From Alphaproteobacteria bacterium (GTDB lineage: Bacteria; Pseudomonadota; Alphaproteobacteria; RF32; CAG-239), in the NCBI GenBank assembly GCA_045637985.1, contig JAZUAM010000020.1, positions 66,379 to 130,378 of the forward strand: a DNA stretch of 64,000 nucleotides. Reading direction: 5' to 3'. Made by a program: the position numbers and the translations under genes. Positions 1-64,000 of this stretch are shown here, in pieces. Position 1 is the first letter of the stretch, and the number at the start of each line of letters is the position of its first letter. The notes below the pieces were generated by a model. That model was given only the letters and a program-made list of their open reading frames with translations. It ran no database searches and had not been told where the DNA came from.

Positions 1-366
1 CAAGAAACTTCTCCTGTATCTGATGATGTTACTGATGTTTCGGCAAATATAATAAGCAATTTTGCTAAGATGTTCTCTCGCGAAGAAAAAGAAGAAACTC
101 AGGTTGAAAAGACAACTCCGATTGAAACAATTACGACAACAGGTGATACAAGCAAAACGTTGGAGCAGTTTGTTCTCGATTCTATTGTCAAAGTAATCGG
201 TGGCGAAATTAACAATAAATGGAACGATGGTGCTGATTTTAGATCTTTTGCTGAAGCAGAAATCAGCCGCCAAACCACAGCTTGGATAAATAACAATTTA
301 CCTGCTTTGGTTGAGAAAATAGTTAAACAAGAAATTGAACGAGTGATAGCAAAGGTTGGTTCATAA
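1..366 (+). CDS. PopZ-like / DUF2497 C-terminal domain protein (5' end outside window)
   Basis: Frame 1 is open from nt 1 to the stop at 364-366. The C-terminus 'AWINNNLPALVEKIVKQEIERVIAKV' matches the conserved C-terminal helix I recall for alphaproteobacterial DUF2497/PopZ proteins. Confidence 0.5.
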   Translation, partial: QETSPVSDDVTDVSANIISNFAKMFSREEKEETQVEKTTPIETITTTGDTSKTLEQFVLDSIVKVIGGEINNKWNDGADFRSFAEAEISRQTTAWINNNLPALVEKIVKQEIERVIAKVGS

Positions 367-472
367 AAAGCGCGTTGCCTGAACTGACCTCCACACCATA
401 ATGCCCTTAAAGTCAAACAGCTTTACGGGCATAACGTTTAATTAATATCACTCAATAAAATAGGACAAACAA

Positions 473-3109
473 ATGTTAGAAAAAAATTATAATCCGCAAG
501 ATTTTGAAGAAAAAATATATGAAAAATGGGAAGCAAACGGTGATTTTAAGCCGGATATGAGTTCAAACAAAGATGCTTTTTGCGTGGTTATTCCTCCGCC
601 AAACGTAACAGGCGTATTGCATATGGGACATGCTTTGGATGATACATTGCAAGATATTTTGATACGTTATAATCGTATGCAGGGTAAAAAAGTTTTATGG
701 CAACCGGGAACTGATCATGCCGGAATTGCAACCCAAATGGTTGTTGAGCGTAATTTAGCCCAAGAAGGAATTACTCGTCACGATTTGGGACGTGAAAAAT
801 TTATCGAAACGGTATGGAAATGGAAAGAACAATCAGGCGGAACAATATGCAAACAACTCCGCAGGCTGGGCGCTTCTTGTGATTGGAGCCGCGAACGTTT
901 CACAATGGACGAAGGTTTAAGTCGGGCTGTTCGCAAAATATTTGTTAATTTGTATAAAGACGGCCTTATTTACAAAGCTAAAAAATTAGTAAATTGGGAC
1001 TCTAAATTTATGACAGCTGTTTCCGATTTAGAGGTTGTCCAAAAAGAATGTGTCGGCAAAATGTATTATTATCGTTATCCGATAGAAGGAGAAGAGGGCG
1101 TTTATGTTCACATTGCCACAACACGTCCGGAAACAATGTTTGGTGATACGGCAGTTGCTATTTCTAAAGACAATGAAAAATTAAAACATCTTATCGGTAA
1201 AAATTGTATTATTCCGATTATTAATCGTGCGATTCCTATTATTGCGGATGAACACGCCGATCCGGAAAAAGGAACCGGAGCCGTTAAGATTACACCTGCG
1301 CACGATTTTAACGATTTTGAGGTTGGTAAACGTCACGATTTGCCGTTGATTAACGTTTTAAATCCTGATGCAACTCTAAACGAAAATACTCCGTATGCCG
1401 GAATGAGAACACAAGAAGCTCGTATCAAAACAATAGAAGCATTAACAGAATTAGGTTTAATGGATAAAATAGAAGATCATCCGATGGTTATTCCTTATGG
1501 TGACAGATCCGGTGTTGTTATAGAGCCATTAATGACGGATCAATGGTTTGTTGATGCTCCCACACTGGCCAAGGAAGCAATCCGCGTTGTTGAAGATGGC
1601 GAAATGGAGTTTATTCCTAAATCATACGAAAAAACTTATTTTGAATGGATGCGCAATATTCAACCATGGTGTATTTCTCGCCAACTTTGGTGGGGACACC
1701 AAATGCCTATTTGGTACGGACCGGACGGACACATTTTCTGTGAAGAAAATATTGATGAAGCACAAGTTGCAGCCGACAAGTTTTACGGAAAACATGTAGA
1801 ACTTACTCGCGAAACAGATGTTTTAGACACATGGTTTTCATCGGGGCTTTGGGCTTTTTCAACTCTTGGATGGCCTGATAAAACAGACTTTTTAGACACT
1901 TTTTATCCTACATCTGTTTTGGTTACCGGATTTGATATTATCTTTTTCTGGGTAGCACGTATGATGATGATGAGTATGTATATTATGAAAAAAGTGCCGT
2001 TCAAAAAAGTATACATGCACGGTCTTGTTCGTGATGAACACGGTCAAAAGATGTCAAAGTCAAAGGGCAACACGGTTGATCCTATGGAAACAATCGAAAA
2101 ATATGGTGCCGATGCTCTTCGTTTCTTTATGGCAGCTATGGAAACACAAGGCCGAGATATTAATATGAACGAAGCTCGCATTGCCGGATATCGTAATTTT
2201 GCAACCAAACTTTGGAATGCCGCTCGTTTTGGCGAAATGAACGAAGCAAAATCGGTTAATGACTTTAATCCGGACAATGTTACTTTAGCAGTAAACAAAT
2301 GGATTGTTGCCAAGGCTAAAGAAGCAACTTTAAATGTTACTAAAAATATTGATTCTTTTCGTTTTTCTGACTCAGCTAACAGTATTTACCAATTTGTTTG
2401 GGGGGCATTCTGTGATTGGTATATCGAGATGATTAAGCCGATTTTGTATGGAGATGATGAAATTGCCAAATCTGAAACCAAGGCAACATTTGCTTGGGTA
2501 TTAGATAGAATTTTAGTCGTTCTGCATCCTTTTATGCCGTTTATAACTACTCAACTTTGGAATAATTTAGCAATACGCGATGTTGAGTTAATGCACCACG
2601 CATGGCCAATTGATAAAACTGTTGATAATCAAGCAAAAGAATCTATTGATTGGGCGATTGAAGTTATTTCAGCTATTCGTTCATTGCGAGCAGAGATGAA
2701 TTTGCCTGCCGGAGCTAAGCTTAAAGCATATTTGAAAGATGCTTCGGCAAATGTTGAATCATACATATCGGAGTTTAGCAATATTATTTGTTCATTGGCT
2801 CGCCTTGATAATATCGAAATTTTGCAAAGTGAAGTCACACCGGATATGGTTCAAACAGTTTGTCAGGGAACAGTTATTTTGCTTCCTCTTAAAGGTATAG
2901 TTGATTTTACGGCAGAACGTGAACGCTTACAAAAAGAATTAGCACAGCTGGATAAAAACTTGGTAGGCTATGCCGCTAAATTATCTAATGCTAACTTTGT
3001 TGAACGAGCACCGGCAAAAGTCGTTGAAGAAGAGAAAAAACGACAAGCCGAAGCTTTGGAAAATAAAGCCAAAGTCGAGGCCGCATTAGCCAGAATTGCT
3101 AATTTATAA
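473..3109 (+). CDS. valS: valine--tRNA ligase
   Basis: 878-aa ORF with class I signatures 'PPPNVTGVLHMGHAL' (HIGH) and 'KMSKS', plus the C-terminal coiled coil typical of ValRS. Confidence 0.95.
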   Translation: MLEKNYNPQDFEEKIYEKWEANGDFKPDMSSNKDAFCVVIPPPNVTGVLHMGHALDDTLQDILIRYNRMQGKKVLWQPGTDHAGIATQMVVERNLAQEGITRHDLGREKFIETVWKWKEQSGGTICKQLRRLGASCDWSRERFTMDEGLSRAVRKIFVNLYKDGLIYKAKKLVNWDSKFMTAVSDLEVVQKECVGKMYYYRYPIEGEEGVYVHIATTRPETMFGDTAVAISKDNEKLKHLIGKNCIIPIINRAIPIIADEHADPEKGTGAVKITPAHDFNDFEVGKRHDLPLINVLNPDATLNENTPYAGMRTQEARIKTIEALTELGLMDKIEDHPMVIPYGDRSGVVIEPLMTDQWFVDAPTLAKEAIRVVEDGEMEFIPKSYEKTYFEWMRNIQPWCISRQLWWGHQMPIWYGPDGHIFCEENIDEAQVAADKFYGKHVELTRETDVLDTWFSSGLWAFSTLGWPDKTDFLDTFYPTSVLVTGFDIIFFWVARMMMMSMYIMKKVPFKKVYMHGLVRDEHGQKMSKSKGNTVDPMETIEKYGADALRFFMAAMETQGRDINMNEARIAGYRNFATKLWNAARFGEMNEAKSVNDFNPDNVTLAVNKWIVAKAKEATLNVTKNIDSFRFSDSANSIYQFVWGAFCDWYIEMIKPILYGDDEIAKSETKATFAWVLDRILVVLHPFMPFITTQLWNNLAIRDVELMHHAWPIDKTVDNQAKESIDWAIEVISAIRSLRAEMNLPAGAKLKAYLKDASANVESYISEFSNIICSLARLDNIEILQSEVTPDMVQTVCQGTVILLPLKGIVDFTAERERLQKELAQLDKNLVGYAAKLSNANFVERAPAKVVEEEKKRQAEALENKAKVEAALARIANL

Positions 3110-3133
3110 AATAAAAATCACTATGAAAGCAAA

Positions 3134-3162
3134 AGCCCTCGTTATTTTACGAGGGCTTTTTG
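3134..3162. terminator. bidirectional rho-independent terminator between valS and clpB
   Basis: Stem agccctcg (3134-3141) pairs with cgagggct (3150-3157). It is flanked by an A-run upstream and a T-run downstream, between convergent genes. Confidence 0.7.
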
Positions 3163-5754
3163 TTATTTATCTTTTTTCGATTTTACAATTTCTAATCCGC
3201 CGTTTAAGACGATTATATCCGCTTCATCATTATCGCCGATATCTCCGTTCAAAATTTTAACTGCCAACTTATTTTCGATATTATTTTTTAACAATCGTTT
3301 AAGCGGGCGTGCGCCATAAACAGGATCATACCCGTTGTTTACAATCCATACAAAAGCCGTATCATGAATATTTAGTTTAATATTATGAGATTGCAAACGT
3401 TTTTCAATCAACTCAATCTGTATTTTGGCAATATCTTTAATATTATTTTTATCAAGTTTATGAAATATCGTGATTTCATCAATTCGGTTGATAAATTCCG
3501 GTCGAAATGATGCTTTTACAATATCCATAACTTGTGTTCTGATTTTTTTACCGTCATCAGCACCGGTCGCGTTACTTAAAATCTCAGATCCTAAATTTGA
3601 TGTCATAATTATAAGTGTATTTTTAAAATCAACCATACGCCCCTTCCCATCAGTCAATCGTCCGTCATCCAATACCTGAAGCAATATATTAAATACATCA
3701 GGGTGAGCTTTTTCAATTTCATCAAACAAAATTACTTGATATGGACGTCTGCGTACTGCTTCGGTTAAAAAACCGCCTTCTTCATATCCCACATATCCCC
3801 GAGGCGAACCAATAAGTCTGGCAACTGCGTGTTTCTCCATGTATTCAGACATATCAACACGCAAGATTGCTTTTTCATCATTAAACAAAAATTCGGCAAC
3901 AGCTTTACTCAATTCTGTTTTTCCTACACCGGTCGGACCTAAGAACAAAAATGATCCGATAGGTTGATTTGCATCAGCAATTCCGGCTCGTGAACGTCGT
4001 ATAGCGTTAGCTATTGCGCTGATTGCTTCTTTTTGTCCGATAACTCGTTTACTTAAATAATCTTCCATTTTCAACAATTTTTCTTTTTCTCCGGACAACA
4101 TCTTATCAACCGGGATTCCCGTTCGTTTAGAAACAATTGCTGCAATATTTGCTTCTTCAACCGTTTCGCTGAAGCTGTTTCGTTTATTTTCTTCCTTTTC
4201 TTCGGCAAGCTCTATTTTCTTTTCCAATTCAGGTATAATACTATACTGCAATTCACCGGCTCGCTCCAATTTTCCTTCACGTTTAGCAATTTCGACTTCA
4301 TTTTTAGCCTTATCCAACTTGTCCTTCAAAATTGTAAAATTCGCCAAACCTTGTTTATCTTCACGCCATTTATCTTCCAATCCGCGAGCTTTAGATTCCA
4401 AACCGGCTATTTCATAATTAATAAGTTCCAATCTGGCTTTTGATTTACTGTCGTTTTCTCTTTTTAATCCTTCTCGTTCAATTTTCAGTTGCAAGATTCG
4501 TCTGTCTAACTCATCAAGTTCTTCCGGTTTAGAGTCAATAGTCATACGCAAAGCACTTGCAGCCTCATCCATCAAATCAATAGCCTTATCTGGTAAAAAT
4601 CTATCAGAAATATATCTGTTAGATAATGTAGCCGCAGCAATAAGAGCATTATCAGCAATTTTAACACCATGATGAAGCTCAAATTTTTCTTTGATACCTC
4701 TCAATATTGAAATGGTATCTTCTACACTTGGTTCCGCAACATATATTTCTTGAAAACGTCGAGCCAAAGCAGCATCTTTTTCTACATACTTTTTATATTC
4801 ATTTAGTGTTGTAGCTCCCATACAATGTAGTTCTCCACGAGCCAAAGCCGGTTTAAGCAGGTTGGATGCATCCATAGCCCCTTCTGTTGCGCCGGCTCCA
4901 ACCAAAGTATGCATTTCATCTATGAACAAAATTATTTCGCCATTAGAAGTTTCAATATCTTTTAGAACAGCCTTTAATCGTTCTTCAAATTCTCCTCTGT
5001 ATTTAGCTCCGGCAATCAGCGCTCCTAAATCCAGAGCCAATAATCTTTTACCAAGCAAACTTTCCGGAACATCATTATTAACAATACGTATGGCCATTCC
5101 TTCAACAATAGCAGTCTTACCAACCCCCGGCTCCCCTATGAGCAAAGGATTATTTTTTGTTCTACGTGATAATACTTGGATAGCTCGTCTGATTTCTTGT
5201 TCCCTTCCGATTACGGGATCTATTTTTCCTTCTTTAGCTTTTGCCGTAATATCAATAGTAAACTTTTTTAGAGCTTCAAAAGTATCTTCACTTGTTTCAG
5301 AATCAGCTAATCGGCCATTTCTGTATTTATTGATTTCTTGATTCAATTTAGTTGCATCAACTCCGGACGACTTAAGTATATCATAAGCATCGTTTCCGGC
5401 GGTTAAAGAAAGAGCTTGTAACAGTCTTTCTATAGTGACAAAAGAATCATTTGCTTTTTCCGCCAGTTTTTCGGCTTCTGTCATCAATGCGGTAAATTCT
5501 TGGCTCATTAATGTCTGCACACTACTTCCCGCCACAGATGGTAATTTATCAAAAGCTTCGCTAATTTTAGTTCTTAGCATATTTAGATTACCACCGGATT
5601 TTTCAACTAAGTCCGTTATCAGCGCATATTTTCCATCAGTCAACACCTTTAATAAATGTAATGGCGTAATATACTGATTTTGATTGGTTGTTGCTAATTT
5701 TACAACAGCTTCAATAACTTCTTTTGATTTAGATGTAAGTTTTTCAAAATCCAT
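3163..5754 (-). CDS. clpB: ATP-dependent chaperone ClpB
   Basis: 863 aa with two Walker A loops, 'GEPGVGKTA' and 'GPTGVGKTE', separated by a long coiled-coil middle domain. Confidence 0.95.
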
Positions 5755-5823
5755 AACACAAATGCTCCTTGTTCTATACTAATAATATAGGAAACAAGAA
5801 GCATTTAAATCAAGAGCTTAATG

Positions 5824-6960
5824 TTATTTTCTTAATAAATTAATTATTGTAATATCAGATGGAGCAAACAATCTCATTGGTGGTCCCCAAGTGCCGGCGC
5901 CGCGAGAAATAAACATATCCGTTTTGTTTAACGAATACTTTCCGGCTAAATAACCATTAGCTTGTTTAACCATAATATGGAACGGAAATATCTGTCCGCC
6001 ATGAGTATGTCCTGATAAAACCAAATCAACAATACCGCCACTCAAACTATCAAGAATTGAAGGAGCATGTGATAACAAAACATTATAGTTGTCCTTTTTA
6101 GTATTGTTTAGGGTTCTCCAAAAGTTAACTCTGTCTACCATGGTTCCCAAATCCGGAATACCGGCAATAAAAACATTAGAATTATTTATATGAAATCCAC
6201 CATTAAACAAAAATTTGAAACCATAGGCATCCAAAAAACGCTTAGCTACATACACATCATTATAAAATTCATGATTCCCCATAATACTGTATATACCATA
6301 TGGAGCACTTAATTCTTTCAATACATTAAGTTGTTTCTCAACTAACGTCGGATTGTCATCAATAGTATCACCGGTGAGTACAATAACATCAGGATTAAGC
6401 AGATTAACTTGATTAACAATTTTAGCAATTCTGGAAACAGGTGTAGCACGTGTGATATGCAAATCACTCAGCTGAATAATTCGCAAATTACTGTTTACTT
6501 TGCTTGAATATATAAATTCCTCATTTACATCCGGCAATTTCAATCCTTGATACAATGCATAGATGCTCAATAACACGGAAAAAGATACTACAATCAAATT
6601 CGCTTTTCCGAGTAATGATATATTTTTAGGATCAATATGCCATCCATCTATTTTAAGCAGTTTAGCAATACCAAATATTGTATACCATACAATATCTCGA
6701 AGCATTATAACGATAAACAAGATAAAAACAAAACCCAAAAGAGTATATAAAACATTATGTGCTATGGTATACACCTCAAGAGGAAGAAGTTCGTGTTTTC
6801 TTATAATCCCCATAATTATAAACGAAAACCATCCCAACACAATAACAACCGCCGCCGATATTTTATATATCAGTCTCATATCACTATAACCGACCAATGT
6901 TTTAATTGTAATAACAGAGCAAGCGGTTGCAATAATAAATCCGGCAATAAAGAAAAACAA
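5824..6960 (-). CDS. membrane-anchored metallophosphoesterase (calcineurin-like)
   Basis: Hydrophobic N-terminal third, then the motifs 'LSDLH', 'GDTIDD', 'GNHEF' and 'GHTHGG'. Confidence 0.8.
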   Translation of the reverse strand: MFFFIAGFIIATACSVITIKTLVGYSDMRLIYKISAAVVIVLGWFSFIIMGIIRKHELLPLEVYTIAHNVLYTLLGFVFILFIVIMLRDIVWYTIFGIAKLLKIDGWHIDPKNISLLGKANLIVVSFSVLLSIYALYQGLKLPDVNEEFIYSSKVNSNLRIIQLSDLHITRATPVSRIAKIVNQVNLLNPDVIVLTGDTIDDNPTLVEKQLNVLKELSAPYGIYSIMGNHEFYNDVYVAKRFLDAYGFKFLFNGGFHINNSNVFIAGIPDLGTMVDRVNFWRTLNNTKKDNYNVLLSHAPSILDSLSGGIVDLVLSGHTHGGQIFPFHIMVKQANGYLAGKYSLNKTDMFISRGAGTWGPPMRLFAPSDITIINLLRK

Positions 6961-6975
6961 CTTATCTATCCTTTC

Positions 6976-7479
6976 TTAATTATTTACAGCAGGAATTTCC
7001 CCTTCTTTTTTTTGTTTGGTTCGAACATTTCGTTTGGGTTTAGCATTCTCATTAGTTACCTCAATAACCGTAAATGATTTTTTAGAAGACTTAACCTTAG
7101 TTTCTACCAAAGAATTTTCTTCATTAGAATGTTCTTCTTGCGCCTCTATAGTTTTTTCTTCCGGTGCTTCAACAACATCATCAGCTTTTACTTCAGTTTT
7201 TTCAGCCGACTGTTCCGTATCTCTGATATTAAAACGAATATTTTTACGTTCATTAATTTCTGTTATAATCTTTCGATAGTGTTCTGCATATTGACGAAAA
7301 ACTTCAGCTTCAACATAATTGCCGTTACCTTGAGCTTCTTTAGCCAACTCATTATATCTTTTAATTAAATCCAATGCGGTTCCGCAAAACTTACCTGCCG
7401 GAGAAATACTATCAAATTTATAATTAATTGAATAAACCTGATTATAATTATTATTGTTACGATATTTAACTTTTTTCAT
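6976..7479 (-). CDS. DUF4167-like protein
   Basis: 'RYNELAKEAQGNGNYVEAEVFRQYAEHYRKI' resembles the DUF4167 N-terminal motif, followed by a charged low-complexity tail. It lies next to prmC, as I recall for alphaproteobacteria. Confidence 0.55.
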   Translation of the reverse strand: MKKVKYRNNNNYNQVYSINYKFDSISPAGKFCGTALDLIKRYNELAKEAQGNGNYVEAEVFRQYAEHYRKIITEINERKNIRFNIRDTEQSAEKTEVKADDVVEAPEEKTIEAQEEHSNEENSLVETKVKSSKKSFTVIEVTNENAKPKRNVRTKQKKEGEIPAVNN

Positions 7480-7620
7480 AAACTATTTACCATAAAAAAC
7501 TTCAACATCAATTGATGTAGAAAAATAAACCAAAATTTTTGAGAAACTTATCAGGTGTTAAAATAAAAAACAACACCATCAATACAAAGACATAATAATC
7601 AAACTTTTGTTAAATGCAAA

Positions 7621-8490
7621 CTATTTTTTTAAAATTATACAACGTTCAACACCGGCTAAATCTCGTGCTTTTTTAACTAAAGATAAATTATTTTTTTGGG
7701 CAATATCAACAATTTCATCGGCTTGATTTATTCCTGCCTCAAATACCAAAAAACCATTATCATTAAGTAGAGAAGGTGCAATTTTACATATTTGTCGATA
7801 ATCTCTTAATCCGTCGTCTCCCCCGTCCAAGGCAATTATAGGATCAAAATTTTTTACTTCATTATCCAATTTTTCAATATCAGCAGAAGGAATATAAGGA
7901 GGATTACTTATTACAAGGTCAAATTTAGTTCCGACAACATCCGTAATATTATCATCAAACCAACTTGCTTCTTGTAAAACAAGTCTGTCAAAGACATTGT
8001 TTTTTATTGCATTGCGTTTAGTTACATTCAGTGCTTTTTCCGATATATCAATTCCCACGGCATTTGCATCAATACGATCAGCCAATAATGAAACAACCAA
8101 ACAACCGGAACCCGTTCCAAGCTCTAAAATTTTGGGTTGCATAAAGTCTTTTAATAAGATTATTGCTTCCTCAATTAAAACTTCACTATCTTGTCTGGGG
8201 GATAAAACATCAACATTTACATCAAAATCATATTTATAAAAACCTCTTGTCCCTAAAATTTTATCAACCGGACAATGTGATGCCCTTTTTTTTATCATTT
8301 CATCAAAAAGGCAAAGTTGTTTTTCAGATATATCGTTATCATAAAAATATAAATTACCGACATCCGTATTCAAAATATGTGCTAACATTATTTTTAGTTC
8401 AAGTATCGATACGTCAATACCTTGTTCTTTCAGATAGTTAAATTTACTGGTAACCAATTGTTTAATTTTCAACGATAAATCCTTAATCAT
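7621..8490 (-). CDS. prmC: release factor glutamine methyltransferase
   Basis: SAM motif 'ILELGTGSG' and catalytic 'ISNPPYIP' (NPPY). Confidence 0.9.
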   Translation of the reverse strand: MIKDLSLKIKQLVTSKFNYLKEQGIDVSILELKIMLAHILNTDVGNLYFYDNDISEKQLCLFDEMIKKRASHCPVDKILGTRGFYKYDFDVNVDVLSPRQDSEVLIEEAIILLKDFMQPKILELGTGSGCLVVSLLADRIDANAVGIDISEKALNVTKRNAIKNNVFDRLVLQEASWFDDNITDVVGTKFDLVISNPPYIPSADIEKLDNEVKNFDPIIALDGGDDGLRDYRQICKIAPSLLNDNGFLVFEAGINQADEIVDIAQKNNLSLVKKARDLAGVERCIILKK

Positions 8491-8502
8491 TAACCAAAAA
8501 CA

Positions 8503-8529
8503 AAAAAAGCATCTTTTATACGAGATGCA
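8503..8529 (-). terminator. rho-independent terminator (minus strand) after the 64-aa ORF
   Basis: gcatct (8509-8514) pairs with agatgc (8524-8529). On the minus strand the hairpin is followed by a T-run (the plus-strand A-run at 8503-8508). Confidence 0.5.
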
Positions 8530-8551
8530 AATTATAAAATTTGAAAAGATA

Positions 8552-8746
8552 TTATTGTGAACAGATTCTCAATTCATATTTATGACGGGTTAAAAAGATA
8601 TCGCTATTATCGGAATCTGTTCCTTGAATCTTTTTCAGGCGTGCAGACATTCTTTTAGCAAACGAAGGCAAATCAAAACCACGCTCTTTCTTATCTTTTT
8701 CAGATAACAGAGTTAGTTTTTGCTTATCTGCGTTAACTTTTTCCAT
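8552..8746 (-). CDS. small basic hypothetical protein
   Basis: 64-aa ORF with an AAGGTG Shine-Dalgarno about 5 nt upstream of its ATG and a terminator downstream. No recognisable domain. Confidence 0.4.
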   Translation of the reverse strand: MEKVNADKQKLTLLSEKDKKERGFDLPSFAKRMSARLKKIQGTDSDNSDIFLTRHKYELRICSQ

Positions 8747-8781
8747 CTTATCACCTTTTTTACTATATTTCTGTTATTATA

Positions 8782-9675
8782 TCATTTTTTTACGGATATT
8801 GCAAGCAAAACCAGATTTTTCAATTTCTTTAATGTTGCCTCTTCAATTTGGCGCACACGCTCTCTGCTTACACTGAGTTCTTCCCCTAATTCATTTAATG
8901 TCTTAGGAGTATTTGTCAATAAACGACTTTTAACAATATATTGTTCTCGGTCACTTAGTTGGGCAACACATTTTCGCAAAATTTCACAGCGATAAGAGGC
9001 TTCTTGCTTAGCGGCAACCTTTTCTTCAATGTTTTGCGATTTATCGACCAAAAAATCAATTTTTTCAGCTTCATCATCATCTGAAACCAAAACATTAAGT
9101 GATTTATCGCCCACTAACCGACAATTCATTTCTTTGACATCGTTTTCGTCAACGACCAATTCACGAGCAATCGCCTTAACCTCTTGTGGAGCAAGCTCTT
9201 TATTGTCATAGATGCCCAATCTGGCCTTAATTTTTTTTAGGTTATAAAAAAGTTTTTTTTGAGCGGCACTGGTGCCAAGTTTTACCAATGACCACGAACG
9301 AAGCACATAGTCATTTATAGCGGCCTTAATCCACCATATCGCATATGTAGCTAATCGAACTTTTTTAGATAAATCAAATTTTTTTACAGCTTGCATCAAG
9401 CCTATGTTTGCCTCAGATATAATATCTGCCAAAGGAAGTCCGTAACAACGATAAGTCATGGCAATCTTAGCAGCCAAACGCAAATGAGATGTAACCAATA
9501 CTTGAGCCGCATTCATATCCCCCTTCTGTTGCAAATCTTTAACAAGATTGACTTCCTGTTCTTCTGTCAAAACCGGAAATGTTTTAATCTTATCAAGATA
9601 AGCAACCAACGAGTTGTCACTTACGACCGCCGGAAGATTACATTTTCTGACTACCAAACCATTATCATTGTTCAT
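8782..9675 (-). CDS. rpoH: RNA polymerase sigma-32 factor
   Basis: Sigma-70 regions 2-4 and an RpoH-box-like 'AAQKKLFYNLKKIK'. The ORF is open to 9735, but the ATG at 9675 gives a typical ~297-aa RpoH and has GAGA upstream. Confidence 0.85.
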   Translation of the reverse strand: MNNDNGLVVRKCNLPAVVSDNSLVAYLDKIKTFPVLTEEQEVNLVKDLQQKGDMNAAQVLVTSHLRLAAKIAMTYRCYGLPLADIISEANIGLMQAVKKFDLSKKVRLATYAIWWIKAAINDYVLRSWSLVKLGTSAAQKKLFYNLKKIKARLGIYDNKELAPQEVKAIARELVVDENDVKEMNCRLVGDKSLNVLVSDDDEAEKIDFLVDKSQNIEEKVAAKQEASYRCEILRKCVAQLSDREQYIVKSRLLTNTPKTLNELGEELSVSRERVRQIEEATLKKLKNLVLLAISVKK

Positions 9676-9793
9676 TTTTGTCTCAATATTTTCCTTATTG
9701 TACATTGCATTATTATAATATAGGAATTGACACAACCGATATCAAGTGTCGGTAACTCGCTATACTATTGTAAAAAAAAATGATTCGCAAGCA

Positions 9794-10333
9794 TTAATTA
9801 GCATTAAAAATAAAACTGGGAACTTTCGTATTTGTAAAATTTACTATATCAACTCGTATGTTACCTAAATCATCATACATAACTAAATAAAGTTTATCAT
9901 CCAAAACAGGATTATCACTTTGGCATATTTTAATATTTTCATCAGATAAACGATTGTTTATTTTCAGTTCTATCAATCTTGATGCTACTATACGATGCTT
10001 TTTCGGAGATACATCAGTAATATCCAGCACTTCAAAATTATCAACATTTTTCAGCACAAGCTTAACTTTGCGCTTTTCTACGGTTGATAATGCTTTTTCA
10101 TTAGTATAAGGACGTAAAGCTTCTTGAGCCTGCGTAATCAAATTCTTGTCATTACATTCAGGCTTTTTCAATGTATCAACAATATTTCTTGATAATTTAT
10201 TTTTGATAACAGCAATCAATTCTTTATTGGCATAACCATATGCATTGGTTTCTTCTTCAAAGACAACATTTTCGGCTAGCGCCAAATTCCAAGCCAACAA
10301 AGATAAAACCAATGCATAAAGTATTTTTTTCAT
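9794..10333 (-). CDS. exported hypothetical protein
   Basis: The internal start at 10333 gives a signal peptide 'MKKILYALVLSLLAWNLALA'. The longer ORF to 10402 would overlap the 3' end of asnS. Confidence 0.5.
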   Translation of the reverse strand: MKKILYALVLSLLAWNLALAENVVFEEETNAYGYANKELIAVIKNKLSRNIVDTLKKPECNDKNLITQAQEALRPYTNEKALSTVEKRKVKLVLKNVDNFEVLDITDVSPKKHRIVASRLIELKINNRLSDENIKICQSDNPVLDDKLYLVMYDDLGNIRVDIVNFTNTKVPSFIFNAN

Positions 10334-10343
10334 GCTTTTCTCA

Positions 10344-11732
10344 TTAGAAGTTAATCGATTTTGGTGTACGAGGGAATGGAAGCACATCACGAATATTTCC
10401 AATTCCGGTCAACAACATCATCATTCTTTCAAAGCCAAGACCAAAACCCGCATGCGGTACCGAGCCGAAACGACGAGAATCCAGATACCACTCATAATCT
10501 TCTTCGTTCATTCCGCATTCATTTATACGTTTTAATAATACATCAAGACGTTCCTCACGTTGAGAGCCTCCGATAAGTTCTCCGATTCCCGGAACCAAAA
10601 CATCCATAGCGGCAACAGTTTTTCCATCATCATTCAAACGCATATAAAAAGCTTTAATTTCCTTCGGATAATCTCTCACAATTACGGGACGTTTGAAGTG
10701 TGTTTCTGCCAAATAACGCTCGTGTTCGGTTTGCATATCAATTCCGAATTCCGGTTCATATTCAAATTTATGTCCTGAAGCTTTCATTATTTCAATAGCT
10801 TCGCTATAAGTGATTCTGGCAAATCCGTTATCTAAAATATTATTCAATTTTGCCAATAATCCCGGTTCAACGAATTTATCAAACAAAGCTAAATCATCAC
10901 CGCAAGTTTCCATGACATATTTTATACAAAATTTAACCATATCTTCAGCCAAATCCATATCATCATGAATATCGGCAAAAGCCATCTCCGGTTCAATCAT
11001 CCAAAATTCGGCAGCGTGTCGGGTCGTATTAGAATTTTCTGCTCTAAATGTCGGACCGAATGTATAAATATCTCCCAAAGCACAAGCATACATTTCGCCA
11101 TTAAGCTGACCTGAAACGGTTAAGTGAGCTTCTTTGCCGAAAAAATCTTGGCTATAATCTATTTTTCCGTCTTTTGTGCGAGGAGGGTTATTCAAATCAA
11201 GTGTCGTAACTTGAAACATCTCGCCGGCACCTTCGCAATCAGATCCGGTAATAATCGGAGTATGAACATAACGAAAACCGCGTTCATTAAAAAATTTGTG
11301 TATGGCATAAGACAATTCCGAACGCACTCTGAAAGCCGCACCATATTTGTTTGAACGAGGACGTAAATGAGCAATTGTACGTAAATATTCGTCAGTATGT
11401 TTCTTTTTTTGTAAAGGAAAATCTTCCGGAGCCAAAGAATAAATTTCGATATTTTCAGCCATAATCTCAAATTTTTGATTTCCTCCTTGTGAGGGTACCA
11501 AAGCTCCCGTAACGGCAACCGAAGATCCTGTTGTAAGTTTTTTAATCTCGTCATAATTATCTAAATTGTTTTGAGCGATTACTTGAATATTTTTCAAACA
11601 AGAACCGTCGTTAATTTCAATAAACGAAAAATCTTTAGCATCACGACGTGTTCTTACCCAACCTTTTAACAAAACATTATCAATCGCCGATTCCGATTGT
11701 AACAATTTAACAATTTTGATTCTTTTCAACAT
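10344..11732 (-). CDS. asnS: asparagine--tRNA ligase
   Basis: Class II motifs '[21 protein letters not shown]', 'GGSQREER' and 'GFGLGFERM', with an N-terminal OB-fold region. Confidence 0.92.
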
Positions 11733-11879
11733 ATTAAAACAAATCCTTAAAATTCATATCAAATAAAAAACTTGAGACACTATATTACAGTTTTACTTAA
11801 ATGTCTAGCATTGACAAATATTATTCTACAGATTAGATTCGAAGAGAACGATGATAACTTTTTTGAGTAAGGATATAAG

Positions 11880-12332
11880 ATGAAAAACAAAATTTTTGCG
11901 GCAAGCGCTTTGATGTTGTTTACGGCAGCGTGCGCTTCAAACATCAATTCAAACCATTATGCAACATCCTCAACCGGAACAGTCGGACAGGCTGTGGCTT
12001 GTACGGTTGTTAGTGTACGTCAGGTTAATGTGTCTTCTTCAGATTCTTCAACCGGTGCGGTATTAGGTGCGATTGGCGGTGGTGTTGCCGGTTCTACCAT
12101 AGGTCACGGACGTGGCAGCCTGTTAGGTGCATTAGGCGGAGCCGCACTCGGAGGTTTGGCCGGTGATTTCGCTCAAGAAGGTTTAAGCAAACAAGCCGGT
12201 GTTGAATATATTGTGCGCTTGGATAATGGCGCAATGCGTACTATCACACAGGGGACAGATGTCTATATGCAACCGGGACAAAAATGTTATTTATTATATG
12301 GAGAACAATCCCGCGTTATCCCTGCTAATTAA
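11880..12332 (+). CDS. glycine-zipper outer-membrane lipoprotein (17-kDa surface antigen-like)
   Basis: Signal peptide with lipobox 'LFTAAC' and glycine zipper 'GAVLGAIGGGVAGSTIGHGRGSLLGALGGAALGGLAG'. Confidence 0.7.
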   Translation: MKNKIFAASALMLFTAACASNINSNHYATSSTGTVGQAVACTVVSVRQVNVSSSDSSTGAVLGAIGGGVAGSTIGHGRGSLLGALGGAALGGLAGDFAQEGLSKQAGVEYIVRLDNGAMRTITQGTDVYMQPGQKCYLLYGEQSRVIPAN

Positions 12333-12354
12333 GATAAATCAAATTTTATTTGCA

Positions 12355-12395
12355 ACAGAAGAGGAAAGGTGTTTCTTTTCTCTTCTGTTTTTTTT
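12355..12395 (+). terminator. rho-independent terminator
   Basis: acagaagag (12355-12363) pairs with ctcttctgt (12380-12388), followed by a T-run. Confidence 0.65.
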
Positions 12396-12486
12396 GAGAA
12401 CGGCAAAAATATAAATATTGATTTTTTGTCTTTTTGTCATATACTACGGCAAAATATAAAATTATTAACTTTCTAAAAATTGAGAT

Positions 12487-12915
12487 ATGGATAAAGAACA
12501 AGTTTTAAGCGACCTCAGAATCATCATCATGGATATTTACGGAGGTGCAAATTTAAGCAGTGAAGCAATTACTTTAGACTCAAATATTCATAATGATTTG
12601 GGTCTGGATAGTATGGATATGGTAGAATTAATTATGAAGTTGGAACAAAAATACAATTTCAGATTAACTGCTAAAGAAGAAGAGAAATTGCTTCTCATGC
12701 GTCCCACAGTGGGAAATGTAGTTGATAAGGTTATCGAAATCGTTGCAAAGACACCGGCTCAAAGTGTTTCTGACAATGCTTCAGAGAACGGTTCTTTGGA
12801 AAGTATTGCTCAAAAAATCAGGCAAGAACTACAAATGTTTGCCGGATTGCCCGAACAGAAAATCAGTTTTACGATAGAAAAAACTGACAGCGGTTACAAG
12901 CTTAGTTGCAAATAA
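12487..12915 (+). CDS. acyl carrier protein-like protein with C-terminal extension
   Basis: The phosphopantetheine attachment context 'DLGLDSMDMVELIMKLE' lies in the first ~85 aa, followed by a ~55-aa extension with no recognised domain. Confidence 0.6.
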   Translation: MDKEQVLSDLRIIIMDIYGGANLSSEAITLDSNIHNDLGLDSMDMVELIMKLEQKYNFRLTAKEEEKLLLMRPTVGNVVDKVIEIVAKTPAQSVSDNASENGSLESIAQKIRQELQMFAGLPEQKISFTIEKTDSGYKLSCK

Positions 12916-12940
12916 GATTTTCAACTTACCGAAAACAAAA

Positions 12941-12972
12941 GCCTAAAGAGATAAAAACTCTTTAGGCTTTTC
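12941..12972. terminator. bidirectional terminator between the ACP-like gene and topA
   Basis: gcctaaagag (12941-12950) pairs with ctctttaggc (12958-12967), with A-run/T-run flanks. Confidence 0.7.
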
Positions 12973-13002
12973 GCATTTTAAATACAAAATCAAACAAACA
13001 CC

Positions 13003-15456
13003 TTATTTTTTTGCATCAATAATTTTAATTGCTTCATCCAAAGTCGGTTCATGTCCTGATATATCCTTAGGCAACGCATAATTATTTTTTCCGCACTTCA
13101 AATACGGTCCGTATCTTCCCATAAGTAAAACAATTTCTTGTTTGTTCTTAGGATGAATACCCAGTGCTTTTCCTTGAGGTTTTTCTTTTGCTCCGGCCAA
13201 TAATTCTTTTGCTCTTTCCAATGATATATTAAAGATAGTATCGTTGCCGCGTAAACTGACGGATTTTCCGCCTGATTTAATGTATGGACCGAATTTACCT
13301 GAATTAACTTCGATTCCTTCTCCCAAATCAAAAGGCAAACTCAAAAGCCTTGATGCTTGTTCCGGTGTAATTGTTTCCGGAGAAGTTCCGCTTGGCAAAG
13401 ATGCTCTTTTGGGTTTTTCGGTCGTAGCTGTCTGATCTTCTCCAAGTTGAACATAAAAACCATAAGGTCCTTTTTTCAAATAAATTTTAAGTCCATTCAT
13501 TTCTCCTAAAATCTGATCAGCAACTTCTTTGATTTTTTGGGTATCAGAACTTTCTTCATCAGTTGTATCAACCAATGGTTTTGTATATTTACATTCCGGA
13601 TAATTCGAACAACCGATAAAAGCCCCGAATTTTCCAAGTTTTATACTCAATCGTCCGTTAGCACATTCGGGGCATACTCTCGGATCGCTTCCGTCTTCTT
13701 TTTCCGGAAACAAATGATGAGCCAAAACATCATCAACTTTCTCAATAACCTCAGAAACTTGTAATGGTTTTACCGCTTCAACATTGTTGGCAAATTTAAC
13801 CCAAAATCCTTCCAACAATTTTTTCCATTCCATTTGTCCGGAAGAAACATCATCCAAAAATTCTTCCATTTGCGCCGTAAAATCATACTCTACATATTTC
13901 TTAAAGTAGTTTTCTAAAAATACTGTTACAATACGTCCTCGATCTTCCGGAATAAATCGCAATTTTTCCACTCGTACATATTTGCGTTCTTGCAAAACGG
14001 CAATAATCGTAGCGTAAGTTGACGGACGTCCGATGCCTAATTCTTCTAATTTTTTTACCAAGCTTGCTTCGGTAAATCTCGGTGGAGGAGCGGTAAAATG
14101 TTGTTCAGCCGTAATTTCACCTTTATCCAGATGTTCACCTTGCTCAACATTTGGCAAAATACGATTTTCATCATCATCATCACTATCGTCTTTTGATTCT
14201 TGATAAAGTTTCAAGAAACCGTCAAATTCAATAACTTGCCCATTGGCTCTCAATAAAATTTTTCCGTCCTCAGATCGAGAATCAATAACAACTCTATCTA
14301 AAATCGCCGGATTCATTTGACACGCTACTGTACGTTTCCATATAAGTTCATACAATTTATGTTCATCAGAAGCCAACTTAATTTCCATTTTCTTTGGCGT
14401 GTTCATAACATCCGATGGACGAATTGCTTCATGTGCCTCTTGAGCGTTTTTCGATTTTGTTTTGTATTCTTTAGGTTGTTTCGGAAGATAGTCTTCTCCA
14501 AAATATTTGACAATCGCCTCACGGCAAGTTGCAACAGCTTCTGCAGATAAGTTGACCGCATCTGTACGCATATAAGTAATAAGACCTTCTTCATACAACT
14601 TTTGTGCAATCTGCATAGTCTTTTTAGCTGAAAATCTAAGTTTTCTTGCCGCTTCTTGTTGCAGAGTAGATGTTGTAAACGGCGGAGCAGGGTAACGATT
14701 CGTTTTTTTACGCTCTACATTGAATACTGCAAAATTTTGCGCTTCAATTTTTGCTTTTGCTTCATTTGCTTTTTCTTCGCTATTGATATCAAATTTTTCA
14801 AGCTTTTTACCGTCCAACTCAATCAAACGAGATTTTATTAATGCTTTTTTTACCGTCAAAAGTTCTGCGTCAATAGTCCAATATTCTTCGGCTTTAAATT
14901 TCTCGATTTCCATCTCTCTTTCGCAAATCAAGCGAAGAGCAACAGATTGCACTCGTCCCGCAGAACGAGAACCCGGTAGTTTACGCCACAAAACAGGAGA
15001 CAATGTAAAGCCGACTAAATAATCCAAAGCACGACGCCCCATATACGCCGATACCAAATTATCATCAATTGCACGAGGGTTATTAATGGCCTCAGTCACA
15101 GCAGCCTTGGTAATTTCGTGGAATACCACTCTTTCAATAGACTTTCCCTTTAGTGCTTTTTTGTTTTTCAATTCTTCCAAAATATGCCAAGCAATAGCCT
15201 CTCCCTCTCTATCAGGGTCGGATGCGAGGACTAACGTATCGGCATTTTTCAGTGCTTTTGTTATGTCAGCTAATCTTTTCTTTCCGCCGGAGCTTAATTC
15301 CCAAGTCATTGCAAAACCATCATCAGGATTAACCGAACCATCTTTACTGGGAAGATCTCTTATATGACCGAAACTGGCTAAAACCTGATAATCTTTTCCT
15401 AAATATTTATTAATTGTTTTGGCTTTTGCCGGAGACTCTACAATAACTAATTTCAT
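13003..15456 (-). CDS. topA: DNA topoisomerase I
   Basis: Toprim start 'MKLVIVESPAKAKTI', active-site region 'ITYMRTDA' and C-terminal zinc ribbon 'CPEC...CSNYPEC'. Confidence 0.95.
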   Translation of the reverse strand: MKLVIVESPAKAKTINKYLGKDYQVLASFGHIRDLPSKDGSVNPDDGFAMTWELSSGGKKRLADITKALKNADTLVLASDPDREGEAIAWHILEELKNKKALKGKSIERVVFHEITKAAVTEAINNPRAIDDNLVSAYMGRRALDYLVGFTLSPVLWRKLPGSRSAGRVQSVALRLICEREMEIEKFKAEEYWTIDAELLTVKKALIKSRLIELDGKKLEKFDINSEEKANEAKAKIEAQNFAVFNVERKKTNRYPAPPFTTSTLQQEAARKLRFSAKKTMQIAQKLYEEGLITYMRTDAVNLSAEAVATCREAIVKYFGEDYLPKQPKEYKTKSKNAQEAHEAIRPSDVMNTPKKMEIKLASDEHKLYELIWKRTVACQMNPAILDRVVIDSRSEDGKILLRANGQVIEFDGFLKLYQESKDDSDDDDENRILPNVEQGEHLDKGEITAEQHFTAPPPRFTEASLVKKLEELGIGRPSTYATIIAVLQERKYVRVEKLRFIPEDRGRIVTVFLENYFKKYVEYDFTAQMEEFLDDVSSGQMEWKKLLEGFWVKFANNVEAVKPLQVSEVIEKVDDVLAHHLFPEKEDGSDPRVCPECANGRLSIKLGKFGAFIGCSNYPECKYTKPLVDTTDEESSDTQKIKEVADQILGEMNGLKIYLKKGPYGFYVQLGEDQTATTEKPKRASLPSGTSPETITPEQASRLLSLPFDLGEGIEVNSGKFGPYIKSGGKSVSLRGNDTIFNISLERAKELLAGAKEKPQGKALGIHPKNKQEIVLLMGRYGPYLKCGKNNYALPKDISGHEPTLDEAIKIIDAKK

Positions 15457-15472
15457 TTAACTTCACCCAAAT

Positions 15473-16597
15473 TTAGTTTTGAATAGTTAACGCAACTTTA
15501 TTACCCGGACGACGTTCCGCAACACCATTAAGTTCCAGTTCTAATATCTCCAACGCAATCGTAGAAGCATCTTTACCTGTAAGTCTTATCAGTTCGTCAA
15601 CATACACACCGTCAACAGTAATCAAACTGACCAAACTTTTTGATGTGTCATCCTCAATTATATTTTCGCTATAATTAACATCATTATTTTCAAAAACAAG
15701 ATTTTTTTGCTTTATCAAATTTAATTGTGGCGGAACAACATTTTTATTACCTTTTAAAAAAGGTAATATATCAGAAGCATCTTCAACTAATATTGCACCT
15801 TTTTTTATCAGCATGTTCGAACCTTGCGCTCTCGATTCGCCGGGTGTTCCCGGAACGGCAAACAATGTTTTTTTCATTTCTGCAGCAAATTTTGCAGTTA
15901 TTAATGAACCTGAATTAACACCGGCCTCAACTACTAATACCCCGTTACTCATAGCAGCAACTATTTTGTTGCGTTGAGGAAATTGTGATGCCAACGGCAT
16001 CGTTCCCAAAGGAAATTCGCTCAAAACACAACCTTGTTTTATGATTTGTTCATAAACATCCTTATTTTCCGGAGGGTAAATTATATCGACACCGGTGCCT
16101 AAAACAGCAATGGTCGAACCTGTTTCATTGTTTGCATACATTGCCCCCTTATGGGCAGATGTATCGATTCCTTTTGCCATTCCCGAAACAACACAAACAC
16201 CGCATTCAGTAAGCTCTTTAGCTATTTTGGCAGCCGTTTTTCGACCATTTGTTGATGCAGCTCTTCCTCCAACAATGGCTATTGATTTTTCAAAGTGCAA
16301 CGCCTCCAGATTTCCTTTGGCATACAAAACCGGTGGCGCATTGTCCGAATAACGTAATATATTGGGATATTCATCATCACTATACAACAAAATAAAAACA
16401 CCCAAAGATTTAGCCTTGTTCAGTTCTTCCTTAGCTTTTTCTGCAGGCCACGGTTTATATTTTGCATTTTTCTCCAATGCCGAAACAGCATTAGCGGGAG
16501 TTCCATATTCATCAACCAGCTGATAAAATTTACTCGCCCCTACCTTATAAGTATTTATAAGGCGTAACGCTGCTATTATTTCCTGTTCGGATGCCAC
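15473..16597 (-). CDS. dprA: DNA processing protein DprA
   Basis: 'SGMAKGIDTSAHKGA' within a Rossmann-like DprA core. GTG start overlaps the plsY stop by 1 nt. Confidence 0.85.
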   Translation of the reverse strand: MASEQEIIAALRLINTYKVGASKFYQLVDEYGTPANAVSALEKNAKYKPWPAEKAKEELNKAKSLGVFILLYSDDEYPNILRYSDNAPPVLYAKGNLEALHFEKSIAIVGGRAASTNGRKTAAKIAKELTECGVCVVSGMAKGIDTSAHKGAMYANNETGSTIAVLGTGVDIIYPPENKDVYEQIIKQGCVLSEFPLGTMPLASQFPQRNKIVAAMSNGVLVVEAGVNSGSLITAKFAAEMKKTLFAVPGTPGESRAQGSNMLIKKGAILVEDASDILPFLKGNKNVVPPQLNLIKQKNLVFENNDVNYSENIIEDDTSKSLVSLITVDGVYVDELIRLTGKDASTIALEILELELNGVAERRPGNKVALTIQN

Positions 16598-17241
16598 TAT
16601 TTATCTTTCTTTAATTTTATTTTACTTTCTTCACCCTTAATAAGTCTGCGAATATTGGCATGATGCCTGATTATAACCAAAAGCGCCAATCCGGTAAAAA
16701 ATATCGTATAAATCGGTGATGAATAAAAAAACGCAAACAAAGGAACTGCCAAAGCAGCAGTCAAAGCCGATAGCGAAGAGTACTTAAACGTAAAAGCCAT
16801 TATCAGCCAAACCGCCAAAGCAAGCAAAGCTACATTGGGTTGCGTTGCTAATATAAATCCCAATGCCGAAGCAACACCTTTGCCGCCTTTAAATTTAAGC
16901 CATATTGGGAAATTATGGCCGATAATAGCCATAGAACCGGCAATTAACGAAGCCAAAACATTTGACGACGATACAAAATCTAAAAACATTATTGGTTTAG
17001 GAGTAACAAATTTAAATGCCAACCATGCTATCAATCCGGCTTTTGAAGCATCAAGTATAACGGTTAAAAGAGCCAACCATTTGTTTCCGGTACGCAAAAC
17101 ATTTGTTGCGCCGATATTGCCTGAACCGATTTTTCTGATATCTCCATAACCGGCTAAATAACACAAAACCAATCCGAACGGAATTGATCCCAATAAATAA
17201 CCTCCGATTCCCCAAATTCCATACAACAAAGTATCTGACAT
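16597..17241 (-). CDS. plsY: glycerol-3-phosphate acyltransferase PlsY
   Basis: 'GSIPFG' and 'GSGNIGATNVLRTG', polytopic. The ATG at 17241 is preceded by GAGGAG; the ORF is open to 17259. Confidence 0.9.
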   Translation of the reverse strand: MSDTLLYGIWGIGGYLLGSIPFGLVLCYLAGYGDIRKIGSGNIGATNVLRTGNKWLALLTVILDASKAGLIAWLAFKFVTPKPIMFLDFVSSSNVLASLIAGSMAIIGHNFPIWLKFKGGKGVASALGFILATQPNVALLALAVWLIMAFTFKYSSLSALTAALAVPLFAFFYSSPIYTIFFTGLALLVIIRHHANIRRLIKGEESKIKLKKDK

Positions 17242-17400
17242 ACCACAGCTCCTCTTCAATTAGATATGATTATTAATTAACTCAAGATTCACTTTTTGGC
17301 AACCTTTTTACAATAGCCTGTTAAGCAAATAAAGAATTTTAATGACAAAACGATTCTTTTGTTTAATATAAAACAAAACAATTATGCATAAGAGTTTATA

Positions 17401-18114
17401 ATGAAAAACAAATATAAAAGAGTCTTGCTTAAGCTTTCGGGTGAAGGTCTTATGGGGGACAAAAGTTTTGGAATATCGCCGGATGTTCTTGCATCATTGG
17501 CATCACAAATCAAAACAATTAGTGATGGCGGAACTGATGTTTGTATTGTTGTCGGTGGCGGAAATATATTTCGCGGAGCCAAAGAAGCTTCTAGAGGAAT
17601 GAACCGTACCGTTGCCGATCAAGTCGGTATGTTGGCTACTCTAATGAATGCATTGTGTTTGCAAAATGCATTGGAAGAGGCCGGTGTTGCTACTCGAGTG
17701 TTGTCCGGTTTAAGTGTGCCGCAGGCTTGCGAAAATTATATGTACAGAAGAGCTTTGCGCCATTTGGAAAAAGGAAGAGTCGTTGTTTTTGCCGGCGGAA
17801 CGGGGAATCCTTATTTTACAACAGATACAGGTGCGGTCTTACGAGCATCGGAAATGCAGTGTGAAGTTGTATTAAAAGCAACTCAGGTTGATGGTGTTTA
17901 TTCGGCGGATCCGAAATCGGATGCAACAGCAAAGCGTTACTCTGAAATAAGTTATGACGAGGTTATTCAAAAACAGCTTAAAGTTATGGATTTAACGGCT
18001 GTTTCTTTGGCGAAAGAAAATAATATTCCTATTATAGTTTTTTCTCAGCATGCAGACAAGTCTTTAGAAAATATCGTGCAGGGAAAAGGTGTTTATACAA
18101 TAATAAAAAAGTAA
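17401..18114 (+). CDS. pyrH: UMP kinase
   Basis: 'KRVLLKLSGE' and 'VVGGGNIFRG'. Confidence 0.93.
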   Translation: MKNKYKRVLLKLSGEGLMGDKSFGISPDVLASLASQIKTISDGGTDVCIVVGGGNIFRGAKEASRGMNRTVADQVGMLATLMNALCLQNALEEAGVATRVLSGLSVPQACENYMYRRALRHLEKGRVVVFAGGTGNPYFTTDTGAVLRASEMQCEVVLKATQVDGVYSADPKSDATAKRYSEISYDEVIQKQLKVMDLTAVSLAKENNIPIIVFSQHADKSLENIVQGKGVYTIIKK

Positions 18115-18126
18115 AAGAGGTAAAAT

Positions 18127-18690
18127 ATGGCTGATTTTTCAGATATAAAAAATGATACAAAAAACAGAATGGATAAAACGTTGGATTCTTTAAAGGCTGA
18201 TTTCGGTTCATTGAGAGCCGGAAGAGCTCATATAAGTTTGCTTGACGGCATTATGGTTGAAGCCTACGGTTCAATGACACCTTTGGCTCAGATCGGAACA
18301 ATCTCTGTTCCTGATGCTCGTACTTTATCTGTTTCTGTTTGGGATAGAGGATTGGCTAAGTCCGTAGAGAAAGCAATTATGGAATCTGATTTGGGGTTAA
18401 ATCCGTCTTCTGACGGTCAATTGATTCGTATTCCGATTCCTCCGTTGTCTGAAGAGCGTCGTAAGGAATTATCCAAAGTTGCAGGAAAATACGCAGAAGG
18501 TTCAAAAGTTGCTGTTCGCAATATTCGCAGAGATGCCATGGATGAAATCAAAAAACTAAAAAAAGACAATGCAATATCTGAAGATGACGAAAAAAGATAT
18601 GAAAACGAAATTCAAAAATTAACAGACGAGGCAACCAAAAAAGTTGATGAAATGTTGGCTCAAAAAGAAAAGGACATCCTTCAAGTATAG
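18127..18690 (+). CDS. frr: ribosome recycling factor
   Basis: 187 aa with 'IRIPIPPLSEERRKEL', located between pyrH and uppS. Confidence 0.92.
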   Translation: MADFSDIKNDTKNRMDKTLDSLKADFGSLRAGRAHISLLDGIMVEAYGSMTPLAQIGTISVPDARTLSVSVWDRGLAKSVEKAIMESDLGLNPSSDGQLIRIPIPPLSEERRKELSKVAGKYAEGSKVAVRNIRRDAMDEIKKLKKDNAISEDDEKRYENEIQKLTDEATKKVDEMLAQKEKDILQV

Positions 18691-18692
18691 GG

Positions 18693-19412
18693 TTGAAAGT
18701 ACTTAAAGTGATAGACAATAAATTAAGACATATAGCCATTATTATGGATGGAAACGGGCGCTGGGCAAAACAACGTGGTTTGCCTCGTTCTGCCGGACAT
18801 AAAAGAGGGGCGGAAACTTTGCAAGATATAGCAAAAACTGTCGCAGATATGGGAATTCGTTATCTTACGGTTTATGCTTTCTCTACCGAAAACTGGAAAA
18901 GAGACAAAGCCGAGGTTGATTACCTTATGGATTTATTGCGTCAATATTTAAAAAGTGAGCTTAAAGAAATTAAGGAGCGTGGCGCCAGAATACGATTCAT
19001 CGGCGAACGAGAAATGCTTGCTCCGGATATTGTTCAACAAATAAACAAAATAGAACAAGAAACATCATCTAACAGCGAATTTACTTTTTGTATTGCGCTC
19101 AGTTATGGTTCAAGAGCCGAAATTTTATCTGCGACCAAGAGGATAGCCGGACGTGTCATCAAAGGTGAAATTTCTGTCGATGAAATTACCGAAGATATTT
19201 TTTCTTCTAATTTGTATACCTCAGATATTCCGGATCCGGATATTCTGATTCGTACCAGCGGAGAACAACGCATCAGTAATTATCTTTTGTGGCAGCTTGC
19301 ATATAGTGAATTATTTTTTACCAAAACATTGTGGCCGGATTTTTCGGCAACCGAATTAAAAGAAATCATTTCAGATTTCCAAACAAGGGAGAGACGTTAT
19401 GGAAAAGTCTAA
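18693..19412 (+). CDS. uppS: undecaprenyl-diphosphate synthase
   Basis: 'HIAIIMDGNGRWA' and 'FSTENWKR'. TTG start as called by the track. Confidence 0.92.
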   Translation: MKVLKVIDNKLRHIAIIMDGNGRWAKQRGLPRSAGHKRGAETLQDIAKTVADMGIRYLTVYAFSTENWKRDKAEVDYLMDLLRQYLKSELKEIKERGARIRFIGEREMLAPDIVQQINKIEQETSSNSEFTFCIALSYGSRAEILSATKRIAGRVIKGEISVDEITEDIFSSNLYTSDIPDPDILIRTSGEQRISNYLLWQLAYSELFFTKTLWPDFSATELKEIISDFQTRERRYGKV

Positions 19413-20208
19413 ATTAAACTCGTTTATAAAAAGAATTGTAAGTAGCTTGGTGCTTATACCGTTAGTGCTTTTAGCCATTGTCGGAGGCTATCCTTCCATA
19501 TTTTTATTGATTCTTTTGGTTGCAGGATTGCTTTCATGGGAGTGGGCAAATATGATTCCCGGAAAACGACAATCTTTTTATGCCGTCTGCTATTTCTTTG
19601 CCGCGGCCACTTCAATATTCATCAAAGAATGGATGATTGTCGGAGCAGTTATTTTGGCTGTTATGGCTTTAGCTTTTTATAAATCCAAAGGCGAAAAAAA
19701 TCGCGGATTTTTATTGTTGGGCATTCCATACATATCTATTGGTATCGGTTCAATAGTATCTATCTATGGTAATTATGGTTATCAAATTGTTTTGTGGTTT
19801 CTTTTTCTTGTTTGGGGCGTCGATATCGGAGGTTATATTTTTGGTTGTTCAATCAAAGGTCCGAAACTTGCTCCTAAAATTTCACCAAACAAAACTTGGG
19901 CCGGTTTAATCGGAGGTATGCTTTTGTCTTCAATTATCGGTTATGGTGTATGTTGGTATTTTGGTGCTTCGGCATGGAATGTTGCAAAGTATTATGTTGT
20001 AATGGCTGCAATTTTAGCTGTAATCGCGCAAATTGGAGATTTAATTGAATCATTTATCAAGCGTCGTTTAAACTTGAAAGATTCCAGCAATATGATACCC
20101 GGTCATGGGGGGATATTTGATCGTATTGACGGACTTATCTTTGCGGCACCTTTCGCATATCTGATGTTAAAATGTTTACCGTATTTAGTTAGTTTAGGAG
20201 TATTTTAA
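19399..20208 (+). CDS. cdsA: phosphatidate cytidylyltransferase
   Basis: Polytopic, with signature 'SFIKRRLNLKDSSNMIPGHGGIFDRIDG'. Confidence 0.9.
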   Translation: MEKSKLNSFIKRIVSSLVLIPLVLLAIVGGYPSIFLLILLVAGLLSWEWANMIPGKRQSFYAVCYFFAAATSIFIKEWMIVGAVILAVMALAFYKSKGEKNRGFLLLGIPYISIGIGSIVSIYGNYGYQIVLWFLFLVWGVDIGGYIFGCSIKGPKLAPKISPNKTWAGLIGGMLLSSIIGYGVCWYFGASAWNVAKYYVVMAAILAVIAQIGDLIESFIKRRLNLKDSSNMIPGHGGIFDRIDGLIFAAPFAYLMLKCLPYLVSLGVF

Positions 20209-21332
20209 TGGATTTTTTGATTAATACTACATACTACGTTGTTCCGTTTTTACTCCTTCTCAGTGTACTGGTTTTTGTTCATGAATTCGGTCACTACATT
20301 GTAGCTAAAATATGTCGGGTAAAAGTTGCCGAATTTTCAATCGGATTTGGCAAACAGTTGTGGGGAAAACAAGATTCTTCCGGAACTTTATGGAAAATCT
20401 CAGCAATACCTTTGGGCGGATATTGCAAATTTTTGGGAGATACCGATGCAGCATCATCGGGTAATGAGGCATCCGAACTTTCCGAAGAAGATAAAAAGTA
20501 TGCATTTGCATTTCAAAATCCATTTAAAAAATTAGCAATAGTTATTGGTGGTCCTGCATTTAATTATTTATTTGCTATCGTCGTTTTTACGGCTATTTTG
20601 TTTTCTTTCGGCAAAATGGATTTTCCGCCTGTTATAGGCAGTGTAATCAAAGGAAGTGCAGCAGAAAAAGCCGGTATCTTGCCTCAAGATAAAATTTTGA
20701 CTGTAGATGGTCGCAAAGTTGAAACATTTAACGAATTTCATCAAGAGATTCAAATGAATACTTCGGGAACGGTAGCACTTGAGATATTAAGGAACGACAA
20801 AAAAATAAAACTTAATGTAAAATTAGAGCTGATTCCTCTGGAAACAGAACTAAATCAAGAACAAAAACCGATGTTGGGCGTAACATCCGTAACCGAGGTT
20901 GAGTTTAATCCGATAAAATTGTCTTTTGTTGAATCCGTAAAAGAGGCTTCAATAAAAACTTGGGATATAACCATGATGACCTTGCGCGGTGTCGGACAAA
21001 TGATAACCGGAAAACGCGGAACAGATGATTTGGGAGGTATTGTTCGCATTGCTGAAATGACCGGCGATATCAGCAAATCAAGTTCGTGGATAGATTTTAC
21101 GATTTTTATGGCTTTGCTTTCAATTAATTTAGGTCTTATAAATCTTTTCCCGATACCATTACTTGATGGAGGGCATGTTGTCATCTACATAATTGAGATC
21201 TTGTGCCGTCGCGAAATTAATGAACAAGTCAAAGAATATATATTCAAACTTGGTTTCTTTTTGCTTATAGCCTTAATGGTGTTAGCAACTTATAACGATT
21301 TTGCCAGATTGTTTAATCGTTGGTTTTCGTAG
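20208..21332 (+). CDS. rseP: RIP zinc metalloprotease RseP
   Basis: 'HEFGHY', a central PDZ-like region and C-terminal 'NLFPIPLLDGGH'. Confidence 0.9.
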   Translation: MDFLINTTYYVVPFLLLLSVLVFVHEFGHYIVAKICRVKVAEFSIGFGKQLWGKQDSSGTLWKISAIPLGGYCKFLGDTDAASSGNEASELSEEDKKYAFAFQNPFKKLAIVIGGPAFNYLFAIVVFTAILFSFGKMDFPPVIGSVIKGSAAEKAGILPQDKILTVDGRKVETFNEFHQEIQMNTSGTVALEILRNDKKIKLNVKLELIPLETELNQEQKPMLGVTSVTEVEFNPIKLSFVESVKEASIKTWDITMMTLRGVGQMITGKRGTDDLGGIVRIAEMTGDISKSSSWIDFTIFMALLSINLGLINLFPIPLLDGGHVVIYIIEILCRREINEQVKEYIFKLGFFLLIALMVLATYNDFARLFNRWFS

Positions 21333-21365
21333 AATAAAATATGTACTTTATGTGGGGTAATATAA

Positions 21366-23624
21366 ATGAAAAAATTGTACTTAGGAACTTTTGCTTTTAG
21401 TCTTTTGGCATCAACAAGCGTTCTTGCTTCTGATGTTTACGTTAAAGATATTCGTGTTAAAGGTCTTCAAAGAGTTGAAGCCGAAACAGTTAAGTCATAT
21501 GTGGAATTCAAAGCAGGACAAACAGTAAGCGAAGAAAAAATGAACTCTTCACTGAAGAATCTTTATGCAACAGGATTATTTGAAGATGTTTCTATTAATA
21601 CAAATGGCGGTTCTGTAATAATTAACGTAAGCGAAAATCCGGTTATTTCTCAGGTTTTGTTCGATGGTAACGACAAAATAGATGATACTATGCTTGAAAG
21701 CGAAATAAGACTTGCCCCACGGTCTACATATTCAAGAGCAAAGGTTCAAGATGATGTTCGTCGTATTTTAGATGTTTACAAACGTAGCGGACGTTATGCA
21801 ACAGTTGTAAATCCGGAAATTATACGTAGAGATCAAAATCGTGTTGATTTGATATTTAACATCGATGAAGGTCCTTTAGCTGTAATTGATAAAATCAACT
21901 TTATCGGTAACGAACACTACTCATCCAATGAACTTCAAGAAGTTTTGATGAGCAAAGAAAGTCGTTGGTATCGTATTTTTTCTTCTTCAGAAAATTATGA
22001 TGCCGAAAAAATTAATTATGATAAAGAGTTGTTAAGACGTTTTTATCTCAAACGCGGTTATGCCGACTTCAGAGTTGTATCTGCCGTTGCAGAGTTAAGT
22101 CCGGACAAAAAATCATTTATGGTAACCTTTGTTGTTGATGAAGGTAAAAAATACAACATTAGCAATGTTGATATTATTTCCGAAATTTCAGATGTAAATG
22201 CAGATGATTATCGTGATTATATTGAAGTCGAAGAAGATGAAACATATAATTCCGATGCAATAGACAAGACTGTAACCCAATTAACTGACGAGCTTGGCAA
22301 AAAAGGATATGCATTCGTAGATGTTACTCCCGAAATAAACAAAGATACGGCTACAGGTGATGCCGGTGTTGTTTTCCGCATCAAAGAAGGCGCTCGTTTC
22401 TTCGTTGACAGAATCAACATAAAGGGCAATACCCGTACTCATGACAAAGTTATTCGTCGTGAATTGCGTATTAATGAGGGCGATGCCTTTAATGCAACAA
22501 AAATAAAAGATTCCAGACGTAATGTCGAAAATCTCGACTATTTTGAAAAGGTTGAAATAAATACCACACCTAAAGACAATAATCGCGCAGACTTAGATAT
22601 TGAAGTAAAAGAAAAATCTACGGGATACTTTAATGTGGGTATCGGTTTTTCAACGGTTAATGGTGCATTAGTAAGAACAGGTATTACCGAAAACAACTTC
22701 CGCGGTCTTGGACAACGTTTAGGGTTTGATGTTGCTGTATCTCAAAAATCACAAGATTTTGATGTCAGTTTTACAGAACCATATTTCTTGAACAGACGTC
22801 TTCGAGCCGGTGTTGATTTATTCCATTCTCGCCAAGATTATCAAGATGAAAGTTCTTATGATAGTCAGGTGACCGGCGGACGTTTGCGTATGGGTTGGAA
22901 CTATACTGATGATTTATCACAACAATTACGTTATACCCTAAAACAAGAAGAAATTACAGATGTTGGAGAATATGCATCTAAATACATTAAATCAGAAAAA
23001 GGAAAATACAATAACTCATCAGTAGGAACAACAATCGCTTATGACAAACGTGATAGCGCCATTCATACTCGAGACGGATATTTCTTATCTCTCGGAACGG
23101 ATGTTGCAGGTCTTGGTGGTGATGAAAAATATTTCAAGTTTGATGGTAAAGCATATTGGTACAAATCATTATATGATTTCTATACATTAAAATTGTTTAC
23201 AAATGCCGGTATGATAGAAGCATACGGCGATGAAACAGTTCGCTTAGCCAACCGCTACTTCTTAGGCGGATATACAATGCGTGGTTTTGAAGCCGGCGGT
23301 ATAGGTGCAAGAGATAAATACACCAATGATGCTTTAGGTGGAAACTGGATGGTTTATTCCGGTGCTGAATTTGGTTTCCCTATAGGTTTGGATGAGCTTG
23401 GTATTTCTGCTCACGTATTCACCGATATCGGAATGATTGGCGAACCGGATAATCTGAATACAAATGACGTATATTATTCAGACAGTCCTCGTGTTTCTGT
23501 CGGTTTTGGTTTCCAATGGATGTCTCCTATGGGACAAATTGATGTTGATTTCGGCTTCCCGATTGTTAAAGAGGACTATGATGAAACAGAAGTATTCCGT
23601 CTAAACTTTGGTACACGTTTATAG
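21366..23624 (+). CDS. bamA: outer membrane protein assembly factor BamA
   Basis: 752 aa with a signal peptide, POTRA-like repeats, a C-terminal beta-barrel region, and the conserved position between rseP and lpxD. Confidence 0.92.
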   Translation: MKKLYLGTFAFSLLASTSVLASDVYVKDIRVKGLQRVEAETVKSYVEFKAGQTVSEEKMNSSLKNLYATGLFEDVSINTNGGSVIINVSENPVISQVLFDGNDKIDDTMLESEIRLAPRSTYSRAKVQDDVRRILDVYKRSGRYATVVNPEIIRRDQNRVDLIFNIDEGPLAVIDKINFIGNEHYSSNELQEVLMSKESRWYRIFSSSENYDAEKINYDKELLRRFYLKRGYADFRVVSAVAELSPDKKSFMVTFVVDEGKKYNISNVDIISEISDVNADDYRDYIEVEEDETYNSDAIDKTVTQLTDELGKKGYAFVDVTPEINKDTATGDAGVVFRIKEGARFFVDRINIKGNTRTHDKVIRRELRINEGDAFNATKIKDSRRNVENLDYFEKVEINTTPKDNNRADLDIEVKEKSTGYFNVGIGFSTVNGALVRTGITENNFRGLGQRLGFDVAVSQKSQDFDVSFTEPYFLNRRLRAGVDLFHSRQDYQDESSYDSQVTGGRLRMGWNYTDDLSQQLRYTLKQEEITDVGEYASKYIKSEKGKYNNSSVGTTIAYDKRDSAIHTRDGYFLSLGTDVAGLGGDEKYFKFDGKAYWYKSLYDFYTLKLFTNAGMIEAYGDETVRLANRYFLGGYTMRGFEAGGIGARDKYTNDALGGNWMVYSGAEFGFPIGLDELGISAHVFTDIGMIGEPDNLNTNDVYYSDSPRVSVGFGFQWMSPMGQIDVDFGFPIVKEDYDETEVFRLNFGTRL

Positions 23625-23636
23625 AGGAGACAATAA

Positions 23637-24650
23637 ATGATAGATAATCGTTTTTACAAAAATAATGGTCCGTTTTCATTAAAACAAATAGCCGAAATTT
23701 GTAATGCCGAATTGGTTGATGACGGCAAATCGAATGTTATGATTAATGATCTTGCCAGCATATACAAAGGTGGTGCAGGAGAAATATCGTTCTTTTTTGA
23801 TAAAAAGAAAAAGGATGCTGCATCATTAATTAAAACTACCGCCTGTATAACATCTAAAGATTTTGTCTCCCTGATACCGGAAGATGTTATTGTTTTGATT
23901 AGTGATAATCCTCACGATAGCTTTGTCAAATTAAACTATGCTATGTATAGTGAGATATTGCCGGATGCAAAAATTTGTGATACGGCGGTTATTTCTAAGA
24001 CAGCCAAAATAGGACAAAATTGCTATATTGGTGACAATGTGGTAATTGGTGACAATGTAGAAATAGGCGACAACTGTCGTTTGGAACCTAATTGTGTTAT
24101 TTATGAAGGATGTATATTAGGTAATAATTGCCGTGTAGGTGCAAATGCCAATATTATGCACGCCATTATAGGTAATAATGTTTATATTTATGGTGGTGCC
24201 AGAATTGGTTGGGATGGATTTGGCTTTAAAACGATTCAAGGACAACACAAACGCATTCCTCAACTTGGTCGTGTTATTATCGGTAACGATGTTGAAATCG
24301 GAGCAAACAGCTGTATAGACAGAGGAGCTTTGGATGACACAATCATAGGTGATGGTTGTCGCATAGATAATATGGTTCAAGTTGCTCACAACGATGTTTT
24401 GGGACGTGGTTGTATTTTGGTAGCTCAAGTTGGTATTGCCGGAAGTTGTACATTCGGTGATTATGTTGTCGCCGGAGGACAAGCTGGCTTTGCTGATCAT
24501 TTAAATATCGGTAGTCAAGCTCAAATCGGCGCACAATCAGGGATTATGCGTGATATTGAACCGGGAACAGCAGTTATGGGAACACCGGCCATAGGTTTTA
24601 GAGATTTTATGAAACAAACGGCTTGTATTCAAAAGTTATGGAAAAAATAG
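23637..24650 (+). CDS. lpxD: UDP-3-O-acylglucosamine N-acyltransferase
   Basis: 337 aa with left-handed beta-helix hexapeptide repeats and the synteny bamA-lpxD-fabZ. Confidence 0.9.
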
Positions 24651-24660
24651 GAGCAAATAA

Positions 24661-25104
24661 ATGGTAAAAACATACAATGAAGAACAAATAAAAGAGATGC
24701 TTCCACATCGTGATCCGTTTTTATTTGTAGAAAAATTGGAAGTTATTGAAGATGGTGTCGAAGGTATCGGCTATAAAAATATAACAATGCAACAAGATTT
24801 CTTTCGCGGACATTTTCCCAACAATCCGATTATGCCGGGAGTAATTCAGATTGAATCAATGGCTCAGGTAGCAGGTTGTGTTGTAATTGAAAATATGCCT
24901 AATTACCAAAATGAAAAAAAGGGTGTATTTTTTATGTCGGTAGATAATGTTAAATTCCGTCATCCTATAGTACCGGATTCATTGCTCAAAATGCACGTCA
25001 AAAAGATTAAAGGACGTGGTAAGGTTTTTGTTTTTGAAGGCAAGACATATGTAAATGATGTGTTGTGTTCCGAGGCCACATTTACCGCAATGATAACCGG
25101 ATAA
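24661..25104 (+). CDS. fabZ: 3-hydroxyacyl-ACP dehydratase FabZ
   Basis: 'LPHRDPFLFV' and 'FRGHFPNNPIMPGV'. Confidence 0.93.
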   Translation: MVKTYNEEQIKEMLPHRDPFLFVEKLEVIEDGVEGIGYKNITMQQDFFRGHFPNNPIMPGVIQIESMAQVAGCVVIENMPNYQNEKKGVFFMSVDNVKFRHPIVPDSLLKMHVKKIKGRGKVFVFEGKTYVNDVLCSEATFTAMITG

Positions 25105-25187
25105 TGTTATAAGATATCCCCAAAAAACATAATATTTTCAAAGGGGGATTGACTAATCCGTCGGGTGAGTGTATAAATATGGTTATA

Positions 25188-25229
25188 GTGAGAAAGTGGG
25201 CGAAAGTTTGCTTTTTCACTATTTTTTTA
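25188..25229 (+). terminator. terminator-like hairpin plus T-run after fabZ (repeat copy 1)
   Basis: gtgagaaag (25188-25196) pairs with ctttttcac (25211-25219) with one G-U pair, then tattttttt. Nt 25203-25228 recur at 26406-26431. Confidence 0.55.
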
Positions 25230-25325
25230 TCTTAAAAAATTTTTTTCAAAACATTTTTTAACCCCATCGTTTGATTTATTAAAACAAATCAAGCGATATT
25301 TAATATTTTTAAAGAAAGGAAAAAT

Positions 25326-25991
25326 ATGAGTATATTCGGACAATATCAAACACCGTTAGGTTATAAAATATCAGAAAACGGAATTGATACTTATGGTGTC
25401 AATCATACAAAATTTTCAATACAAGATGAACTTAATTATCAGTTTGCCCGTGACAAACGAGAAAAACAAATAATCGCAGAGTTAAACAAACAAGGTATTA
25501 CCGATAACTATCCGCAATATGGTACTAACTTTTGGAACCGTCCCTCCGACAACAATTTCGGTTTTGGAGAAGATAATGTTCAAGAAAATATAGAAAAAAG
25601 AAGTAATGTTGTTCAACAACAAAAAACTTTGTATCAAGTCATTGGAGCGACAACCGATATGATTACAGAATATCTTAAAATGAAAAATCACGGATATAAG
25701 TATTTAGATGACTATCATCACTGTAAAGCCAATTATAATGCCGCATCAAGAGGACATTATGGTGAAATTACCGCACAACAATTGGGAGATATTAAGGAAC
25801 AATTTGACTTTTATTGGAATCAATTATACAAGGGAAAGAGTGAACAAGAAGCGATTGATGATAGAACTCACGATTTAGATGTTAATGCAACAGGGCGTTC
25901 AAGGGCTAAATTAAAAATGTACAACAACGCAATGGATGCATGTGCTGATTATCGTTCTAAAAACACCGATTTCCCAAAAAAATACTGGTAA
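25326..25991 (+). CDS. hypothetical protein with serum-amyloid-A-like C-terminal half
   Basis: 221-aa ORF with no signal peptide. 'DMITEYLKMKNHGYKYLDDYHHCKANYNAASRGHYG' and the C-terminal 'FPKKYW' align by eye to my recollection of vertebrate SAA ('[36 protein letters not shown] ... LPEKY'). Confidence 0.6.
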   Translation: MSIFGQYQTPLGYKISENGIDTYGVNHTKFSIQDELNYQFARDKREKQIIAELNKQGITDNYPQYGTNFWNRPSDNNFGFGEDNVQENIEKRSNVVQQQKTLYQVIGATTDMITEYLKMKNHGYKYLDDYHHCKANYNAASRGHYGEITAQQLGDIKEQFDFYWNQLYKGKSEQEAIDDRTHDLDVNATGRSRAKLKMYNNAMDACADYRSKNTDFPKKYW

Positions 25992-26005
25992 GAAAAGGAT
26001 AATAA

Positions 26006-26401
26006 ATGTTTTGTTCAAAAATATCAAAAATATTTAAATACAGTCTAATATCTTGTGGGCTTATCTTTATACTGTGGAAAGCATTCGGTTTTTTAGAACA
26101 GAATGGTTGTTTAGATGATGGTAATGTTTGGGATTATCAAGAGGGACGTTGTAGAAATGATTGTTTAGCCTGGAATAGTATTAATGGTTGTATAAAAATG
26201 AATGCCGAGCAGATTAAAATTTTTGAAGATTGCCGGTATAAACCGACAGGATGTGTTCCGACAAAAGTTTTTAATGAAATATGTCTGAACAATAATCTGC
26301 CGATAAATAAAAAAACGGGAAAATGTGATATTGAATTTACTGTTGATAAATGTAATCAATTAGGAAATGATTGGCTTTATCCTGATATTTGTAAAAAATA
26401 A
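26006..26401 (+). CDS. Cys-rich exported/membrane-anchored small protein
   Basis: 131 aa with an N-terminal hydrophobic segment 'YSLISCGLIFILWKAFGFL', then 10 Cys in ~100 aa. It starts 14 nt after the upstream gene. Confidence 0.55.
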   Translation: MFCSKISKIFKYSLISCGLIFILWKAFGFLEQNGCLDDGNVWDYQEGRCRNDCLAWNSINGCIKMNAEQIKIFEDCRYKPTGCVPTKVFNEICLNNNLPINKKTGKCDIEFTVDKCNQLGNDWLYPDICKK

Positions 26402-26431
26402 TGAAAAAGTTTGCTTTTTTACTATTTTTTT
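26391..26431 (+). terminator. terminator-like hairpin plus T-run (repeat copy 2)
   Basis: gtaaaaaa (26391-26398) pairs with ttttttac (26415-26422), then tattttttt. Nt 26406-26431 are 25/26 identical to 25203-25228. Confidence 0.4.
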
Positions 26432-26626
26432 CTCTCCCTAATTTCTTTCATAAATATCAAACAATCCCCAAAACAATATAGTGTTTTGTGTTGCTAACAA
26501 TCTGAAAAAGCATAATAAATTACGTTTGTAATAATTGTTAAATTTTTGTGTTTTGCCATTAGTGATATAGTTCGTTAAATTACTTTTCAGAAAAGACAAA
26601 GAACTTATATAAGGACTATTAATTTT

Positions 26627-27424
26627 ATGGCTAAAATTCATCCCTCTGCCGTTATTGAAGACGGCGCCCAGATTGCTTCTTCGGCAGAAATAGGCCCCTT
26701 TTGTTGGGTTAGCTCTCAGGCAAAAATCGGTGAAAATGTAAGACTTCTTGCTCGTGTAACTGTTTATGGCGATACCACCATAGGAGATAATACGGTTGTA
26801 TTTCCGGGTGCTTGCTTGGGTACGGGACCACAAGATCACGGTAATGAATTCATTTCGGGAGCAAAGGTTATAATCGGTAAAAACAACGTTATCAGAGAAA
26901 ATGTAACCATTCACGCCGGAACACCAAAAGAACAACAGACTACCATTGTTGGTGATGATTGTATGTTGATGGTTAATTCCCATGTTGCTCATGATTGTGT
27001 TGTCGGCAACCATGTTATTATGACTAATAACGTGGTTATAGGAGGACATGTTCGTGTTGGAGATGGTGCAATTTTAGGTGGTAACTGCGCAGTACATCAG
27101 TTCTGTCGTATCGGACGCAAAGCGATGATTGGCGGGTTAGCCGGTGTCGACAGAGATGTAATTCCTTTTGGTATCGTAACAGGTGAACGTGGCAAGCTTC
27201 GCGGTCTCAATCGTATAGGTATGATGCGCGGTGGTATGGATGAGGCAACAATAAAATCCGTAACACGTGCGTTTATGTACATATTCAAAGGAAAAGAAGA
27301 TAATTTCGAGACACGCCTCGAAAAAGCCAAAACAAAATTTGCCGATAACGAGTTAGTTTTGGAACAAATCAAATTTATTTATGAAGGATTAGCAGGTCGC
27401 CGCAAGGTCATGACTGCTGAATAA
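26627..27424 (+). CDS. lpxA: acyl-ACP--UDP-N-acetylglucosamine O-acyltransferase
   Basis: 265 aa with hexapeptide repeats throughout, start 'MAKIHPSAVIEDGAQI', located before lpxI and lpxB. Confidence 0.9.
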   Translation: MAKIHPSAVIEDGAQIASSAEIGPFCWVSSQAKIGENVRLLARVTVYGDTTIGDNTVVFPGACLGTGPQDHGNEFISGAKVIIGKNNVIRENVTIHAGTPKEQQTTIVGDDCMLMVNSHVAHDCVVGNHVIMTNNVVIGGHVRVGDGAILGGNCAVHQFCRIGRKAMIGGLAGVDRDVIPFGIVTGERGKLRGLNRIGMMRGGMDEATIKSVTRAFMYIFKGKEDNFETRLEKAKTKFADNELVLEQIKFIYEGLAGRRKVMTAE

Positions 27425-27638
27425 CAAAAACGTCAGAATTTGGGTTTTGCCTCAATTCTGACAACATAATTGGTTTAAGAAATTAAATCAATTTTTACAA
27501 AGCTTGATATATGATGTTTTGTATAATGGTAAAAAATGGTCGCCTGTCTGTCTTTCAGACATAAAAAGTCCGCTATTTTAGTTCTGTTATCAAAACTGAG
27601 AAATATCAAGTTTTGTTTTTTTATAGGGATAAATATAG

Positions 27639-28484
27639 ATGAACAATAATTTTCGTAAATTAGGTATTATAGCCGGTGGTGGAAATATTCCACAAAAGTT
27701 GATATCTCAATGTATTCAACAAAACAGAGATTTTGTTGTTTTAGCCATCGAAGGAAACGCCGAAAAAAACTTATTTGATGGTTATAACGTTGAACATAAA
27801 TGGATTAGAATAGGACAAGCCGGTAGCGGTTTTCAATATTTTGCCAAACAAGGTGTCAAAGATGTTGTTATGGTGGGAACAATAAGGCGTCCAAGCTTTT
27901 TTGATTTGGTGCCAGATTTGCGAACTACGGCATTTTTTGCCAAAGTTGGAGCCAAAGCTCTTGGTGATGACGGTTTATTACGAGCAGTAGCTGATGAAAT
28001 AGAAAAAGACGGAATGAAAGTAAAAGGAATACACGAGGTTATGCCGGATATTTTGGTAAAACAAGGAGTATTAACCAAGCGCAAACCATCAAAGCAAGAT
28101 ATTATAGATATCAAACGAGGTGTAGAAGCAGCTTTTGAACTTGGGCGTTTAGATATCGGACAAGCTGTTATAGTTCAACAAGGTTTGGTTCTCGGTGTTG
28201 AAGGTATTGAAGGGACAGATGAATTAATTAGAAGATGTAAAGAATATCGTCGCAAAGGTGGTGGTGGTGTATTGGTAAAGCTTCGTAAACCGCAACAAGA
28301 TATGCGCATAGATCTTCCGACCATTGGACCGCGCTCTGTCGAAAGAGCTCACGAAACAGGACTGGAGGGAATAGTTGTCCACGCCGGCAATGGTTTAATT
28401 GTTGATGAAAAAGAAACCATCGCTTTAGCCGACAAATATAAAATGTTTATTATAGGAGCGAGTATCGATGACTACCTCAAATAA
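27639..28484 (+). CDS. lpxI: UDP-2,3-diacylglucosamine pyrophosphatase LpxI (DUF1009)
   Basis: 'LGIIAGGGNIP' and 'DIGQAVIVQQGLVLGVEGIEGTDELI'. Its position between lpxA and lpxB is the alphaproteobacterial arrangement. Confidence 0.75.
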   Translation: MNNNFRKLGIIAGGGNIPQKLISQCIQQNRDFVVLAIEGNAEKNLFDGYNVEHKWIRIGQAGSGFQYFAKQGVKDVVMVGTIRRPSFFDLVPDLRTTAFFAKVGAKALGDDGLLRAVADEIEKDGMKVKGIHEVMPDILVKQGVLTKRKPSKQDIIDIKRGVEAAFELGRLDIGQAVIVQQGLVLGVEGIEGTDELIRRCKEYRRKGGGGVLVKLRKPQQDMRIDLPTIGPRSVERAHETGLEGIVVHAGNGLIVDEKETIALADKYKMFIIGASIDDYLK

Positions 28485-29634
28485 GTTAAAAGTGTATCTC
28501 ATTGCCGGCGAATCAAGTGGTGATCTATTAGGTTCTCGTTTAATGCGAGCTTTAAGAAAAAAAACAAATAACAATATTGAGTTTTACGGCCTTGGCGGTG
28601 ATACTATGGAACAAGAAGGCTTAAAACCGTTGTTTGACATCTCGGAACTTGCCGTGATGGGGTTGGTAGAGGTCATTCCCAGTATTCCTCGAGTATTACG
28701 CCGCATAAAACAAACCATTCAAGATATTATCAGAAAAAAACCTGATGTTGTTATAACCATAGACAGTTGGAGTTTTTGTAGCAGGATTCATAAAGGATTA
28801 CGTAAACTAAATACAAATATTAAACAAATTCATTATGTTGCACCTCAGGTATGGGCTTGGAAAAAACGCCGCGCCAAAACAATGTATAAATATGTTGATG
28901 AACTTTTGACGTTGCTTCCCAACGAACCGGAATATTTTACAAAACATAATTTAAAAACAATTTTTGTCGGCCATCCGGTAATTGAAAGTGCTGCTCTGAC
29001 AGCCGATGGCAACATATTTCGCAAAAAATATAATATCGACGGCAATAAACAAATCATATCCGTTTTACCCGGTTCTCGTCATAACGAAGTATCAAAATTA
29101 TTACCGGACTTTATTGCTGCAGCTCGTATACTTTACGAACAAAATCCCGATATATTTTTTGCATTACCTACGGTAAAAACTGTTGTTAATCGTGTAAAAC
29201 ATATGATAAAAGGCACTAACTTGCCCATTGCGGTTTTAGAAACAGAAGCGGACAGATATAGCGCTTTTCAAGCTTCTTCTGCAGCCATTGCTGCATCAGG
29301 AACAGTTGCTTTAGAATTAGCAATTTGCAACATTCCGCATATAATAGCTTACAAAGTTTCACCTCTGACGTATCTTATGGCAAAATACTTAGTAAAACTT
29401 CGTTTTGTAAACCTAACTAATATTTTGCTTAAAAGGCTTGTTGTGCCGGAACTTTTGCAAGAAAAATGTACCCCAAAAAACATTGTTTATCATATCAATG
29501 AGTTACTAAAAAACGGAAAAGCTTACGATAATCAGATGCAAGGATTTTCAGAAGCAAAAGATTATTTAAGCAATGGTAGCCAAACCCCAAGTGAAAATGC
29601 CGCCGATGCTATTTTGGATATGTTAAAATGCTAA
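28468..29634 (+). CDS. lpxB: lipid-A-disaccharide synthase
   Basis: 'KVYLIAGESSGDLLGSRLM' and 'SGTVALELA'. Confidence 0.9.
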   Translation: MTTSNKLKVYLIAGESSGDLLGSRLMRALRKKTNNNIEFYGLGGDTMEQEGLKPLFDISELAVMGLVEVIPSIPRVLRRIKQTIQDIIRKKPDVVITIDSWSFCSRIHKGLRKLNTNIKQIHYVAPQVWAWKKRRAKTMYKYVDELLTLLPNEPEYFTKHNLKTIFVGHPVIESAALTADGNIFRKKYNIDGNKQIISVLPGSRHNEVSKLLPDFIAAARILYEQNPDIFFALPTVKTVVNRVKHMIKGTNLPIAVLETEADRYSAFQASSAAIAASGTVALELAICNIPHIIAYKVSPLTYLMAKYLVKLRFVNLTNILLKRLVVPELLQEKCTPKNIVYHINELLKNGKAYDNQMQGFSEAKDYLSNGSQTPSENAADAILDMLKC

Positions 29635-31559
29635 AATTTATTCAAAACTGTTGGCATCAAGACAAAGAACGTCGTTTTTTGTGGCTACCGGTTTTATATG
29701 CTTTGGGTATATCCGTTTATTTTGCGTTTCCCGTCGAACCGTCTAAGTGGTTAACACTAACATTAATCGAAACATTAATATTGTTAGCAATATTATTTAG
29801 GCATCGCATTAACATACTTTATACAATAGGTATATTTGCCATTATTTTAGCCGGTTTTACAACCGTTCAAATAAAAGCGATATGGCTTGATACATCGCAA
29901 TCAAAATTACCGGACGAAACTTTTTATTTTCAAGGACGAATAAGTGCTGTTGATTCCAACTTTCAAGGGCGCAAAAGGTTCATTTTAGATAATCTTACCG
30001 ATTTTGACGGCAATAAATATGTCGGTAAATATCGTGTAACTTTGCGAGGTAAAAATAACGATGCTTCGGTTGGCGATTGTGTTGAGATGGTCGGAAAAAT
30101 AATGCCGCTTTCCAAAGAGGTTGTAATTGGCGGATATCAATTTGACAGAAAAGGTTATTTTGAAGGCCTGAAGGGATCAGGATATGCCGAAAGTCGCTGG
30201 TTTCAAATTGAATGTCCCACTAATTATTCTAAAAAAATAGCAACTCATACGGCTAAGATAAGACAATCAATCGTTAATCATATCAAAAGTGTTCTTGCTC
30301 CAGACGAAGCATCAATTGCTTCGGCAATAATCGCCGGAGAACGTGGTGGCATTGATGAAAACCAATATGAACAATACCGCAATTCAGGTCTTGCTCATTT
30401 TCTGTCAATATCGGGATTACATATGAGTATGTTGGCAGGATTAATGTTTTTTCTGATTCGTTTTATATTAGCGTTAATTCCTGCAATTTCGCTAAGGGTT
30501 GATACCAAAAAAGTTGCATCTGTTTTTGCCATTATTTTAAGTTTTATCTATCTTCTGATTTCCGGCAATGCTGTTCCGGCACAACGAGCTTTCATAATGA
30601 CATTCATTGTTTTGCTTGGCATCTTAACCAATCGTCGCGCAATTTCAATATACACAATATCTCTTGCCGCATTCATTGTTCTTTTTCTGGCTCCCGAGGT
30701 ATTAGTTTCCGCCAGTTTTCAAATGTCATTTGCTGCAGTTTTGGGGCTTGTCACATTTTACGAAAAGTTTTCCGGCAAAATTCAAAATTTTATGAGAGTA
30801 TCATGGTTTCACAGATGGTTTAGGGGAATATTACTTTACATTATCGGAATAGTCATTTCGGATTTCGTAGCTTCGCTTATGACGTTGCCTTTTGCCGTAT
30901 ATCATTTCAATATGATATCAATTTACACTACACTTGGCAACTTTTTGGCAGGTCCTGTTATCGGTCTTATTATAATGCCGACCACATTACTTTCAATGTT
31001 GTTGATGCCCTTTGGTGCCGATACAATATTTTTAAGAGCAACCGGTTGGGGAATAAATTTACTAAATCAAATAACATCTTGGGTATCATCCTTACCGAAT
31101 GCAGGTTATCAGGTTTCGTCGCTACCTCATTGGGGATTAGTGCTGATTGTTATCGGAGGGTTATGGTTGATGCTTTGGCAATGCAAATGGCGTTACTTTG
31201 GTTTATTGGCAATAATCATTGGTGTTTTTAGCATAACAACAGTAAAAGTTCCGGACATTTTAATATCACCGCAAGCCAAGGTTGTTGCTTTTAAAAACAG
31301 TTCCGAAAAGTTAGAAACTGTTTCTTCTCGCGGTGGGCGTTTTGTAAAAGATATATGGCAAAACAAATACTCGGTATCCGAACGCAAAACCAAGTTGAAC
31401 GAACATCCGGAACTACAAATAAATGATGGTAAAATAACCTTTCAAGGTCACTCTCTTGATATTGATAATGATATAGGTTACAGCATATATTTGAACCCCA
31501 AAAAAACAATCATTAAAACCATCCGCAAGGATATAGGCTATCGTCTATGGAACAAATAA
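29628..31559 (+). CDS. comEC: ComEC/Rec2 family competence channel protein
   Basis: 643 aa, polytopic, with 'SGLAHFLSISGLHMSML'. No C-terminal metallo-beta-lactamase motif seen. Confidence 0.75.
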   Translation: MLKFIQNCWHQDKERRFLWLPVLYALGISVYFAFPVEPSKWLTLTLIETLILLAILFRHRINILYTIGIFAIILAGFTTVQIKAIWLDTSQSKLPDETFYFQGRISAVDSNFQGRKRFILDNLTDFDGNKYVGKYRVTLRGKNNDASVGDCVEMVGKIMPLSKEVVIGGYQFDRKGYFEGLKGSGYAESRWFQIECPTNYSKKIATHTAKIRQSIVNHIKSVLAPDEASIASAIIAGERGGIDENQYEQYRNSGLAHFLSISGLHMSMLAGLMFFLIRFILALIPAISLRVDTKKVASVFAIILSFIYLLISGNAVPAQRAFIMTFIVLLGILTNRRAISIYTISLAAFIVLFLAPEVLVSASFQMSFAAVLGLVTFYEKFSGKIQNFMRVSWFHRWFRGILLYIIGIVISDFVASLMTLPFAVYHFNMISIYTTLGNFLAGPVIGLIIMPTTLLSMLLMPFGADTIFLRATGWGINLLNQITSWVSSLPNAGYQVSSLPHWGLVLIVIGGLWLMLWQCKWRYFGLLAIIIGVFSITTVKVPDILISPQAKVVAFKNSSEKLETVSSRGGRFVKDIWQNKYSVSERKTKLNEHPELQINDGKITFQGHSLDIDNDIGYSIYLNPKKTIIKTIRKDIGYRLWNK

Positions 31560-31653
31560 CTATGTATCGATGAGAAATTAAACTTTACATTTTATTAAAA
31601 GTGTGTAATAACTCTTCCCAAAGATAACAAACTACTGATATTTTGAGGGTATC

Positions 31654-32055
31654 ATGAAGAGAGTTTTAACATACGGAACATTTGATGTATTACATTACGG
31701 ACATATCAATCTCTTAAAAAGAGCAAAAGCTTTAGGGGATTACCTTATCGTCGGGCTTTCCAGTGACGAATTTAATAGAATAAAAAATAAAAAATCTTTT
31801 TATACATACGAACAAAGAAAACTCATTCTTGAAGCATGTCGTTATGTTGACCTCGTAATCCCTGAAGATAATTGGGAACAAAAGGTTAACGATGTAAAGC
31901 AATATAATGCAGATGTTTTTGTTATGGGAGATGATTGGGCTGGAAAATTTGATTTTTTGAAGGACTATTGTGAAGTTGTATACTTACCGAGAACTCCGGA
32001 TGTTTGTTCAACCAGTACAAAGCAATATCTTTATTCATTAGAAAAAGTAGCTTAA
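31654..32055 (+). CDS. tagD: glycerol-3-phosphate cytidylyltransferase
   Basis: 133 aa with 'VLTYGTFDVLHYGHINLLKRAK' (HxGH nucleotidyltransferase). Confidence 0.85.
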   Translation: MKRVLTYGTFDVLHYGHINLLKRAKALGDYLIVGLSSDEFNRIKNKKSFYTYEQRKLILEACRYVDLVIPEDNWEQKVNDVKQYNADVFVMGDDWAGKFDFLKDYCEVVYLPRTPDVCSTSTKQYLYSLEKVA

Positions 32056-32109
32056 ATAGAAGATTTAATCACAAATTTTTATTGATTTTATCTGAGAAGG
32101 GGTTCTTAA

Positions 32110-33039
32110 ATGTTTCGTATTGAAAAAAAGAGCGATTGCAAAGAAGTATACCTGTTTGGCAAAAAGCTGTTCAGCATCAATAAGTACTCCAACGCGACAT
32201 TATTAAAAAAAATTGACAGTTTGCAGTCTGTTATTCAGTTTACTTTCAATACCGAAGATATGAAAAAGGCGAGGGGAACACTTCGCGATATTCAGCTTGC
32301 CGAATTAAAAATATTAAAAGAAATAAAGCGCGTTTGTTCTCAAAACAACATTACATGGTGGATAGATTTCGGAACTTTGCTTGGTGCAGCTCGTCACAAA
32401 GGTTTTATTCCTTGGGATGATGACATTGATATTTGTATGATGCGCGATGATTTTGCAAATTTCATCGATATTTTCAACAAACACACTTCCGACAAACATC
32501 TCAAAGCCGGTTTGTACACATCAGACAGTGGCATCTACAATATGATAAAAGTATCGCATCAGGAAATACCCAATTTGTTTATCGATATTTTTCCTGTTGA
32601 TTTGCGTTATCAAACTATGGACGATGCCCAAAAGCTTGATTTCAGCAAAAAGCTTCGCGCCCAAGTTTTAAAAAATGCCAAACTGAAAAAGAAAAGCAAA
32701 ACACCTGAAGAATTTTTCGAAAAAATTATACAATCACGCAACGAAACCATAAGCAATCTGAAGCCGAACAACAAAATTACAAAACCGACAATTTTTTATG
32801 GTCTCGAATATTATCATTCCACCCATTTGTATAATGCTTTTGATTATGATACAATTTTTCCTTTGCAAGATATCGAGTTTGAAGACGAAATGTTCCCATC
32901 TGTTGCCAAACCGGATTTATATTTGACATACACATTTGGTGATTATATGCAACTTCCCAAAATTTTACATATTCACACTAATATGAAAAAGATGCCCATC
33001 GACAATATCATCAAGATAAAAAAATATGTTTCCGAATAA
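32110..33039 (+). CDS. LicD family phosphotransferase
   Basis: 'WWIDFGTLLGAARHKGFIPWDDDIDICM' and 'IDIFPVD'. Confidence 0.75.
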   Translation: MFRIEKKSDCKEVYLFGKKLFSINKYSNATLLKKIDSLQSVIQFTFNTEDMKKARGTLRDIQLAELKILKEIKRVCSQNNITWWIDFGTLLGAARHKGFIPWDDDIDICMMRDDFANFIDIFNKHTSDKHLKAGLYTSDSGIYNMIKVSHQEIPNLFIDIFPVDLRYQTMDDAQKLDFSKKLRAQVLKNAKLKKKSKTPEEFFEKIIQSRNETISNLKPNNKITKPTIFYGLEYYHSTHLYNAFDYDTIFPLQDIEFEDEMFPSVAKPDLYLTYTFGDYMQLPKILHIHTNMKKMPIDNIIKIKKYVSE

Positions 33040-33042
33040 CTG

Positions 33043-33075
33043 CAAAAAAAACCGCCTTATATGGCGGTTTTTTAT
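33043..33075. terminator. bidirectional terminator between licD-like and hxlR-like genes
   Basis: accgcc (33051-33056) pairs with ggcggt (33063-33068), with an A-run before and a T-run after. Confidence 0.65.
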
Positions 33076-33097
33076 AAAACACAACACAATATACAAT

Positions 33098-33439
33098 CTA
33101 AGCCAAATTCTCGATTCCCAACAACATATTTTCACGATATTCGGCGCCCCAAGCAACCATCGATTCGATAACAGGCTTCAAAGCATAGCCGACGGCGGTC
33201 AAAGTATACTCAACACGAGGCGGAATCTGAGCATAGACTTCACGGATAACTAACCCTTTTTCTTCCAATGTGCGCAAGTTAGAAGTCAAAACCTTTTGCG
33301 TAATATCGCCCAAAGATTTTTTTAACTCGCCAAAACGTTTTGTTCCGTCCATCAAATTTTGAATAATTTGCATCTTCCAACGATCACCAATCAATTTAAC
33401 GGTCATCTCAGCCAAACATTTTTGCACATCATCAATCAT
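33098..33439 (-). CDS. HxlR family transcriptional regulator
   Basis: 113 aa with 'RWKMQIIQNLMDGTKRFGELKK...ITQKVLTSNLRTLEEKGLVIREVYAQIPPRVEYTLT'. Confidence 0.85.
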   Translation of the reverse strand: MIDDVQKCLAEMTVKLIGDRWKMQIIQNLMDGTKRFGELKKSLGDITQKVLTSNLRTLEEKGLVIREVYAQIPPRVEYTLTAVGYALKPVIESMVAWGAEYRENMLLGIENLA

Positions 33440-33466
33440 TAAAAAAAACTCCTAAAAACCGCAAAA

Positions 33467-33481
33467 ATACTACAATAGTAT
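33467..33481. promoter_or_regulatory. perfect palindrome upstream of the hxlR-like gene (candidate operator)
   Basis: atacta-caa-tagtat, located 28 nt upstream of the regulator's start codon. Confidence 0.3.
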
Positions 33482-33659
33482 CCTCGGGGAAACTATAGCA
33501 CCTGCAAGTGCTTACTTTACTTTTCTATCAGAACAGGATTATAAAATCAATATAAAACGCAAACTTAATCATACATTTTAATATAATCAGAGCTTTTTAT
33601 ACAAGTTTTAAGGACGCAGGCTCCGATATTATTATAAAAACACACACAATACAAAAAAG

Positions 33660-33691
33660 CCTTTAATCTTTTCTGGATTAAAGGTTTTTTT
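33660..33691. terminator. orphan terminator-like hairpin in the hxlR/tarI intergenic region
   Basis: cctttaatc (33660-33668) pairs with gattaaagg (33676-33684), with an A-run before and a 7-T run after. No annotated gene ends here on either strand. Confidence 0.45.
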
Positions 33692-33720
33692 ATGTTGAAT
33701 ATATAACAAATGAGAATTAT

Positions 33721-33772
33721 TATTTCCTATATATAAAATACGGGAATTTATATTTCCTATATTATTCCCGTA
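33721..33772. promoter_or_regulatory. direct plus inverted repeat cluster upstream of the tarI-like gene
   Basis: tatttcctatat occurs at 33721-33732 and 33751-33762. tacgggaat (33739-33747) is the exact inverted repeat of attcccgta (33764-33772). Confidence 0.3.
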
Positions 33773-33802
33773 CAACGATTTTAGTTAGGGATACAAGATT
33801 CG

Positions 33803-34549
33803 ATGAAAACCAACAACATAGCAATTATATTTGCCGGCGGTATAGGTCAACGCCTAAACAGCGACAAAAACGCCACCCCGAAACAATTCTTAAAAGTATA
33901 CAACAAACCGATTATCATATACACATTAGAACTTTTTCAACAAAATGAAAACATCGATAAAATATATATCTCGATTGTTGCCTCACATCTTGATTATATG
34001 AAAGAGCTTGTCGAATACTATCATCTTACCAAGGTTGCCGGAATAACCGTTGGTGGCGCAACCGGACAAGATTCTATTTACAAAGCTCTCAAAATGGCGG
34101 CTCAAGAAAATTCTGATGATTCGATTGTTCTTATTCATGACGGAGTACGTCCGAACATTACCCAAGAGGTTATCAATCTTAATATTCAAAACGCTCGTGA
34201 ACACGGAACATCCATAACCTCGACCCCCGCATTTGAAACAATCCTTTTCAGCGAAGACGGTATAACCCCCAAAAGTGTTCCGTATCGTCGTCAAACATTT
34301 GCTGCTCAAGCACCGCAAACATTCAAGCTTGGCGAGATTGTATCCGCACATGAACAAGAACGTCAAACCAACCCTGATTACATTGATATTATTGACTCTT
34401 GTACATTGTTTACCAAACAAGGCAAGCCCACACATATGATACGTGGCAATTTTGGTAACATCAAAATTACCACAATTGAGGATTTATACGTTCTTCGTGC
34501 CTTAATTACCTGCAAAGAAGATATGAATGCATTCGGACTAAAAAAATAG
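33803..34549 (+). CDS. IspD/TarI family cytidylyltransferase (likely CDP-ribitol/polyol-phosphate synthase)
   Basis: 'IAIIFAGGIGQRL...PKQFL' and 'VLIHDGVRP'. The call rests on its context of TagF/LicD/TagD genes. Confidence 0.65.
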   Translation: MKTNNIAIIFAGGIGQRLNSDKNATPKQFLKVYNKPIIIYTLELFQQNENIDKIYISIVASHLDYMKELVEYYHLTKVAGITVGGATGQDSIYKALKMAAQENSDDSIVLIHDGVRPNITQEVINLNIQNAREHGTSITSTPAFETILFSEDGITPKSVPYRRQTFAAQAPQTFKLGEIVSAHEQERQTNPDYIDIIDSCTLFTKQGKPTHMIRGNFGNIKITTIEDLYVLRALITCKEDMNAFGLKK

Positions 34550-34556
34550 GTGAACA

Positions 34557-36863
34557 ATGGATTTTAATACAAAAATAGAAAAACAAGATATCAACGAAAT
34601 AGTCAATTCCCAATTTGTTAATTGGTCGGCTTTTAAAGATTCCTCAATTCTTGTTACCGGTGCAACAGGGCTTATCGGTTCAGCTATTGTCAAATCAATT
34701 TTATATGCCAATGAAACATTAAATACCAACATCAAAGTCATAGCTTTGGTTCGAAATCGTCAAAAAGCATTAAGGCTTTTTGGCCGCAAAGTAAAATACA
34801 TTGTGCAAGATATCACTGCGCCGATAAAATCTTGTCCAAAGGTTGATTACATAATCCATACCGCCAATTCCACCTCATCGCGCGGTTTTGTTGAACAACC
34901 TGTCGAAACTATCGATTCAATAGTTCAAGGCACCAAAAACATTCTTGATTTTGCTCGTCGCAAAAATATCAAAAACACGGTATATCTTTCCTCCATGGAA
35001 GTTTTTGGCAAAACAGACTTTGCTAATCCCGAACCGTTAAAAGAAAACGATTATGGTTATATTGATATTGCCGAACTTCGCAGTTCATATCCCGAGGCCA
35101 AAAGGCTTGCCGAAAATATGTGTGTCGCCTACGCCGGCGAATACAACGTCTCGGTTAATGTTGCAAGGTTGGTACAAACCATCGGTGCCGGTGTTGATTA
35201 TCACGACAACCGTGTTTTTGCTCAATTTGCCCGCAATGTTGTTGAGCAAAAAGACATAGTCTTACATACCACCGGCGAAAGCATCCGCAGTTATTGTTAT
35301 ATTACCGATGCGGTTGTTGCAATTTTTGTGCTTTTGGAAAGGGGGCAAAAAGGCGAGTTTTATAACATCGCTAACGAAGCAACCACCACCTCAATCAAAC
35401 AAATGGCCGAAATGCTGTGCAACACCTATACCGCTTCAAAACTGAAAATTGAGCTTAACAACTCAATGAATAATTATTATTTACCTAAGTTAAAAACAGT
35501 ATTAAATACATCTAAATTACAATCCTTAAACTGGCAAGCTAAGATAAGTTTGGCTGAGATGTTCAATCGTTTGATCCAAGATTTTTACTTGCGTCCCAAA
35601 CCTCTTATTTATACAGCCAAAGACAAACGCAACAAACTCAAAGAGTTGATAGCCAAAATTTTTAACAAAGAACGCTTTATAGAATACGAAAAGTTCAGTA
35701 TTTGGGGCTACAATTTTACCTTAAAAAGAAGACTTCGCTATGCTTCAATATGCCAAAATACACCGGTTCAACCAAACAAAATAGCTTTTATTGACAATCA
35801 TGGCGAAGGCTATTCCGGCAATCTTAAATATATTGCCGATGAACTCATCAGACAAAATATCGATTGCGAAATCGTTTGGGTAGACAATCTGTCAGACGAT
35901 GTATTAAACAATTTTCCTTCTCAAATTCGCAAAATTCAAAAAGACACGTTTGATTCTGCTCAAGAGCTTGCATCTGCCAAAATATGGGTTGCTTCACAAC
36001 GCAATCTTACAATGTTAAAAAAAGGTCTGCAAAAAAAAGAAGATCAATATTATATCCAAACATGGCATGGATCACTCGGCATCAAAAAGGTTGGTTTTGA
36101 TCTTCATCCCGACAAAGAAGAAACTTGGATGTATTATGCCAAAAAAGATGCCGAAATGTTAAATTATACAATCTCAAACAGTGAATTTGAAACCAATGTT
36201 TATCGCGGAATTTTTTGGGGACAGGGAAATCCAAAACTTTTGGGACATCCTCGCAACGACATCTTTTTTGCCAACAATGATGATTTAAAATCCAAAGTCA
36301 AAAAAGCTTTAAATATTGCCGATAATCAAAAAATAATCTTATATGCTCCGACATATCGCGAAGACCATGATTTAACTTGTTATAATATGGATTATGAGGC
36401 TGTTATTGCCGAATTTGAAAAAAAATTTGGTGGTGAATGTGTCCTAATTCTTCGTTTTCATCCTTGGGTCTTAAAAGATTGCGCCCATTTGTTTGGCAAC
36501 AATCCCAAAATCATTAATGGCAATCATTACGACGATATCCAAGAGCTTCTGGCTGTTTCCGATTTTATGATAACTGACTATTCAAGCTGTATTTTTGACT
36601 TTTTGTTTACTCGCAGACCGGCTTTTATTTATGCTTCGGATATCACAAAATATAACAATGATCGAGGTTTTTATTATCCGTTAGAAACTACACCATTCCC
36701 CATAGCCAATGATATGAAAACTTTTATTACTAACATTGCTGATTTTGCTTCCGCATCATACGATGCCAAAATCAACGATTTCTTAAAGTCTAAGGGCTGT
36801 ATGGAAGACGGCAACGCCAGTAAACGAGTTGTCGAATTAATAAAACAAATAATCAAAAGTTAA
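34557..36863 (+). CDS. fusion: NAD-dependent SDR epimerase/reductase domain + CDP-glycerol/ribitol phosphotransferase (TagF/TarL family) domain
   Basis: N-terminal 'ILVTGATGLIGSAI' and YxxxK 'YPEAK'. The C-terminal half has 'ILYAPTYRED' and 'SDFMITDYSSCIFDF'. Confidence 0.75.
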   Translation: MDFNTKIEKQDINEIVNSQFVNWSAFKDSSILVTGATGLIGSAIVKSILYANETLNTNIKVIALVRNRQKALRLFGRKVKYIVQDITAPIKSCPKVDYIIHTANSTSSRGFVEQPVETIDSIVQGTKNILDFARRKNIKNTVYLSSMEVFGKTDFANPEPLKENDYGYIDIAELRSSYPEAKRLAENMCVAYAGEYNVSVNVARLVQTIGAGVDYHDNRVFAQFARNVVEQKDIVLHTTGESIRSYCYITDAVVAIFVLLERGQKGEFYNIANEATTTSIKQMAEMLCNTYTASKLKIELNNSMNNYYLPKLKTVLNTSKLQSLNWQAKISLAEMFNRLIQDFYLRPKPLIYTAKDKRNKLKELIAKIFNKERFIEYEKFSIWGYNFTLKRRLRYASICQNTPVQPNKIAFIDNHGEGYSGNLKYIADELIRQNIDCEIVWVDNLSDDVLNNFPSQIRKIQKDTFDSAQELASAKIWVASQRNLTMLKKGLQKKEDQYYIQTWHGSLGIKKVGFDLHPDKEETWMYYAKKDAEMLNYTISNSEFETNVYRGIFWGQGNPKLLGHPRNDIFFANNDDLKSKVKKALNIADNQKIILYAPTYREDHDLTCYNMDYEAVIAEFEKKFGGECVLILRFHPWVLKDCAHLFGNNPKIINGNHYDDIQELLAVSDFMITDYSSCIFDFLFTRRPAFIYASDITKYNNDRGFYYPLETTPFPIANDMKTFITNIADFASASYDAKINDFLKSKGCMEDGNASKRVVELIKQIIKS

Positions 36864-36876
36864 GGTATATTTAGAA

Positions 36877-38151
36877 ATGAACAAAAAGTTTTCTTTTTCA
36901 TACAACTCTGACAAACAAACAGCATTATTAACATTATTTGGGTTAAAACTTCGCATCCGACTAAATATCAGCAATAAGTTGATAAAAAAATTGGGGTTTA
37001 TATTCAAATATTTTGATTTGATGATTCCGAAGAAAAATAATCGAATTGTATTTTTTCTTTTTCCAACAATGGAAAACAATGCTTTGACTTTTTACAAATA
37101 TTTGAAACAAAATCATAACAATGAATTTGAACTTTCTCTTATTCATTATGATAAATATAAAAAATATAATTTAGAAAATTGTACATTTATAAGAAGCTTT
37201 ATTTCATTATATCGGATGTATTCAGCAAAATATGTTGTTACTACTCACGACAGTTATTTTTTAGATTTCTTTATGTCAAAAAGGCATACCTATTTAAATT
37301 TATGGCACGGTATGCCCATAAAAACTTTGGGCTTTAGCGAAAAAGGGTTAAAACCGATAACGCGCAAACGTTTTAAGTTTTTATCAGATAATGCACATTT
37401 TTTTGCAACATCGGATATATTCAAATTAAGTATGATTTCTTGTTTCAAAGGAGATTATTTTAATTTTCATGTAACAGGGTTGCCACGTACAGATGCTATG
37501 GGTGATAACGGCAACAAGATTAAAATAAAAAATAATTTTAATATCAAAAATTTTTCAAAAGTTGTTCTGTATCTTCCAACTTGGAAATCAAAGTCGAAAG
37601 CTAGAAAACAACAAGTTTCGGTCGATTTTAATAACATTTTTTATATGGATGATTACAATTCACCCGATTTTATCAAATTTTTGCAAGATAACAACATTCT
37701 GTTTATAATGAAACCGCATCCGGTTGAAGAAAATTTTTACAAAGATAATCCGGATATTGTTCCTCAAAGCAAAAATTTTCGTATCTTATTTGATGAAGAA
37801 CTTTCAAAACAAAACATCGATTTATACGAGATATTCAGCCAAACAGACTTGCTTATCAGCGATTATTCATCCGTAACCGTTGATTGGTTAATATTAAACA
37901 AACCTGTTTTATATCTCAACAATCTATCCCAAGAATATGGAAAGGGACGCGGTATGGTTCTTGAAGATAATTTCGAACTGTTAATGCCCGGTACCAAAGT
38001 TATTACTTATGACGAACTCAAAAAAGAAATGCTAAATAATTTGTTGAACGATAGCTATAAAACTGAACGTGAAAAGGCTCTTCCGCTTATACACAAATAC
38101 CGCGATTTTAAAGCCTCAGAACGTATTTATGATATAATGAAAAATCTTTAG
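36877..38151 (+). CDS. CDP-glycerol glycerophosphotransferase family protein (TagB/TagF-like)
   Basis: 'VLYLPTWKS', 'MKPHP' and 'DLLISDYSSVTVDW'. Very AT-rich coding sequence. Confidence 0.75.
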   Translation: MNKKFSFSYNSDKQTALLTLFGLKLRIRLNISNKLIKKLGFIFKYFDLMIPKKNNRIVFFLFPTMENNALTFYKYLKQNHNNEFELSLIHYDKYKKYNLENCTFIRSFISLYRMYSAKYVVTTHDSYFLDFFMSKRHTYLNLWHGMPIKTLGFSEKGLKPITRKRFKFLSDNAHFFATSDIFKLSMISCFKGDYFNFHVTGLPRTDAMGDNGNKIKIKNNFNIKNFSKVVLYLPTWKSKSKARKQQVSVDFNNIFYMDDYNSPDFIKFLQDNNILFIMKPHPVEENFYKDNPDIVPQSKNFRILFDEELSKQNIDLYEIFSQTDLLISDYSSVTVDWLILNKPVLYLNNLSQEYGKGRGMVLEDNFELLMPGTKVITYDELKKEMLNNLLNDSYKTEREKALPLIHKYRDFKASERIYDIMKNL

Positions 38152-38164
38152 AGCAAAATTTTAG

Positions 38165-38507
38165 ATGTGTACCAATTTTTTTAATAAGATTTGTAACTTT
38201 TTCGCGGGGGGTAAACCTTCGCAAAAAAATAAACTGTTAGTTGTAAATATCGATGGTTCGGAAAAAAATGTAAAAAAAATAAAAGGATTAAAAGTATCTT
38301 TCTTAAGCACTGGAGCAACGGTAAAAATCTACAAACCGTTTCCCCGTTGCAAGAAATAATGAAGAACTGGTGAATAACATTTTGAATTTTGATAATGAAA
38401 AATATCAAAAAGAAGTAGAAGAATTTTTGCAAGAAAAAGGTTGTATGGAAGATGGACATGCAAGTGAAAGAATTGTAGATTTAATTGAGGGAATAATTAA
38501 TGAATAA
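38165..38507 (+). pseudogene. frameshifted, internally deleted TagF-family remnant
   Basis: Frame 3 from 38325 reads '..FPVARNNEELVNNILNFDNEKYQKEVEEFLQEKGCMEDGHASERIVDLIEGIINE*'. This parallels the C-terminus of the 768-aa fusion ('PFPIANDMKTF...FLKSKGCMEDGNASKRVVELIKQIIKS'). It joins the 64-aa ORF (38165-38359) only via a 1-nt shift in the cccc run at 38342-38345. Confidence 0.65.
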
Positions 38508-39654
38508 TGTAAAAAAAATTTTTTTTCAAAAGGTGTTTGCAAGACAAGAAAAATCTTTTGATGTTGGAATTTTGTCTTTTAACATAAATACAGATACAGC
38601 TAATTATGGAGCAGCACTTCATTCTTATGCATTTCAGAAGTATTTAGAAACATTAAATATTAACAACGTGATAATAAATTACTATCCTCAAAATGTTAAA
38701 TTTAGAAATCATTTCAAAAAAATCAAAGAGTTAGTAAAAAATAAAAGATACAAAGAAATAGTTTTTTATTTAAAATATATGTTTTTGCTAAAGATAAAAC
38801 TGAGAAAAATTTTGTCTTTTTTCAAGAAAAACTGTACAATAACAAAACATCGATATGATGTTAAAACATTAATCTTTTTGAAAAAAATTAATAGGTTTGT
38901 TTGCGAAACAGATGTCACATGGCATAAATTTTCCAAAGGATATGATCGTGGATTTATGTGTGACCTAGAAAATATGAAATATAAACCAAATATTGCTTAC
39001 AGTATTGATTTTGGTTCAAAAGATATTAACGATAAGAATGCAAAACAATTACAAGAATTTGCAAAAAATTTTAAATATATTTCGATAAGGAATATTTTTA
39101 AGTTAGATTATTTTAAAAATATTATACAACGAGATGATGTTGTTTTAACTATCGACCCAGTCTTTTTACTTAAATCTCAAGAATGGCAAAAAATAATTAA
39201 AGCTCCCTTGGAAGAAAATTTTATCTTTGTTTACAATTGTAAAGAAAATGATTATAACATGCTTAAACAAGCAAAAAAATACGCTAAAGAAAAAAAGAAA
39301 AAGATTGTTATTATAAATAGTTGTGATAAGTTTATAGCAGATTATAGAACATATAATTTTAGCTTACATGGTATAGAGGAATTTCTTGGCTATATAGAAA
39401 AAGCTGATTGCATTTTTACAAATTCGTATCATGGAATTTGTTTTTCAATAATTTTTAAAAAACAGTTCATTTGTTTTGATCGCCAAGGAAATAACGATAA
39501 GATAGCAACTCTTTTACAGTTATTTGATCTTTATACTCAATTATATGATGAAAATAAAAACATTGTGGATATTGATTATAAAAAGGTATTCGAAAAACTT
39601 CATATGTATGTAGCAGATTCTAAAAAATTTATAGAACAGTCATTGTGTGTATAG
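38500..39654 (+). CDS. polysaccharide pyruvyl transferase family protein
   Basis: 'VGILSFNINTDTANYGAALHSYAFQKYL' and 'ADCIFTNSYHGICFSIIFKKQF' resemble PF04230-type pyruvyl transferases. Confidence 0.6.
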   Translation: MNNVKKIFFQKVFARQEKSFDVGILSFNINTDTANYGAALHSYAFQKYLETLNINNVIINYYPQNVKFRNHFKKIKELVKNKRYKEIVFYLKYMFLLKIKLRKILSFFKKNCTITKHRYDVKTLIFLKKINRFVCETDVTWHKFSKGYDRGFMCDLENMKYKPNIAYSIDFGSKDINDKNAKQLQEFAKNFKYISIRNIFKLDYFKNIIQRDDVVLTIDPVFLLKSQEWQKIIKAPLEENFIFVYNCKENDYNMLKQAKKYAKEKKKKIVIINSCDKFIADYRTYNFSLHGIEEFLGYIEKADCIFTNSYHGICFSIIFKKQFICFDRQGNNDKIATLLQLFDLYTQLYDENKNIVDIDYKKVFEKLHMYVADSKKFIEQSLCV

Positions 39655-39718
39655 CAATAATCTGTTTTAAAGGACATTTTTATCATCCAGAACGAAGTGA
39701 AGGATTTTCTTCTATTAT

Positions 39719-40056
39719 GTCATTCCTCCAAATCGTTAGATTTGGTCACGGGAACATCCATATTTAAAAACTACAACTTCATGGCTCGGAGTAAGCAAAG
39801 CAAACGACGTCAAGCCATCTTTCTCTATCAAGTCATCCCTTCAAATCGTCAGATTTGGTCATGGGATCTTCCATATTCAAAAATATTGAAGATCGCCGGT
39901 CTCGCTCGTTCCTCGCTCAAGCGATGACTCTCTTCCGGTCATTGCGAGGAGTGAAACAACGAAGCAATCTGATCATCCTCAAAAATGTCATTGCGAGTCA
40001 GCTTCAGCTGACGAAGCAATCCAATCCCGCCACCAATGTCATAGTGAAGTATGCAA
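39719..40056. repeat. array of 'gtcat...' palindromic repeat units (MITE/REP-like)
   Basis: Units begin at 39719, 39832, 39938, 39987 and 40037. The first two (~53 nt: gtcattcctccaaatcgttagatttggtcacggg... and gtcatcccttcaaatcgtcagatttggtcatggg...) contain the hairpin ccaaatc/gatttgg. The next two are gtcattgcgag...gaagcaatc units, one of which has the internal palindrome cagcttcagctg. Confidence 0.7.
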
Positions 40057-40330
40057 TAAAAAATTTTTGTATATTTTTACAAAAACTTTCAATTTTTATA
40101 AAGTTTTTGTAAATATTAGAATAAAACTATTGAAAATTATGTTTTTTTAACAAGCGAAGAATGTTAAAAGAATAAATTTAACCAATTTAAGATATCTGTA
40201 TTTAGCTGTTGCAAAGGACATTTTTGTGCGTTAAAGTCAAAATTTGTTGATGTTTAGCGATTCCTACTTGGCGTAAAACCAAAAAGGTTATATCCTAAAC
40301 GCCTGTTCATTAACCTATGTCGAGGAAAAA

Positions 40331-41479
40331 ATGGTCAAAAAAAAGAGCAAAAAACCAGTTGTTTTACAAGTCTTGCCTGAAATGAATCATGGTGGTGTCG
40401 AGATGGGAACCGTCGAAATCGCTTCCGGTCTTCAAGCCGCAGGCATCAAAAATTTTGTTGCCTCTGCCGGTGGTCGTATGACGTATGATTTGAAAAAACT
40501 TAAAGTAAAACATTTTGAACTTCCGCTAAAGACCAAAAATCCCATCAAACTTTGGTTAAATGCTCGTGAACTTGCCAAAATTATCAAAGAAAACAAGATA
40601 AACATTGTTCATGCTCGTTCACGCGCTCCGGCTTGGAGTGCATATTGGGCTGCCAAAAGCACCGGCGCTCATTTTTTGACTACATTTCACGGCACTTACG
40701 GCTTAGGTCCTTTTGGTATCAAAAAACTTTACAATCGTGTTATGACATATGGCAAATTGGTTATTGCAATTTCAACTCATATCAAAAAACATATGATTAA
40801 AGAATACAAGTTTGATGAAAGCAAAATGCGCCTTATACATCGTTGCGTTAATATTGACAATTTTTCACCCGATAAAGTTTCACAAGAACGCATAATAAGA
40901 ACTTTGCAAGACAACCACATCCCTGAGGATAAGCCGATTATTTCACTTATCGGCCGTGTAACTCGCTGGAAAGGTCAACATTTGTTAATCGAGGCTTTGT
41001 CCAAAGTTAAAAACAAAGATTTTTATTGCTTGATAGTCGGCTCTGATCAAGGTCGCGTTCACTATACTGAGGAACTCAAAGACTTGGTTCACAAATACAA
41101 GCTTGATGCCAAAGTTCAATTTATTGATCACAGTTTTGACATTCCGGCGTTGTTGATGTTGTCAGACATCGTTTTATCAACGGCAATTCAACCGGAAGCC
41201 TTTGGTCGTGCCGCAATCGAGGGGCAAGCCATGGGCAAAATCGTTTTAGCTTCCAATATCGGAGGCTCGCTTGATAACACTATTGACGGGGTAACCGGCA
41301 AGTTGTTTGAAAGCAACAACGCCAAATCTTTGGCAAAAGCCATTGATTGGGCGCTGACTTTGCCTGCTGACGAGAAAAAGAAAATCTCTAAAGCGGCAAT
41401 CAAAAATGTAAAAGATAATTTTACAAAGCAAATAATGTGTGATAAAACAATAGCTGTTTATCATGAAATTTTAGAATAA
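40331..41479 (+). CDS. glycosyltransferase family 4 (GT-B, group 1)
   Basis: 'GRVTRWKGQHLLIEAL' and 'EAFGRAAIEGQAMGKIVLASNIGG'. Confidence 0.8.
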   Translation: MVKKKSKKPVVLQVLPEMNHGGVEMGTVEIASGLQAAGIKNFVASAGGRMTYDLKKLKVKHFELPLKTKNPIKLWLNARELAKIIKENKINIVHARSRAPAWSAYWAAKSTGAHFLTTFHGTYGLGPFGIKKLYNRVMTYGKLVIAISTHIKKHMIKEYKFDESKMRLIHRCVNIDNFSPDKVSQERIIRTLQDNHIPEDKPIISLIGRVTRWKGQHLLIEALSKVKNKDFYCLIVGSDQGRVHYTEELKDLVHKYKLDAKVQFIDHSFDIPALLMLSDIVLSTAIQPEAFGRAAIEGQAMGKIVLASNIGGSLDNTIDGVTGKLFESNNAKSLAKAIDWALTLPADEKKKISKAAIKNVKDNFTKQIMCDKTIAVYHEILE

Positions 41480-41498
41480 TAGAAAGGAATATTTAATT

Positions 41499-43424
41499 AT
41501 GGTTGCGATTAAATTGCCTGATGGCAGTGTGATGGAAATGGAAAGCGGAGTCAATGGTTTTGACATCGCTTCAAAGATTAGCTCCGGTCTTGCAAAGGCC
41601 GCATTAGCTGTAAACGTAAACGGAAAAATGACCGATTTGACCACACCTATCACTACCGACGCAACCGTAACAATCATTACCGGCAAGGATAAAGAGGGCT
41701 TAGAGATCATCCGTCACTCATGTTCTCATATTATGGCAGAAGCTGTCAAAGAGCTTTGGCCTGATGTACAGGTTACTATCGGACCTGCTATCGAAAACGG
41801 TTTTTACTATGATTTTTCTCGCAAAGAGCCGTTTACCACGGAAGACTTTGAGAAGATTGAAGCCAAAATGCACGAGATTGTAAAGCGTGATGAAAAGGTT
41901 GAACGCAAAGTTCTACCTCGTAATGAAGCTATTGCTTATTTCAAAGGCATTGGCGAAAACTACAAAGCCGAGATTATTGAAGATTTGCCCGAAAGCGAAG
42001 TTATTTCGCTTTATTCGCAAGGCAACTTTACCGATCTTTGTCGCGGGCCTCATGTTCCCTCAACCGGCAAAGTAGGTGATGCTTTCAAATTGATGAAAGT
42101 TGCCGGTGCATATTGGCGTGGAGATTCAACCAAAGAAATGTTGCAACGTATTTATGCAACTGCATGGGCTGACAAAAAAGACCTCAAAGCTTATTTAGAA
42201 ATGTTGGAAGAAGCCGCCAAACGCGATCACCGCAAACTAGGTCGCGATATGGACTTGTTCCACTTTGAGCCGGAATATGCTCCCGGAGCTGTTTTCTGGC
42301 ACGACAAAGGCTACAAGATATATCGCAAGCTTATCGAATATATGCGTCATCGCCAAGAAAACAACGGCTATGTTGAGGTTGCTACTCCGCGCATTATGGA
42401 CAGATGTTTGTGGGAAACATCCGGACACTGGGAAAAATACGGCGCTCATAACTATTCCGGCAAAACCGAAGACGAAAAAGTTTTCTGTGTAAAACCGATG
42501 AACTGCCCTGGCGGACTTTTGGTCTATAAACAAGGTGTCAAATCATACCGTGACTTACCTTTGCGTATGGCTGAGTTTGGTATGGTAAACCGCTACGAAG
42601 CTTCCGGTTCTCTGATGGGCTTGATGCGTGTTCGTGAATTTACCCAAGACGATGCCCACATCTTTTGTACGCCGGAACAAATGGAAGAAGAATGTATTAC
42701 CACATTGAAATTGATTTTGGATATTTACAAAGACTTTGGTTTTAATGAAGTTAAGATTTATCTTTCAACCCGTCCGGAAAAACGTATCGGTTCAGACGAA
42801 ATTTGGGATTTGTGTGAAAAATCTTTAGCTAATGCATTAAGTTCGCACGGCTATGCGTTTGAAATAAATGAAGGCGAGGGTGCGTTCTATGGTCCGAAAC
42901 TTGAATTTATTTTGCGTGATGCAATTGGTCGCGAATGGCAATGTGGTACAATTCAGGTCGATATGAACTTGCCGCAACGTTTTGATATCAGCTATATCGG
43001 TGAAGACGGCGAAAAACATCAACCGGTAATGTTGCACCGTGCATTGTTTGGTTCTATTGAACGTTTCTTAGGTATTTTGATAGAAAACCACGCCGGACGT
43101 TTGCCGTTGTGGTTATCACCGGAACAAGTTGTTGTTTGTCCGATTGTCAACGAATTTGACGACTATGCCAAAGAAGTTGCATCAGCTTTGAAAAAAGCAG
43201 GACTGACAGCTAAAACCGATCTTCGTAATGAAAAGATAAACTACAAAGTTCGCGAACATTCTGTTGCCAAGATACCGGTAATTGCGGTTGTTGGTGCCAA
43301 AGAACGTGAAAACCGCACTGTAACGGTTCGTCGTATTGGTTCTGACAAACAAGAAGTAATGTCGCTTGATGCGTTTATTTCTTCTCTTGTTGAAGAAGCC
43401 AAAATGCCCCATATTGATGAATAG
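41499..43424 (+). CDS. thrS: threonine--tRNA ligase
   Basis: 641 aa with an N-terminal TGS domain, 'HRKLGRDMDLFHF', 'FTQDDAHIFC' and 'HRALFGSIERFLGILIE'. Confidence 0.95.
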   Translation: MVAIKLPDGSVMEMESGVNGFDIASKISSGLAKAALAVNVNGKMTDLTTPITTDATVTIITGKDKEGLEIIRHSCSHIMAEAVKELWPDVQVTIGPAIENGFYYDFSRKEPFTTEDFEKIEAKMHEIVKRDEKVERKVLPRNEAIAYFKGIGENYKAEIIEDLPESEVISLYSQGNFTDLCRGPHVPSTGKVGDAFKLMKVAGAYWRGDSTKEMLQRIYATAWADKKDLKAYLEMLEEAAKRDHRKLGRDMDLFHFEPEYAPGAVFWHDKGYKIYRKLIEYMRHRQENNGYVEVATPRIMDRCLWETSGHWEKYGAHNYSGKTEDEKVFCVKPMNCPGGLLVYKQGVKSYRDLPLRMAEFGMVNRYEASGSLMGLMRVREFTQDDAHIFCTPEQMEEECITTLKLILDIYKDFGFNEVKIYLSTRPEKRIGSDEIWDLCEKSLANALSSHGYAFEINEGEGAFYGPKLEFILRDAIGREWQCGTIQVDMNLPQRFDISYIGEDGEKHQPVMLHRALFGSIERFLGILIENHAGRLPLWLSPEQVVVCPIVNEFDDYAKEVASALKKAGLTAKTDLRNEKINYKVREHSVAKIPVIAVVGAKERENRTVTVRRIGSDKQEVMSLDAFISSLVEEAKMPHIDE

Positions 43425-43433
43425 GGTTGTTAG

Positions 43434-43700
43434 ATGTTTGAACTTATAGGTTTAATCGGATCTATTTGTTTTGCGATAAACTCTTGGCCGCAGGCGTGGT
43501 TATCATACCGCACCAAGACGGCCGAGGGTGTATCGTTGTCATTATTGGTATTAGGCACGATTGGCGGATTGTGTTCGTTGGTTTATGTTATAGCCACACA
43601 CCAATACGCCATAGTGCCGAATTTTTTGTGTGGTCTTATGGGAGTTTTGGTTGTTTTTTATTACAAGCTTCAAGACCTTCGCAAAGGAGCAGGGCAATGA
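43434..43700 (+). CDS. PQ-loop (SemiSWEET-like) 3-TM protein, copy 1
   Basis: 88 aa, three hydrophobic helices, 'NSWPQAWLSYRTKTAEGVS'. Confidence 0.6.
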   Translation: MFELIGLIGSICFAINSWPQAWLSYRTKTAEGVSLSLLVLGTIGGLCSLVYVIATHQYAIVPNFLCGLMGVLVVFYYKLQDLRKGAGQ

Positions 43701-43948
43701 TACAATTGATTGGCTATATTGGTTCATTGGCCTATGCATTATGCGGTTTGCCACAAGCGATAATGAGCATCAGAAACGGTCATTCCAAAGGAATCTCGCG
43801 CGGTTATGCGTTTTTGTCTTTGTTTGGTTCAATCTTCAGTATTATCTATGCATTTCCGCGTGCTGATTATGTTTTGTTGTTAAATTTTGGGGCAAACATC
43901 ATAGTCTGGAGCATAATTTTAAAATACAGCTATTTCGAACGCCGTTAG
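43697..43948 (+). CDS. PQ-loop (SemiSWEET-like) 3-TM protein, copy 2
   Basis: 83 aa starting at an internal ATG of the 160-aa track ORF, with an ATGA overlap onto copy 1. 'CGLPQAIMSIRNGHSKGIS'. Confidence 0.6.
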   Translation: MIQLIGYIGSLAYALCGLPQAIMSIRNGHSKGISRGYAFLSLFGSIFSIIYAFPRADYVLLLNFGANIIVWSIILKYSYFERR

Positions 43949-44062
43949 TCATTACAAATCAGCATTTATTTTTTTGTCATCACGAGGCAACCCCCCTCTG
44001 TCATTGCAAGTCAGCCTTTCCTTCCCCCGTCATTGCGAAGCGCTTGCGCTGAAGCAATCCAT
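43948..44062. repeat. second array of 'gtcat...' palindromic repeat units
   Basis: Units start at 43948, 43976, 44000 and 44029. The last is gtcattgcgaagcgcttgcgctgaagcaatcc, the same family as 39938 and 39987. Confidence 0.65.
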
Positions 44063-44200
44063 CCACTATCTCTCCATCTCCCCCTATATAATCCCCACAA
44101 AAAAACACCGCCCAAGCGATGTTTTTTTCAAACCTAATCCTCTGAAACCCTAGGGTTGTAGGAGGGGAAAACTGCATTCTTTATAATCACTAATATTATC

Positions 44201-45211
44201 TCAATCAAATATTACATTTTTTTTAATTATACTTGCAATTTTAATAATTTTTTTGTTTCCACAAGTTCTTAAGGACAACAATTTTATTCCAAACATTTTA
44301 AACTTAATTTCATTTTTAGAGTGTTCATAAAACAAAAAAGATTTTATAGCTAAAAGTAAAGAATAATTTCTCTTTTTTCTTAGAAAACAACAATAGGGAG
44401 ATTCTTTTGCGTATTTCCACCATATTTTTCCTAATTTAGCATTTATAGAGTTCCAAGGCTTTCTTCTATCAGCGTAATGAATTATTATTGGAGAATTCTT
44501 TGCAGAAACTATTTGTTTCATAGTAAAAAAAGAACTTAAATTACTATCAAATATAATTTTAGGCATAGCATTAAATTTTAAATCAATATTTTTTATTTTT
44601 CCAAAACATGCAACATTTATAACATCTTGGTCTTGAGAAGAAAAATTCTGTTTACTTAAATCTAAAAATTTTTTAACTAAATTATCATTTCTGATTTTTT
44701 GTAAATTCATCAATAAAACACCAGCATTAACATAATTTTTCATATGAGGAAGATTTAATCTTTGGCAATTATATGTTTCATTTTTTACATATCCTGCAGC
44801 CAGTACACCAGCAATATAGTTATCAGCCAAATCTATACTTAGTAACTGTTGTAAATCATCACACACAACCACATCCACATCCACATAAATACATTTGCTA
44901 TATTCAATGGGTAATATTTCAGTTGCCAGTAATCTATAATATGTTGGTGATGTAATGTGAGAAATTTGCATTTCTAAATCTGCGAATGCATCTTTCATAT
45001 CAATGAAATGTATATCACACTCATATGTATTTTTTAATTCCAATATTTTATTTTCATTATCAGAAGAAAAAGCACTGGGTACGAGAAGATAAAAGTCGTA
45101 AAATGTATTTTGTTTTTTATTTTCTAGCATTGAATACATTGTTATATACATAAAAGGCGCATAATTATCATCAGAAGCCAAAATTATAGGGCATATCACA
45201 GTATCTTTCAT
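44201..45211 (-). CDS. glycosyltransferase family 8 (LgtC/RfaJ-like)
   Basis: 'ILASDDNYAP', DxD 'YVDVDVVV' and 'NAGVLLMNL'. Confidence 0.8.
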   Translation of the reverse strand: MKDTVICPIILASDDNYAPFMYITMYSMLENKKQNTFYDFYLLVPSAFSSDNENKILELKNTYECDIHFIDMKDAFADLEMQISHITSPTYYRLLATEILPIEYSKCIYVDVDVVVCDDLQQLLSIDLADNYIAGVLAAGYVKNETYNCQRLNLPHMKNYVNAGVLLMNLQKIRNDNLVKKFLDLSKQNFSSQDQDVINVACFGKIKNIDLKFNAMPKIIFDSNLSSFFTMKQIVSAKNSPIIIHYADRRKPWNSINAKLGKIWWKYAKESPYCCFLRKKRNYSLLLAIKSFLFYEHSKNEIKFKMFGIKLLSLRTCGNKKIIKIASIIKKNVIFD

Positions 45212-45225
45212 AACTAATCCTTCTA

Positions 45226-46386
45226 TTATTCAAAACGATTAAATGATTCTTGTGAAAACAACTTTATTCCAAAAATTGTTTTTAATGAGAAGCCATTATT
45301 ATTAACATTAATTTTTAGAACTTTTATTCCAAAGAGCTTATAAATCTTTTTGTTCGGAAAAAATTCAATTTCTAAAAAAGGAATAAAACCAAACAATTTA
45401 TAAAGTGAATTTCTCATCTTAAAAGTATCAGCAAAATAGGTCCAATCATCATTTAAATAAAATTGTGCTAATCCCCTAAACTTTCCAAACTGTTCTTTAG
45501 TACAGTTTGAAACTTCATAATGTATTTTTCGTTTTATTGAATTATTTAACATCCATATTAGGTATTGATTGTTCGTATTTTCTAAAAATTTTTTAATATA
45601 TTTATATGCTAAAATGATATTATGAGCAACTTCTCCTCTTGATGAAGATATAGAATTTTTACGAAATACCCTATAATATACAAAATAATCAGGTAAAATG
45701 AAAATATTTCTAGCTACAGAGCGAGCACACCAATCAAAACCGATATCATTGCATGATGATAAATTTTGAAAATATAGAGAGTTTTGTTTTATGAAGTCTT
45801 TTCTATACAATTTATTCCAAGAGACAGAATCTCCTATATCATACAAAGATTGTGATAAATCATCTCTAGTTACCAAAAATTGCTTGACGGAGGCATCATA
45901 TTTTAAATTAAATTTATACAAATTTTTTGATGCATCATCATATTGATAAGCATTACACATAACTATATCAACATCATTTTCTTTAGCTTTGTTATACATT
46001 TCTTCATGCATATTAAGTTCAAAAAAATCATCGCTATCCAAAAAGCTAAGATATTCCCCTTTAGCAACTGATAAGCCGGCATTACGTGCAATGCCGGCAC
46101 GCAAATTTTGTTGTTTCAATATAGTTATTCTATTATCGTGTTTTGTATATTCTTTTAAGATTTCTAAAGATGAATCTGTAGAACCATCATCAATACAAAT
46201 AATCTCTATTTCTTTTAATGTTTGATTAATTACACTATCTAAGCATTCTCTGAGGTATTGTTCAACATTATATACAGGTATAATTACAGACACTTTAGGA
46301 ATATAATCAATTTTATTTTGAATAACTATTTCTGCTTGGGTAGTTGGTTCACCATCTGCATTTTGAACAGTAATTATTTTAGTCAC
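45226..46386 (-). CDS. glycosyltransferase family 2
   Basis: 'VSVIIPVYNVEQYLRECLDSVINQT', 'IDDGSTD' and 'LDSDD'. Confidence 0.85.
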   Translation of the reverse strand: MTKIITVQNADGEPTTQAEIVIQNKIDYIPKVSVIIPVYNVEQYLRECLDSVINQTLKEIEIICIDDGSTDSSLEILKEYTKHDNRITILKQQNLRAGIARNAGLSVAKGEYLSFLDSDDFFELNMHEEMYNKAKENDVDIVMCNAYQYDDASKNLYKFNLKYDASVKQFLVTRDDLSQSLYDIGDSVSWNKLYRKDFIKQNSLYFQNLSSCNDIGFDWCARSVARNIFILPDYFVYYRVFRKNSISSSRGEVAHNIILAYKYIKKFLENTNNQYLIWMLNNSIKRKIHYEVSNCTKEQFGKFRGLAQFYLNDDWTYFADTFKMRNSLYKLFGFIPFLEIEFFPNKKIYKLFGIKVLKINVNNNGFSLKTIFGIKLFSQESFNRFE

Positions 46387-46420
46387 TTTAAATCTCCGTA
46401 TATCTCGAAAGGTATCATGA

Positions 46421-47299
46421 TTAATTATTAAAATAAAAAAAATAGCTTTTTATTTTGCGAATAAAGAGAAGGTAGCAATTTCCAAAAAGATCTTTGTATT
46501 TTTTATATTCATTATTATTTTCCAAATCGTTCACACTAATGAGTTGCCTAATAAGAAAATCACTCATAGCTTTAATTTCTTTTTTGTTACGATTTTGAGT
46601 TTTTGCAAAATCCAAAGCCTTGCAACAAATCAAGTAAACATCTTCTTTTATTTTTTGCTTTTTTTCAGGTGATTGACTGATAGAATTAGGATTGCTTCGA
46701 TAAAAATTACCGACATAATCAATAGTTGAAAATTTTTTTATAAAATTAGCGGTCATCACCGAAAACAAAATATCTTCAATATAAATCTTCGGATAAAATC
46801 TCAGATTGTTTTTTTGAATCAATTCAGTTTTCCAAAGTTTGTTCCAAACATATCCTCTTTTAAGATTTTTGATTATATTTACAAATCCTTCGACGGTTTT
46901 TGTTTTATAAGAAAATGTTTTATCAATTTGAGTACTAAAAACAGAGTGACCGCATTGCACAACATCAGCATCACTTTTGTTAGCAGCACTTATCAAATTT
47001 TCATAAAAATCAAGTGCTATATAGTCATCGCTATCAACAAAACTAATCCAATCACCTGTTGCATTATCTAAACCTGTATTTCTTGCTACAGATAAACCAC
47101 CATTTTCTTGATGAATAACTTTTATTCGATTATCTTTTTCAGCGTATTCGTCTAATATCTTACCGCTGTTGTCCGGACTTCCGTCATCCACACAAATAAT
47201 TTCCAAATTTTTATATGTTTGGTTGATTATACTGTCCAAACATTGTGGCAAATACTGCTCTACATTATAAACCGGAACAATAACCGAAATTTTACTCAT
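46421..47299 (-). CDS. glycosyltransferase family 2
   Basis: 'ISVIVPVYNVEQYLPQCLDSIINQT', 'VDDGSPD' and 'VDSDDY'. Confidence 0.85.
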   Translation of the reverse strand: MSKISVIVPVYNVEQYLPQCLDSIINQTYKNLEIICVDDGSPDNSGKILDEYAEKDNRIKVIHQENGGLSVARNTGLDNATGDWISFVDSDDYIALDFYENLISAANKSDADVVQCGHSVFSTQIDKTFSYKTKTVEGFVNIIKNLKRGYVWNKLWKTELIQKNNLRFYPKIYIEDILFSVMTANFIKKFSTIDYVGNFYRSNPNSISQSPEKKQKIKEDVYLICCKALDFAKTQNRNKKEIKAMSDFLIRQLISVNDLENNNEYKKYKDLFGNCYLLFIRKIKSYFFYFNN

Positions 47300-47317
47300 T
47301 AGTTCACGTCCTTTACC

Positions 47318-48382
47318 TTACTCCACAATCGTCGGCCAAGGGAAGTTGCCGGCATCAAATTCGTTAAACATCAGGTCGGTAATATATTTTGCAATCAACT
47401 TTTCGTTGAAAAGTTCGTGATATTTCACCCATCCTTTTTTTGCCATTTCCATACGCTCTTCCGGATTGTTGCGGTAATAATCAATCTTTTTATAAAGCTC
47501 GTCTTCGTCCTTATAAAAAGCAATCTCATCTTTGCCAAACAAGTCGCCAAATCCCGTTCTCTCATCCATCAACGCCAATGCTCCGTTACCCATAAGGTGC
47601 GCCATTCTGTCTGATGAATACAAATAATCATGATTACTGCGGTTGATGTTTAACCCCATTGCCGTATTGGAAAATACTCGTTGATATTCCGCACCGACCA
47701 AACTTTCGCCCATAACTCTTGAGAACAAAACTTTGTTCATATCAATATTTTTGCTAATGCGCTCAATAATATCTGATGTTTTCATCAAACGATTATCAAA
47801 TTCTCTGATGCTCTTCGGACTTGATGGAAAAACCAAATCCCATTCCGGATTTTTTATCTCAAAAGCTCTTCCGGTCTCAATCGACTTGTCCGTCGGATTT
47901 GGCATAAATCCGACTTTGTGCTTTTTGCTGTCAAATTGTTGCAACAATTTTCTATCAGCGGTTGTAATAATGGTATAATCCACCAAATCGATTTTTGCTT
48001 TAATATGTTCAATATTGCTCGGAACAATCTCGGGATTAATACAATCAACATTCCATTGCAAAATCTTTGTGTTCGGCAAATCTTTGCGAATGCGCGCCAA
48101 AGTCTCTACCGTAATAGTGTCCGCATGTCCAAATATAATACCATCCGGATTAGTATCGATACAATAACGATAAAACAGCTCATTAAAAGGCTTTTTGCCA
48201 AATTGTTTCAACTTACCGAATACCGAAAACGTACGCAAAATATCCCTGTCCGAAAAATCCAAAACATTATGTCCGTTACGAATAAGTCCATGCGAAATTT
48301 TATATGGCGCAATGTTCATATGTGCGCCGGTGCGCTTTATCAGATTAAAATTTGTGCAATGAATCAGTCTCTTCGGTGTCAT
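47318..48382 (-). CDS. CgeB-like glycosyltransferase family protein (Glyco_trans_1_2-type C-terminus)
   Basis: C-terminal 'EIAFYKDEDELYKKIDYYRNNPEERMEMAKKGWVKYHELF' is typical of the CgeB/DUF3880 family as I recall it. Confidence 0.5.
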   Translation of the reverse strand: MTPKRLIHCTNFNLIKRTGAHMNIAPYKISHGLIRNGHNVLDFSDRDILRTFSVFGKLKQFGKKPFNELFYRYCIDTNPDGIIFGHADTITVETLARIRKDLPNTKILQWNVDCINPEIVPSNIEHIKAKIDLVDYTIITTADRKLLQQFDSKKHKVGFMPNPTDKSIETGRAFEIKNPEWDLVFPSSPKSIREFDNRLMKTSDIIERISKNIDMNKVLFSRVMGESLVGAEYQRVFSNTAMGLNINRSNHDYLYSSDRMAHLMGNGALALMDERTGFGDLFGKDEIAFYKDEDELYKKIDYYRNNPEERMEMAKKGWVKYHELFNEKLIAKYITDLMFNEFDAGNFPWPTIVE

Positions 48383-48541
48383 AACAATATTCTAAACTTT
48401 TACAATAAAAACGTTCGTTTATTCTATTATAAGTAGAAGATTGCATTTAAAAGTTTAGAAGTCAACAATATATTTACTATTAGTTTAATTCGTGCATAGC
48501 GCAATAAAAAAACACCGCATTTTCAATACGGTGCTGTTGTT

Positions 48542-48570
48542 AAAAAAAAGAGCTGCGATTCGCAGCTCTT
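48542..48570 (-). terminator. rho-independent terminator of mlaC (minus strand)
   Basis: gagctgcg (48550-48557) pairs with cgcagctc (48561-48568). The plus-strand A-run at 48542-48549 is the T-run on the minus strand. Confidence 0.7.
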
Positions 48571-48580
48571 TATCTCACGC

Positions 48581-49198
48581 TTATTTTGCTTGTTGTTGTT
48601 TAAGCTTAATGTTCAAATCTTTTATAAGAGCGTCAAGCCCTCCTTTGTTGTTTTTAATAAACGCGGTATACTCACTGCGCGATGCCTGAGCCAAGCTGAC
48701 TCCTTCGATGATAATATCAACAATTTTGTATTGTCCGTTTTTCTCTCTTACACGCCACAAAACTTTTGCCGGCTCGCCCTGATCCATCGGAACAACCGTA
48801 TTAACAAAAACTTGTCCCTTAGAATTCGATGGCGAAGTTCCCTTAAATACAAAATTTTTACCCTTAAATTCATTAAATCTTTTTGACCATGTTGCAATAT
48901 TCAAATCACGATAAACATTAATAAAATCTTTGCGTTGTGCCGGTGTCGCCGTTCTCCAGTTGCGCCCCAAAACAAATTGCCCGATAAAATCCATATCCAA
49001 CGCACCATTCAACAAGCTGTAAAAACGTTTGTCTTTTTCTTGTTGGCTAACATCAGCATTAATTATCTGTTCCACGCCTTCAGCCGTTGTTTTTTTGATA
49101 AAATCTTCGGCCTTTGTTGCATCAACTTCCGCATTAGCTGTCGAAACAATACTTAAAAATGCAGCCATTGCCAATGTCAAAATATTCTTTTTCATCAT
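48581..49198 (-). CDS. mlaC: phospholipid-binding protein MlaC (Ttg2D family)
   Basis: The start at 49198 gives the signal peptide 'MMKKNILTLAMAAFLSIVSTANA'. 'FIGQFVLGRNWRTATPAQRKDF'. Adjacent to mlaA. Confidence 0.7.
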   Translation of the reverse strand: MMKKNILTLAMAAFLSIVSTANAEVDATKAEDFIKKTTAEGVEQIINADVSQQEKDKRFYSLLNGALDMDFIGQFVLGRNWRTATPAQRKDFINVYRDLNIATWSKRFNEFKGKNFVFKGTSPSNSKGQVFVNTVVPMDQGEPAKVLWRVREKNGQYKIVDIIIEGVSLAQASRSEYTAFIKNNKGGLDALIKDLNIKLKQQQAK

Positions 49199-49230
49199 TA
49201 GTTCCGTTTCCTTGTTTGTGTTAAAAAAAA

Positions 49231-49989
49231 TTATTCTTCCCAATCTTCATCAAAATCAAAATCATACGCTTCCGTAGTATCTTCCGAAGCAAAACGACAT
49301 TTTAACTTACGCTGACTTTGCAAATATGCTGAACGCATCGTTGCATAAAAATCAACCGAGTTTTGCTTAAAGTCTTTGTACAAATCCATATAATTTTCTG
49401 CCTTAGCCGTGTACTTAACCGCCATATACGGATATGTAATCTTTGCTTCATAGTTGGCATCATTATACGTCATCCAAAATACCGGATCTGCCGCCGCATC
49501 TGCAACCATTCCCGTAACACCGCGAACACTGCTTCCTCCGACAAACGGCACAACCAAATACGGCCCGTCAGCCACACACCAACTTGCCAAAGTCTGATTA
49601 AAGTTTGTTGTATCCGGCTCAATCCCCCAACCTTGCGCCACATCAAACATACCGCCCAAACCTAGTGTCGTATTTATTGCCACACGTACAACATTTTTTA
49701 CCAAACCCAAAGGCTCAAGTTGCAACAAATGGTTAACGGCCGAAATCGGCTCGTTCATATTTGCCACAAATGAATTAACTCTTTCTCTGATAAACGGAGT
49801 TGTAACCTTGCGATATCCGCGCGCAATCGGAAAAAACACATTTTCATAAACACTGTCGTTAAAGCTGAAAATCTTACGGTTAATTCCTTCATACGGGTCT
49901 GCATCCGTATCACTGCGATGAATACTTGTCGCACAAGCGGAAGTTAACAAAATTGTTGAAACCAAAACCAACTTCTTAATGTTGTTCAC
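49231..49989 (-). CDS. mlaA: MlaA/VacJ family lipoprotein
   Basis: Lipobox 'LLTSAC' and 'DPYEGINRKIFSFND'. Confidence 0.8.
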   Translation of the reverse strand: MNNIKKLVLVSTILLTSACATSIHRSDTDADPYEGINRKIFSFNDSVYENVFFPIARGYRKVTTPFIRERVNSFVANMNEPISAVNHLLQLEPLGLVKNVVRVAINTTLGLGGMFDVAQGWGIEPDTTNFNQTLASWCVADGPYLVVPFVGGSSVRGVTGMVADAAADPVFWMTYNDANYEAKITYPYMAVKYTAKAENYMDLYKDFKQNSVDFYATMRSAYLQSQRKLKCRFASEDTTEAYDFDFDEDWEE

Positions 49990-50193
49990 AGCGTTTCTCC
50001 TGATTCATAAACATATTAACTGAGCTTTATATACCCTTTTTCTTTAATAAAATCAAGTGCGTTTGACAAACAATGTATAATTTTGCTTATTTGTTACAAA
50101 TGTGAAAGATTTTGTGTTTTGCTAAAAAATATTTTTTTTCATAGTATCATTCGCAGAAAAAAACGTAACTATCAGATTTTAAGGAAATGAACT

Positions 50194-51354
50194 ATGTTAA
50201 ATAAACCGGCAAAACCAATACCTTTGTTCGATTGCAAAACCACTCAAGAAGTAATCGGTCAACAAAAATTCTTGGATGCTTTCAAAACAATTCTTAACCA
50301 TGGCGGATATTGTCAAGGTCCTGAGACCAGAGAGCTTGAAACAGCTCTGGCTAACTATTCCGGAACCAAATATTGTGCTACCAATGGTTCTGGTACTGAT
50401 GCTTTGACTTTGGCTCTTATGGCTTGGGGTATTGGCGCCGGTGATGCTGTTTTTGTTTCATCTTTTACCTTTGTTGCATCTGCCGAATGTGTTGCTATTG
50501 TCGGTGCAACTCCGATATTTATCGATTCTGATCCCAATACCTACAATATGGATTTGGCTGATTTGGAACGCGCAATCGAAGAAGTTAAAAAAGAAGGCAA
50601 ATTAACTCCTAAAGTTATTATTCCTGTCGATATTTTCGGTTCTCCGTGTGATTATGACGGAATCAAAGCAATTGCTAACAAATATGGTATGAAAATTTTG
50701 GCCGATTCTTGCCAATCATACGGTTCAGAATACAAAGGTCAAAAAGCCGGCTCAATTGCTGATATGACCGCAACTTCTTTCTATCCGACAAAACCTCTCG
50801 GCGGTTATGGTGACGGTGGTGCAACTTTCACTAATTCCGAAGAAGAATTCGAACTCATCAAGTCTTGCCGTGTTCATGGTATGAGTGCAACAGACCATTA
50901 CGATAACATTCGCCTTGGTATGACCGGTCGTATGAACACATTCCAAGGTGCTGTTTTGTTGCAAAAATTGACTGTTTTTGATGATGAATTAAAATCTCGT
51001 GCTAAAGTTGCCGCTCGTTATGACAACGAATTAGACAGCTACTTCGGCAAACAACAAATTTTACCGAACTGCAAATCAGCATATGCTCTTTATACAATCA
51101 ACTGTGAAGCTCGCGACGAATTAATGGCCTACCTCAAAGAAAGAGGAATTCCTTGTGGTGCTTATTATCCTCGTCCGGTTAACACACAAACTGCTTATGC
51201 AAAATGGAATACTCGTTCTCTTCCGGTTTGCGAAAAGTTGTCAAAGACTGTTTTAAGCTTGCCGATGACACCATATCTTGATAATGAACAATTAGATTAT
51301 GTTATCGGTTGCATGAACGAATTTGCAGCTCAAAAAAAAAGTAAAGCCGCTTAA
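50194..51354 (+). CDS. DegT/DnrJ/EryC1/StrS family sugar aminotransferase
   Basis: 386 aa with 'NGSGTDALTLAL' and the PLP-lysine context 'SFYPTKPLGGYGDGG'. Confidence 0.85.
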   Translation: MLNKPAKPIPLFDCKTTQEVIGQQKFLDAFKTILNHGGYCQGPETRELETALANYSGTKYCATNGSGTDALTLALMAWGIGAGDAVFVSSFTFVASAECVAIVGATPIFIDSDPNTYNMDLADLERAIEEVKKEGKLTPKVIIPVDIFGSPCDYDGIKAIANKYGMKILADSCQSYGSEYKGQKAGSIADMTATSFYPTKPLGGYGDGGATFTNSEEEFELIKSCRVHGMSATDHYDNIRLGMTGRMNTFQGAVLLQKLTVFDDELKSRAKVAARYDNELDSYFGKQQILPNCKSAYALYTINCEARDELMAYLKERGIPCGAYYPRPVNTQTAYAKWNTRSLPVCEKLSKTVLSLPMTPYLDNEQLDYVIGCMNEFAAQKKSKAA

Positions 51355-51384
51355 AACTGTATCAGTATAACAAGGGCGCAATCG

Positions 51385-51420
51385 AAAACTCCGCTTTCTG
51401 CAACAGGCGGAGTTTTCTTT
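51385..51420 (+). terminator. rho-independent terminator after the aminotransferase gene
   Basis: aaaactccgc (51385-51394) pairs with gcggagtttt (51408-51417), then cttt. Confidence 0.65.
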
Positions 51421-51524
51421 ATATACTTTCGGTTTGTCCATCTCACAATTAGGATATTACAGATTAATTTTTTTTATCATCATTACTATATCAAAAATAT
51501 CTCTACCAACAATGAGGTGATGCG

Positions 51525-51965
51525 ATGATAAAAGCATATTGTGACAGCTCATTTGATGACAGAACCGGTGTTGCCGGTATAGGTATTGTGGTTTGTGACG
51601 GAACAAAAAGACGCTTGGTTTCCAACTGGATAACAGCTCGGTCTAATAACGAGGCCGAGCTTTTTGCTATATATCTTGCAAGTATTCTAACCGAAGGGCA
51701 GGGGATTATATATACCGACAGTCAAACCGCTTTGTCATATATTAATGGCGAAATAAAAGACAAACCGCGCAATCACGAGCAATTTTTACGTCACAAACAA
51801 TGTCTTTATTGGGCAACTCTGATAAAACATCGAGGCATCAGTTTAGAAAAAATCAAAGCCCACCAACATGTTTATCAAACCCATTTTATGGGCAATCGTT
51901 TTGCTGATTTAGCCGCCAACGAAGGACGAGCAAAGTTCTACGAGCGGGGAAAAGCACGTCATTGA
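51525..51965 (+). CDS. RNase H-like domain protein
   Basis: 146 aa with candidate DEDD positions in 'YCDSS', 'NNEAELFAI', 'IYTDSQ' and 'FADLAAN'. GAGGTG sits 5 nt upstream of the ATG. Confidence 0.65.
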   Translation: MIKAYCDSSFDDRTGVAGIGIVVCDGTKRRLVSNWITARSNNEAELFAIYLASILTEGQGIIYTDSQTALSYINGEIKDKPRNHEQFLRHKQCLYWATLIKHRGISLEKIKAHQHVYQTHFMGNRFADLAANEGRAKFYERGKARH

Positions 51966-51978
51966 TATTATCGTATTG

Positions 51979-52013
51979 CTATTGACAAAAATATCTTGAT
52001 TTTTTGTCAATAG
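51979..52013. promoter_or_regulatory. perfect 13-bp inverted repeat containing TTGACAAAA half-sites
   Basis: ctattgacaaaaa (51979-51991), a 9-nt spacer, then tttttgtcaatag (52001-52013), between the RNase H-like gene and the 93-aa ORF. Confidence 0.4.
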
Positions 52014-52069
52014 AAGAGTATTATGTGAACATAAATAAAAAAGTATTGTTAAATTAAATCCCCTTAACT

Positions 52070-52351
52070 ATGGCAAAAAAAGAAAAGGAACCTCCTAAAT
52101 TATTAGGGTTACAAAGCTTCCTCAATTTTGCATTAGAACATGGTTATAGAGTAGATATATCATCATATGATATCTATTTGGTAATCAAGAAAACCAAACA
52201 CAAAACCTATCGCTCCTATCACGAAGCAATCAGAGCTTCGCACAAAGACAAAAAAGGGCGCGATGTGGTAGGTTGGTTGGTAAATTTCTCAAAAAGAGAA
52301 AAAGACTTTAAGCCCGACGGATGTGGTTATAAAGTCATAAAAATGAAGTAA
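52070..52351 (+). CDS. hypothetical basic protein
   Basis: 93-aa ORF with no recognisable domain and no clear SD. A GC-rich hairpin (ggcgcca 52359-52365 with tggcgcc 52382-52388) follows. Confidence 0.35.
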   Translation: MAKKEKEPPKLLGLQSFLNFALEHGYRVDISSYDIYLVIKKTKHKTYRSYHEAIRASHKDKKGRDVVGWLVNFSKREKDFKPDGCGYKVIKMK

Positions 52352-52473
52352 TTAATCAGGCGCCACCCGAATAAAACCGGCTGGCGCCATAAAAATGCCA
52401 ATTATGAAACTATTCGTTTACCAAATTTTGAATATTGGTTATTTATTTTTTGACAATTTTGACAAAAAAAGTA

Positions 52474-52502
52474 TTGAACTGTGCTGTTTTTTGTGATATA
52501 TT
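52474..52502 (+). promoter_or_regulatory. putative sigma-70 promoter of the 72-aa ORF
   Basis: -35 ttgaac (52474-52479), a 17-nt spacer, then an extended -10 tgatatatt (52494-52502). Confidence 0.35.
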
Positions 52503-52535
52503 GATGCACATAATAACATATAAATTTAGTATATT

Positions 52536-52754
52536 ATGAAAAAAAATAATTTTACAGCAATGGCTTTGGCTATTGTATCTTTTTATTTAGTAGGAATAGT
52601 AGTAAATTCAGTTGTAGTTGAAATAATTTTCAACTGCGATATGACCACTACACCGATTTGGTCGGGAGCCGGTTTCTTCTTTGCCACTGTGGCGGGAATA
52701 TCGGCCTTCTTGGCAAAAGAAGTGTACTATTTCATAGAAAAAGATAAGCATTAA
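52536..52754 (+). CDS. small two-TM membrane protein
   Basis: 72 aa with two hydrophobic helices ('MALAIVSFYLVGIVVNSVVVEIIF', 'AGFFFATVAGISAFLA'). A terminator follows. Confidence 0.4.
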   Translation: MKKNNFTAMALAIVSFYLVGIVVNSVVVEIIFNCDMTTTPIWSGAGFFFATVAGISAFLAKEVYYFIEKDKH

Positions 52755-52795
52755 CGAGTAAAATCTTATTATAAGACCTCAAGAAAATGCTTATA

Positions 52796-52833
52796 AAAAC
52801 CTCCTGTTACATCTTCGTAACCGGAGGTTTTTT
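52796..52833 (+). terminator. rho-independent terminator
   Basis: aaacctcc (52797-52804) pairs with ggaggttt (52823-52830), then a T-run. Confidence 0.55.
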
Positions 52834-52961
52834 GTCGTTCAATATGTATTTATAAGCAATTTTCAAATTTCACTTCTCAACATTATCTATTTTTATAAAA
52901 CTGTTTTATGTTACAAAAATATGAAAAACCGCTTTTGACAAAATTTTCGACAAACAATTAA

Positions 52962-52990
52962 TTGATGTTTAATCATTTTTCTGATATACT
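52962..52990 (+). promoter_or_regulatory. putative sigma-70 promoter of the 939-aa ORF
   Basis: -35 ttgatg (52962-52967), a 17-nt spacer, then an extended -10 tgatatact (52982-52990). It has the same tgatataYtgat core as the promoter at 52494. Confidence 0.35.
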
Positions 52991-53028
52991 GATTATAAGT
53001 TATGATATTTTTGGTAGGAGTTGAGGTT

Positions 53029-55848
53029 ATGATACTTACATCTAGGGAACTGAGGGCGGCGTATAATAATGGCAATTGCGATTTTGAAATATTATCCTCT
53101 CAAATAGAGGAAGCATTAGGGCAAGAAGGTCTTTCAAATAATCAACGTGATGAAATCGAAAAACTCAAACAAGAAATTGAACAAAGCCGTGTAACCGCAA
53201 AACAAGAAGAAAACTCTAGTAAACAACAAGAAACGGAAGAAGTTACTACTACTCCCAACAGCCCTCATGATGAATTCAAAAAAGCCAAAAACAATGAAGA
53301 ACGCCGAAAAATAGCTATTCAAGAATTTCAAAACGGAGAATTTACACATCAAGAACACAAAGATTTTTTCATTGAACAATATGTCAAAGGTGAAATCGGT
53401 ATCGATAAACAAGATGAAGAAATGCGCTCAAAACTTGAAGATGTTCTGGGCGGAAAAGAAGGGATTCAACAACGCAAAGAGACTTTACTAAAATCAATTG
53501 TTTCAAACTCTCTCAATACATACACTACCACAGCCAGCGGCATGGCTCCTGTTATTGGTAAAGATGACTTTGGTTTATCTGTAGCCAAAGAAGATGTAAG
53601 AAAAAAAGGCAACAAAACAGATTTTGATGAGCTTATGGCAGAAGTAGATCGTTTAGCTCTGTTAAAAAGAGAGCTAGGTACTGATCGAAAAGAAGAGGTT
53701 ACTAAAAGAGAAGAAGAACTTCGCAAAAATTTAGAAGGATTTAAGTCTGGTGAAAAGAAATTAAAATGGCATCAGTTCCGTAGAAAACAAAAATTAAATA
53801 AAGTTGATGAAAAGCTGGATCCCATAGGATATTGGAATGAACAGCGACAACATAATGGCGGCAGTCTTTATGTCCAACTTATGCATAGTCGGGCTATTTC
53901 GCGTGTTAATAATACTGAAAAATATAAAGAAAAACTAAATACTGTAATCGAAGCCAAAGCCATTGATGCATCAACAAAGTGGTTTAGTAAAAGAGTTGGC
54001 GAAAAAATCAAAGCAAAGACGACTATTCTGTTTAGTCGTTCTCCTGAAAAACTGTTGGAAAAGTTTCAACAAAATGCAACAGTATCCGATATGGCAGAAT
54101 ATCAAGCCGATTTGAAAAAGAAAATGACTGCTAAAAATACCGAATACAGTGCAAGTATCCATACTAAAAGTCAAGAAAATGAATACAAAAAATATAATGA
54201 ATATTATGAAGGTTTTTCTAAAAATTTAAATGAAGCAGCAGATGCTAAAGAAAAAGAAACCAAACGACTTGAAAAAGGTATGAAAGGTACCGAACATTCA
54301 TCCGACAAACCGGAAATGGTTGCCAAAAACATAAAATCCAAGCTTGAACAAATCAAGCAGTCTTTTGAAGAATATCAAAAAGACGATGTTGTCTTAAAAG
54401 CTTGGAACAATTTTCATGATGCCAACAGTGATGAAACCGGAAAATTTACGGATACGCAAATTTTGCAAATGATTTGTGAACAAAGCGGATTTGAAAATAT
54501 TGATGGTTTGTTAAAAAGTATGGGGATATCTGAAAGCAAAGTTCAAGAACTTAAAGAACAAATATTAGGTAAATCGACAGAGCAAAAACCAGTCGAGCAA
54601 GAAGTCTCACGCGAACAACCGGCAGATGAAAATACACAAGAAACAACACCGGCAAAAGTAAAAACTGCGGATAATGTTCCGGAGGGAAGTGAACCGCTTA
54701 GTAATACAGCTTTTTATCAAAATAGCAAAAATGAATATGTGTATAATAAACAAGCTGTTTCCAATGGCGAAAATCCGCTTGCCAGTAAAGAAGATCAGAT
54801 AAAAACTTTGCTTACTCAACTTAAAGCTCAAGGTGTTAAAGATATCGAAATTACCGGATTTGATGACAATATGGCAAAGGCCTTTAAGGATGTTTTGGAA
54901 AGTGATGAGTTTAAGGATGTTTTTAATGTTACCAATAAAGAACAATTTGATGAACAAGTAAAAAATGCAGAAAAAGTAGATGAAAGTCATGATAAAAATG
55001 ACGATAAAAAGGTTGGTGGTGAACCCCCAGAAGAAACATTAGAAGAGGTTGTGTTAGGACAAGGTCGCGAAGAACAAGATAAGGTGAAAGTTGCATCAGA
55101 AACAGATAACGAATCACAAGATAGTGAAAATGGTGAAAAAGAAAATAGGAATGACGATAAGTTTCAATCTTTTGAAGAAGTCCAATTATCTGTAGCTTCT
55201 AAAGGTGACAAAGCTGCAGAATTGCTGAAAGTTATGAATGATATCAATACCGGACATTCTAAATATACGGCAAAAGAATTATCCGAATTAGGTTTTGATA
55301 AAAAAGAGACCGCCTATTTGGCAGATTTATCAACAGCTCAAGAACTTGAAGGAGGAAAATCGTCTGTAGAGGTAACTAATGAAGCAAGCAAAAGAGGAAC
55401 TCCAGAACGAGGTAAACAATGGACAGATGAAGATTTTGAAGTATTACAACAAATTAAATCCGAAGAAGGAATTAAAACTTCCTCTGATAAAAGTTTTGAA
55501 AAAGCTCGTGCAGTTGCAGACAGTTTCGCAACGGATGAAGTAGATACAGATAATGCTGAATATAAAAGTCTTTCATCAGAGGAGCAGCAAATTGTAAACA
55601 ATCTTTGTAAATTAAGAAAAGATGTTTCGGAGAAATGTAAGGATGCAAATAATAAAAAAATAGGCACATATAGTGCCGATGATATAAACAAAGCCAGAAA
55701 TCAGGCAAGTAAGTTGGTAGCTAGAGAATTTATTAAAGATAAATTTGAAGGTAAAAAACATGAAGGAATTGATGATAAAAGAACAAACAATCTTTCAAAA
55801 GAAGCTATTAGCAAAATTACACAGCATAATGGAAGTTCTAGAGGATAA
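53029..55848 (+). CDS. large highly charged (E/K/D/Q-rich) hypothetical protein
   Basis: Stop-free for ~2.8 kb. The ATG at 53029 is preceded by AGGAG (53016-53020); the track start at 53002 has no SD. No signal peptide, TM segment or known domain recognised. Confidence 0.6.
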   Translation: MILTSRELRAAYNNGNCDFEILSSQIEEALGQEGLSNNQRDEIEKLKQEIEQSRVTAKQEENSSKQQETEEVTTTPNSPHDEFKKAKNNEERRKIAIQEFQNGEFTHQEHKDFFIEQYVKGEIGIDKQDEEMRSKLEDVLGGKEGIQQRKETLLKSIVSNSLNTYTTTASGMAPVIGKDDFGLSVAKEDVRKKGNKTDFDELMAEVDRLALLKRELGTDRKEEVTKREEELRKNLEGFKSGEKKLKWHQFRRKQKLNKVDEKLDPIGYWNEQRQHNGGSLYVQLMHSRAISRVNNTEKYKEKLNTVIEAKAIDASTKWFSKRVGEKIKAKTTILFSRSPEKLLEKFQQNATVSDMAEYQADLKKKMTAKNTEYSASIHTKSQENEYKKYNEYYEGFSKNLNEAADAKEKETKRLEKGMKGTEHSSDKPEMVAKNIKSKLEQIKQSFEEYQKDDVVLKAWNNFHDANSDETGKFTDTQILQMICEQSGFENIDGLLKSMGISESKVQELKEQILGKSTEQKPVEQEVSREQPADENTQETTPAKVKTADNVPEGSEPLSNTAFYQNSKNEYVYNKQAVSNGENPLASKEDQIKTLLTQLKAQGVKDIEITGFDDNMAKAFKDVLESDEFKDVFNVTNKEQFDEQVKNAEKVDESHDKNDDKKVGGEPPEETLEEVVLGQGREEQDKVKVASETDNESQDSENGEKENRNDDKFQSFEEVQLSVASKGDKAAELLKVMNDINTGHSKYTAKELSELGFDKKETAYLADLSTAQELEGGKSSVEVTNEASKRGTPERGKQWTDEDFEVLQQIKSEEGIKTSSDKSFEKARAVADSFATDEVDTDNAEYKSLSSEEQQIVNNLCKLRKDVSEKCKDANNKKIGTYSADDINKARNQASKLVAREFIKDKFEGKKHEGIDDKRTNNLSKEAISKITQHNGSSRG

Positions 55849-55978
55849 ATGCATCTATTTCAATGCTCGCTTTTTCTAATATAAGGGCTAAAATTTCAGT
55901 AAATATAGATTACAGTGTTTGTGCTTACTATTTGCTTACAGGTAAAATCAAAGAACTGAAAATAAAATATCCTAATAC

Positions 55979-56008
55979 AAAAAAAGCTCCCGATAAAGGG
56001 AGCTTTTT
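55979..56008. terminator. bidirectional terminator next to tRNA-Phe
   Basis: agctccc (55985-55991) pairs with gggagct (55998-56004), with an A-run before and a T-run after. Confidence 0.6.
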
Positions 56009-56014
56009 CAAAAC

Positions 56015-56090
<76 letters not shown>

Positions 56091-56237
56091 ATAGTATCTT
56101 CGTCAGCAGACAGGAAGCTTATAAAACAAAAAAAATAGCTTGTCTAGTAAAATTTTAATAATGTTAGTTATTTTTTTATTTAAATAACATATTCAATATG
56201 ATAGAATGTGTTCAAACATTCAAAAGAAAGATAAAAA

Positions 56238-57155
56238 ATGCAAAATTTTTCACTCCATACCCATACAATAGGTTTTGATGGACGTAATACCGAAGAAGAA
56301 ATGCTGTCAAAGGCGACAGAACTAGGGTGGAGCCATATCGGATTTTCCAATCATTTTATTGTCCATCCTGTAATCAAGGATGCGCCAATGTATCAATATG
56401 CATGTCAAAGGGGGTATGATAACATTTATTCATCGTCTTTTGATGAAGCAATTGCCAAATTTGAAACCCACTACAAAAAAATAGATGATTTACGAAAAAT
56501 AAGTAATATAAACATCTTAAAAGGTATGGAGGTTGATTTTTTTGCGACCGGAGAATGGCTTGAAGGCTTTAATAAAGCTCTAAAACATTTGCAACCGGAC
56601 TATCTTATAGGCGCCGCCCATTTTGTTTTACATAACAATACTCTTTACAATTCTCATGATATAAAAGCAGCATCACCGGTTGAACAAAATATGCTTATTT
56701 ATAAATATTGGCAAAATGAGCGAGCTGTCGCAGAATCCGGCTTGTTTACATTTATGGCTCATTTGGATTTAATGAAAAAAGTCGGCCTCGGACAAGAAAA
56801 CAAATGGCAAGATGAAGAAAAAAAGACTATTCTTGCCATAAAAAAATCCGGAACAATTATAGAATTAAATACTAGCTACTGCAAGTTTGGTAATGAACCA
56901 TACCCAAGCGAGCGAATTATGAAAATGATTGCTCAAGAAAACATTCCGGTTATAATCAGCGATGATGCTCACGCAACAGAACAGTTAGGCAAAAAATTTG
57001 TCGAAACACAAGAATTAGCAACTATGTGCGGGATTACCGAGTTTTGTAGTATGGATAAACAATCATCATCTTCAAAAATACATATTACAAAAGGCAACAA
57101 TACAAATTATTATCTGGACTTTCCGAAAAGTTTTAAGGCTATTTCTTGTAAATGA
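56238..57155 (+). CDS. PHP-domain phosphoesterase (HisJ-family histidinol-phosphatase-like)
   Basis: 'FSLHTHTIGFDGRN', 'MAHLDL' and 'IISDDAHA'. The 3' end overlaps the convergent zeta-like gene by 46 nt. Confidence 0.7.
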   Translation: MQNFSLHTHTIGFDGRNTEEEMLSKATELGWSHIGFSNHFIVHPVIKDAPMYQYACQRGYDNIYSSSFDEAIAKFETHYKKIDDLRKISNINILKGMEVDFFATGEWLEGFNKALKHLQPDYLIGAAHFVLHNNTLYNSHDIKAASPVEQNMLIYKYWQNERAVAESGLFTFMAHLDLMKKVGLGQENKWQDEEKKTILAIKKSGTIIELNTSYCKFGNEPYPSERIMKMIAQENIPVIISDDAHATEQLGKKFVETQELATMCGITEFCSMDKQSSSSKIHITKGNNTNYYLDFPKSFKAISCK

Positions 57156-57805
57156 GATTTTTGCGCCTTTTTGATATCATCAGTATTAACAAACATAAAA
57201 TCTTTTCGTGTTTTTCGTTCTTTAATGGCATTATTTACCCATCTCGGATATTTATAAAAAACTCGAAAATAATATTTATCCATTAAAAAGATTAATTTAT
57301 AAGGATCACGTCCGGAGTTATCAAACACCGCCGCCAAATCACTACGAGCCAACATATCCGGAAAATTTTTAATAACTCTCGGATATCTGCGTTCTATATC
57401 CTCGGGAGGTACTGAATGTCCGCCTTCATTAACTCTTTTTTGTACACGAGTATGTGATAACTCGACTTTGGATAATCCGATAAAAACAGTTCCGACTTTA
57501 TATCCTTTTTTATGAGCTTCTTCCATTATTCTTAAATGTGTTCGCCCTGATGATGTTGTTTCATAAACAAAATTTTTCTTTTGTTTAAAATTATTCGCTA
57601 TCTCAGCCCTGACTTTACGTCCGGCCATGACCATATAATCATTTGGATCTCCATCTCCGGCGAATTCTTTGGCATAATTATCCAGATTTATAAAGGGTGC
57701 ATTTTTAAACAAAGGATCGCTACGTAAAATTGTTTCATAAAACGTAGATTTTCCTGCACCGTTCGGACCGGCAATAATCAACAACCAGTTTTCTTTTTTA
57801 CTCAT
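57110..57805 (-). CDS. zeta-toxin family P-loop kinase (COG4185-like)
   Basis: 231 aa with Walker A 'IAGPNGAGKSTF' near the N-terminus. It is translationally coupled (ATGA) to a small upstream ORF. Confidence 0.6.
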   Translation of the reverse strand: MSKKENWLLIIAGPNGAGKSTFYETILRSDPLFKNAPFINLDNYAKEFAGDGDPNDYMVMAGRKVRAEIANNFKQKKNFVYETTSSGRTHLRIMEEAHKKGYKVGTVFIGLSKVELSHTRVQKRVNEGGHSVPPEDIERRYPRVIKNFPDMLARSDLAAVFDNSGRDPYKLIFLMDKYYFRVFYKYPRWVNNAIKERKTRKDFMFVNTDDIKKAQKSHLQEIALKLFGKSR

Positions 57806-57981
57806 CTAATTCTCTTCAGCAAAACTTCATTATAATTATAATCAAGCCTGATTTCCCATTTTTCGCCTGTTTTCAGCTCTTTTATCAACAATCCGTTTTC
57901 TTCATAATAATGAGGAAAGCTGATTTTTTTTACATCATCGCTTTTTAGTCTTGCAAATTTTCTTTTCAAATATTCCATCAT
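57802..57981 (-). CDS. putative antitoxin (small ORF absent from the supplied track)
   Basis: Hand translation: MMEYLKRKFARLKSDDVKKISFPHYYEENGLLIKELKTGEKWEIRLDYNYNEVLLKRIR*. Its TGA overlaps the ATG of the zeta-like gene. Confidence 0.5.
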   Translation of the reverse strand: MMEYLKRKFARLKSDDVKKISFPHYYEENGLLIKELKTGEKWEIRLDYNYNEVLLKRIR

Positions 57982-58111
57982 TTTAATAACTCACTTTTTT
58001 AGTAATCTTAATTAATTTATGGGGTATAATTAAAACAAAACAACTCATTATTACAATAAACTATAGGAAATAATAGTTTTTATACAAACCCTGTCAGTCT
58101 AAAGAAAGTAA

Positions 58112-58142
58112 AAAGACTCTCAGAAAATCTCTGAAAGTCTTT
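58112..58142 (-). terminator. terminator downstream of tRNA-Lys (minus strand)
   Basis: aaagactctcaga (58112-58124) pairs with tctgaaagtcttt (58130-58142) as a 13-bp stem with one mismatch. T-rich sequence follows on the minus strand. Confidence 0.5.
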
Positions 58143-58149
58143 ATTTTAT

Positions 58150-58225
58150 TGGTGAGCTCGGGCGGGTTCGAACCGCCGACCCTTTGATTAAAAGTCAAAT
58201 GCTCTACCGACTGAGCTACGAGCCC
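58150..58225 (-). tRNA. tRNA-Lys (UUU)
   Basis: The reverse complement folds as a cloverleaf. Acceptor gggctcg/cgagctc, D arm gctc-agtcggta-gagc, anticodon arm tttga-ctTTTaa-tcaaa, T arm ggcgg-ttcgaac-ccgcc, with an encoded CCA. Confidence 0.92.
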
Positions 58226-58387
58226 GCATCAAATGGTCGAAGGTATGTATAAAAGATAAAAAAAATTAAGTCAACTAAAAAAAACAAAAAAAATAAAAAA
58301 GTTAAAAAAATAAAAAATGTAAGAGATTTATTAATAATTACTTGTTAAACTAAACGCAAAATTACTGTAAGAATCTATGAGGCTAAT

Positions 58388-58711
58388 ATGGTAAATACTA
58401 ATAATCCAGCAGAAAACAACGAAGGTACATACGAAATTTTACAAAATGCTGAGGGTGAAATCCTTATTATGATAAAACAACGCCGCGGTGGTCCGGAAAA
58501 TCCTCGTTTTGTTTATGATGGCGGTGAAACTGCCTTATTATACAGGAGTCGCGAGAGTTCGGTATTTTTAGGCGGAATCAACCAAGACGCCCGCAGTCCG
58601 CTCAAAGCCGTTGATGAAGTTCTTGTTGCGGAAATAGATGGGGATGAAGTTGCCCGCGAATATGTTGTTCCTGTTCGTTTGGTTAGAGATCTTAAGGCTG
58701 TATTAAGTTAG
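58388..58711 (+). CDS. hypothetical soluble protein
   Basis: 107-aa ORF with GC-richer codon usage than the flanks and a strong terminator after it. No domain recognised. Confidence 0.5.
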   Translation: MVNTNNPAENNEGTYEILQNAEGEILIMIKQRRGGPENPRFVYDGGETALLYRSRESSVFLGGINQDARSPLKAVDEVLVAEIDGDEVAREYVVPVRLVRDLKAVLS

Positions 58712-58738
58712 GCAACTTGTTATACAATATATTAAAAT

Positions 58739-58767
58739 AAGGGCTTTAAAAGCCCTTGTTTTTTTTA
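58739..58767 (+). terminator. rho-independent terminator
   Basis: aagggctt (58739-58746) pairs with aagccctt (58750-58757), then gtttttttt. Confidence 0.7.
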
Positions 58768-58806
58768 TATATTAACCTCAAACAAAAAAAGAAATAAGGT
58801 TTATTT

Positions 58807-60459
58807 ATGATTTTACAGTTATTTATAACACTATTGCTTATATCTGTTACATCAATGCTGATAACTCAAAGGCGGCGCAAAAGAATATGGTCTGTATTAG
58901 TATTGGCGGTATTATGTATTGTTGCATACTTTTTTATGCAAAGTATCAGCACAAACACCCAAGGAGGTTTTATTTATCAGTGGCTTCCCTATAGCAATTT
59001 AAAAGCCGATATTATGATTTCTTCTTCTGTTCAAATAAGGCAAGTACTTATACCTATGATATTTATTACATCGTTTTTGCTTTATTTTAATATCATTTCA
59101 TCCGCAGAACAGCACGCACTCAATTTTAATACTCTGCTTTTATTAAATCTGGTAGGTTTTATTTTGCTGATATCCGGCAATGATTTTTTTCAAATAATGT
59201 TTGCCAGTTGTATGCTTTCTGTTATCGGTTTTTATATGCCGGATTTTATTTTGCCCAAGAAAAAGTTATTTATTTTTAATTTTTTATCTGAAATGGCAAT
59301 TTTTACGGCCTTAGCCATAATTTACGGCAAAATAGGTTCAATAAGTCTCACTACTCTGCCGCAATTTGTAAAAAACGGGCATCACAAAGATCTTGTTGCC
59401 GGATTGTTTATGTTTGCGATAGGATGTAAATGCGGATTGTTTTTATTAAATGGTCAATTTCACGATTTAAAATATGCATTATTTAATCGTATGATAAGTA
59501 TAATGAGTATATCAACACCATTATCCGGAATAATTCTTTTCATAAAATTCAAACCTGTTTTGCTTGCAAACACATTATTTGAAGATGTTTTTCCTTTTTG
59601 GCTTACTATATCCGTAATAACATCATTATTTAGTGCTTTGATAAACAACAATATCAGGTCAAAGGCAATTAGTTTTGCTCTTTGTTTATATTCGGTTTCA
59701 TTAATGATGGTTTATAACGATTCGTCGGCACTATACAATATCATTACCATATTGATTCCGACTTTAATAATAACAATGACAATAATTTTAATTGTTTCTG
59801 TTTTATCATCAGATGAAAAAGATATATCTTATCTTGATAGTTTTTTGGGTAAGCGTAATTTTGTTTTAACACTGATTTTATTCATTGCTGCTATTTCTCT
59901 TTTAACATCAAAAGCTACGTCACTATATATTGATATTTCAACAAATATTTATCTTTTTGTTTTGGCAATTATTATCAAAATGCTTTATTTTAAGACATTT
60001 CGCAAACAAAAAACATTGTTGATGCCAATACAAAGCATTAGTTTTTTATATTGGTTTCCTCTTTTATTACTTTCGCTTTTCTTGATATGGCAAAGCTTTA
60101 TCTGGCCAAATCCGAGATTTATATCGATGATGATAATTTGTATGGCAGCCGTTTTGTTAACTCCTGCAAGATTATTTATAAGGTTCGGACAAGCAAAGAT
60201 ATGGCAATTTGATATTTTATCCTATATATACGAAATATTTTTAATCAAGCCACTGCGTTATATCGGAAGATTTTTATGGCTTGCATTTGATATTATGGTA
60301 ATTGAACGCAGCATAATATCAACCATATCACACACAACAAAAATAATTATTTCCGGAGTTCACAAATTGCAAGAAACCGGACGATGGAGCTGTTTAATCA
60401 GTATTGCCATAGGGATATCCATAATGCTTATTTATTGGGGAGTATATATAAATGAGTAA
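58807..60459 (+). CDS. highly divergent NuoL/ND5-like (Proton_antipo_M family) membrane protein
   Basis: 550 aa, polytopic. 'LLISGNDFFQIMFASCMLSVIGFYM' aligns by eye with the NuoL TM5 region. First of three tandem antiporter-like genes. Confidence 0.5.
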   Translation: MILQLFITLLLISVTSMLITQRRRKRIWSVLVLAVLCIVAYFFMQSISTNTQGGFIYQWLPYSNLKADIMISSSVQIRQVLIPMIFITSFLLYFNIISSAEQHALNFNTLLLLNLVGFILLISGNDFFQIMFASCMLSVIGFYMPDFILPKKKLFIFNFLSEMAIFTALAIIYGKIGSISLTTLPQFVKNGHHKDLVAGLFMFAIGCKCGLFLLNGQFHDLKYALFNRMISIMSISTPLSGIILFIKFKPVLLANTLFEDVFPFWLTISVITSLFSALINNNIRSKAISFALCLYSVSLMMVYNDSSALYNIITILIPTLIITMTIILIVSVLSSDEKDISYLDSFLGKRNFVLTLILFIAAISLLTSKATSLYIDISTNIYLFVLAIIIKMLYFKTFRKQKTLLMPIQSISFLYWFPLLLLSLFLIWQSFIWPNPRFISMMIICMAAVLLTPARLFIRFGQAKIWQFDILSYIYEIFLIKPLRYIGRFLWLAFDIMVIERSIISTISHTTKIIISGVHKLQETGRWSCLISIAIGISIMLIYWGVYINE

Positions 60460-61882
60460 TCCTTTTGCTATCCTTTCTCTTATCATAAGCATCCCTTTTT
60501 TAGGTATGTTATTTGTATTAACAGCCAAGGATGACGTAGAAACTCAGGGACGCAACAGTTCAAATGTTGCCATTTTTACCATCGTATCTAATTTAGTATT
60601 AATATGGCGTGTTTTTATGTTGATTGATGAACAAAAACTTAAACTTCAATTATTTGAAAAATTCAATTGGGTTTCAGCGCCGGATATAAATTTGGTTTTT
60701 GCGGTTGACAATTTATCACTAATGATGATTTTAGCCATCCACTTAGTTATTTTAATGGGTATTATTTTTGTCCGAAACACATCTGATTGCAAAAAATCTC
60801 TTATGGTTTTTACGTTGTTGTTTTTAAGTATGTCAACCGGACTGTTTGTTGCCGCCGATATTTTTTCATTTTTCATATTTTTTGAAGCAATGTTATTACC
60901 GTTATTTATGTTAATAGGTATGTTTGGCGGTATTAAAAAACCTGAAAAAATAAATGGCTTTTTCTTATATAACCTGATAGGCGCTTTAATATTTTTCTGT
61001 GGAATTTTGTTGGTGTATAAATATTACGGAAGTCTTACTTTAGATAAAACATTCAAAATATTATGGAAGAAAAATTGCGGTGGGTTTATTTGGGCTGCTT
61101 TGGCACTTGGGTTTATTTCTCGTATACCTGTTTGGCCTTTTCACTACTGGATATCATCCATAACCACCAAGATTCATAATCCTCTTGTTTTTATATCCTC
61201 GGCAGTTCTTCCTCTCAGCGGAATTTATGGTTTAATAAGGTTTTGGCCACGCCAAATTCCACTTGAAATTTCTCAATATTTTGTCTGGCTCAATGTTGTT
61301 GGAACGGTAACAATGCTATTTATAAGTCTTATCGGTTTTATAAATAAAGAAACTCAATATAAGATATTTTCTTTTGTAACCGTATATTACATAATGTATT
61401 TATTGGGTATTTTCAGTCAGGATAAACTGATTACCAACAACATAGGATATGCATTATTTGGCTTTTTAATAGTTTTTGCCACGCTTGAAGTTTTATCTGC
61501 GTACATTTATCGCCAAGAACAATCAAACAACAGCATATCCTCCGGTTTTTTATGCCGAGCCAAACGATTGTCGACATCATACTCATTTATAACTTTTGCT
61601 GCTGCGGGTTTTCCTGTGTCTGCAATGTTTACCAACAATTTTCTGATTTTATCTAAATTACTGTCATACAATATACATATGGGAGCAGTCCTCATTATGT
61701 CATGTATCATTGCATCTGCGACACTTATTTCGGAAATGTTTCGTCTCAAAACCGAAAATAAAGAATGTCGATTGAGCAAATCAGAGGATATCAGTTTTGG
61801 TCGCTTTATCTTCATAATATTTATTATGTTTATGCTTTTAATGTCTTTTATCAGACCGCTTTGGTTTGTAATAAATGAATAG
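60452..61882 (+). CDS. divergent NuoM/ND4-like membrane protein
   Basis: 476 aa with 'FSFFIFFEAMLLPLFMLIGMFGG', 'FFLYNLIGALIFF', 'IPVWPFHYW' and 'GIYGLIRF', which parallel NuoM TM5-TM8 landmarks. Confidence 0.65.
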   Translation: MSNPFAILSLIISIPFLGMLFVLTAKDDVETQGRNSSNVAIFTIVSNLVLIWRVFMLIDEQKLKLQLFEKFNWVSAPDINLVFAVDNLSLMMILAIHLVILMGIIFVRNTSDCKKSLMVFTLLFLSMSTGLFVAADIFSFFIFFEAMLLPLFMLIGMFGGIKKPEKINGFFLYNLIGALIFFCGILLVYKYYGSLTLDKTFKILWKKNCGGFIWAALALGFISRIPVWPFHYWISSITTKIHNPLVFISSAVLPLSGIYGLIRFWPRQIPLEISQYFVWLNVVGTVTMLFISLIGFINKETQYKIFSFVTVYYIMYLLGIFSQDKLITNNIGYALFGFLIVFATLEVLSAYIYRQEQSNNSISSGFLCRAKRLSTSYSFITFAAAGFPVSAMFTNNFLILSKLLSYNIHMGAVLIMSCIIASATLISEMFRLKTENKECRLSKSEDISFGRFIFIIFIMFMLLMSFIRPLWFVINE

Positions 61883-61893
61883 GGAGAATTAAA

Positions 61894-63318
61894 TTGTTAC
61901 AAAATTGGTTTATTCTTATGCCGGAACTTTTTCTTCTTGGGTTTTATATTATAGCATTACCTGTTGAAATTTATCATACGGAAAAGACATCAAAAACATT
62001 TTTTTCAATAGCTCAATTTTGTATATTAGCATCAATGAGTTCGACCATCCTTTTTTATAACAAAAGCGCATTTCCGCCACTTTGGCAAAATACTCCCTTT
62101 ACAACATTATTTAAGACTTTTTCATATCTTTTGTCGTGGGCATGGTTTTATCTTTCATCCAAATGGTTTTTAAATAAAAATCGTCCGTCTTTCAAATTTT
62201 ATTCAATATGCTTTGCAATACTTTTCTTGCTCAACATTTTGGCATCAAGTTCATCTTTGTTGACGTTATCTTGCGTTGTTCCGTTGATTTGCATTTTTTA
62301 TCGACTGCTTATTTTACGTCATTGGGATGTTGATAAAGTCAGACATATTGCAAACACATACAGTATTTGCAGCGTGTTGTTTTGTTTGCTTCTATGGTGT
62401 GGAACAGCAATAATATATTATTGCGCAGGGGCTTTTGAATATTCCGAAATCAACAAATTTTTATCATCTTCATCCGATATACCATCTTATATATTGCTTG
62501 GGATATATTCAATTTTGATATGTTTTATGTTTATTATGGCTTTGGTTCCTTTTCACAGTTGGTTTATAGGTTTTATATCTAACGGCGTTTTACCGGTCTG
62601 TGGTTTTATCACGTTAGTTCCTCCGCTTATTTTTCTTTGTTCACTAATTCGACTGGTTACGGAATGTTTTTATCCTTTTATATCTGAAATAATCTCAATA
62701 ATCGGTCTGTTTTCTTTGCTTTCATTGATTATAGGAGCTGTTTCGGCAAATCGCGAATGCAATATCAGACGTCTTTTCGGTTATATAAGTATTTATTGTA
62801 CCGGTTTTACATTAATAGGAATCCTCAATTTTTCAGATAAATCAATAATTGCATCTTTTGCATACACAATCATATCGATTTTATCTTTTGCCGGAATTTA
62901 TACGGTGTTTTTGGGGTTAAAATCACGCGGTGATTATCTCAGTTCTACAACGGATATAAGCGGTTTTTACACAGTACGTCCGTATATGTCCGCTGCTTTT
63001 TTAATATTTATGTTTTCTCTTATCGGTTTGGCGCCGACGTTGGGATTTTTCGGATATTTATCAATTTTCAACAATTTAATAGGAATTAGTGCGTGGTGGC
63101 GTTTAGGTCTGATGATGCTAAGTATGCTTTTTGTCGCTAATGCCTGTTTACAGATTGTCCGTATAATATATTTTGACAAAGCCACAATCAAGTTTGATAG
63201 AACAGACAAAGCAATATACATATGTTTATTCATAAATGTTATCTTTATTTTAGTTTCTTTAATAAATCCTGCTTGGTTGCTTTCTGATGCTCTTATAATT
63301 TTAGGAGGAATTTCATGA
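61894..63318 (+). CDS. divergent NuoN/ND2-like membrane protein
   Basis: 474 aa with TTG start and GGGAGA upstream. 'ALVPFHSWF' and 'FSLIGLAPTLGFFGY' parallel NuoN landmarks. Its stop overlaps the birA ATG. Confidence 0.55.
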   Translation: MLQNWFILMPELFLLGFYIIALPVEIYHTEKTSKTFFSIAQFCILASMSSTILFYNKSAFPPLWQNTPFTTLFKTFSYLLSWAWFYLSSKWFLNKNRPSFKFYSICFAILFLLNILASSSSLLTLSCVVPLICIFYRLLILRHWDVDKVRHIANTYSICSVLFCLLLWCGTAIIYYCAGAFEYSEINKFLSSSSDIPSYILLGIYSILICFMFIMALVPFHSWFIGFISNGVLPVCGFITLVPPLIFLCSLIRLVTECFYPFISEIISIIGLFSLLSLIIGAVSANRECNIRRLFGYISIYCTGFTLIGILNFSDKSIIASFAYTIISILSFAGIYTVFLGLKSRGDYLSSTTDISGFYTVRPYMSAAFLIFMFSLIGLAPTLGFFGYLSIFNNLIGISAWWRLGLMMLSMLFVANACLQIVRIIYFDKATIKFDRTDKAIYICLFINVIFILVSLINPAWLLSDALIILGGIS

Positions 63319-64000
63319 GCAATCTGTTAAACGACAAATGGCAACATATTCAATACGACGAAGTAACATCAACTAATGATATTGCAAAAAAACACACAAA
63401 TCATCAAACACCTTTTATCATTACATCCAAAAAACAATCAGCCGGTCGGGGACGACACGGACGTAATTGGCAAAGTCTGGAAGGAAACCTATTTCTAAGC
63501 CAATTAATACCGAATGATATTCCCGTAACACATCTTGTTTTTGTGTCATCATTGAGCATTGCGGAAACACTTCGTGAAATAACAAATGAAGACATAATTA
63601 TCAAATGGCCCAATGATGTATTAGTCAATCGAAAAAAAATAAGCGGTATATTAATAGAGACGTATGAAGACAAAATAATTATAGGCATTGGTGTCAATCT
63701 GGTTTCGCATCCTGATTTAAACGATACTATTTATCCTGCAACAGATTTACAATCATTAGGTTACAGTGTACAACCTGATGATTTTTTGCAAATTTACATC
63801 CGATATTTTGATAAAAATCTGGCGCTTTGCAGTCAAAACTTTTCAATTATTCGGCAAAAATGGCTTGAGTTTGCCAAATATTTAAACTCCCCCATAAAAG
63901 TGCGTTATTCTGATTATACTAAAGAAGGCCTGTTTAAGGGTATTGACGAACACGGCTTTTTATTGTTAGAACAAGAAGACACAATAACCAAAATCGCTGC
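63315..64000 (+). CDS. birA: biotin--[acetyl-CoA-carboxylase] ligase (3' end outside window)
   Basis: AGGAGG at 63304-63309. 'SAGRGRHGRNWQS' and 'KWPNDVLV'. Open to the window end, so it is absent from the track. Confidence 0.85.
   Translation, partial: MSNLLNDKWQHIQYDEVTSTNDIAKKHTNHQTPFIITSKKQSAGRGRHGRNWQSLEGNLFLSQLIPNDIPVTHLVFVSSLSIAETLREITNEDIIIKWPNDVLVNRKKISGILIETYEDKIIIGIGVNLVSHPDLNDTIYPATDLQSLGYSVQPDDFLQIYIRYFDKNLALCSQNFSIIRQKWLEFAKYLNSPIKVRYSDYTKEGLFKGIDEHGFLLLEQEDTITKIA

Follow-up and report, generated by a model that had tools for sequence, protein, structure and literature searches.

The window, a 64-kb stretch of DNA from an alphaproteobacterium that dwells in the animal gut, carries two closely spaced open reading frames (ORFs) within the lipid A operon, whose gene order around this locus is lpxD-fabZ-lpxA-lpxI-lpxB. 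The first ORF begins with an ATG codon behind a Shine-Dalgarno-like AAGGA. It lies between fabZ and lpxA, and, as a sequence-only reading of this DNA had stated, its product lacks a signal peptide. The features of the locus are collected in Table 1.

Table 1. Features of the fabZ-lpxA region, with positions counted from the first nucleotide of the window.
Feature	Position	Strand	Basis and remarks
fabZ, upstream flank of the insertion	24661..25104	+	PF07977 (FabA) on the syntenic L001 gene
Lineage-specific insertion of ~1.35 kb with the putative toxin-immunity pair and its upstream region	25115..26460	.	Sister-contig alignment
Terminator-like hairpin and T-run, within the insert, 5' of the putative toxin gene	25185..25222	+	Consensus scan, pattern match only
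Putative toxin gene, N-terminal module plus prok-SAA tip	25326..25991	+	221 aa; ORF listing, PF00277 match, 109 homologues
Conserved N-terminal module, aa 1-94, presumed trafficking/delivery domain	25326..25607	+	Homologue alignments, AlphaFold2 model
Predicted prok-SAA (Lipocone) toxin tip, aa 95-221	25608..25988	+	Profile, fold, homologue alignment; motif definitions from PMC12419801
Strain-variable cassette, tip plus downstream ORF	25599..26392	+	blastn against L001
Candidate immunity gene	26006..26401	+	131 aa; starts 14 nt past the stop codon of the putative toxin gene; own Shine-Dalgarno-like AAGGA
lpxA, downstream flank of the insertion	26627..27424	+	Hexapep and Acetyltransf_11 on the syntenic L001 gene

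The sequence-only reading had also proposed that the C-terminal half of the 221-aa protein resembles vertebrate serum amyloid A (SAA), and profile searches bore this out. The Pfam SAA profile (PF00277) matched residues 103-199 at E=7.2e-14 over profile positions 5-93 of 102, and its score of 52.5 bits lies well above the gathering cut-off of 30.8 bits. Searching the PDB sequences with phmmer returned SAA chains only, among them mouse SAA2 (6dso, E=3e-7) and human SAA1 (4ip8, E=2e-4), and for a profile built from 39 bacterial homologues the sole matches were SAA chains (E=1e-16). The SAA domain spans residues ~95-212, and across this span the AlphaFold2 model has a pLDDT of about 90, with four helices (residues 95-121, 128-140, 144-167 and 173-196) and a short fifth (202-212). 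When the model was compared with the PDB using Foldseek, the top seven matches were all crystal structures of SAA3 or SAA1 (probability 1.00, target TM-score 0.73-0.83), and the next match had an E-value of 2. The homology and the four-helix SAA fold are thereby established. Two alignments that had been made by eye held as well: the core 'DDYHHCKANYNAASRG' is identical to its human SAA1 counterpart at 9 of 16 positions, and NATGRS aligns with NEWGRS. Overall, 26 of the 91 columns aligned with human SAA1 are identical (~29%).

We assign the tip to the published prok-SAA family, a member of the SAW clade of the Lipocone superfamily (Burroughs, Nicastro & Aravind, eLife 2025; PMC12419801). Those authors describe prok-SAA domains as tips of polymorphic toxins, regard animal SAA as descended from them, and infer that SAA passed from bacteria to early Metazoa before the cnidarian split; according to the same paper, bacterial SAA had been reported earlier by Zamocky & Ferianc (2023). 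Bacterial toxins of the SAA type are thus already known from the 2025 paper, and its Prok-SAA table includes the allele that a syntenic strain carries at this very locus (P0016, MBE6453833.1), as well as MBP5215000.1 and MBR6408927.1, to which our tip is 68-70% identical. The protein shares with the family the four-helix cone and its short fifth helix, the conserved His, Glu and Asp/Asn residues and the sNxxGR motif, and, by prediction, the arrangement of a C-terminal toxin tip followed 3' by a gene for a Cys-containing immunity protein with a transmembrane (TM) anchor. The contexts reported for prok-SAA are T6SS, MuF, metallopeptidase-vWD-Ig and PGBD fusions and a C-terminal 'broken-hairpin' domain. 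The last of these, a trafficking domain of some prok-SAA proteins, was considered here and rejected, since it sits at the C-terminus and has no accompanying immunity genes. The text and supplements of the paper contain neither the 94-aa N-terminal module described below nor its sister tips of the Tlde1, GH108 and pesticin types, and this module, together with a gene that recurs upstream of it, appears to be undescribed so far.

The tip and animal SAA (human SAA1, 4ip8; mouse SAA3, 4q5g and 6py0) have in common not only the fold but also the motifs Y-x-H, NY-AA-RG and N-x-x-G-R-S and a Glu in helix 3. Unlike the tip, the animal protein stands alone: it is ~104 aa long, carries a signal peptide and is secreted, and has neither an N-terminal delivery module nor an immunity partner; human SAA1 is free of cysteine.

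In the prok-SAA family of Lipocone proteins, the defining features are an sNxxGR motif in helix 4, a polar His in helix 2, a Glu in helix 3 and an acidic residue at the end of helix 3 (PMC12419801). We found that helix 4 of the tip carries the motif as V186-N187-A-T-G190-R191, and that H132, E158, D161, D183 and N187 are invariant among the 39 tip homologues. The motif, together with the invariant H132, E158 and D161, fits the predicted Lipocone active site, and H132, E158, D161 and N187 are the predicted catalytic positions. The activity predicted for the family is that of a phosphoesterase or transferase on lipid head groups, a catalytic mechanism that is drawn from the published prediction and from comparison with TelC. 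The sequence-only reading had suggested a role in binding lipid or lipopolysaccharide (LPS); the lipid-directed part of this idea is plausible, but the part that tied the role to the operon fails, since the gene pair was inserted there and the nearest sister lineages lack it.

Evidence for the insertion comes from the alignment of contigs from sister lineages. Three of these (L129, L094 and L095) match the window as far as ~25104-25114 and pick it up again at ~26460-26526, and in the nearest sister lineages the gap between fabZ and lpxA measures 191-273 nt and holds no gene. This gene-free gap indicates that the location in the lipid A operon is the result of an insertion. In a further contig (L099), unrelated genes fill the same slot; in most bacteria, fabZ and lpxA are separated by 0-20 nt. 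Within the insert, the putative terminator consists of a 17-pair stem followed by TTTTTTATCT. As a lesson for annotation, the position of the pair within the lipid A operon is an artefact of insertion and gives no clue to function.

Comparison with the syntenic strain (L001) revealed a second level of variation. By blastn, the two strains share ~92% DNA identity up to position 25598 and again from position 26393, with no similarity in between, where L001 carries an unrelated cassette of 533 bp. At the protein level, the N-terminal modules of the two alleles are 97.8% identical, the tips are 30% identical, and the downstream ORFs differ. The tip and the downstream ORF are therefore exchanged together between strains.

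The downstream ORF encodes a 131-aa protein whose TM anchor (N-in) is followed by a periplasmic domain, and in which 10 cysteines are invariant across nine homologues. Its AlphaFold2 model (pLDDT 87) consists of a TM helix (residues 2-37), four strands (41-64) and then short helices; it had no Foldseek match in the PDB, and the sequence gave only chance-level matches in NCBIfam, PHROGs and the PDB sequences. We found this Cys-rich ORF directly 3' of an SAA-type (subfamily-A) tip in 11 of 13 loci, irrespective of the N-terminus to which the tip was joined; in L008/L009, it occurs as an orphan within an array of small ORFs. Tips of subfamily B, the alternative allele type, have a recurrent small TM ORF of their own. 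Because the Cys-rich ORF tracks the type of tip and not the N-terminus, it is likely to be the immunity gene. In Imm-SAA, a domain described 3' of prok-SAA genes, a TM anchor precedes an alpha-helix and four beta-strands, and four conserved cysteines stabilise the fold (PMC12419801). Set against that written description, the 131-aa protein agrees in position and context, with C35, C49, C53 and C62 carried by its TM helix and strands, and differs in six further invariant cysteines, which bring its total to 10 against the four described, and in its extra helices. The invariant cysteines of the candidate immunity protein, together with two in the tip (C133 and C206), would fit a site of action in the oxidising periplasm. 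More broadly, 43 of the 65 complete genes of the family are followed within 250 nt by an ORF on the same strand, and 32 of these 43 ORFs start with a hydrophobic segment; by this crude scan, ~22 of the 65 have no obvious downstream ORF.

The N-terminal ~100 residues had been read as lacking a recognisable domain. This stands insofar as Pfam, NCBIfam, PHROG and the PDB sequences yielded no relatives of the module beyond chance-level matches, and the same searches detected no recognised trafficking or secretion domain (PAAR, VgrG, RHS, LXG/WXG, MuF or TPS/FHA) anywhere in the 221-aa protein. The region is not featureless, however, but a strongly conserved module of ~94 aa. We identified at least 214 representatives at the level of 50%-identity clusters, all from gut or rumen Alphaproteobacteria, and in nearly all of the matches listed the module occupies residues 1-94. 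Near-invariant residues run through both its first half (D21, Y23, G24, V25, H27, F30, D34, E35, Y38, Q39, R42 and E46) and its second (G57, Y62, P63, Q64, F69, W70, N76, N77, Y78, G79, F80 and G81), and its model shows a short beta region (~15-26), a helix (32-55) and a Gly/Asn-rich linker of low confidence. The conserved segment D21-T/S-Y-G-V25 loosely resembles a TonB box (DTMVV), a likeness that may serve as a lead.

The module and the tip occur independently of each other: among the 109 homologues of the 221-aa protein, ~55 share residues 1-94 only, and ~20 share residues 95-221 only, behind different N-termini. A Pfam scan of 110 proteins with the N-terminal module identified tips of the GH108 (13), SAA (7), Tlde1 (6), VgrG3-like C-terminal domain (3), YkuD (2) and pesticin (2) types, along with weak single matches to SLT, phage lysozyme and GH46 (E-values 3.6e-4 to 5.6e-4); nuclease-type tips were essentially missing. 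From this census, most of the recognisable tips target the periplasm or peptidoglycan. Single genomes carry several paralogues (at least five in BRZ_CI__bin98 and at least four in RGIG4780), and elsewhere paralogues and orthologues adjoin unrelated housekeeping genes. These data suggest that poorly known Alphaproteobacteria of the gut and rumen carry a sizeable, recombining arsenal directed against the cell envelope of competitors.

Our results thus reveal a constant N-terminus joined to variable tips, exchange of the tip between strains, and a downstream gene that co-varies with the tip, which are hallmarks of polymorphic toxins in the sense of Zhang et al. 2012 (see the summary in PMC12419801). 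We conclude that ORFs 25326-25991 and 26006-26401 probably encode a polymorphic toxin aimed at other bacteria and its immunity protein, in a gut or rumen alphaproteobacterium. From its relatives and its architecture, we infer how such a toxin might act. Residues 1-94 would presumably mediate export from the producer, entry into the target, or both. The tip would then act in the periplasm on a phosphate-linked head group of the competitor, either that of a membrane lipid or that of an undecaprenyl-linked cell-wall precursor; head-group attack is predicted by analogy with TelC, an enzyme that cleaves lipid II. The membrane-anchored, disulfide-rich downstream protein would neutralise the cognate tip in the periplasm of the producer itself. 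In this species, the pair entered the fabZ-lpxA intergenic region by chance, and recombination between strains swaps the tip and its putative immunity gene as a single cassette.

TelC and TipC of Streptococcus intermedius form the only experimentally characterised Lipocone toxin-immunity pair. Like them, the pair described here is predicted to comprise a Lipocone-fold tip active beyond the cytoplasm and an immunity protein that is extracytoplasmic and associated with the membrane. TelC differs in that it belongs to another Lipocone clade, is delivered by a T7SS via LXG in a Gram-positive organism, and is countered by an immunity protein of unrelated fold. In humans, SAA is one of the major acute-phase proteins, and its primary biochemical function is still under debate. 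Bacterial SAA toxins with dedicated immunity proteins support the published idea of an ancient lipid-head-group enzyme that was co-opted for animal immunity, and the present locus illustrates this very compactly, with a tip of 127 residues that shares ~29% identity with human SAA1 and a predicted antidote of 131 aa.

Could the tip be a toxin without being an enzyme? An SAA-like bundle might bind and sequester lipids, or form a pore or channel in the inner membrane. Animal SAA binds lipids and retinol, and channels in bilayers and inhibition of bacterial growth have been reported for it. Retinol-bound mouse SAA3 is among the structural matches of the tip, and the candidate immunity protein is anchored in the membrane. 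As a pore or channel, the tip would recall the pore-forming colicins, whose immunity proteins are membrane-bound too. However, the invariant residues H132, E158, D161, D183 and N187 are polar and lie at the aperture of the predicted active site rather than on a hydrophobic face, the hydrophobicity of the domain is low in the published tables (PMC12419801), and the candidate immunity protein is for the most part a soluble, Cys-rich periplasmic domain of a kind that would suit binding to a soluble toxin. We therefore regard a non-enzymatic toxin as unlikely.

Two further explanations dispense with a toxin altogether, and both are far less probable. The position between fabZ and lpxA, and the proposal that several Lipocone families take part in outer-membrane or LPS biogenesis (PMC12419801), might point to a housekeeping envelope factor that binds or modifies lipid A, LPS or outer-membrane lipids of the cell that makes it. 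Yet the nearest sister lineages have no gene in this slot, L099 has unrelated genes in it, a strain of the same species has a tip of only 30% identity there, and homologous pairs elsewhere sit amid unrelated genes. In addition, the N-terminal module elsewhere carries peptidoglycan hydrolases and Tlde1, the protein has no signal peptide or TM segment with which to reach the envelope, and the terminator-like hairpin lies between fabZ and the putative toxin gene. The architecture of a polymorphic toxin with its immunity gene argues against a housekeeping LPS factor, which we consider very improbable. Still harder to sustain is recent acquisition from an animal host, with the protein mimicking SAA in immune modulation or HDL binding. 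The sequence-only reading had entertained such a transfer from eukaryote to bacterium, and in its favour, the organism lives in animal guts and the domain is recognisably SAA. The data contradict it: the tip is at most 30-35% identical to metazoan SAA, and 15 bacterial sequences outscore the best metazoan match (48.9 bits, ~30% identity). In a neighbour-joining tree, rough and without bootstrap for a domain of ~100 residues, the tip nests among prokaryotic sequences of the large prok-SAA family, and the metazoan SAAs group apart. The protein also lacks a signal peptide, its SAA domain is fused to a presumed delivery module of bacterial toxins, a candidate immunity gene accompanies it, and the published direction of transfer is the opposite one (PMC12419801). 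Host mimicry by recent acquisition can hardly be credited.

How would such a toxin be delivered? No secretion-system gene was found in the 64-kb window or in the 3-10 kb flanks of other family members, and genes for the T6SS core, for Hcp, VgrG or PAAR, or for known adaptors were likewise not seen there; the literature searched gave no account of secretion systems in gut Alphaproteobacteria of the RF32 type. A phage origin was rejected, as none of 2.9 million viral contigs contained a family member and the locus has no phage genes beside it. Across 77 loci scanned for recurrent neighbours, only the immunity-like ORFs and one further gene emerged. This gene, ACC162, is conserved and unannotated, encodes ~155 aa, and lies directly 5' of the toxin gene in many loci of the family. 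Comparison with Pfam, NCBIfam and the PDB assigned ACC162 to no family and no known adaptor, and only two versions with an N-terminal extension gave any signal, a weak match to an XRE-type HTH.

We tentatively propose, at somewhat less than even confidence, that the N-terminal module, often with ACC162, represents an undescribed delivery system of gut and rumen Alphaproteobacteria that is devoted to toxins acting in the periplasm; its cargo would comprise peptidoglycan hydrolases, Tlde1-type enzymes and lipid-directed prok-SAA tips. Such a system could work through a loading signal for a secretion system together with an adaptor, or through a colicin-like import domain. If this proposal is correct, the two-gene cassette would be a minimal and tractable setting in which to find what the SAA fold does biochemically, a question of long standing.

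Each of these two modes has a known counterpart. The marker families of T6SS effectors (MIX, and those dependent on DUF4123 or Eag adaptors) likewise join a conserved N-terminal marker to variable tips, including Tlde1 and VgrG3-like muramidase, and likewise occur as several orphan effector-immunity pairs in one genome, with a small conserved gene directly 5' in many loci, in our case ACC162. They differ in that nuclease tips are common there and essentially absent from the N-terminal module family, and no T6SS gene is found in the window or near the members examined. Pesticin and colicin M are bacteriocins that act in the periplasm and have a modular N-terminal import region. No sequence or profile similarity of the module to any solved colicin or pesticin translocation domain was found, and no lysis gene is present. 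The overall design is nevertheless alike: these are small, Sec-independent proteins in which a conserved N-terminal region precedes an unstructured, Gly/Asn-rich stretch and an interchangeable C-terminal domain that acts on peptidoglycan or lipid II (as predicted here), with the immunity gene directly 3', and a pesticin-type tip is itself present within the N-terminal module family.

The sequence-only reading had likened the C-terminal half of the ORF, which it had located exactly, to serum amyloid A (SAA), and this resemblance proved statistically solid. The Pfam SAA profile (PF00277) matched residues 103-199 of the ORF at 52.5 bits (gathering cut-off, 30.8; E=7.2e-14) and was covered almost end to end. 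When all PDB sequences were searched with phmmer, SAA chains were the sole matches, and a profile of 39 bacterial homologues likewise recovered SAA chains (E=1e-16) and no other match. An AlphaFold2 model built on the 39-homologue alignment predicted four long helices plus a short fifth for the SAA part, with pLDDT ~90 across residues 95-212; its best seven Foldseek matches in the PDB were all SAA1 or SAA3 crystal structures (probability 1.00, target TM-score 0.73-0.83), and the match after these reached only E=2. Identity to human SAA1 was 26 of 91 aligned columns. Together, these results demonstrate that the ORF is homologous to SAA and has the SAA fold.

What had been made of the resemblance mostly did not stand. 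A eukaryote-to-bacterium transfer had been proposed; we found that 15 bacterial domains score above the best metazoan SAA (30% identity, 48.9 bits) against the window's tip, and a rough neighbour-joining tree places the tip within the bacterial sequences, with metazoan SAAs as a separate group. The published direction is the reverse: Burroughs, Nicastro & Aravind (eLife 2025; PMC12419801), who defined the Lipocone superfamily, including an SAA-Wnt clade with a 'prok-SAA' family, trace animal SAA to a bacterial origin, acquired prior to the cnidarian split, and describe prok-SAA domains as toxin tips that polymorphic toxins carry. Bacterial SAA had been reported before, in a study that the paper cites (Zamocky & Ferianc 2023). 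Among the entries of the paper's supplementary Prok-SAA table are MBE6453833.1 (our P0016), which is the allele of this very locus on contig L001, and domains sequence-identical to the tips of three further homologues (P0008, P0024 and P0010); with the table's MBP5215000.1 and MBR6408927.1 the window tip shares 68-70% identity. The window tip has, at invariant positions, every motif by which that paper delimits the clade and its active site (helix 2, H132; helix 3, E158 and D161; helix 4, V-N187-A-T-G-R191). The feature belongs, as a new member, to a recently described kind, a prok-SAA polymorphic toxin tip with an immunity gene; we found no experimentally characterised prok-SAA protein in the literature.

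A homologue search with the ORF returned 109 relatives, all metagenome or MAG sequences labelled Alphaproteobacteria. By BLASTP, about 20 were full-length, about 20 shared only residues ~95-221 (SAA) behind unrelated N-termini, and about 55 shared only residues 1-94 ahead of unrelated C-termini, indicating at the sequence level a modular protein whose N-module and SAA tip each move independently. When 1.84 billion cluster representatives were searched exhaustively with phmmer, residues 1-95 gave 214 matches in proteins of about 150 to 740 aa; the strongly conserved module occupied residues 1-94 in almost all matches listed, and had no relatives in Pfam, NCBIfam, PHROG or PDB sequences. Among 110 family members scanned with Pfam, the tips were GH108 (13, seven of them with PG_binding_3), SAA (7), Tlde1 (6), a VgrG3-like C-terminal muramidase (3), YkuD (2) and pesticin (2), with one weak match each to SLT, phage lysozyme and GH46 (E 3.6e-4 to 5.6e-4); more than half had no Pfam match. 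Most recognisable tips thus attack the cell wall, from the periplasmic side. Among GTDB species representatives, 191 loci were confirmed; the records listed are nearly all gut or rumen MAGs (from human, yak, deer, sheep and horse) labelled Alphaproteobacteria or Proteobacteria, with two bearing other labels, and the family was absent from viral contigs. The family is confined to MAGs of gut and rumen origin, and nearly all of these carry the label Alphaproteobacteria. Several single genomes carry multiple paralogues, and a conserved N-module, variable tips and paralogues mark, as read from sequence, a family of polymorphic effectors. In P0033, a 249-aa homologue, residues ~85-105 upstream of the SAA tip read 'DPNCYIEFDGRNV', by eye close to the beginning of P0087's Tlde1 domain, 'DPNCYVEFDGNNV'; this stretch appears to be a scar left by recombination that displaced a tip.

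Such a displacement can be followed at the locus itself. Contig L001 is syntenic gene for gene with window positions 15328-35081, and its DNA is ~92% identical as far as 25598 (codon ~91, the end of the N-module). We found no alignable DNA from there to 26393, 8 nt short of the next ORF's stop, where the alignment picks up again. The N-modules of the two alleles are 97.8% identical (89/91) and the tips 30% (34/113), the L001 tip being of a different prok-SAA subfamily (B, 'DKYKHAYINC') and followed by a small TM ORF in place of the window's 131-aa ORF. These data indicate that tip and downstream ORF were exchanged between strains as one cassette. Subfamily-B tips ('DKYKHAYxNC') occur in at least 18 other loci (e.g. 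L020, L026, L033, L040, L067, L073 and L075), and in at least seven a single-TM ORF of ~50-75 aa starts within the toxin gene's last ~40-80 nt; it is likely a second immunity family.

The protein encoded by the window's 131-aa ORF is predicted to be oriented N-in, C-out, because its Lys-rich N-terminus precedes a hydrophobic helix, and it has ten invariant cysteines, kept in 9/9 homologues. Its model (pLDDT 87) comprises a TM helix, four beta-strands and short helices, in that order, and had no structural match in the PDB. This ORF lies directly 3' of a subfamily-A (window-type) tip in 11 of its 13 loci, whether the N-terminus is the 94-aa module or one of several short alternatives, a co-occurrence specific to the tip. 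Of 65 complete genes across the family, 43 are followed on the same strand by an ORF no more than 250 nt away, and 32 of these 43 ORFs open with a hydrophobic segment. From this pattern of co-occurrence and context, we infer that the Cys-rich ORF is the cognate immunity gene of the SAA tip. In L008 and L009, a Tlde1-type family member has a series of small ORFs downstream, one of which is a Cys-rich homologue, and the surroundings in L008 contain no SAA toxin; the arrangement resembles a typical orphan-immunity array.

The position within the lipid A operon had been taken as a functional hint. Across 80 metagenomic loci carrying FabZ relatives, the fabZ-lpxA gap is 0-20 nt in most bacteria; 191-273 nt, with no gene, in the nearest sister lineages (L129, L094 and L095; FabZ 73-88%, LpxA 84-92% identical); 1262 nt in L001-L004, of the same species; and 1523 nt in the window. 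Sister DNA joins window ~25114 to ~26460-26526, which marks the toxin pair as an insertion by sequence comparison. Because the sister gaps are empty and other family members lie elsewhere, among aspS, rpsI, TPR proteins and similar neighbours, the operon context offers no functional clue. Two terminator-like hairpins lie within the insert; if functional, they would separate lpxA from the operon upstream, and lpxA would then need a promoter of its own. A more distant lineage has unrelated ORFs in this slot, which may be a recurrent insertion site.

Coordinates of features in the window and in related loci
Sequence	Feature	Position	Strand	Remarks
Window	Terminator-like hairpin	25185-25222		between fabZ and toxin gene
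Window	Terminator-like hairpin	25266-25297		between fabZ and toxin gene
Window	Toxin ORF	25326-25991	+	221 aa; ATG; Shine-Dalgarno-like AAGGA upstream
Window	Candidate immunity ORF	26006-26401		starts 14 nt past toxin stop codon
Window	Candidate lpxA promoter	26553-26581
Window	LpxI (PF17930/PF06230)	27639-28484		between lpxA and lpxB; annotation from syntenic L001 gene
Window	948-aa ORF	53002-55848	+	no Pfam match
Window	tRNA gene	56018-56090	-
Window	Zeta-toxin/AAA_33-like ORF	57110-57805	-	231 aa; between the two tRNA genes
Window	tRNA gene	58153-58225	-
Window	550-aa ORF	58807-60459	+	no Pfam match
L001	Subfamily-B tip	10274-10806		P0016/MBE6453833.1 tip plus small TM ORF
L001	FadL/Toluene_X-type gene	17993-19198		403-aa outer-membrane protein
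L008	Tlde1-type member, five small same-strand ORFs	2654-5684		118, 127, 129, 91, 95 aa; one a Cys-rich homologue
L099	Unrelated ORFs in fabZ-lpxA slot	3118-4589		189 and 291 aa
L013	ACC162	1871-2332	+
L051	ACC162	2440-2898	+
L066	ACC162	2440-2898	+

Our results argue well for an antibacterial toxin-immunity module whose toxin would act in the periplasm, a location suggested by sister tips that are enzymes of the cell wall, by immunity candidates that have a TM anchor and domains outside the cytoplasm, and by invariant cysteines in both tip and immunity protein. Active Lipocone members are predicted to act on lipid head groups joined through phosphate, cleaving or exchanging them in the way that TelC acts on lipid II (PMC12419801); following this prediction, the tip may sever or exchange such a head group, with lipid II, an Und-PP-linked intermediate and a membrane phospholipid as possible substrates.

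For the route of export or import, we consider two candidates. The N-module could be a loading signal for a secretion system, with the upstream gene product ACC162 as adaptor; the 64-kb window contains no secretion-system genes, the remainder being housekeeping and envelope-biogenesis genes. Alternatively, the N-module could serve for import in the manner of a colicin or pesticin: the conserved D21-T/S-Y-G-V25 loosely resembles a TonB box, and the Gly/Asn-rich linker a colicin translocation region. The 'broken-hairpin' trafficking domain of PMC12419801 was rejected as a counterpart; it is C-terminal and lacks immunity partners, and so is distinct from the N-module. The accessible parts of that paper's text and supplements make no mention of the 94-aa module and do not use the terms Tlde1, GH108, pesticin or Alphaproteobacteria. 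The locus adds modestly to the published picture: it gives a clean natural case in which tip and immunity gene were displaced, it has an N-terminal delivery module, with a gene associated upstream, that seems not to have been described, and it is a compact system in which to probe the enzymatic function proposed for the SAA fold.

ACC162 is a conserved protein of ~155 aa with no TM segment and the C-terminal motif KLNQLAQANNREFKK. By tblastn it occurs in 27 fetched loci, and the window is without it; where clustered, it lies directly upstream of and co-directional with N-module toxin genes of any tip type in 19/21 loci. We found no relatives in Pfam, NCBIfam or PDB, and a weak XRE-type HTH match on two N-terminally extended versions (L024 and L034). 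Possible roles for ACC162 are those of adaptor or chaperone to the N-module, or of regulator.

Elsewhere in the window, comEC follows the lipid A cluster and dprA lies upstream of it on the opposite strand. The FadL/Toluene_X-type gene of L001, missing from window ~33583-33593, adds a second indel between the strains, no further than 8 kb from the toxin slot.

Follow-up and report, generated by a model that had tools for sequence, protein, structure and literature searches.

An orphan NuoL-NuoM-NuoN-like triad under purifying selection in gut alphaproteobacteria, a candidate redox-uncoupled remnant of complex I

Membrane subunits of the complex I type are also found outside the respiratory enzyme. 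The Mrp (Mnh/Pha) complex is a redox-independent complex of the same antiporter-like fold, while in DabB-DabA (DAB) and in NdhD3/NdhF3-CupA (NDH-1MS) complex I-type membrane subunits serve a function other than respiratory pumping. Ion translocation is presumably required for the activity of both DAB and NDH-1MS. Furthermore, orphan nuo remnants are already known in other fermenters. The nuoJKLMN genes have been identified in all 95 genomes of Gilliamella (PMC11325843), and NuoLMN without connecting subunits occur in the Chloroflexi RBG-1351 (PMC3971608) and CHL_03 (PMC9326234), leftovers which the respective authors suggest to be possible remnants of genome reduction (PMC11325843, PMC3971608, PMC9326234). 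The gene triad described here is a further variant of that phenomenon. Equally to Gilliamella, RBG-1351 and CHL_03, membrane-arm genes have outlasted the catalytic and connecting subunits in a gut or fermentative lineage; in contrast to Gilliamella, L, M and N are present without J and K. Distinct from the remnants of other fermenters are the occurrence in approximately 70 species, the measured purifying selection and the clade-wide replacement of the proton relay, whereby the relay has been compared in the present clade only.

The DNA examined, subsequently called the window, is a stretch of 64,000 nt from Alphaproteobacteria bacterium GCA_045637985.1 (JAZUAM010000020.1:66379-130378), which encodes at positions 58807-63318 three polytopic, translationally coupled proteins, highly diverged orthologues of NuoL, NuoM and NuoN (Table 1). 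An initial annotation of this DNA had given open reading frames of 550, 476 and 474 aa, an 8-nt overlap of L and M, an 11-nt gap between M and N and an overlap of the N stop with the birA start as ATGA, all of which are exact in the sequence; the ATGA is located at 63315-63318 with an AGGAGGA ribosome-binding site ahead. The upstream boundary had been described as a terminator, a 107-aa open reading frame and tRNA-Lys, with neither nuoK nor nuoJ, and holds up in each respect: neither gene is found on this side of the triad, and the hairpin (stem of 13 bp by consensus scan) is followed by a T-run, an arrangement found by an in-house folding heuristic in 34 of 56 related intergenic regions between the gene for the soluble protein S and L. 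The promoter-like hexamers ahead of L match at 9 of 12 positions, which does not exceed the shuffled expectation. Downstream, birA follows N in all related loci (69/69), with a spacing of -3 to +27 nt in most; its identity is derived from a 92%-identical orthologue in the closest relative (L003), which matches PF03099 and PF02237 and is followed by RNase J (rnj).

Table 1. Features at and around the L-M-N triad, in positions of the window
Feature	Position	Strand	Description and basis
tRNA-Lys(UUU)	58150..58225	-	ARAGORN; upstream boundary of the locus
Soluble 107-aa protein S	58388..58711	+	Open reading frame between tRNA-Lys and L
GC-stem hairpin + T-run, bidirectional	58734..58762	+	Consensus scan; read as intrinsic terminator/attenuator in the S-L interval
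Promoter-like hexamers upstream of L	58745..58773	+	Consensus scan, weak match
L-like	58807-60459	+	550 aa, ATG start; diverged NuoL orthologue
M-like	60452-61882	+	476 aa, ATG start; diverged NuoM orthologue
N-like	61894-63318	+	474 aa, TTG start preceded by GGGAGA; diverged NuoN orthologue
birA (biotin-protein ligase)	63315..64000, continues past window end	+	Sequence; domains of the L003 orthologue

Among solved structures, the three proteins find their best matches one-to-one in chains L, M and N of Paracoccus denitrificans complex I (Nqo12/13/14, PDB 8qby), with which they share the order L-M-N followed by birA. The M-like protein matches Paracoccus NuoM with 4.7e-28 and the N-like protein NuoN with 3.3e-31, and both are recognized by PF00361 (82.7 and 84.6 bits, respectively, versus a gathering cut-off of 21.5). 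Among the curated families, the NuoM model TIGR01972 ranks top for M with 165 bits and the NuoN model TIGR01770 for N with 173.7 bits, below the cut-offs of 263.8 and 332.6, respectively; MrpD models appear as secondary matches with 68-77 bits versus 165-174 bits for the Nuo models. The single L-like sequence has no match in Pfam or NCBIfam, TIGR01974 (NuoL) included, while PF00361 is found in one relative (P0038). The L clade profile, however, matches Paracoccus NuoL with 1.4e-16, the C-terminal helix region included, and MrpA (7d3u_A) ranks third in this search. Equally, an AF2 model of L (pLDDT 76, approximately 16 TM helices) has a Paracoccus NuoL chain as top match in Foldseek (TMq 0.71).

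Features characteristic of the complex I distal module have been retained, namely the antiporter-like fold and the broken-helix motifs (PxHxW in TM7) in the triad and the NuoL lateral helix and TM16 in L. In the AF2 model, the lateral helix spans residues ~470-522 and precedes a C-terminal anchor TM at 526-549; L profile positions 461-553 align with Paracoccus NuoL 609-701, a region whose conserved Asp is still present in L as D495, and P482, L490, D495 and E500, which are among the few conserved positions of L, fall into the lateral helix. Even where an in-frame deletion has removed TM12-15 of L, as in two related loci (L004 and L005), lateral helix and TM16 are retained. Mrp-type genes MrpB, C, E, F and G do not flank the triad, and placement in a standard Mrp/Mnh operon, which the initial annotation had named as a possible refutation, has not been found. 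The best matches to Paracoccus NuoL, NuoM and NuoN, the rank of the Nuo models above MrpD and the downstream genes birA and RNase J support the proposal, made earlier from the nuoN-birA adjacency, that the triad originated at the 3' end of a nuo operon of the alphaproteobacterial type.

That the triad is an orphan without nuoA-K is supported by local neighbourhoods together with a published survey of two relatives. Nuo subunits have been searched in 10-kb flanks from approximately 70 related gut alphaproteobacterial genomes, and phmmer with a query set of NuoE-K identified no homologue in 1.25 Mb comprising the window and the related loci. In ten sampled loci without the 107-aa gene, the genes directly upstream of L are all unrelated, and no respiratory gene has been identified among the window open reading frames of at least 120 aa. 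In the survey, the complex I entries for Azospirillum sp. CAG:239 are restricted to NuoE-like, NuoF-like and 'NuoN-like', while bc1, SDH, quinone synthesis and oxidases are not listed; the quinone columns are blank for this organism and for Acetobacter sp. 46_36, both near-complete genomes (PMC6431628, Table S2). In difference to complex I, the triad apparently stands without nuoA-K in a host reported as a strict fermenter without quinones and oxidases (PMC6431628), with L unmatched and M and N below the NCBIfam cut-offs.

The relay residues have been read from HMM alignments to the Paracoccus and E. coli structures, with clade counts out of 72 sequences. In the M-like protein, the TM5 Glu survives as E145, as had been stated from inspection by eye; Glu is present in 48/72 sequences, and the other 24/72 carry Val, Ala, Thr, Leu or Ile. 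The initial annotation considered both M lysines lost, which stands for the TM8 Lys, replaced by L255 in the window and by a hydrophobic residue across the whole clade, while the TM7 Lys has been exchanged for Arg (R224, 72/72), a conservative change rather than a plain loss. The TM12 Glu is Asn (N396) in 72/72 sequences and the relay His is Tyr (Y312) nearly clade-wide. With their invariant Arg, Tyr and Asn, the former relay sites could have become a new binding site instead of having been inactivated. In the N-like protein of the window every relay residue is gone (TM5 Glu to P130, TM6 Lys to T155, TM7 Lys to I214, TM8 Lys to P244, TM12 Lys to Y388); across the clade these columns are variable and for the most part hydrophobic, with almost all relay residues lost. 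The L-like protein has C135 in place of the TM5 Glu, which is found nowhere in the clade, and an unconserved column at the TM12 Lys; its sole remaining relay residue is the TM7 Lys (K208, 71/72), which had escaped the earlier reading. D138, present in 44/72 sequences, can potentially pair with K208. The M TM5 Glu/TM7 Arg and the L Asp/Lys pairs could still permit some ion chemistry. Of the conserved relay (TM5 Glu, TM7 Lys, TM8 Lys/His, TM12 Lys/Glu), M E145 and L K208 alone survive. The alignments thus confirm the degraded channel motifs, including absence of the TM5 Glu from L and N (P130 in the latter), and the Lys/Glu proton relay is broken across the clade at the level of the aligned residues, whereby Lys and Glu residues common to Mrp and complex I are absent from the triad.

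The triad is under purifying selection, as had been argued from the stop-free ~4.5 kb. The probability of 474 stop-free codons at the local base composition is ~5e-17, and dN/dS amounts to 0.14 for L, 0.043 for M and 0.083 for N, with 0.075-0.108 for neighbouring genes. Full-length open reading frames are present in approximately 70 species, with the in-frame-shortened L mentioned above as exception. M, the most constrained member with 65 positions conserved to at least 93%, is most conserved along what used to be its ion path (TM5-TM8 and TM12); its constraint is about that of BirA (median identity to the window proteins 44% for M, 40% for BirA, 34% for N and 25% for L). L retains the invariant charged or polar residues E101, K208, R228, K247, D495 and E500. 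A related lineage with the arrangement S-birA-rnj does not possess the triad, so that its retention elsewhere is not imposed by operon structure; equally, its loss in this lineage indicates that the triad is dispensable at least in some settings.

As the relay residues are nearly all lost and the triad is nevertheless selected, its role is probably other than respiration. We infer, with a probability of roughly 0.6, that L, M and N form a redox-uncoupled 'pseudo-antiporter' complex with a structural or non-canonical role, in line with the earlier suggestion of a repurposed complex I relic, which fits the evidence. The triad would have been inherited vertically as what remains of the distal membrane module in an alphaproteobacterial complex I, with nuoA-K probably lost as the lineage turned into a strictly fermentative gut anaerobe. 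L-M-N-birA may be expressed as a translationally coupled unit downstream of the hairpin. Since the antiporter-like architecture is still present, and with it the predicted lateral and terminal anchor helices by which L holds M and N together in complex I, the three proteins most likely continue to associate laterally in one membrane complex. Redox-driven or canonical proton pumping would be impossible for such a complex, as the electron-input module is apparently absent, quinone is probably absent and the relay Lys, Glu and His have been swapped for poor proton exchangers (Arg, Tyr, Asn) or hydrophobic residues. M might constitute the functional core, with L and N chiefly as structural supports; the likeliest role would be structural or docking in the inner membrane, with M-centred non-canonical transport as second possibility. 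More tentatively, with odds slightly short of even, the distal module would act as a redox-independent 'pseudo-antiporter' across the strict-fermenter clade, with invariant Arg, Tyr and Asn and a relay-free function as scaffold or docking platform or in M-centred transport chemistry. If true, the complex I distal module has a second, redox-independent life, in which M is important enough to match the conservation of BirA. The polar pairs left in M and L, the potential new binding site at the invariant Arg, Tyr and Asn and the lineage that has lost the triad, in which it is dispensable, are observations which speak against the explanation as a redox-uncoupled 'pseudo-antiporter'.

Single NuoL and NuoN proteins can replace MrpA and MrpD in Bacillus. 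This capacity is consistent with an alternative in which L-M-N functions without redox input as a secondary transporter or channel for ions, either exchanging cations for protons in the manner of Mrp or accepting a new substrate. The polar network of M (E145, R224, H231, N243, Y312, N395/N396) would have been rewired for this activity. The constraint on M, equal to that of an essential enzyme and strongest along TM5-TM8 and TM12, and the invariant rather than random replacement by Arg, Tyr and Asn argue in the same direction, and a functional differentiation of NuoL and NuoN finds mention in PMC4938563. However, all three subunits have lost the proton-loading sites of TM8 and TM12, one third of the clade (24/72) has replaced the TM5 Glu of M, the deletion in two species removes the whole second half-channel of L, and the further Mrp subunits are not nearby, with MrpD scores well under those of Nuo. 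We consider such an ion transporter or channel unlikely, although it is the strongest of the alternatives.

Like DAB and NDH-1MS, the triad has a small conserved soluble protein encoded beside it, and S might be a cytoplasmic partner in a four-component system comparable to DabA-DabB or CupA with NdhD3/F3. S is the only conserved soluble neighbour; a homologue of DabA (DUF2309) or CupA has not been found beside the triad, and S has no detectable relation to these proteins; it belongs to none of the families in Pfam, NCBIfam or PADLOC, and its fold is without a match in the PDB. S adjoins L directly upstream in 56 related loci although other synteny decays, at a spacing of only 9-36 nt in some, and is extremely conserved (dN/dS 0.010). 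On the other hand, the hairpin with T-run separates S and L here and in many relatives, S is located elsewhere or on the opposite strand in two loci (L020, L021), and S remains beside birA where L-M-N is absent. Equally, divergence of S and M is decoupled, with S identity of 45-55% versus 87-90% at equal M distance, and the S domain occurs in unrelated contexts and also fused to TIR, STAND-TPR, Sel1 and ankyrin proteins. S is thus a possible partner of the triad, with a doubtful linkage and a rather low probability.

Still less probable is a decaying relic without own function, its reading frames kept open mainly by transcription and translation through them into the essential birA (and rnj) and by the toxicity of misfolded membrane proteins. 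The coupling of birA to N in every locus, the faster evolution of L and N compared to BirA, the large L deletion in two species, the absence of the triad from one lineage and the patchy erosion of the N relay would be expected of such a relic; dN/dS values of 0.04-0.14, far from 1, the near-invariant positions of M with a median identity above that of BirA and the invariant polar residues of L are not. Moreover, the lineage with S-birA demonstrates that the genes can be cleanly deleted without loss of viability, yet approximately 70 species retain the whole triad. Split nuo operons occur in other bacteria. Nevertheless, a complete complex I, which the initial annotation had considered in a very fast-evolving form, or a hydrogenase-type relative with the remaining subunits encoded elsewhere is the least probable explanation and does not fit, as the coupling residues are lost throughout the clade, NuoE-K are missing from the 1.25 Mb sampled, near-complete relatives lack NuoA-D, NuoH-K, quinone synthesis and terminal oxidases in the survey (PMC6431628), and the NuoE/F-like genes present in these relatives (PMC6431628), a point in its favour, have been assigned to a HymABC-type [FeFe]-hydrogenase (PMC6431628, PMC4967309), an enzyme reported for these organisms together with PFO (PMC4967309).

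The three genes at 58807-63318 (the triad, encoding the L-like, M-like and N-like proteins) are very diverged, one-to-one descendants of alphaproteobacterial nuoL, nuoM and nuoN, and are most readily read as a redox-uncoupled L-M-N module, a putative 'pseudo-antiporter' with a structural or non-canonical role. Inspection of the ORF listing recovered the tightly coupled polytopic ORFs of the initial annotation with their exact coordinates, including the 8-nt overlap between L and M, the 11-nt gap between M and N and the N stop inside an ATGA holding the start of the next gene. This gene is birA, its orthologue in L003, the closest related locus, being 92% identical and matching PF03099 and PF02237. 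Equally, the claimed upstream terminator, soluble ORF (S) and tRNA-Lys were found, the terminator as a hairpin with T-run. At the composition of the window, the chance of 474 stop-free codons is ~5e-17.

Features of the window discussed in the text (triad coordinates from the ORF listing)
Feature	Position	Strand	Remarks
Serum amyloid A-like ORF	25326-25991	+	221 aa; in lipid A gene cluster; PF00277, 7e-14
Polysaccharide genes	32110-48382		LicD, two teichoic-acid-type CDP-glycerol glycerophosphotransferases, pyruvyl transferase, several glycosyltransferases; thrS and a PQ-loop gene interspersed
948-aa ORF	53002-55848	+	composition strongly skewed (AT skew up to 0.28)
PHP-domain gene (+) and zeta-toxin/AAA_33-like P-loop kinase gene (-)	56238-57805	+/-	convergent, 3' ends overlapping by 46 nt
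tRNA-Lys		-	upstream of triad
S	58388-58711	+	107 aa, soluble; upstream of L-like
Hairpin and T-run	58734-58762		13-bp stem; between S and L-like
L-like	58807-60459	+	550 aa
M-like	60452-61882	+	476 aa
N-like	61894-63318	+	474 aa; TTG start after GGGAGA

The M-like and N-like proteins pass PF00361 in Pfam and have NuoM (165 bits) and NuoN (173.7 bits) as their top NCBIfam models, far under the curated cut-offs of 263.8 and 332.6, respectively, with MrpD models reaching only 68-77 bits; their best solved-structure matches are Paracoccus NuoM (4.7e-28) and NuoN (3.3e-31). For the L-like protein, Pfam and NCBIfam searches gave zero matches, and its identity was obtained by means of a profile of the clade and a modelled structure. 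This profile, built on 40 L-like sequences, matched Paracoccus NuoL at 1.4e-16 in two stretches, one of which is the C-terminal region of lateral helix and last transmembrane (TM) helix, while the AF2 model (pLDDT 76), with ~16 TM helices, of which the last spans 526-549, and a 53-residue helix at 470-522, had NuoL/ND5 chains as best Foldseek matches, Paracoccus first (TMq 0.71). As model scores, solved-structure matches and Foldseek all point to NuoL, NuoM and NuoN, descent from these subunits is concluded; the HMM searches thus bear out the complex I-like assignment proposed initially, with L recognisable only by profile and model. Membership of the triad in Mrp, Hyf/Ech (hydrogenase-subunit) or DAB systems was ruled out on scores and context.

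A genome scan with the M-like protein identified 73 loci in metagenome-assembled genomes of uncultured gut Alphaproteobacteria, several labelled 'uncultured Azospirillum sp.' or 'Acetobacter sp.', from host animals including human, sheep, deer and yak, the M-like identity ranging from 96% down to 34%. The order L, M, N is constant in all loci and the lengths are tightly constrained, L of two species excepted. Adjacency of nuoN and birA is typical of alphaproteobacterial nuo operons, and within this clade of triad carriers birA lies 3' of N in 69/69 loci, usually at a spacing of -3 to +27 nt, so that the adjacency noted in the window holds throughout; in L003, RNase J comes next. A literature search on nuoN and birA yielded nothing useful.

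To follow the proton relay, the three proteins were aligned by HMM with the Paracoccus and E. coli chains, and the relay columns (E. coli numbering) were tabulated over 70-72 clade members.

Relay residues of the three subunits in the window and across the clade
Subunit	Relay position	Window	Clade
M	TM5 Glu	E145	Glu 48/72, else Val/Ala/Thr/Leu/Ile
M	TM7 Lys	R224	Arg 72/72
M	TM8 Lys	L255	Leu/Val/Ile/Phe in all
M	TM10 His	Y312	Tyr in nearly all
M	TM12 Glu	N396	Asn 72/72
N	TM5 Glu	P130	Glu 7/70
N	TM6 Lys	T155	variable, Arg 35/70
N	TM7 Lys	I214	Lys 5/70
N	TM8 Lys	P244	lost
N	TM12 Lys	Y388	Lys 23/70
L	TM5 Glu	C135	never Glu; Asp one turn later 44/72 (Ser in window)
L	TM7 Lys	K208	Lys 71/72
L	TM12 Lys	not conserved	not conserved

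Relay loss is clade-wide. The alignments confirm what had been read by eye, namely that both M lysines (TM7, TM8) are gone and that the TM5 Glu is kept in M and absent in L and N. The replacements in M are shared by all of the clade and therefore date to its ancestor. In M, Lys is exchanged for Arg or Leu, His for Tyr and Glu for Asn, a pattern that retains size and hydrogen bonding, drops the readily proton-exchanging groups and resembles a pseudoenzyme. Survival of the N relay residues is patchy across the clade, as would be expected of sites released from constraint. The three proteins would still be assembled as in complex I and would be unable to pump protons, because redox input, the TM8/TM12 loading sites and probably quinone are missing, with a structural or docking role kept and M as its core. 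The main competing explanation, a transport function rewired in M, is judged unlikely, although it is the best placed of the alternatives.

Purifying selection, suspected initially from the intact reading frames, acts on all three genes, dN/dS between the window and L003 being 0.140 for L, 0.043 for M and 0.083 for N, next to 0.108 and 0.075 for the neighbouring PHP and Zeta-like genes. Median identities relative to the window are 25%, 44% and 34% for L, M and N and 40% for BirA, and positions conserved to at least 93% number 65 in M (mostly in TM5-TM8 and TM12), 18 in N and 15 in L. Near-invariant charged positions of L include E101, K208, R228, K247, D495 and E500, and the lateral-helix clamp is retained, four of the 15 conserved positions lying in this helix (P482, L490, D495, E500). 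The L-like protein of two species (L004:8698-10008; L005:5799-7109) has only 436 aa, not by N-terminal truncation but by an internal in-frame loss of ~110 residues, equivalent to ~347-452 of the window protein (TM12-15). As this deletion spares the lateral helix and the last TM, selection in L is considered to preserve the strut and not the second half-channel.

The S gene lies directly 5' of L in 56 loci with a gap of 9-106 nt, 34 of these 56 intergenic regions containing a hairpin and T-run according to our own folding heuristic, and is the slowest-evolving gene of the neighbourhood (dN/dS 0.010, median identity 61%). It belongs to no family in Pfam, NCBIfam or PADLOC, and a Foldseek search of the PDB with its AF2 model (pLDDT 83) gave no match below E = 0.4, so that a known fold or defence role was dropped. 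No informative name occurs among the homologues listed from a search of 5.8 billion proteins. A profile search of 1.84 billion representatives retrieved 595 relatives, in which the S domain is often fused C-terminally to TIR domains or occurs within STAND-TPR, Sel1 and ankyrin proteins, a pattern reminiscent of the adaptor domains of conflict systems. Position and extreme conservation of S might argue for an S-dependent four-part system, which would not exclude the other explanations. Such a system is, however, improbable, as S homologues elsewhere adjoin glyA and groES, the divergence of S is decoupled from that of M, and contigs of a related low-GC lineage from two independent samples (L083:197-2990 and L084:207-2574; GC 32%, BirA 45% and RNase J 56% identical to clade members) show the arrangement S-hairpin-birA-rnj with no L, M or N between. 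S, downgraded from an obligate partner, is thus considered a conserved neighbour of the triad.

These two loci represent a natural loss and show that the triad can be lost. A clean deletion that leaves birA expressed is therefore viable, and it is selection on the three proteins as such that is reflected in their retention by ~70 species, which makes mere operon hitch-hiking on birA quite improbable.

Local orphan context is observed in ~70 genomes. In ten loci without S directly 5' of L, the sampled upstream gene is unrelated (SecA, histidine kinase, amino-acid permease, EptA-like) or without Pfam match. NuoE-K were absent from every ORF in 1.25 Mb of window and related loci in phmmer searches with Mycolicibacterium NuoE-K and other Nuo ORFs, NuoA-D being outside the query set; only L/M/N cross-matches and weak ferredoxin-domain noise were returned, and the other window ORFs that were scanned (120 aa or longer) have housekeeping or envelope functions. 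Furthermore, a published survey lists Azospirillum sp. CAG:239 and Acetobacter sp. 46_36 among 'organisms with near complete genome', with no oxidases, and gives for CAG:239 [FeFe]-hydrogenase, HydEFG and PFO as present, blank bc1, succinate dehydrogenase, menaquinone and ubiquinone columns and only 'NuoE-like, NuoF-like, NuoN-like' for complex I (PMC6431628, Table S2). The NuoE/F-like genes have been assigned to a HymABC-type hydrogenase, and Azospirillum sp. 51_20 described as closely related to CAG:239 (PMC4967309); the triad is present in 51_20 (locus L073). Literature searches on complex I or NADH dehydrogenase in RF32 or CAG-239 gave microbiome surveys only. The triad as an orphan across the clade is well supported: the absence of nuoA-K claimed initially stands locally in ~70 genomes, for NuoE-K by phmmer, and by the published survey, but falls short of proof for the genome to which the window belongs. 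A complete complex I with its other genes elsewhere is, given the complex I and quinone entries for CAG:239, the least probable explanation of all.

Orphan nuoJKLMN in 95/95 Gilliamella genomes (PMC11325843), NuoLMN without connecting subunits in Chloroflexi RBG-1351 (PMC3971608) and orphan membrane-arm genes in CHL_03 (PMC9326234) have been reported and left unexplained. For the present clade, the sole mention found is 'NuoN-like' in a supplementary table (PMC6431628). The group is relevant to models of an anaerobic alphaproteobacterial ancestry of mitochondria (PMC4967309). Public records leave the triad practically without annotation, near-identical L-like and M-like proteins of the same 90% clusters being named 'hypothetical protein' (GenBank MBE6453869.1, MBE6453870.1), and the N-like gene may be taken for a sign of complex I in metabolic reconstructions, which calls for correction. 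New here are how deeply and uniformly the triad is retained, the constraint measured on it, the systematic relay substitution and the natural deletion variants. To our knowledge, antiporter-like subunits of complex I are normally discussed only as proton pumps driven by the redox arm. The triad represents a natural, long-lived L-M-N module with no redox arm, probably no quinone and systematically replaced relay residues, of which ~70 sequenced species variants are already to hand. It could reveal non-pumping uses of the fold such as assembly, membrane organisation or another substrate, and provides natural mutants in the TM5/TM7 ion pairs and the lateral helix, whose roles are debated.

Elsewhere in the window, the 948-aa ORF has no Pfam or PADLOC match and shares only 62% identity with its counterpart in L003 as compared to 94-99% for neighbouring genes, and is thus a fast-evolving large protein. 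The serum amyloid A family has been described mainly in vertebrates, and the match to it is odd for a gut bacterium. The surface-polysaccharide genes, among which GC drops to 27-28% in patches at 38-40 kb and 44-46 kb and which share the genome with a full lipid A cluster, probably constitute a variable envelope-glycan region.
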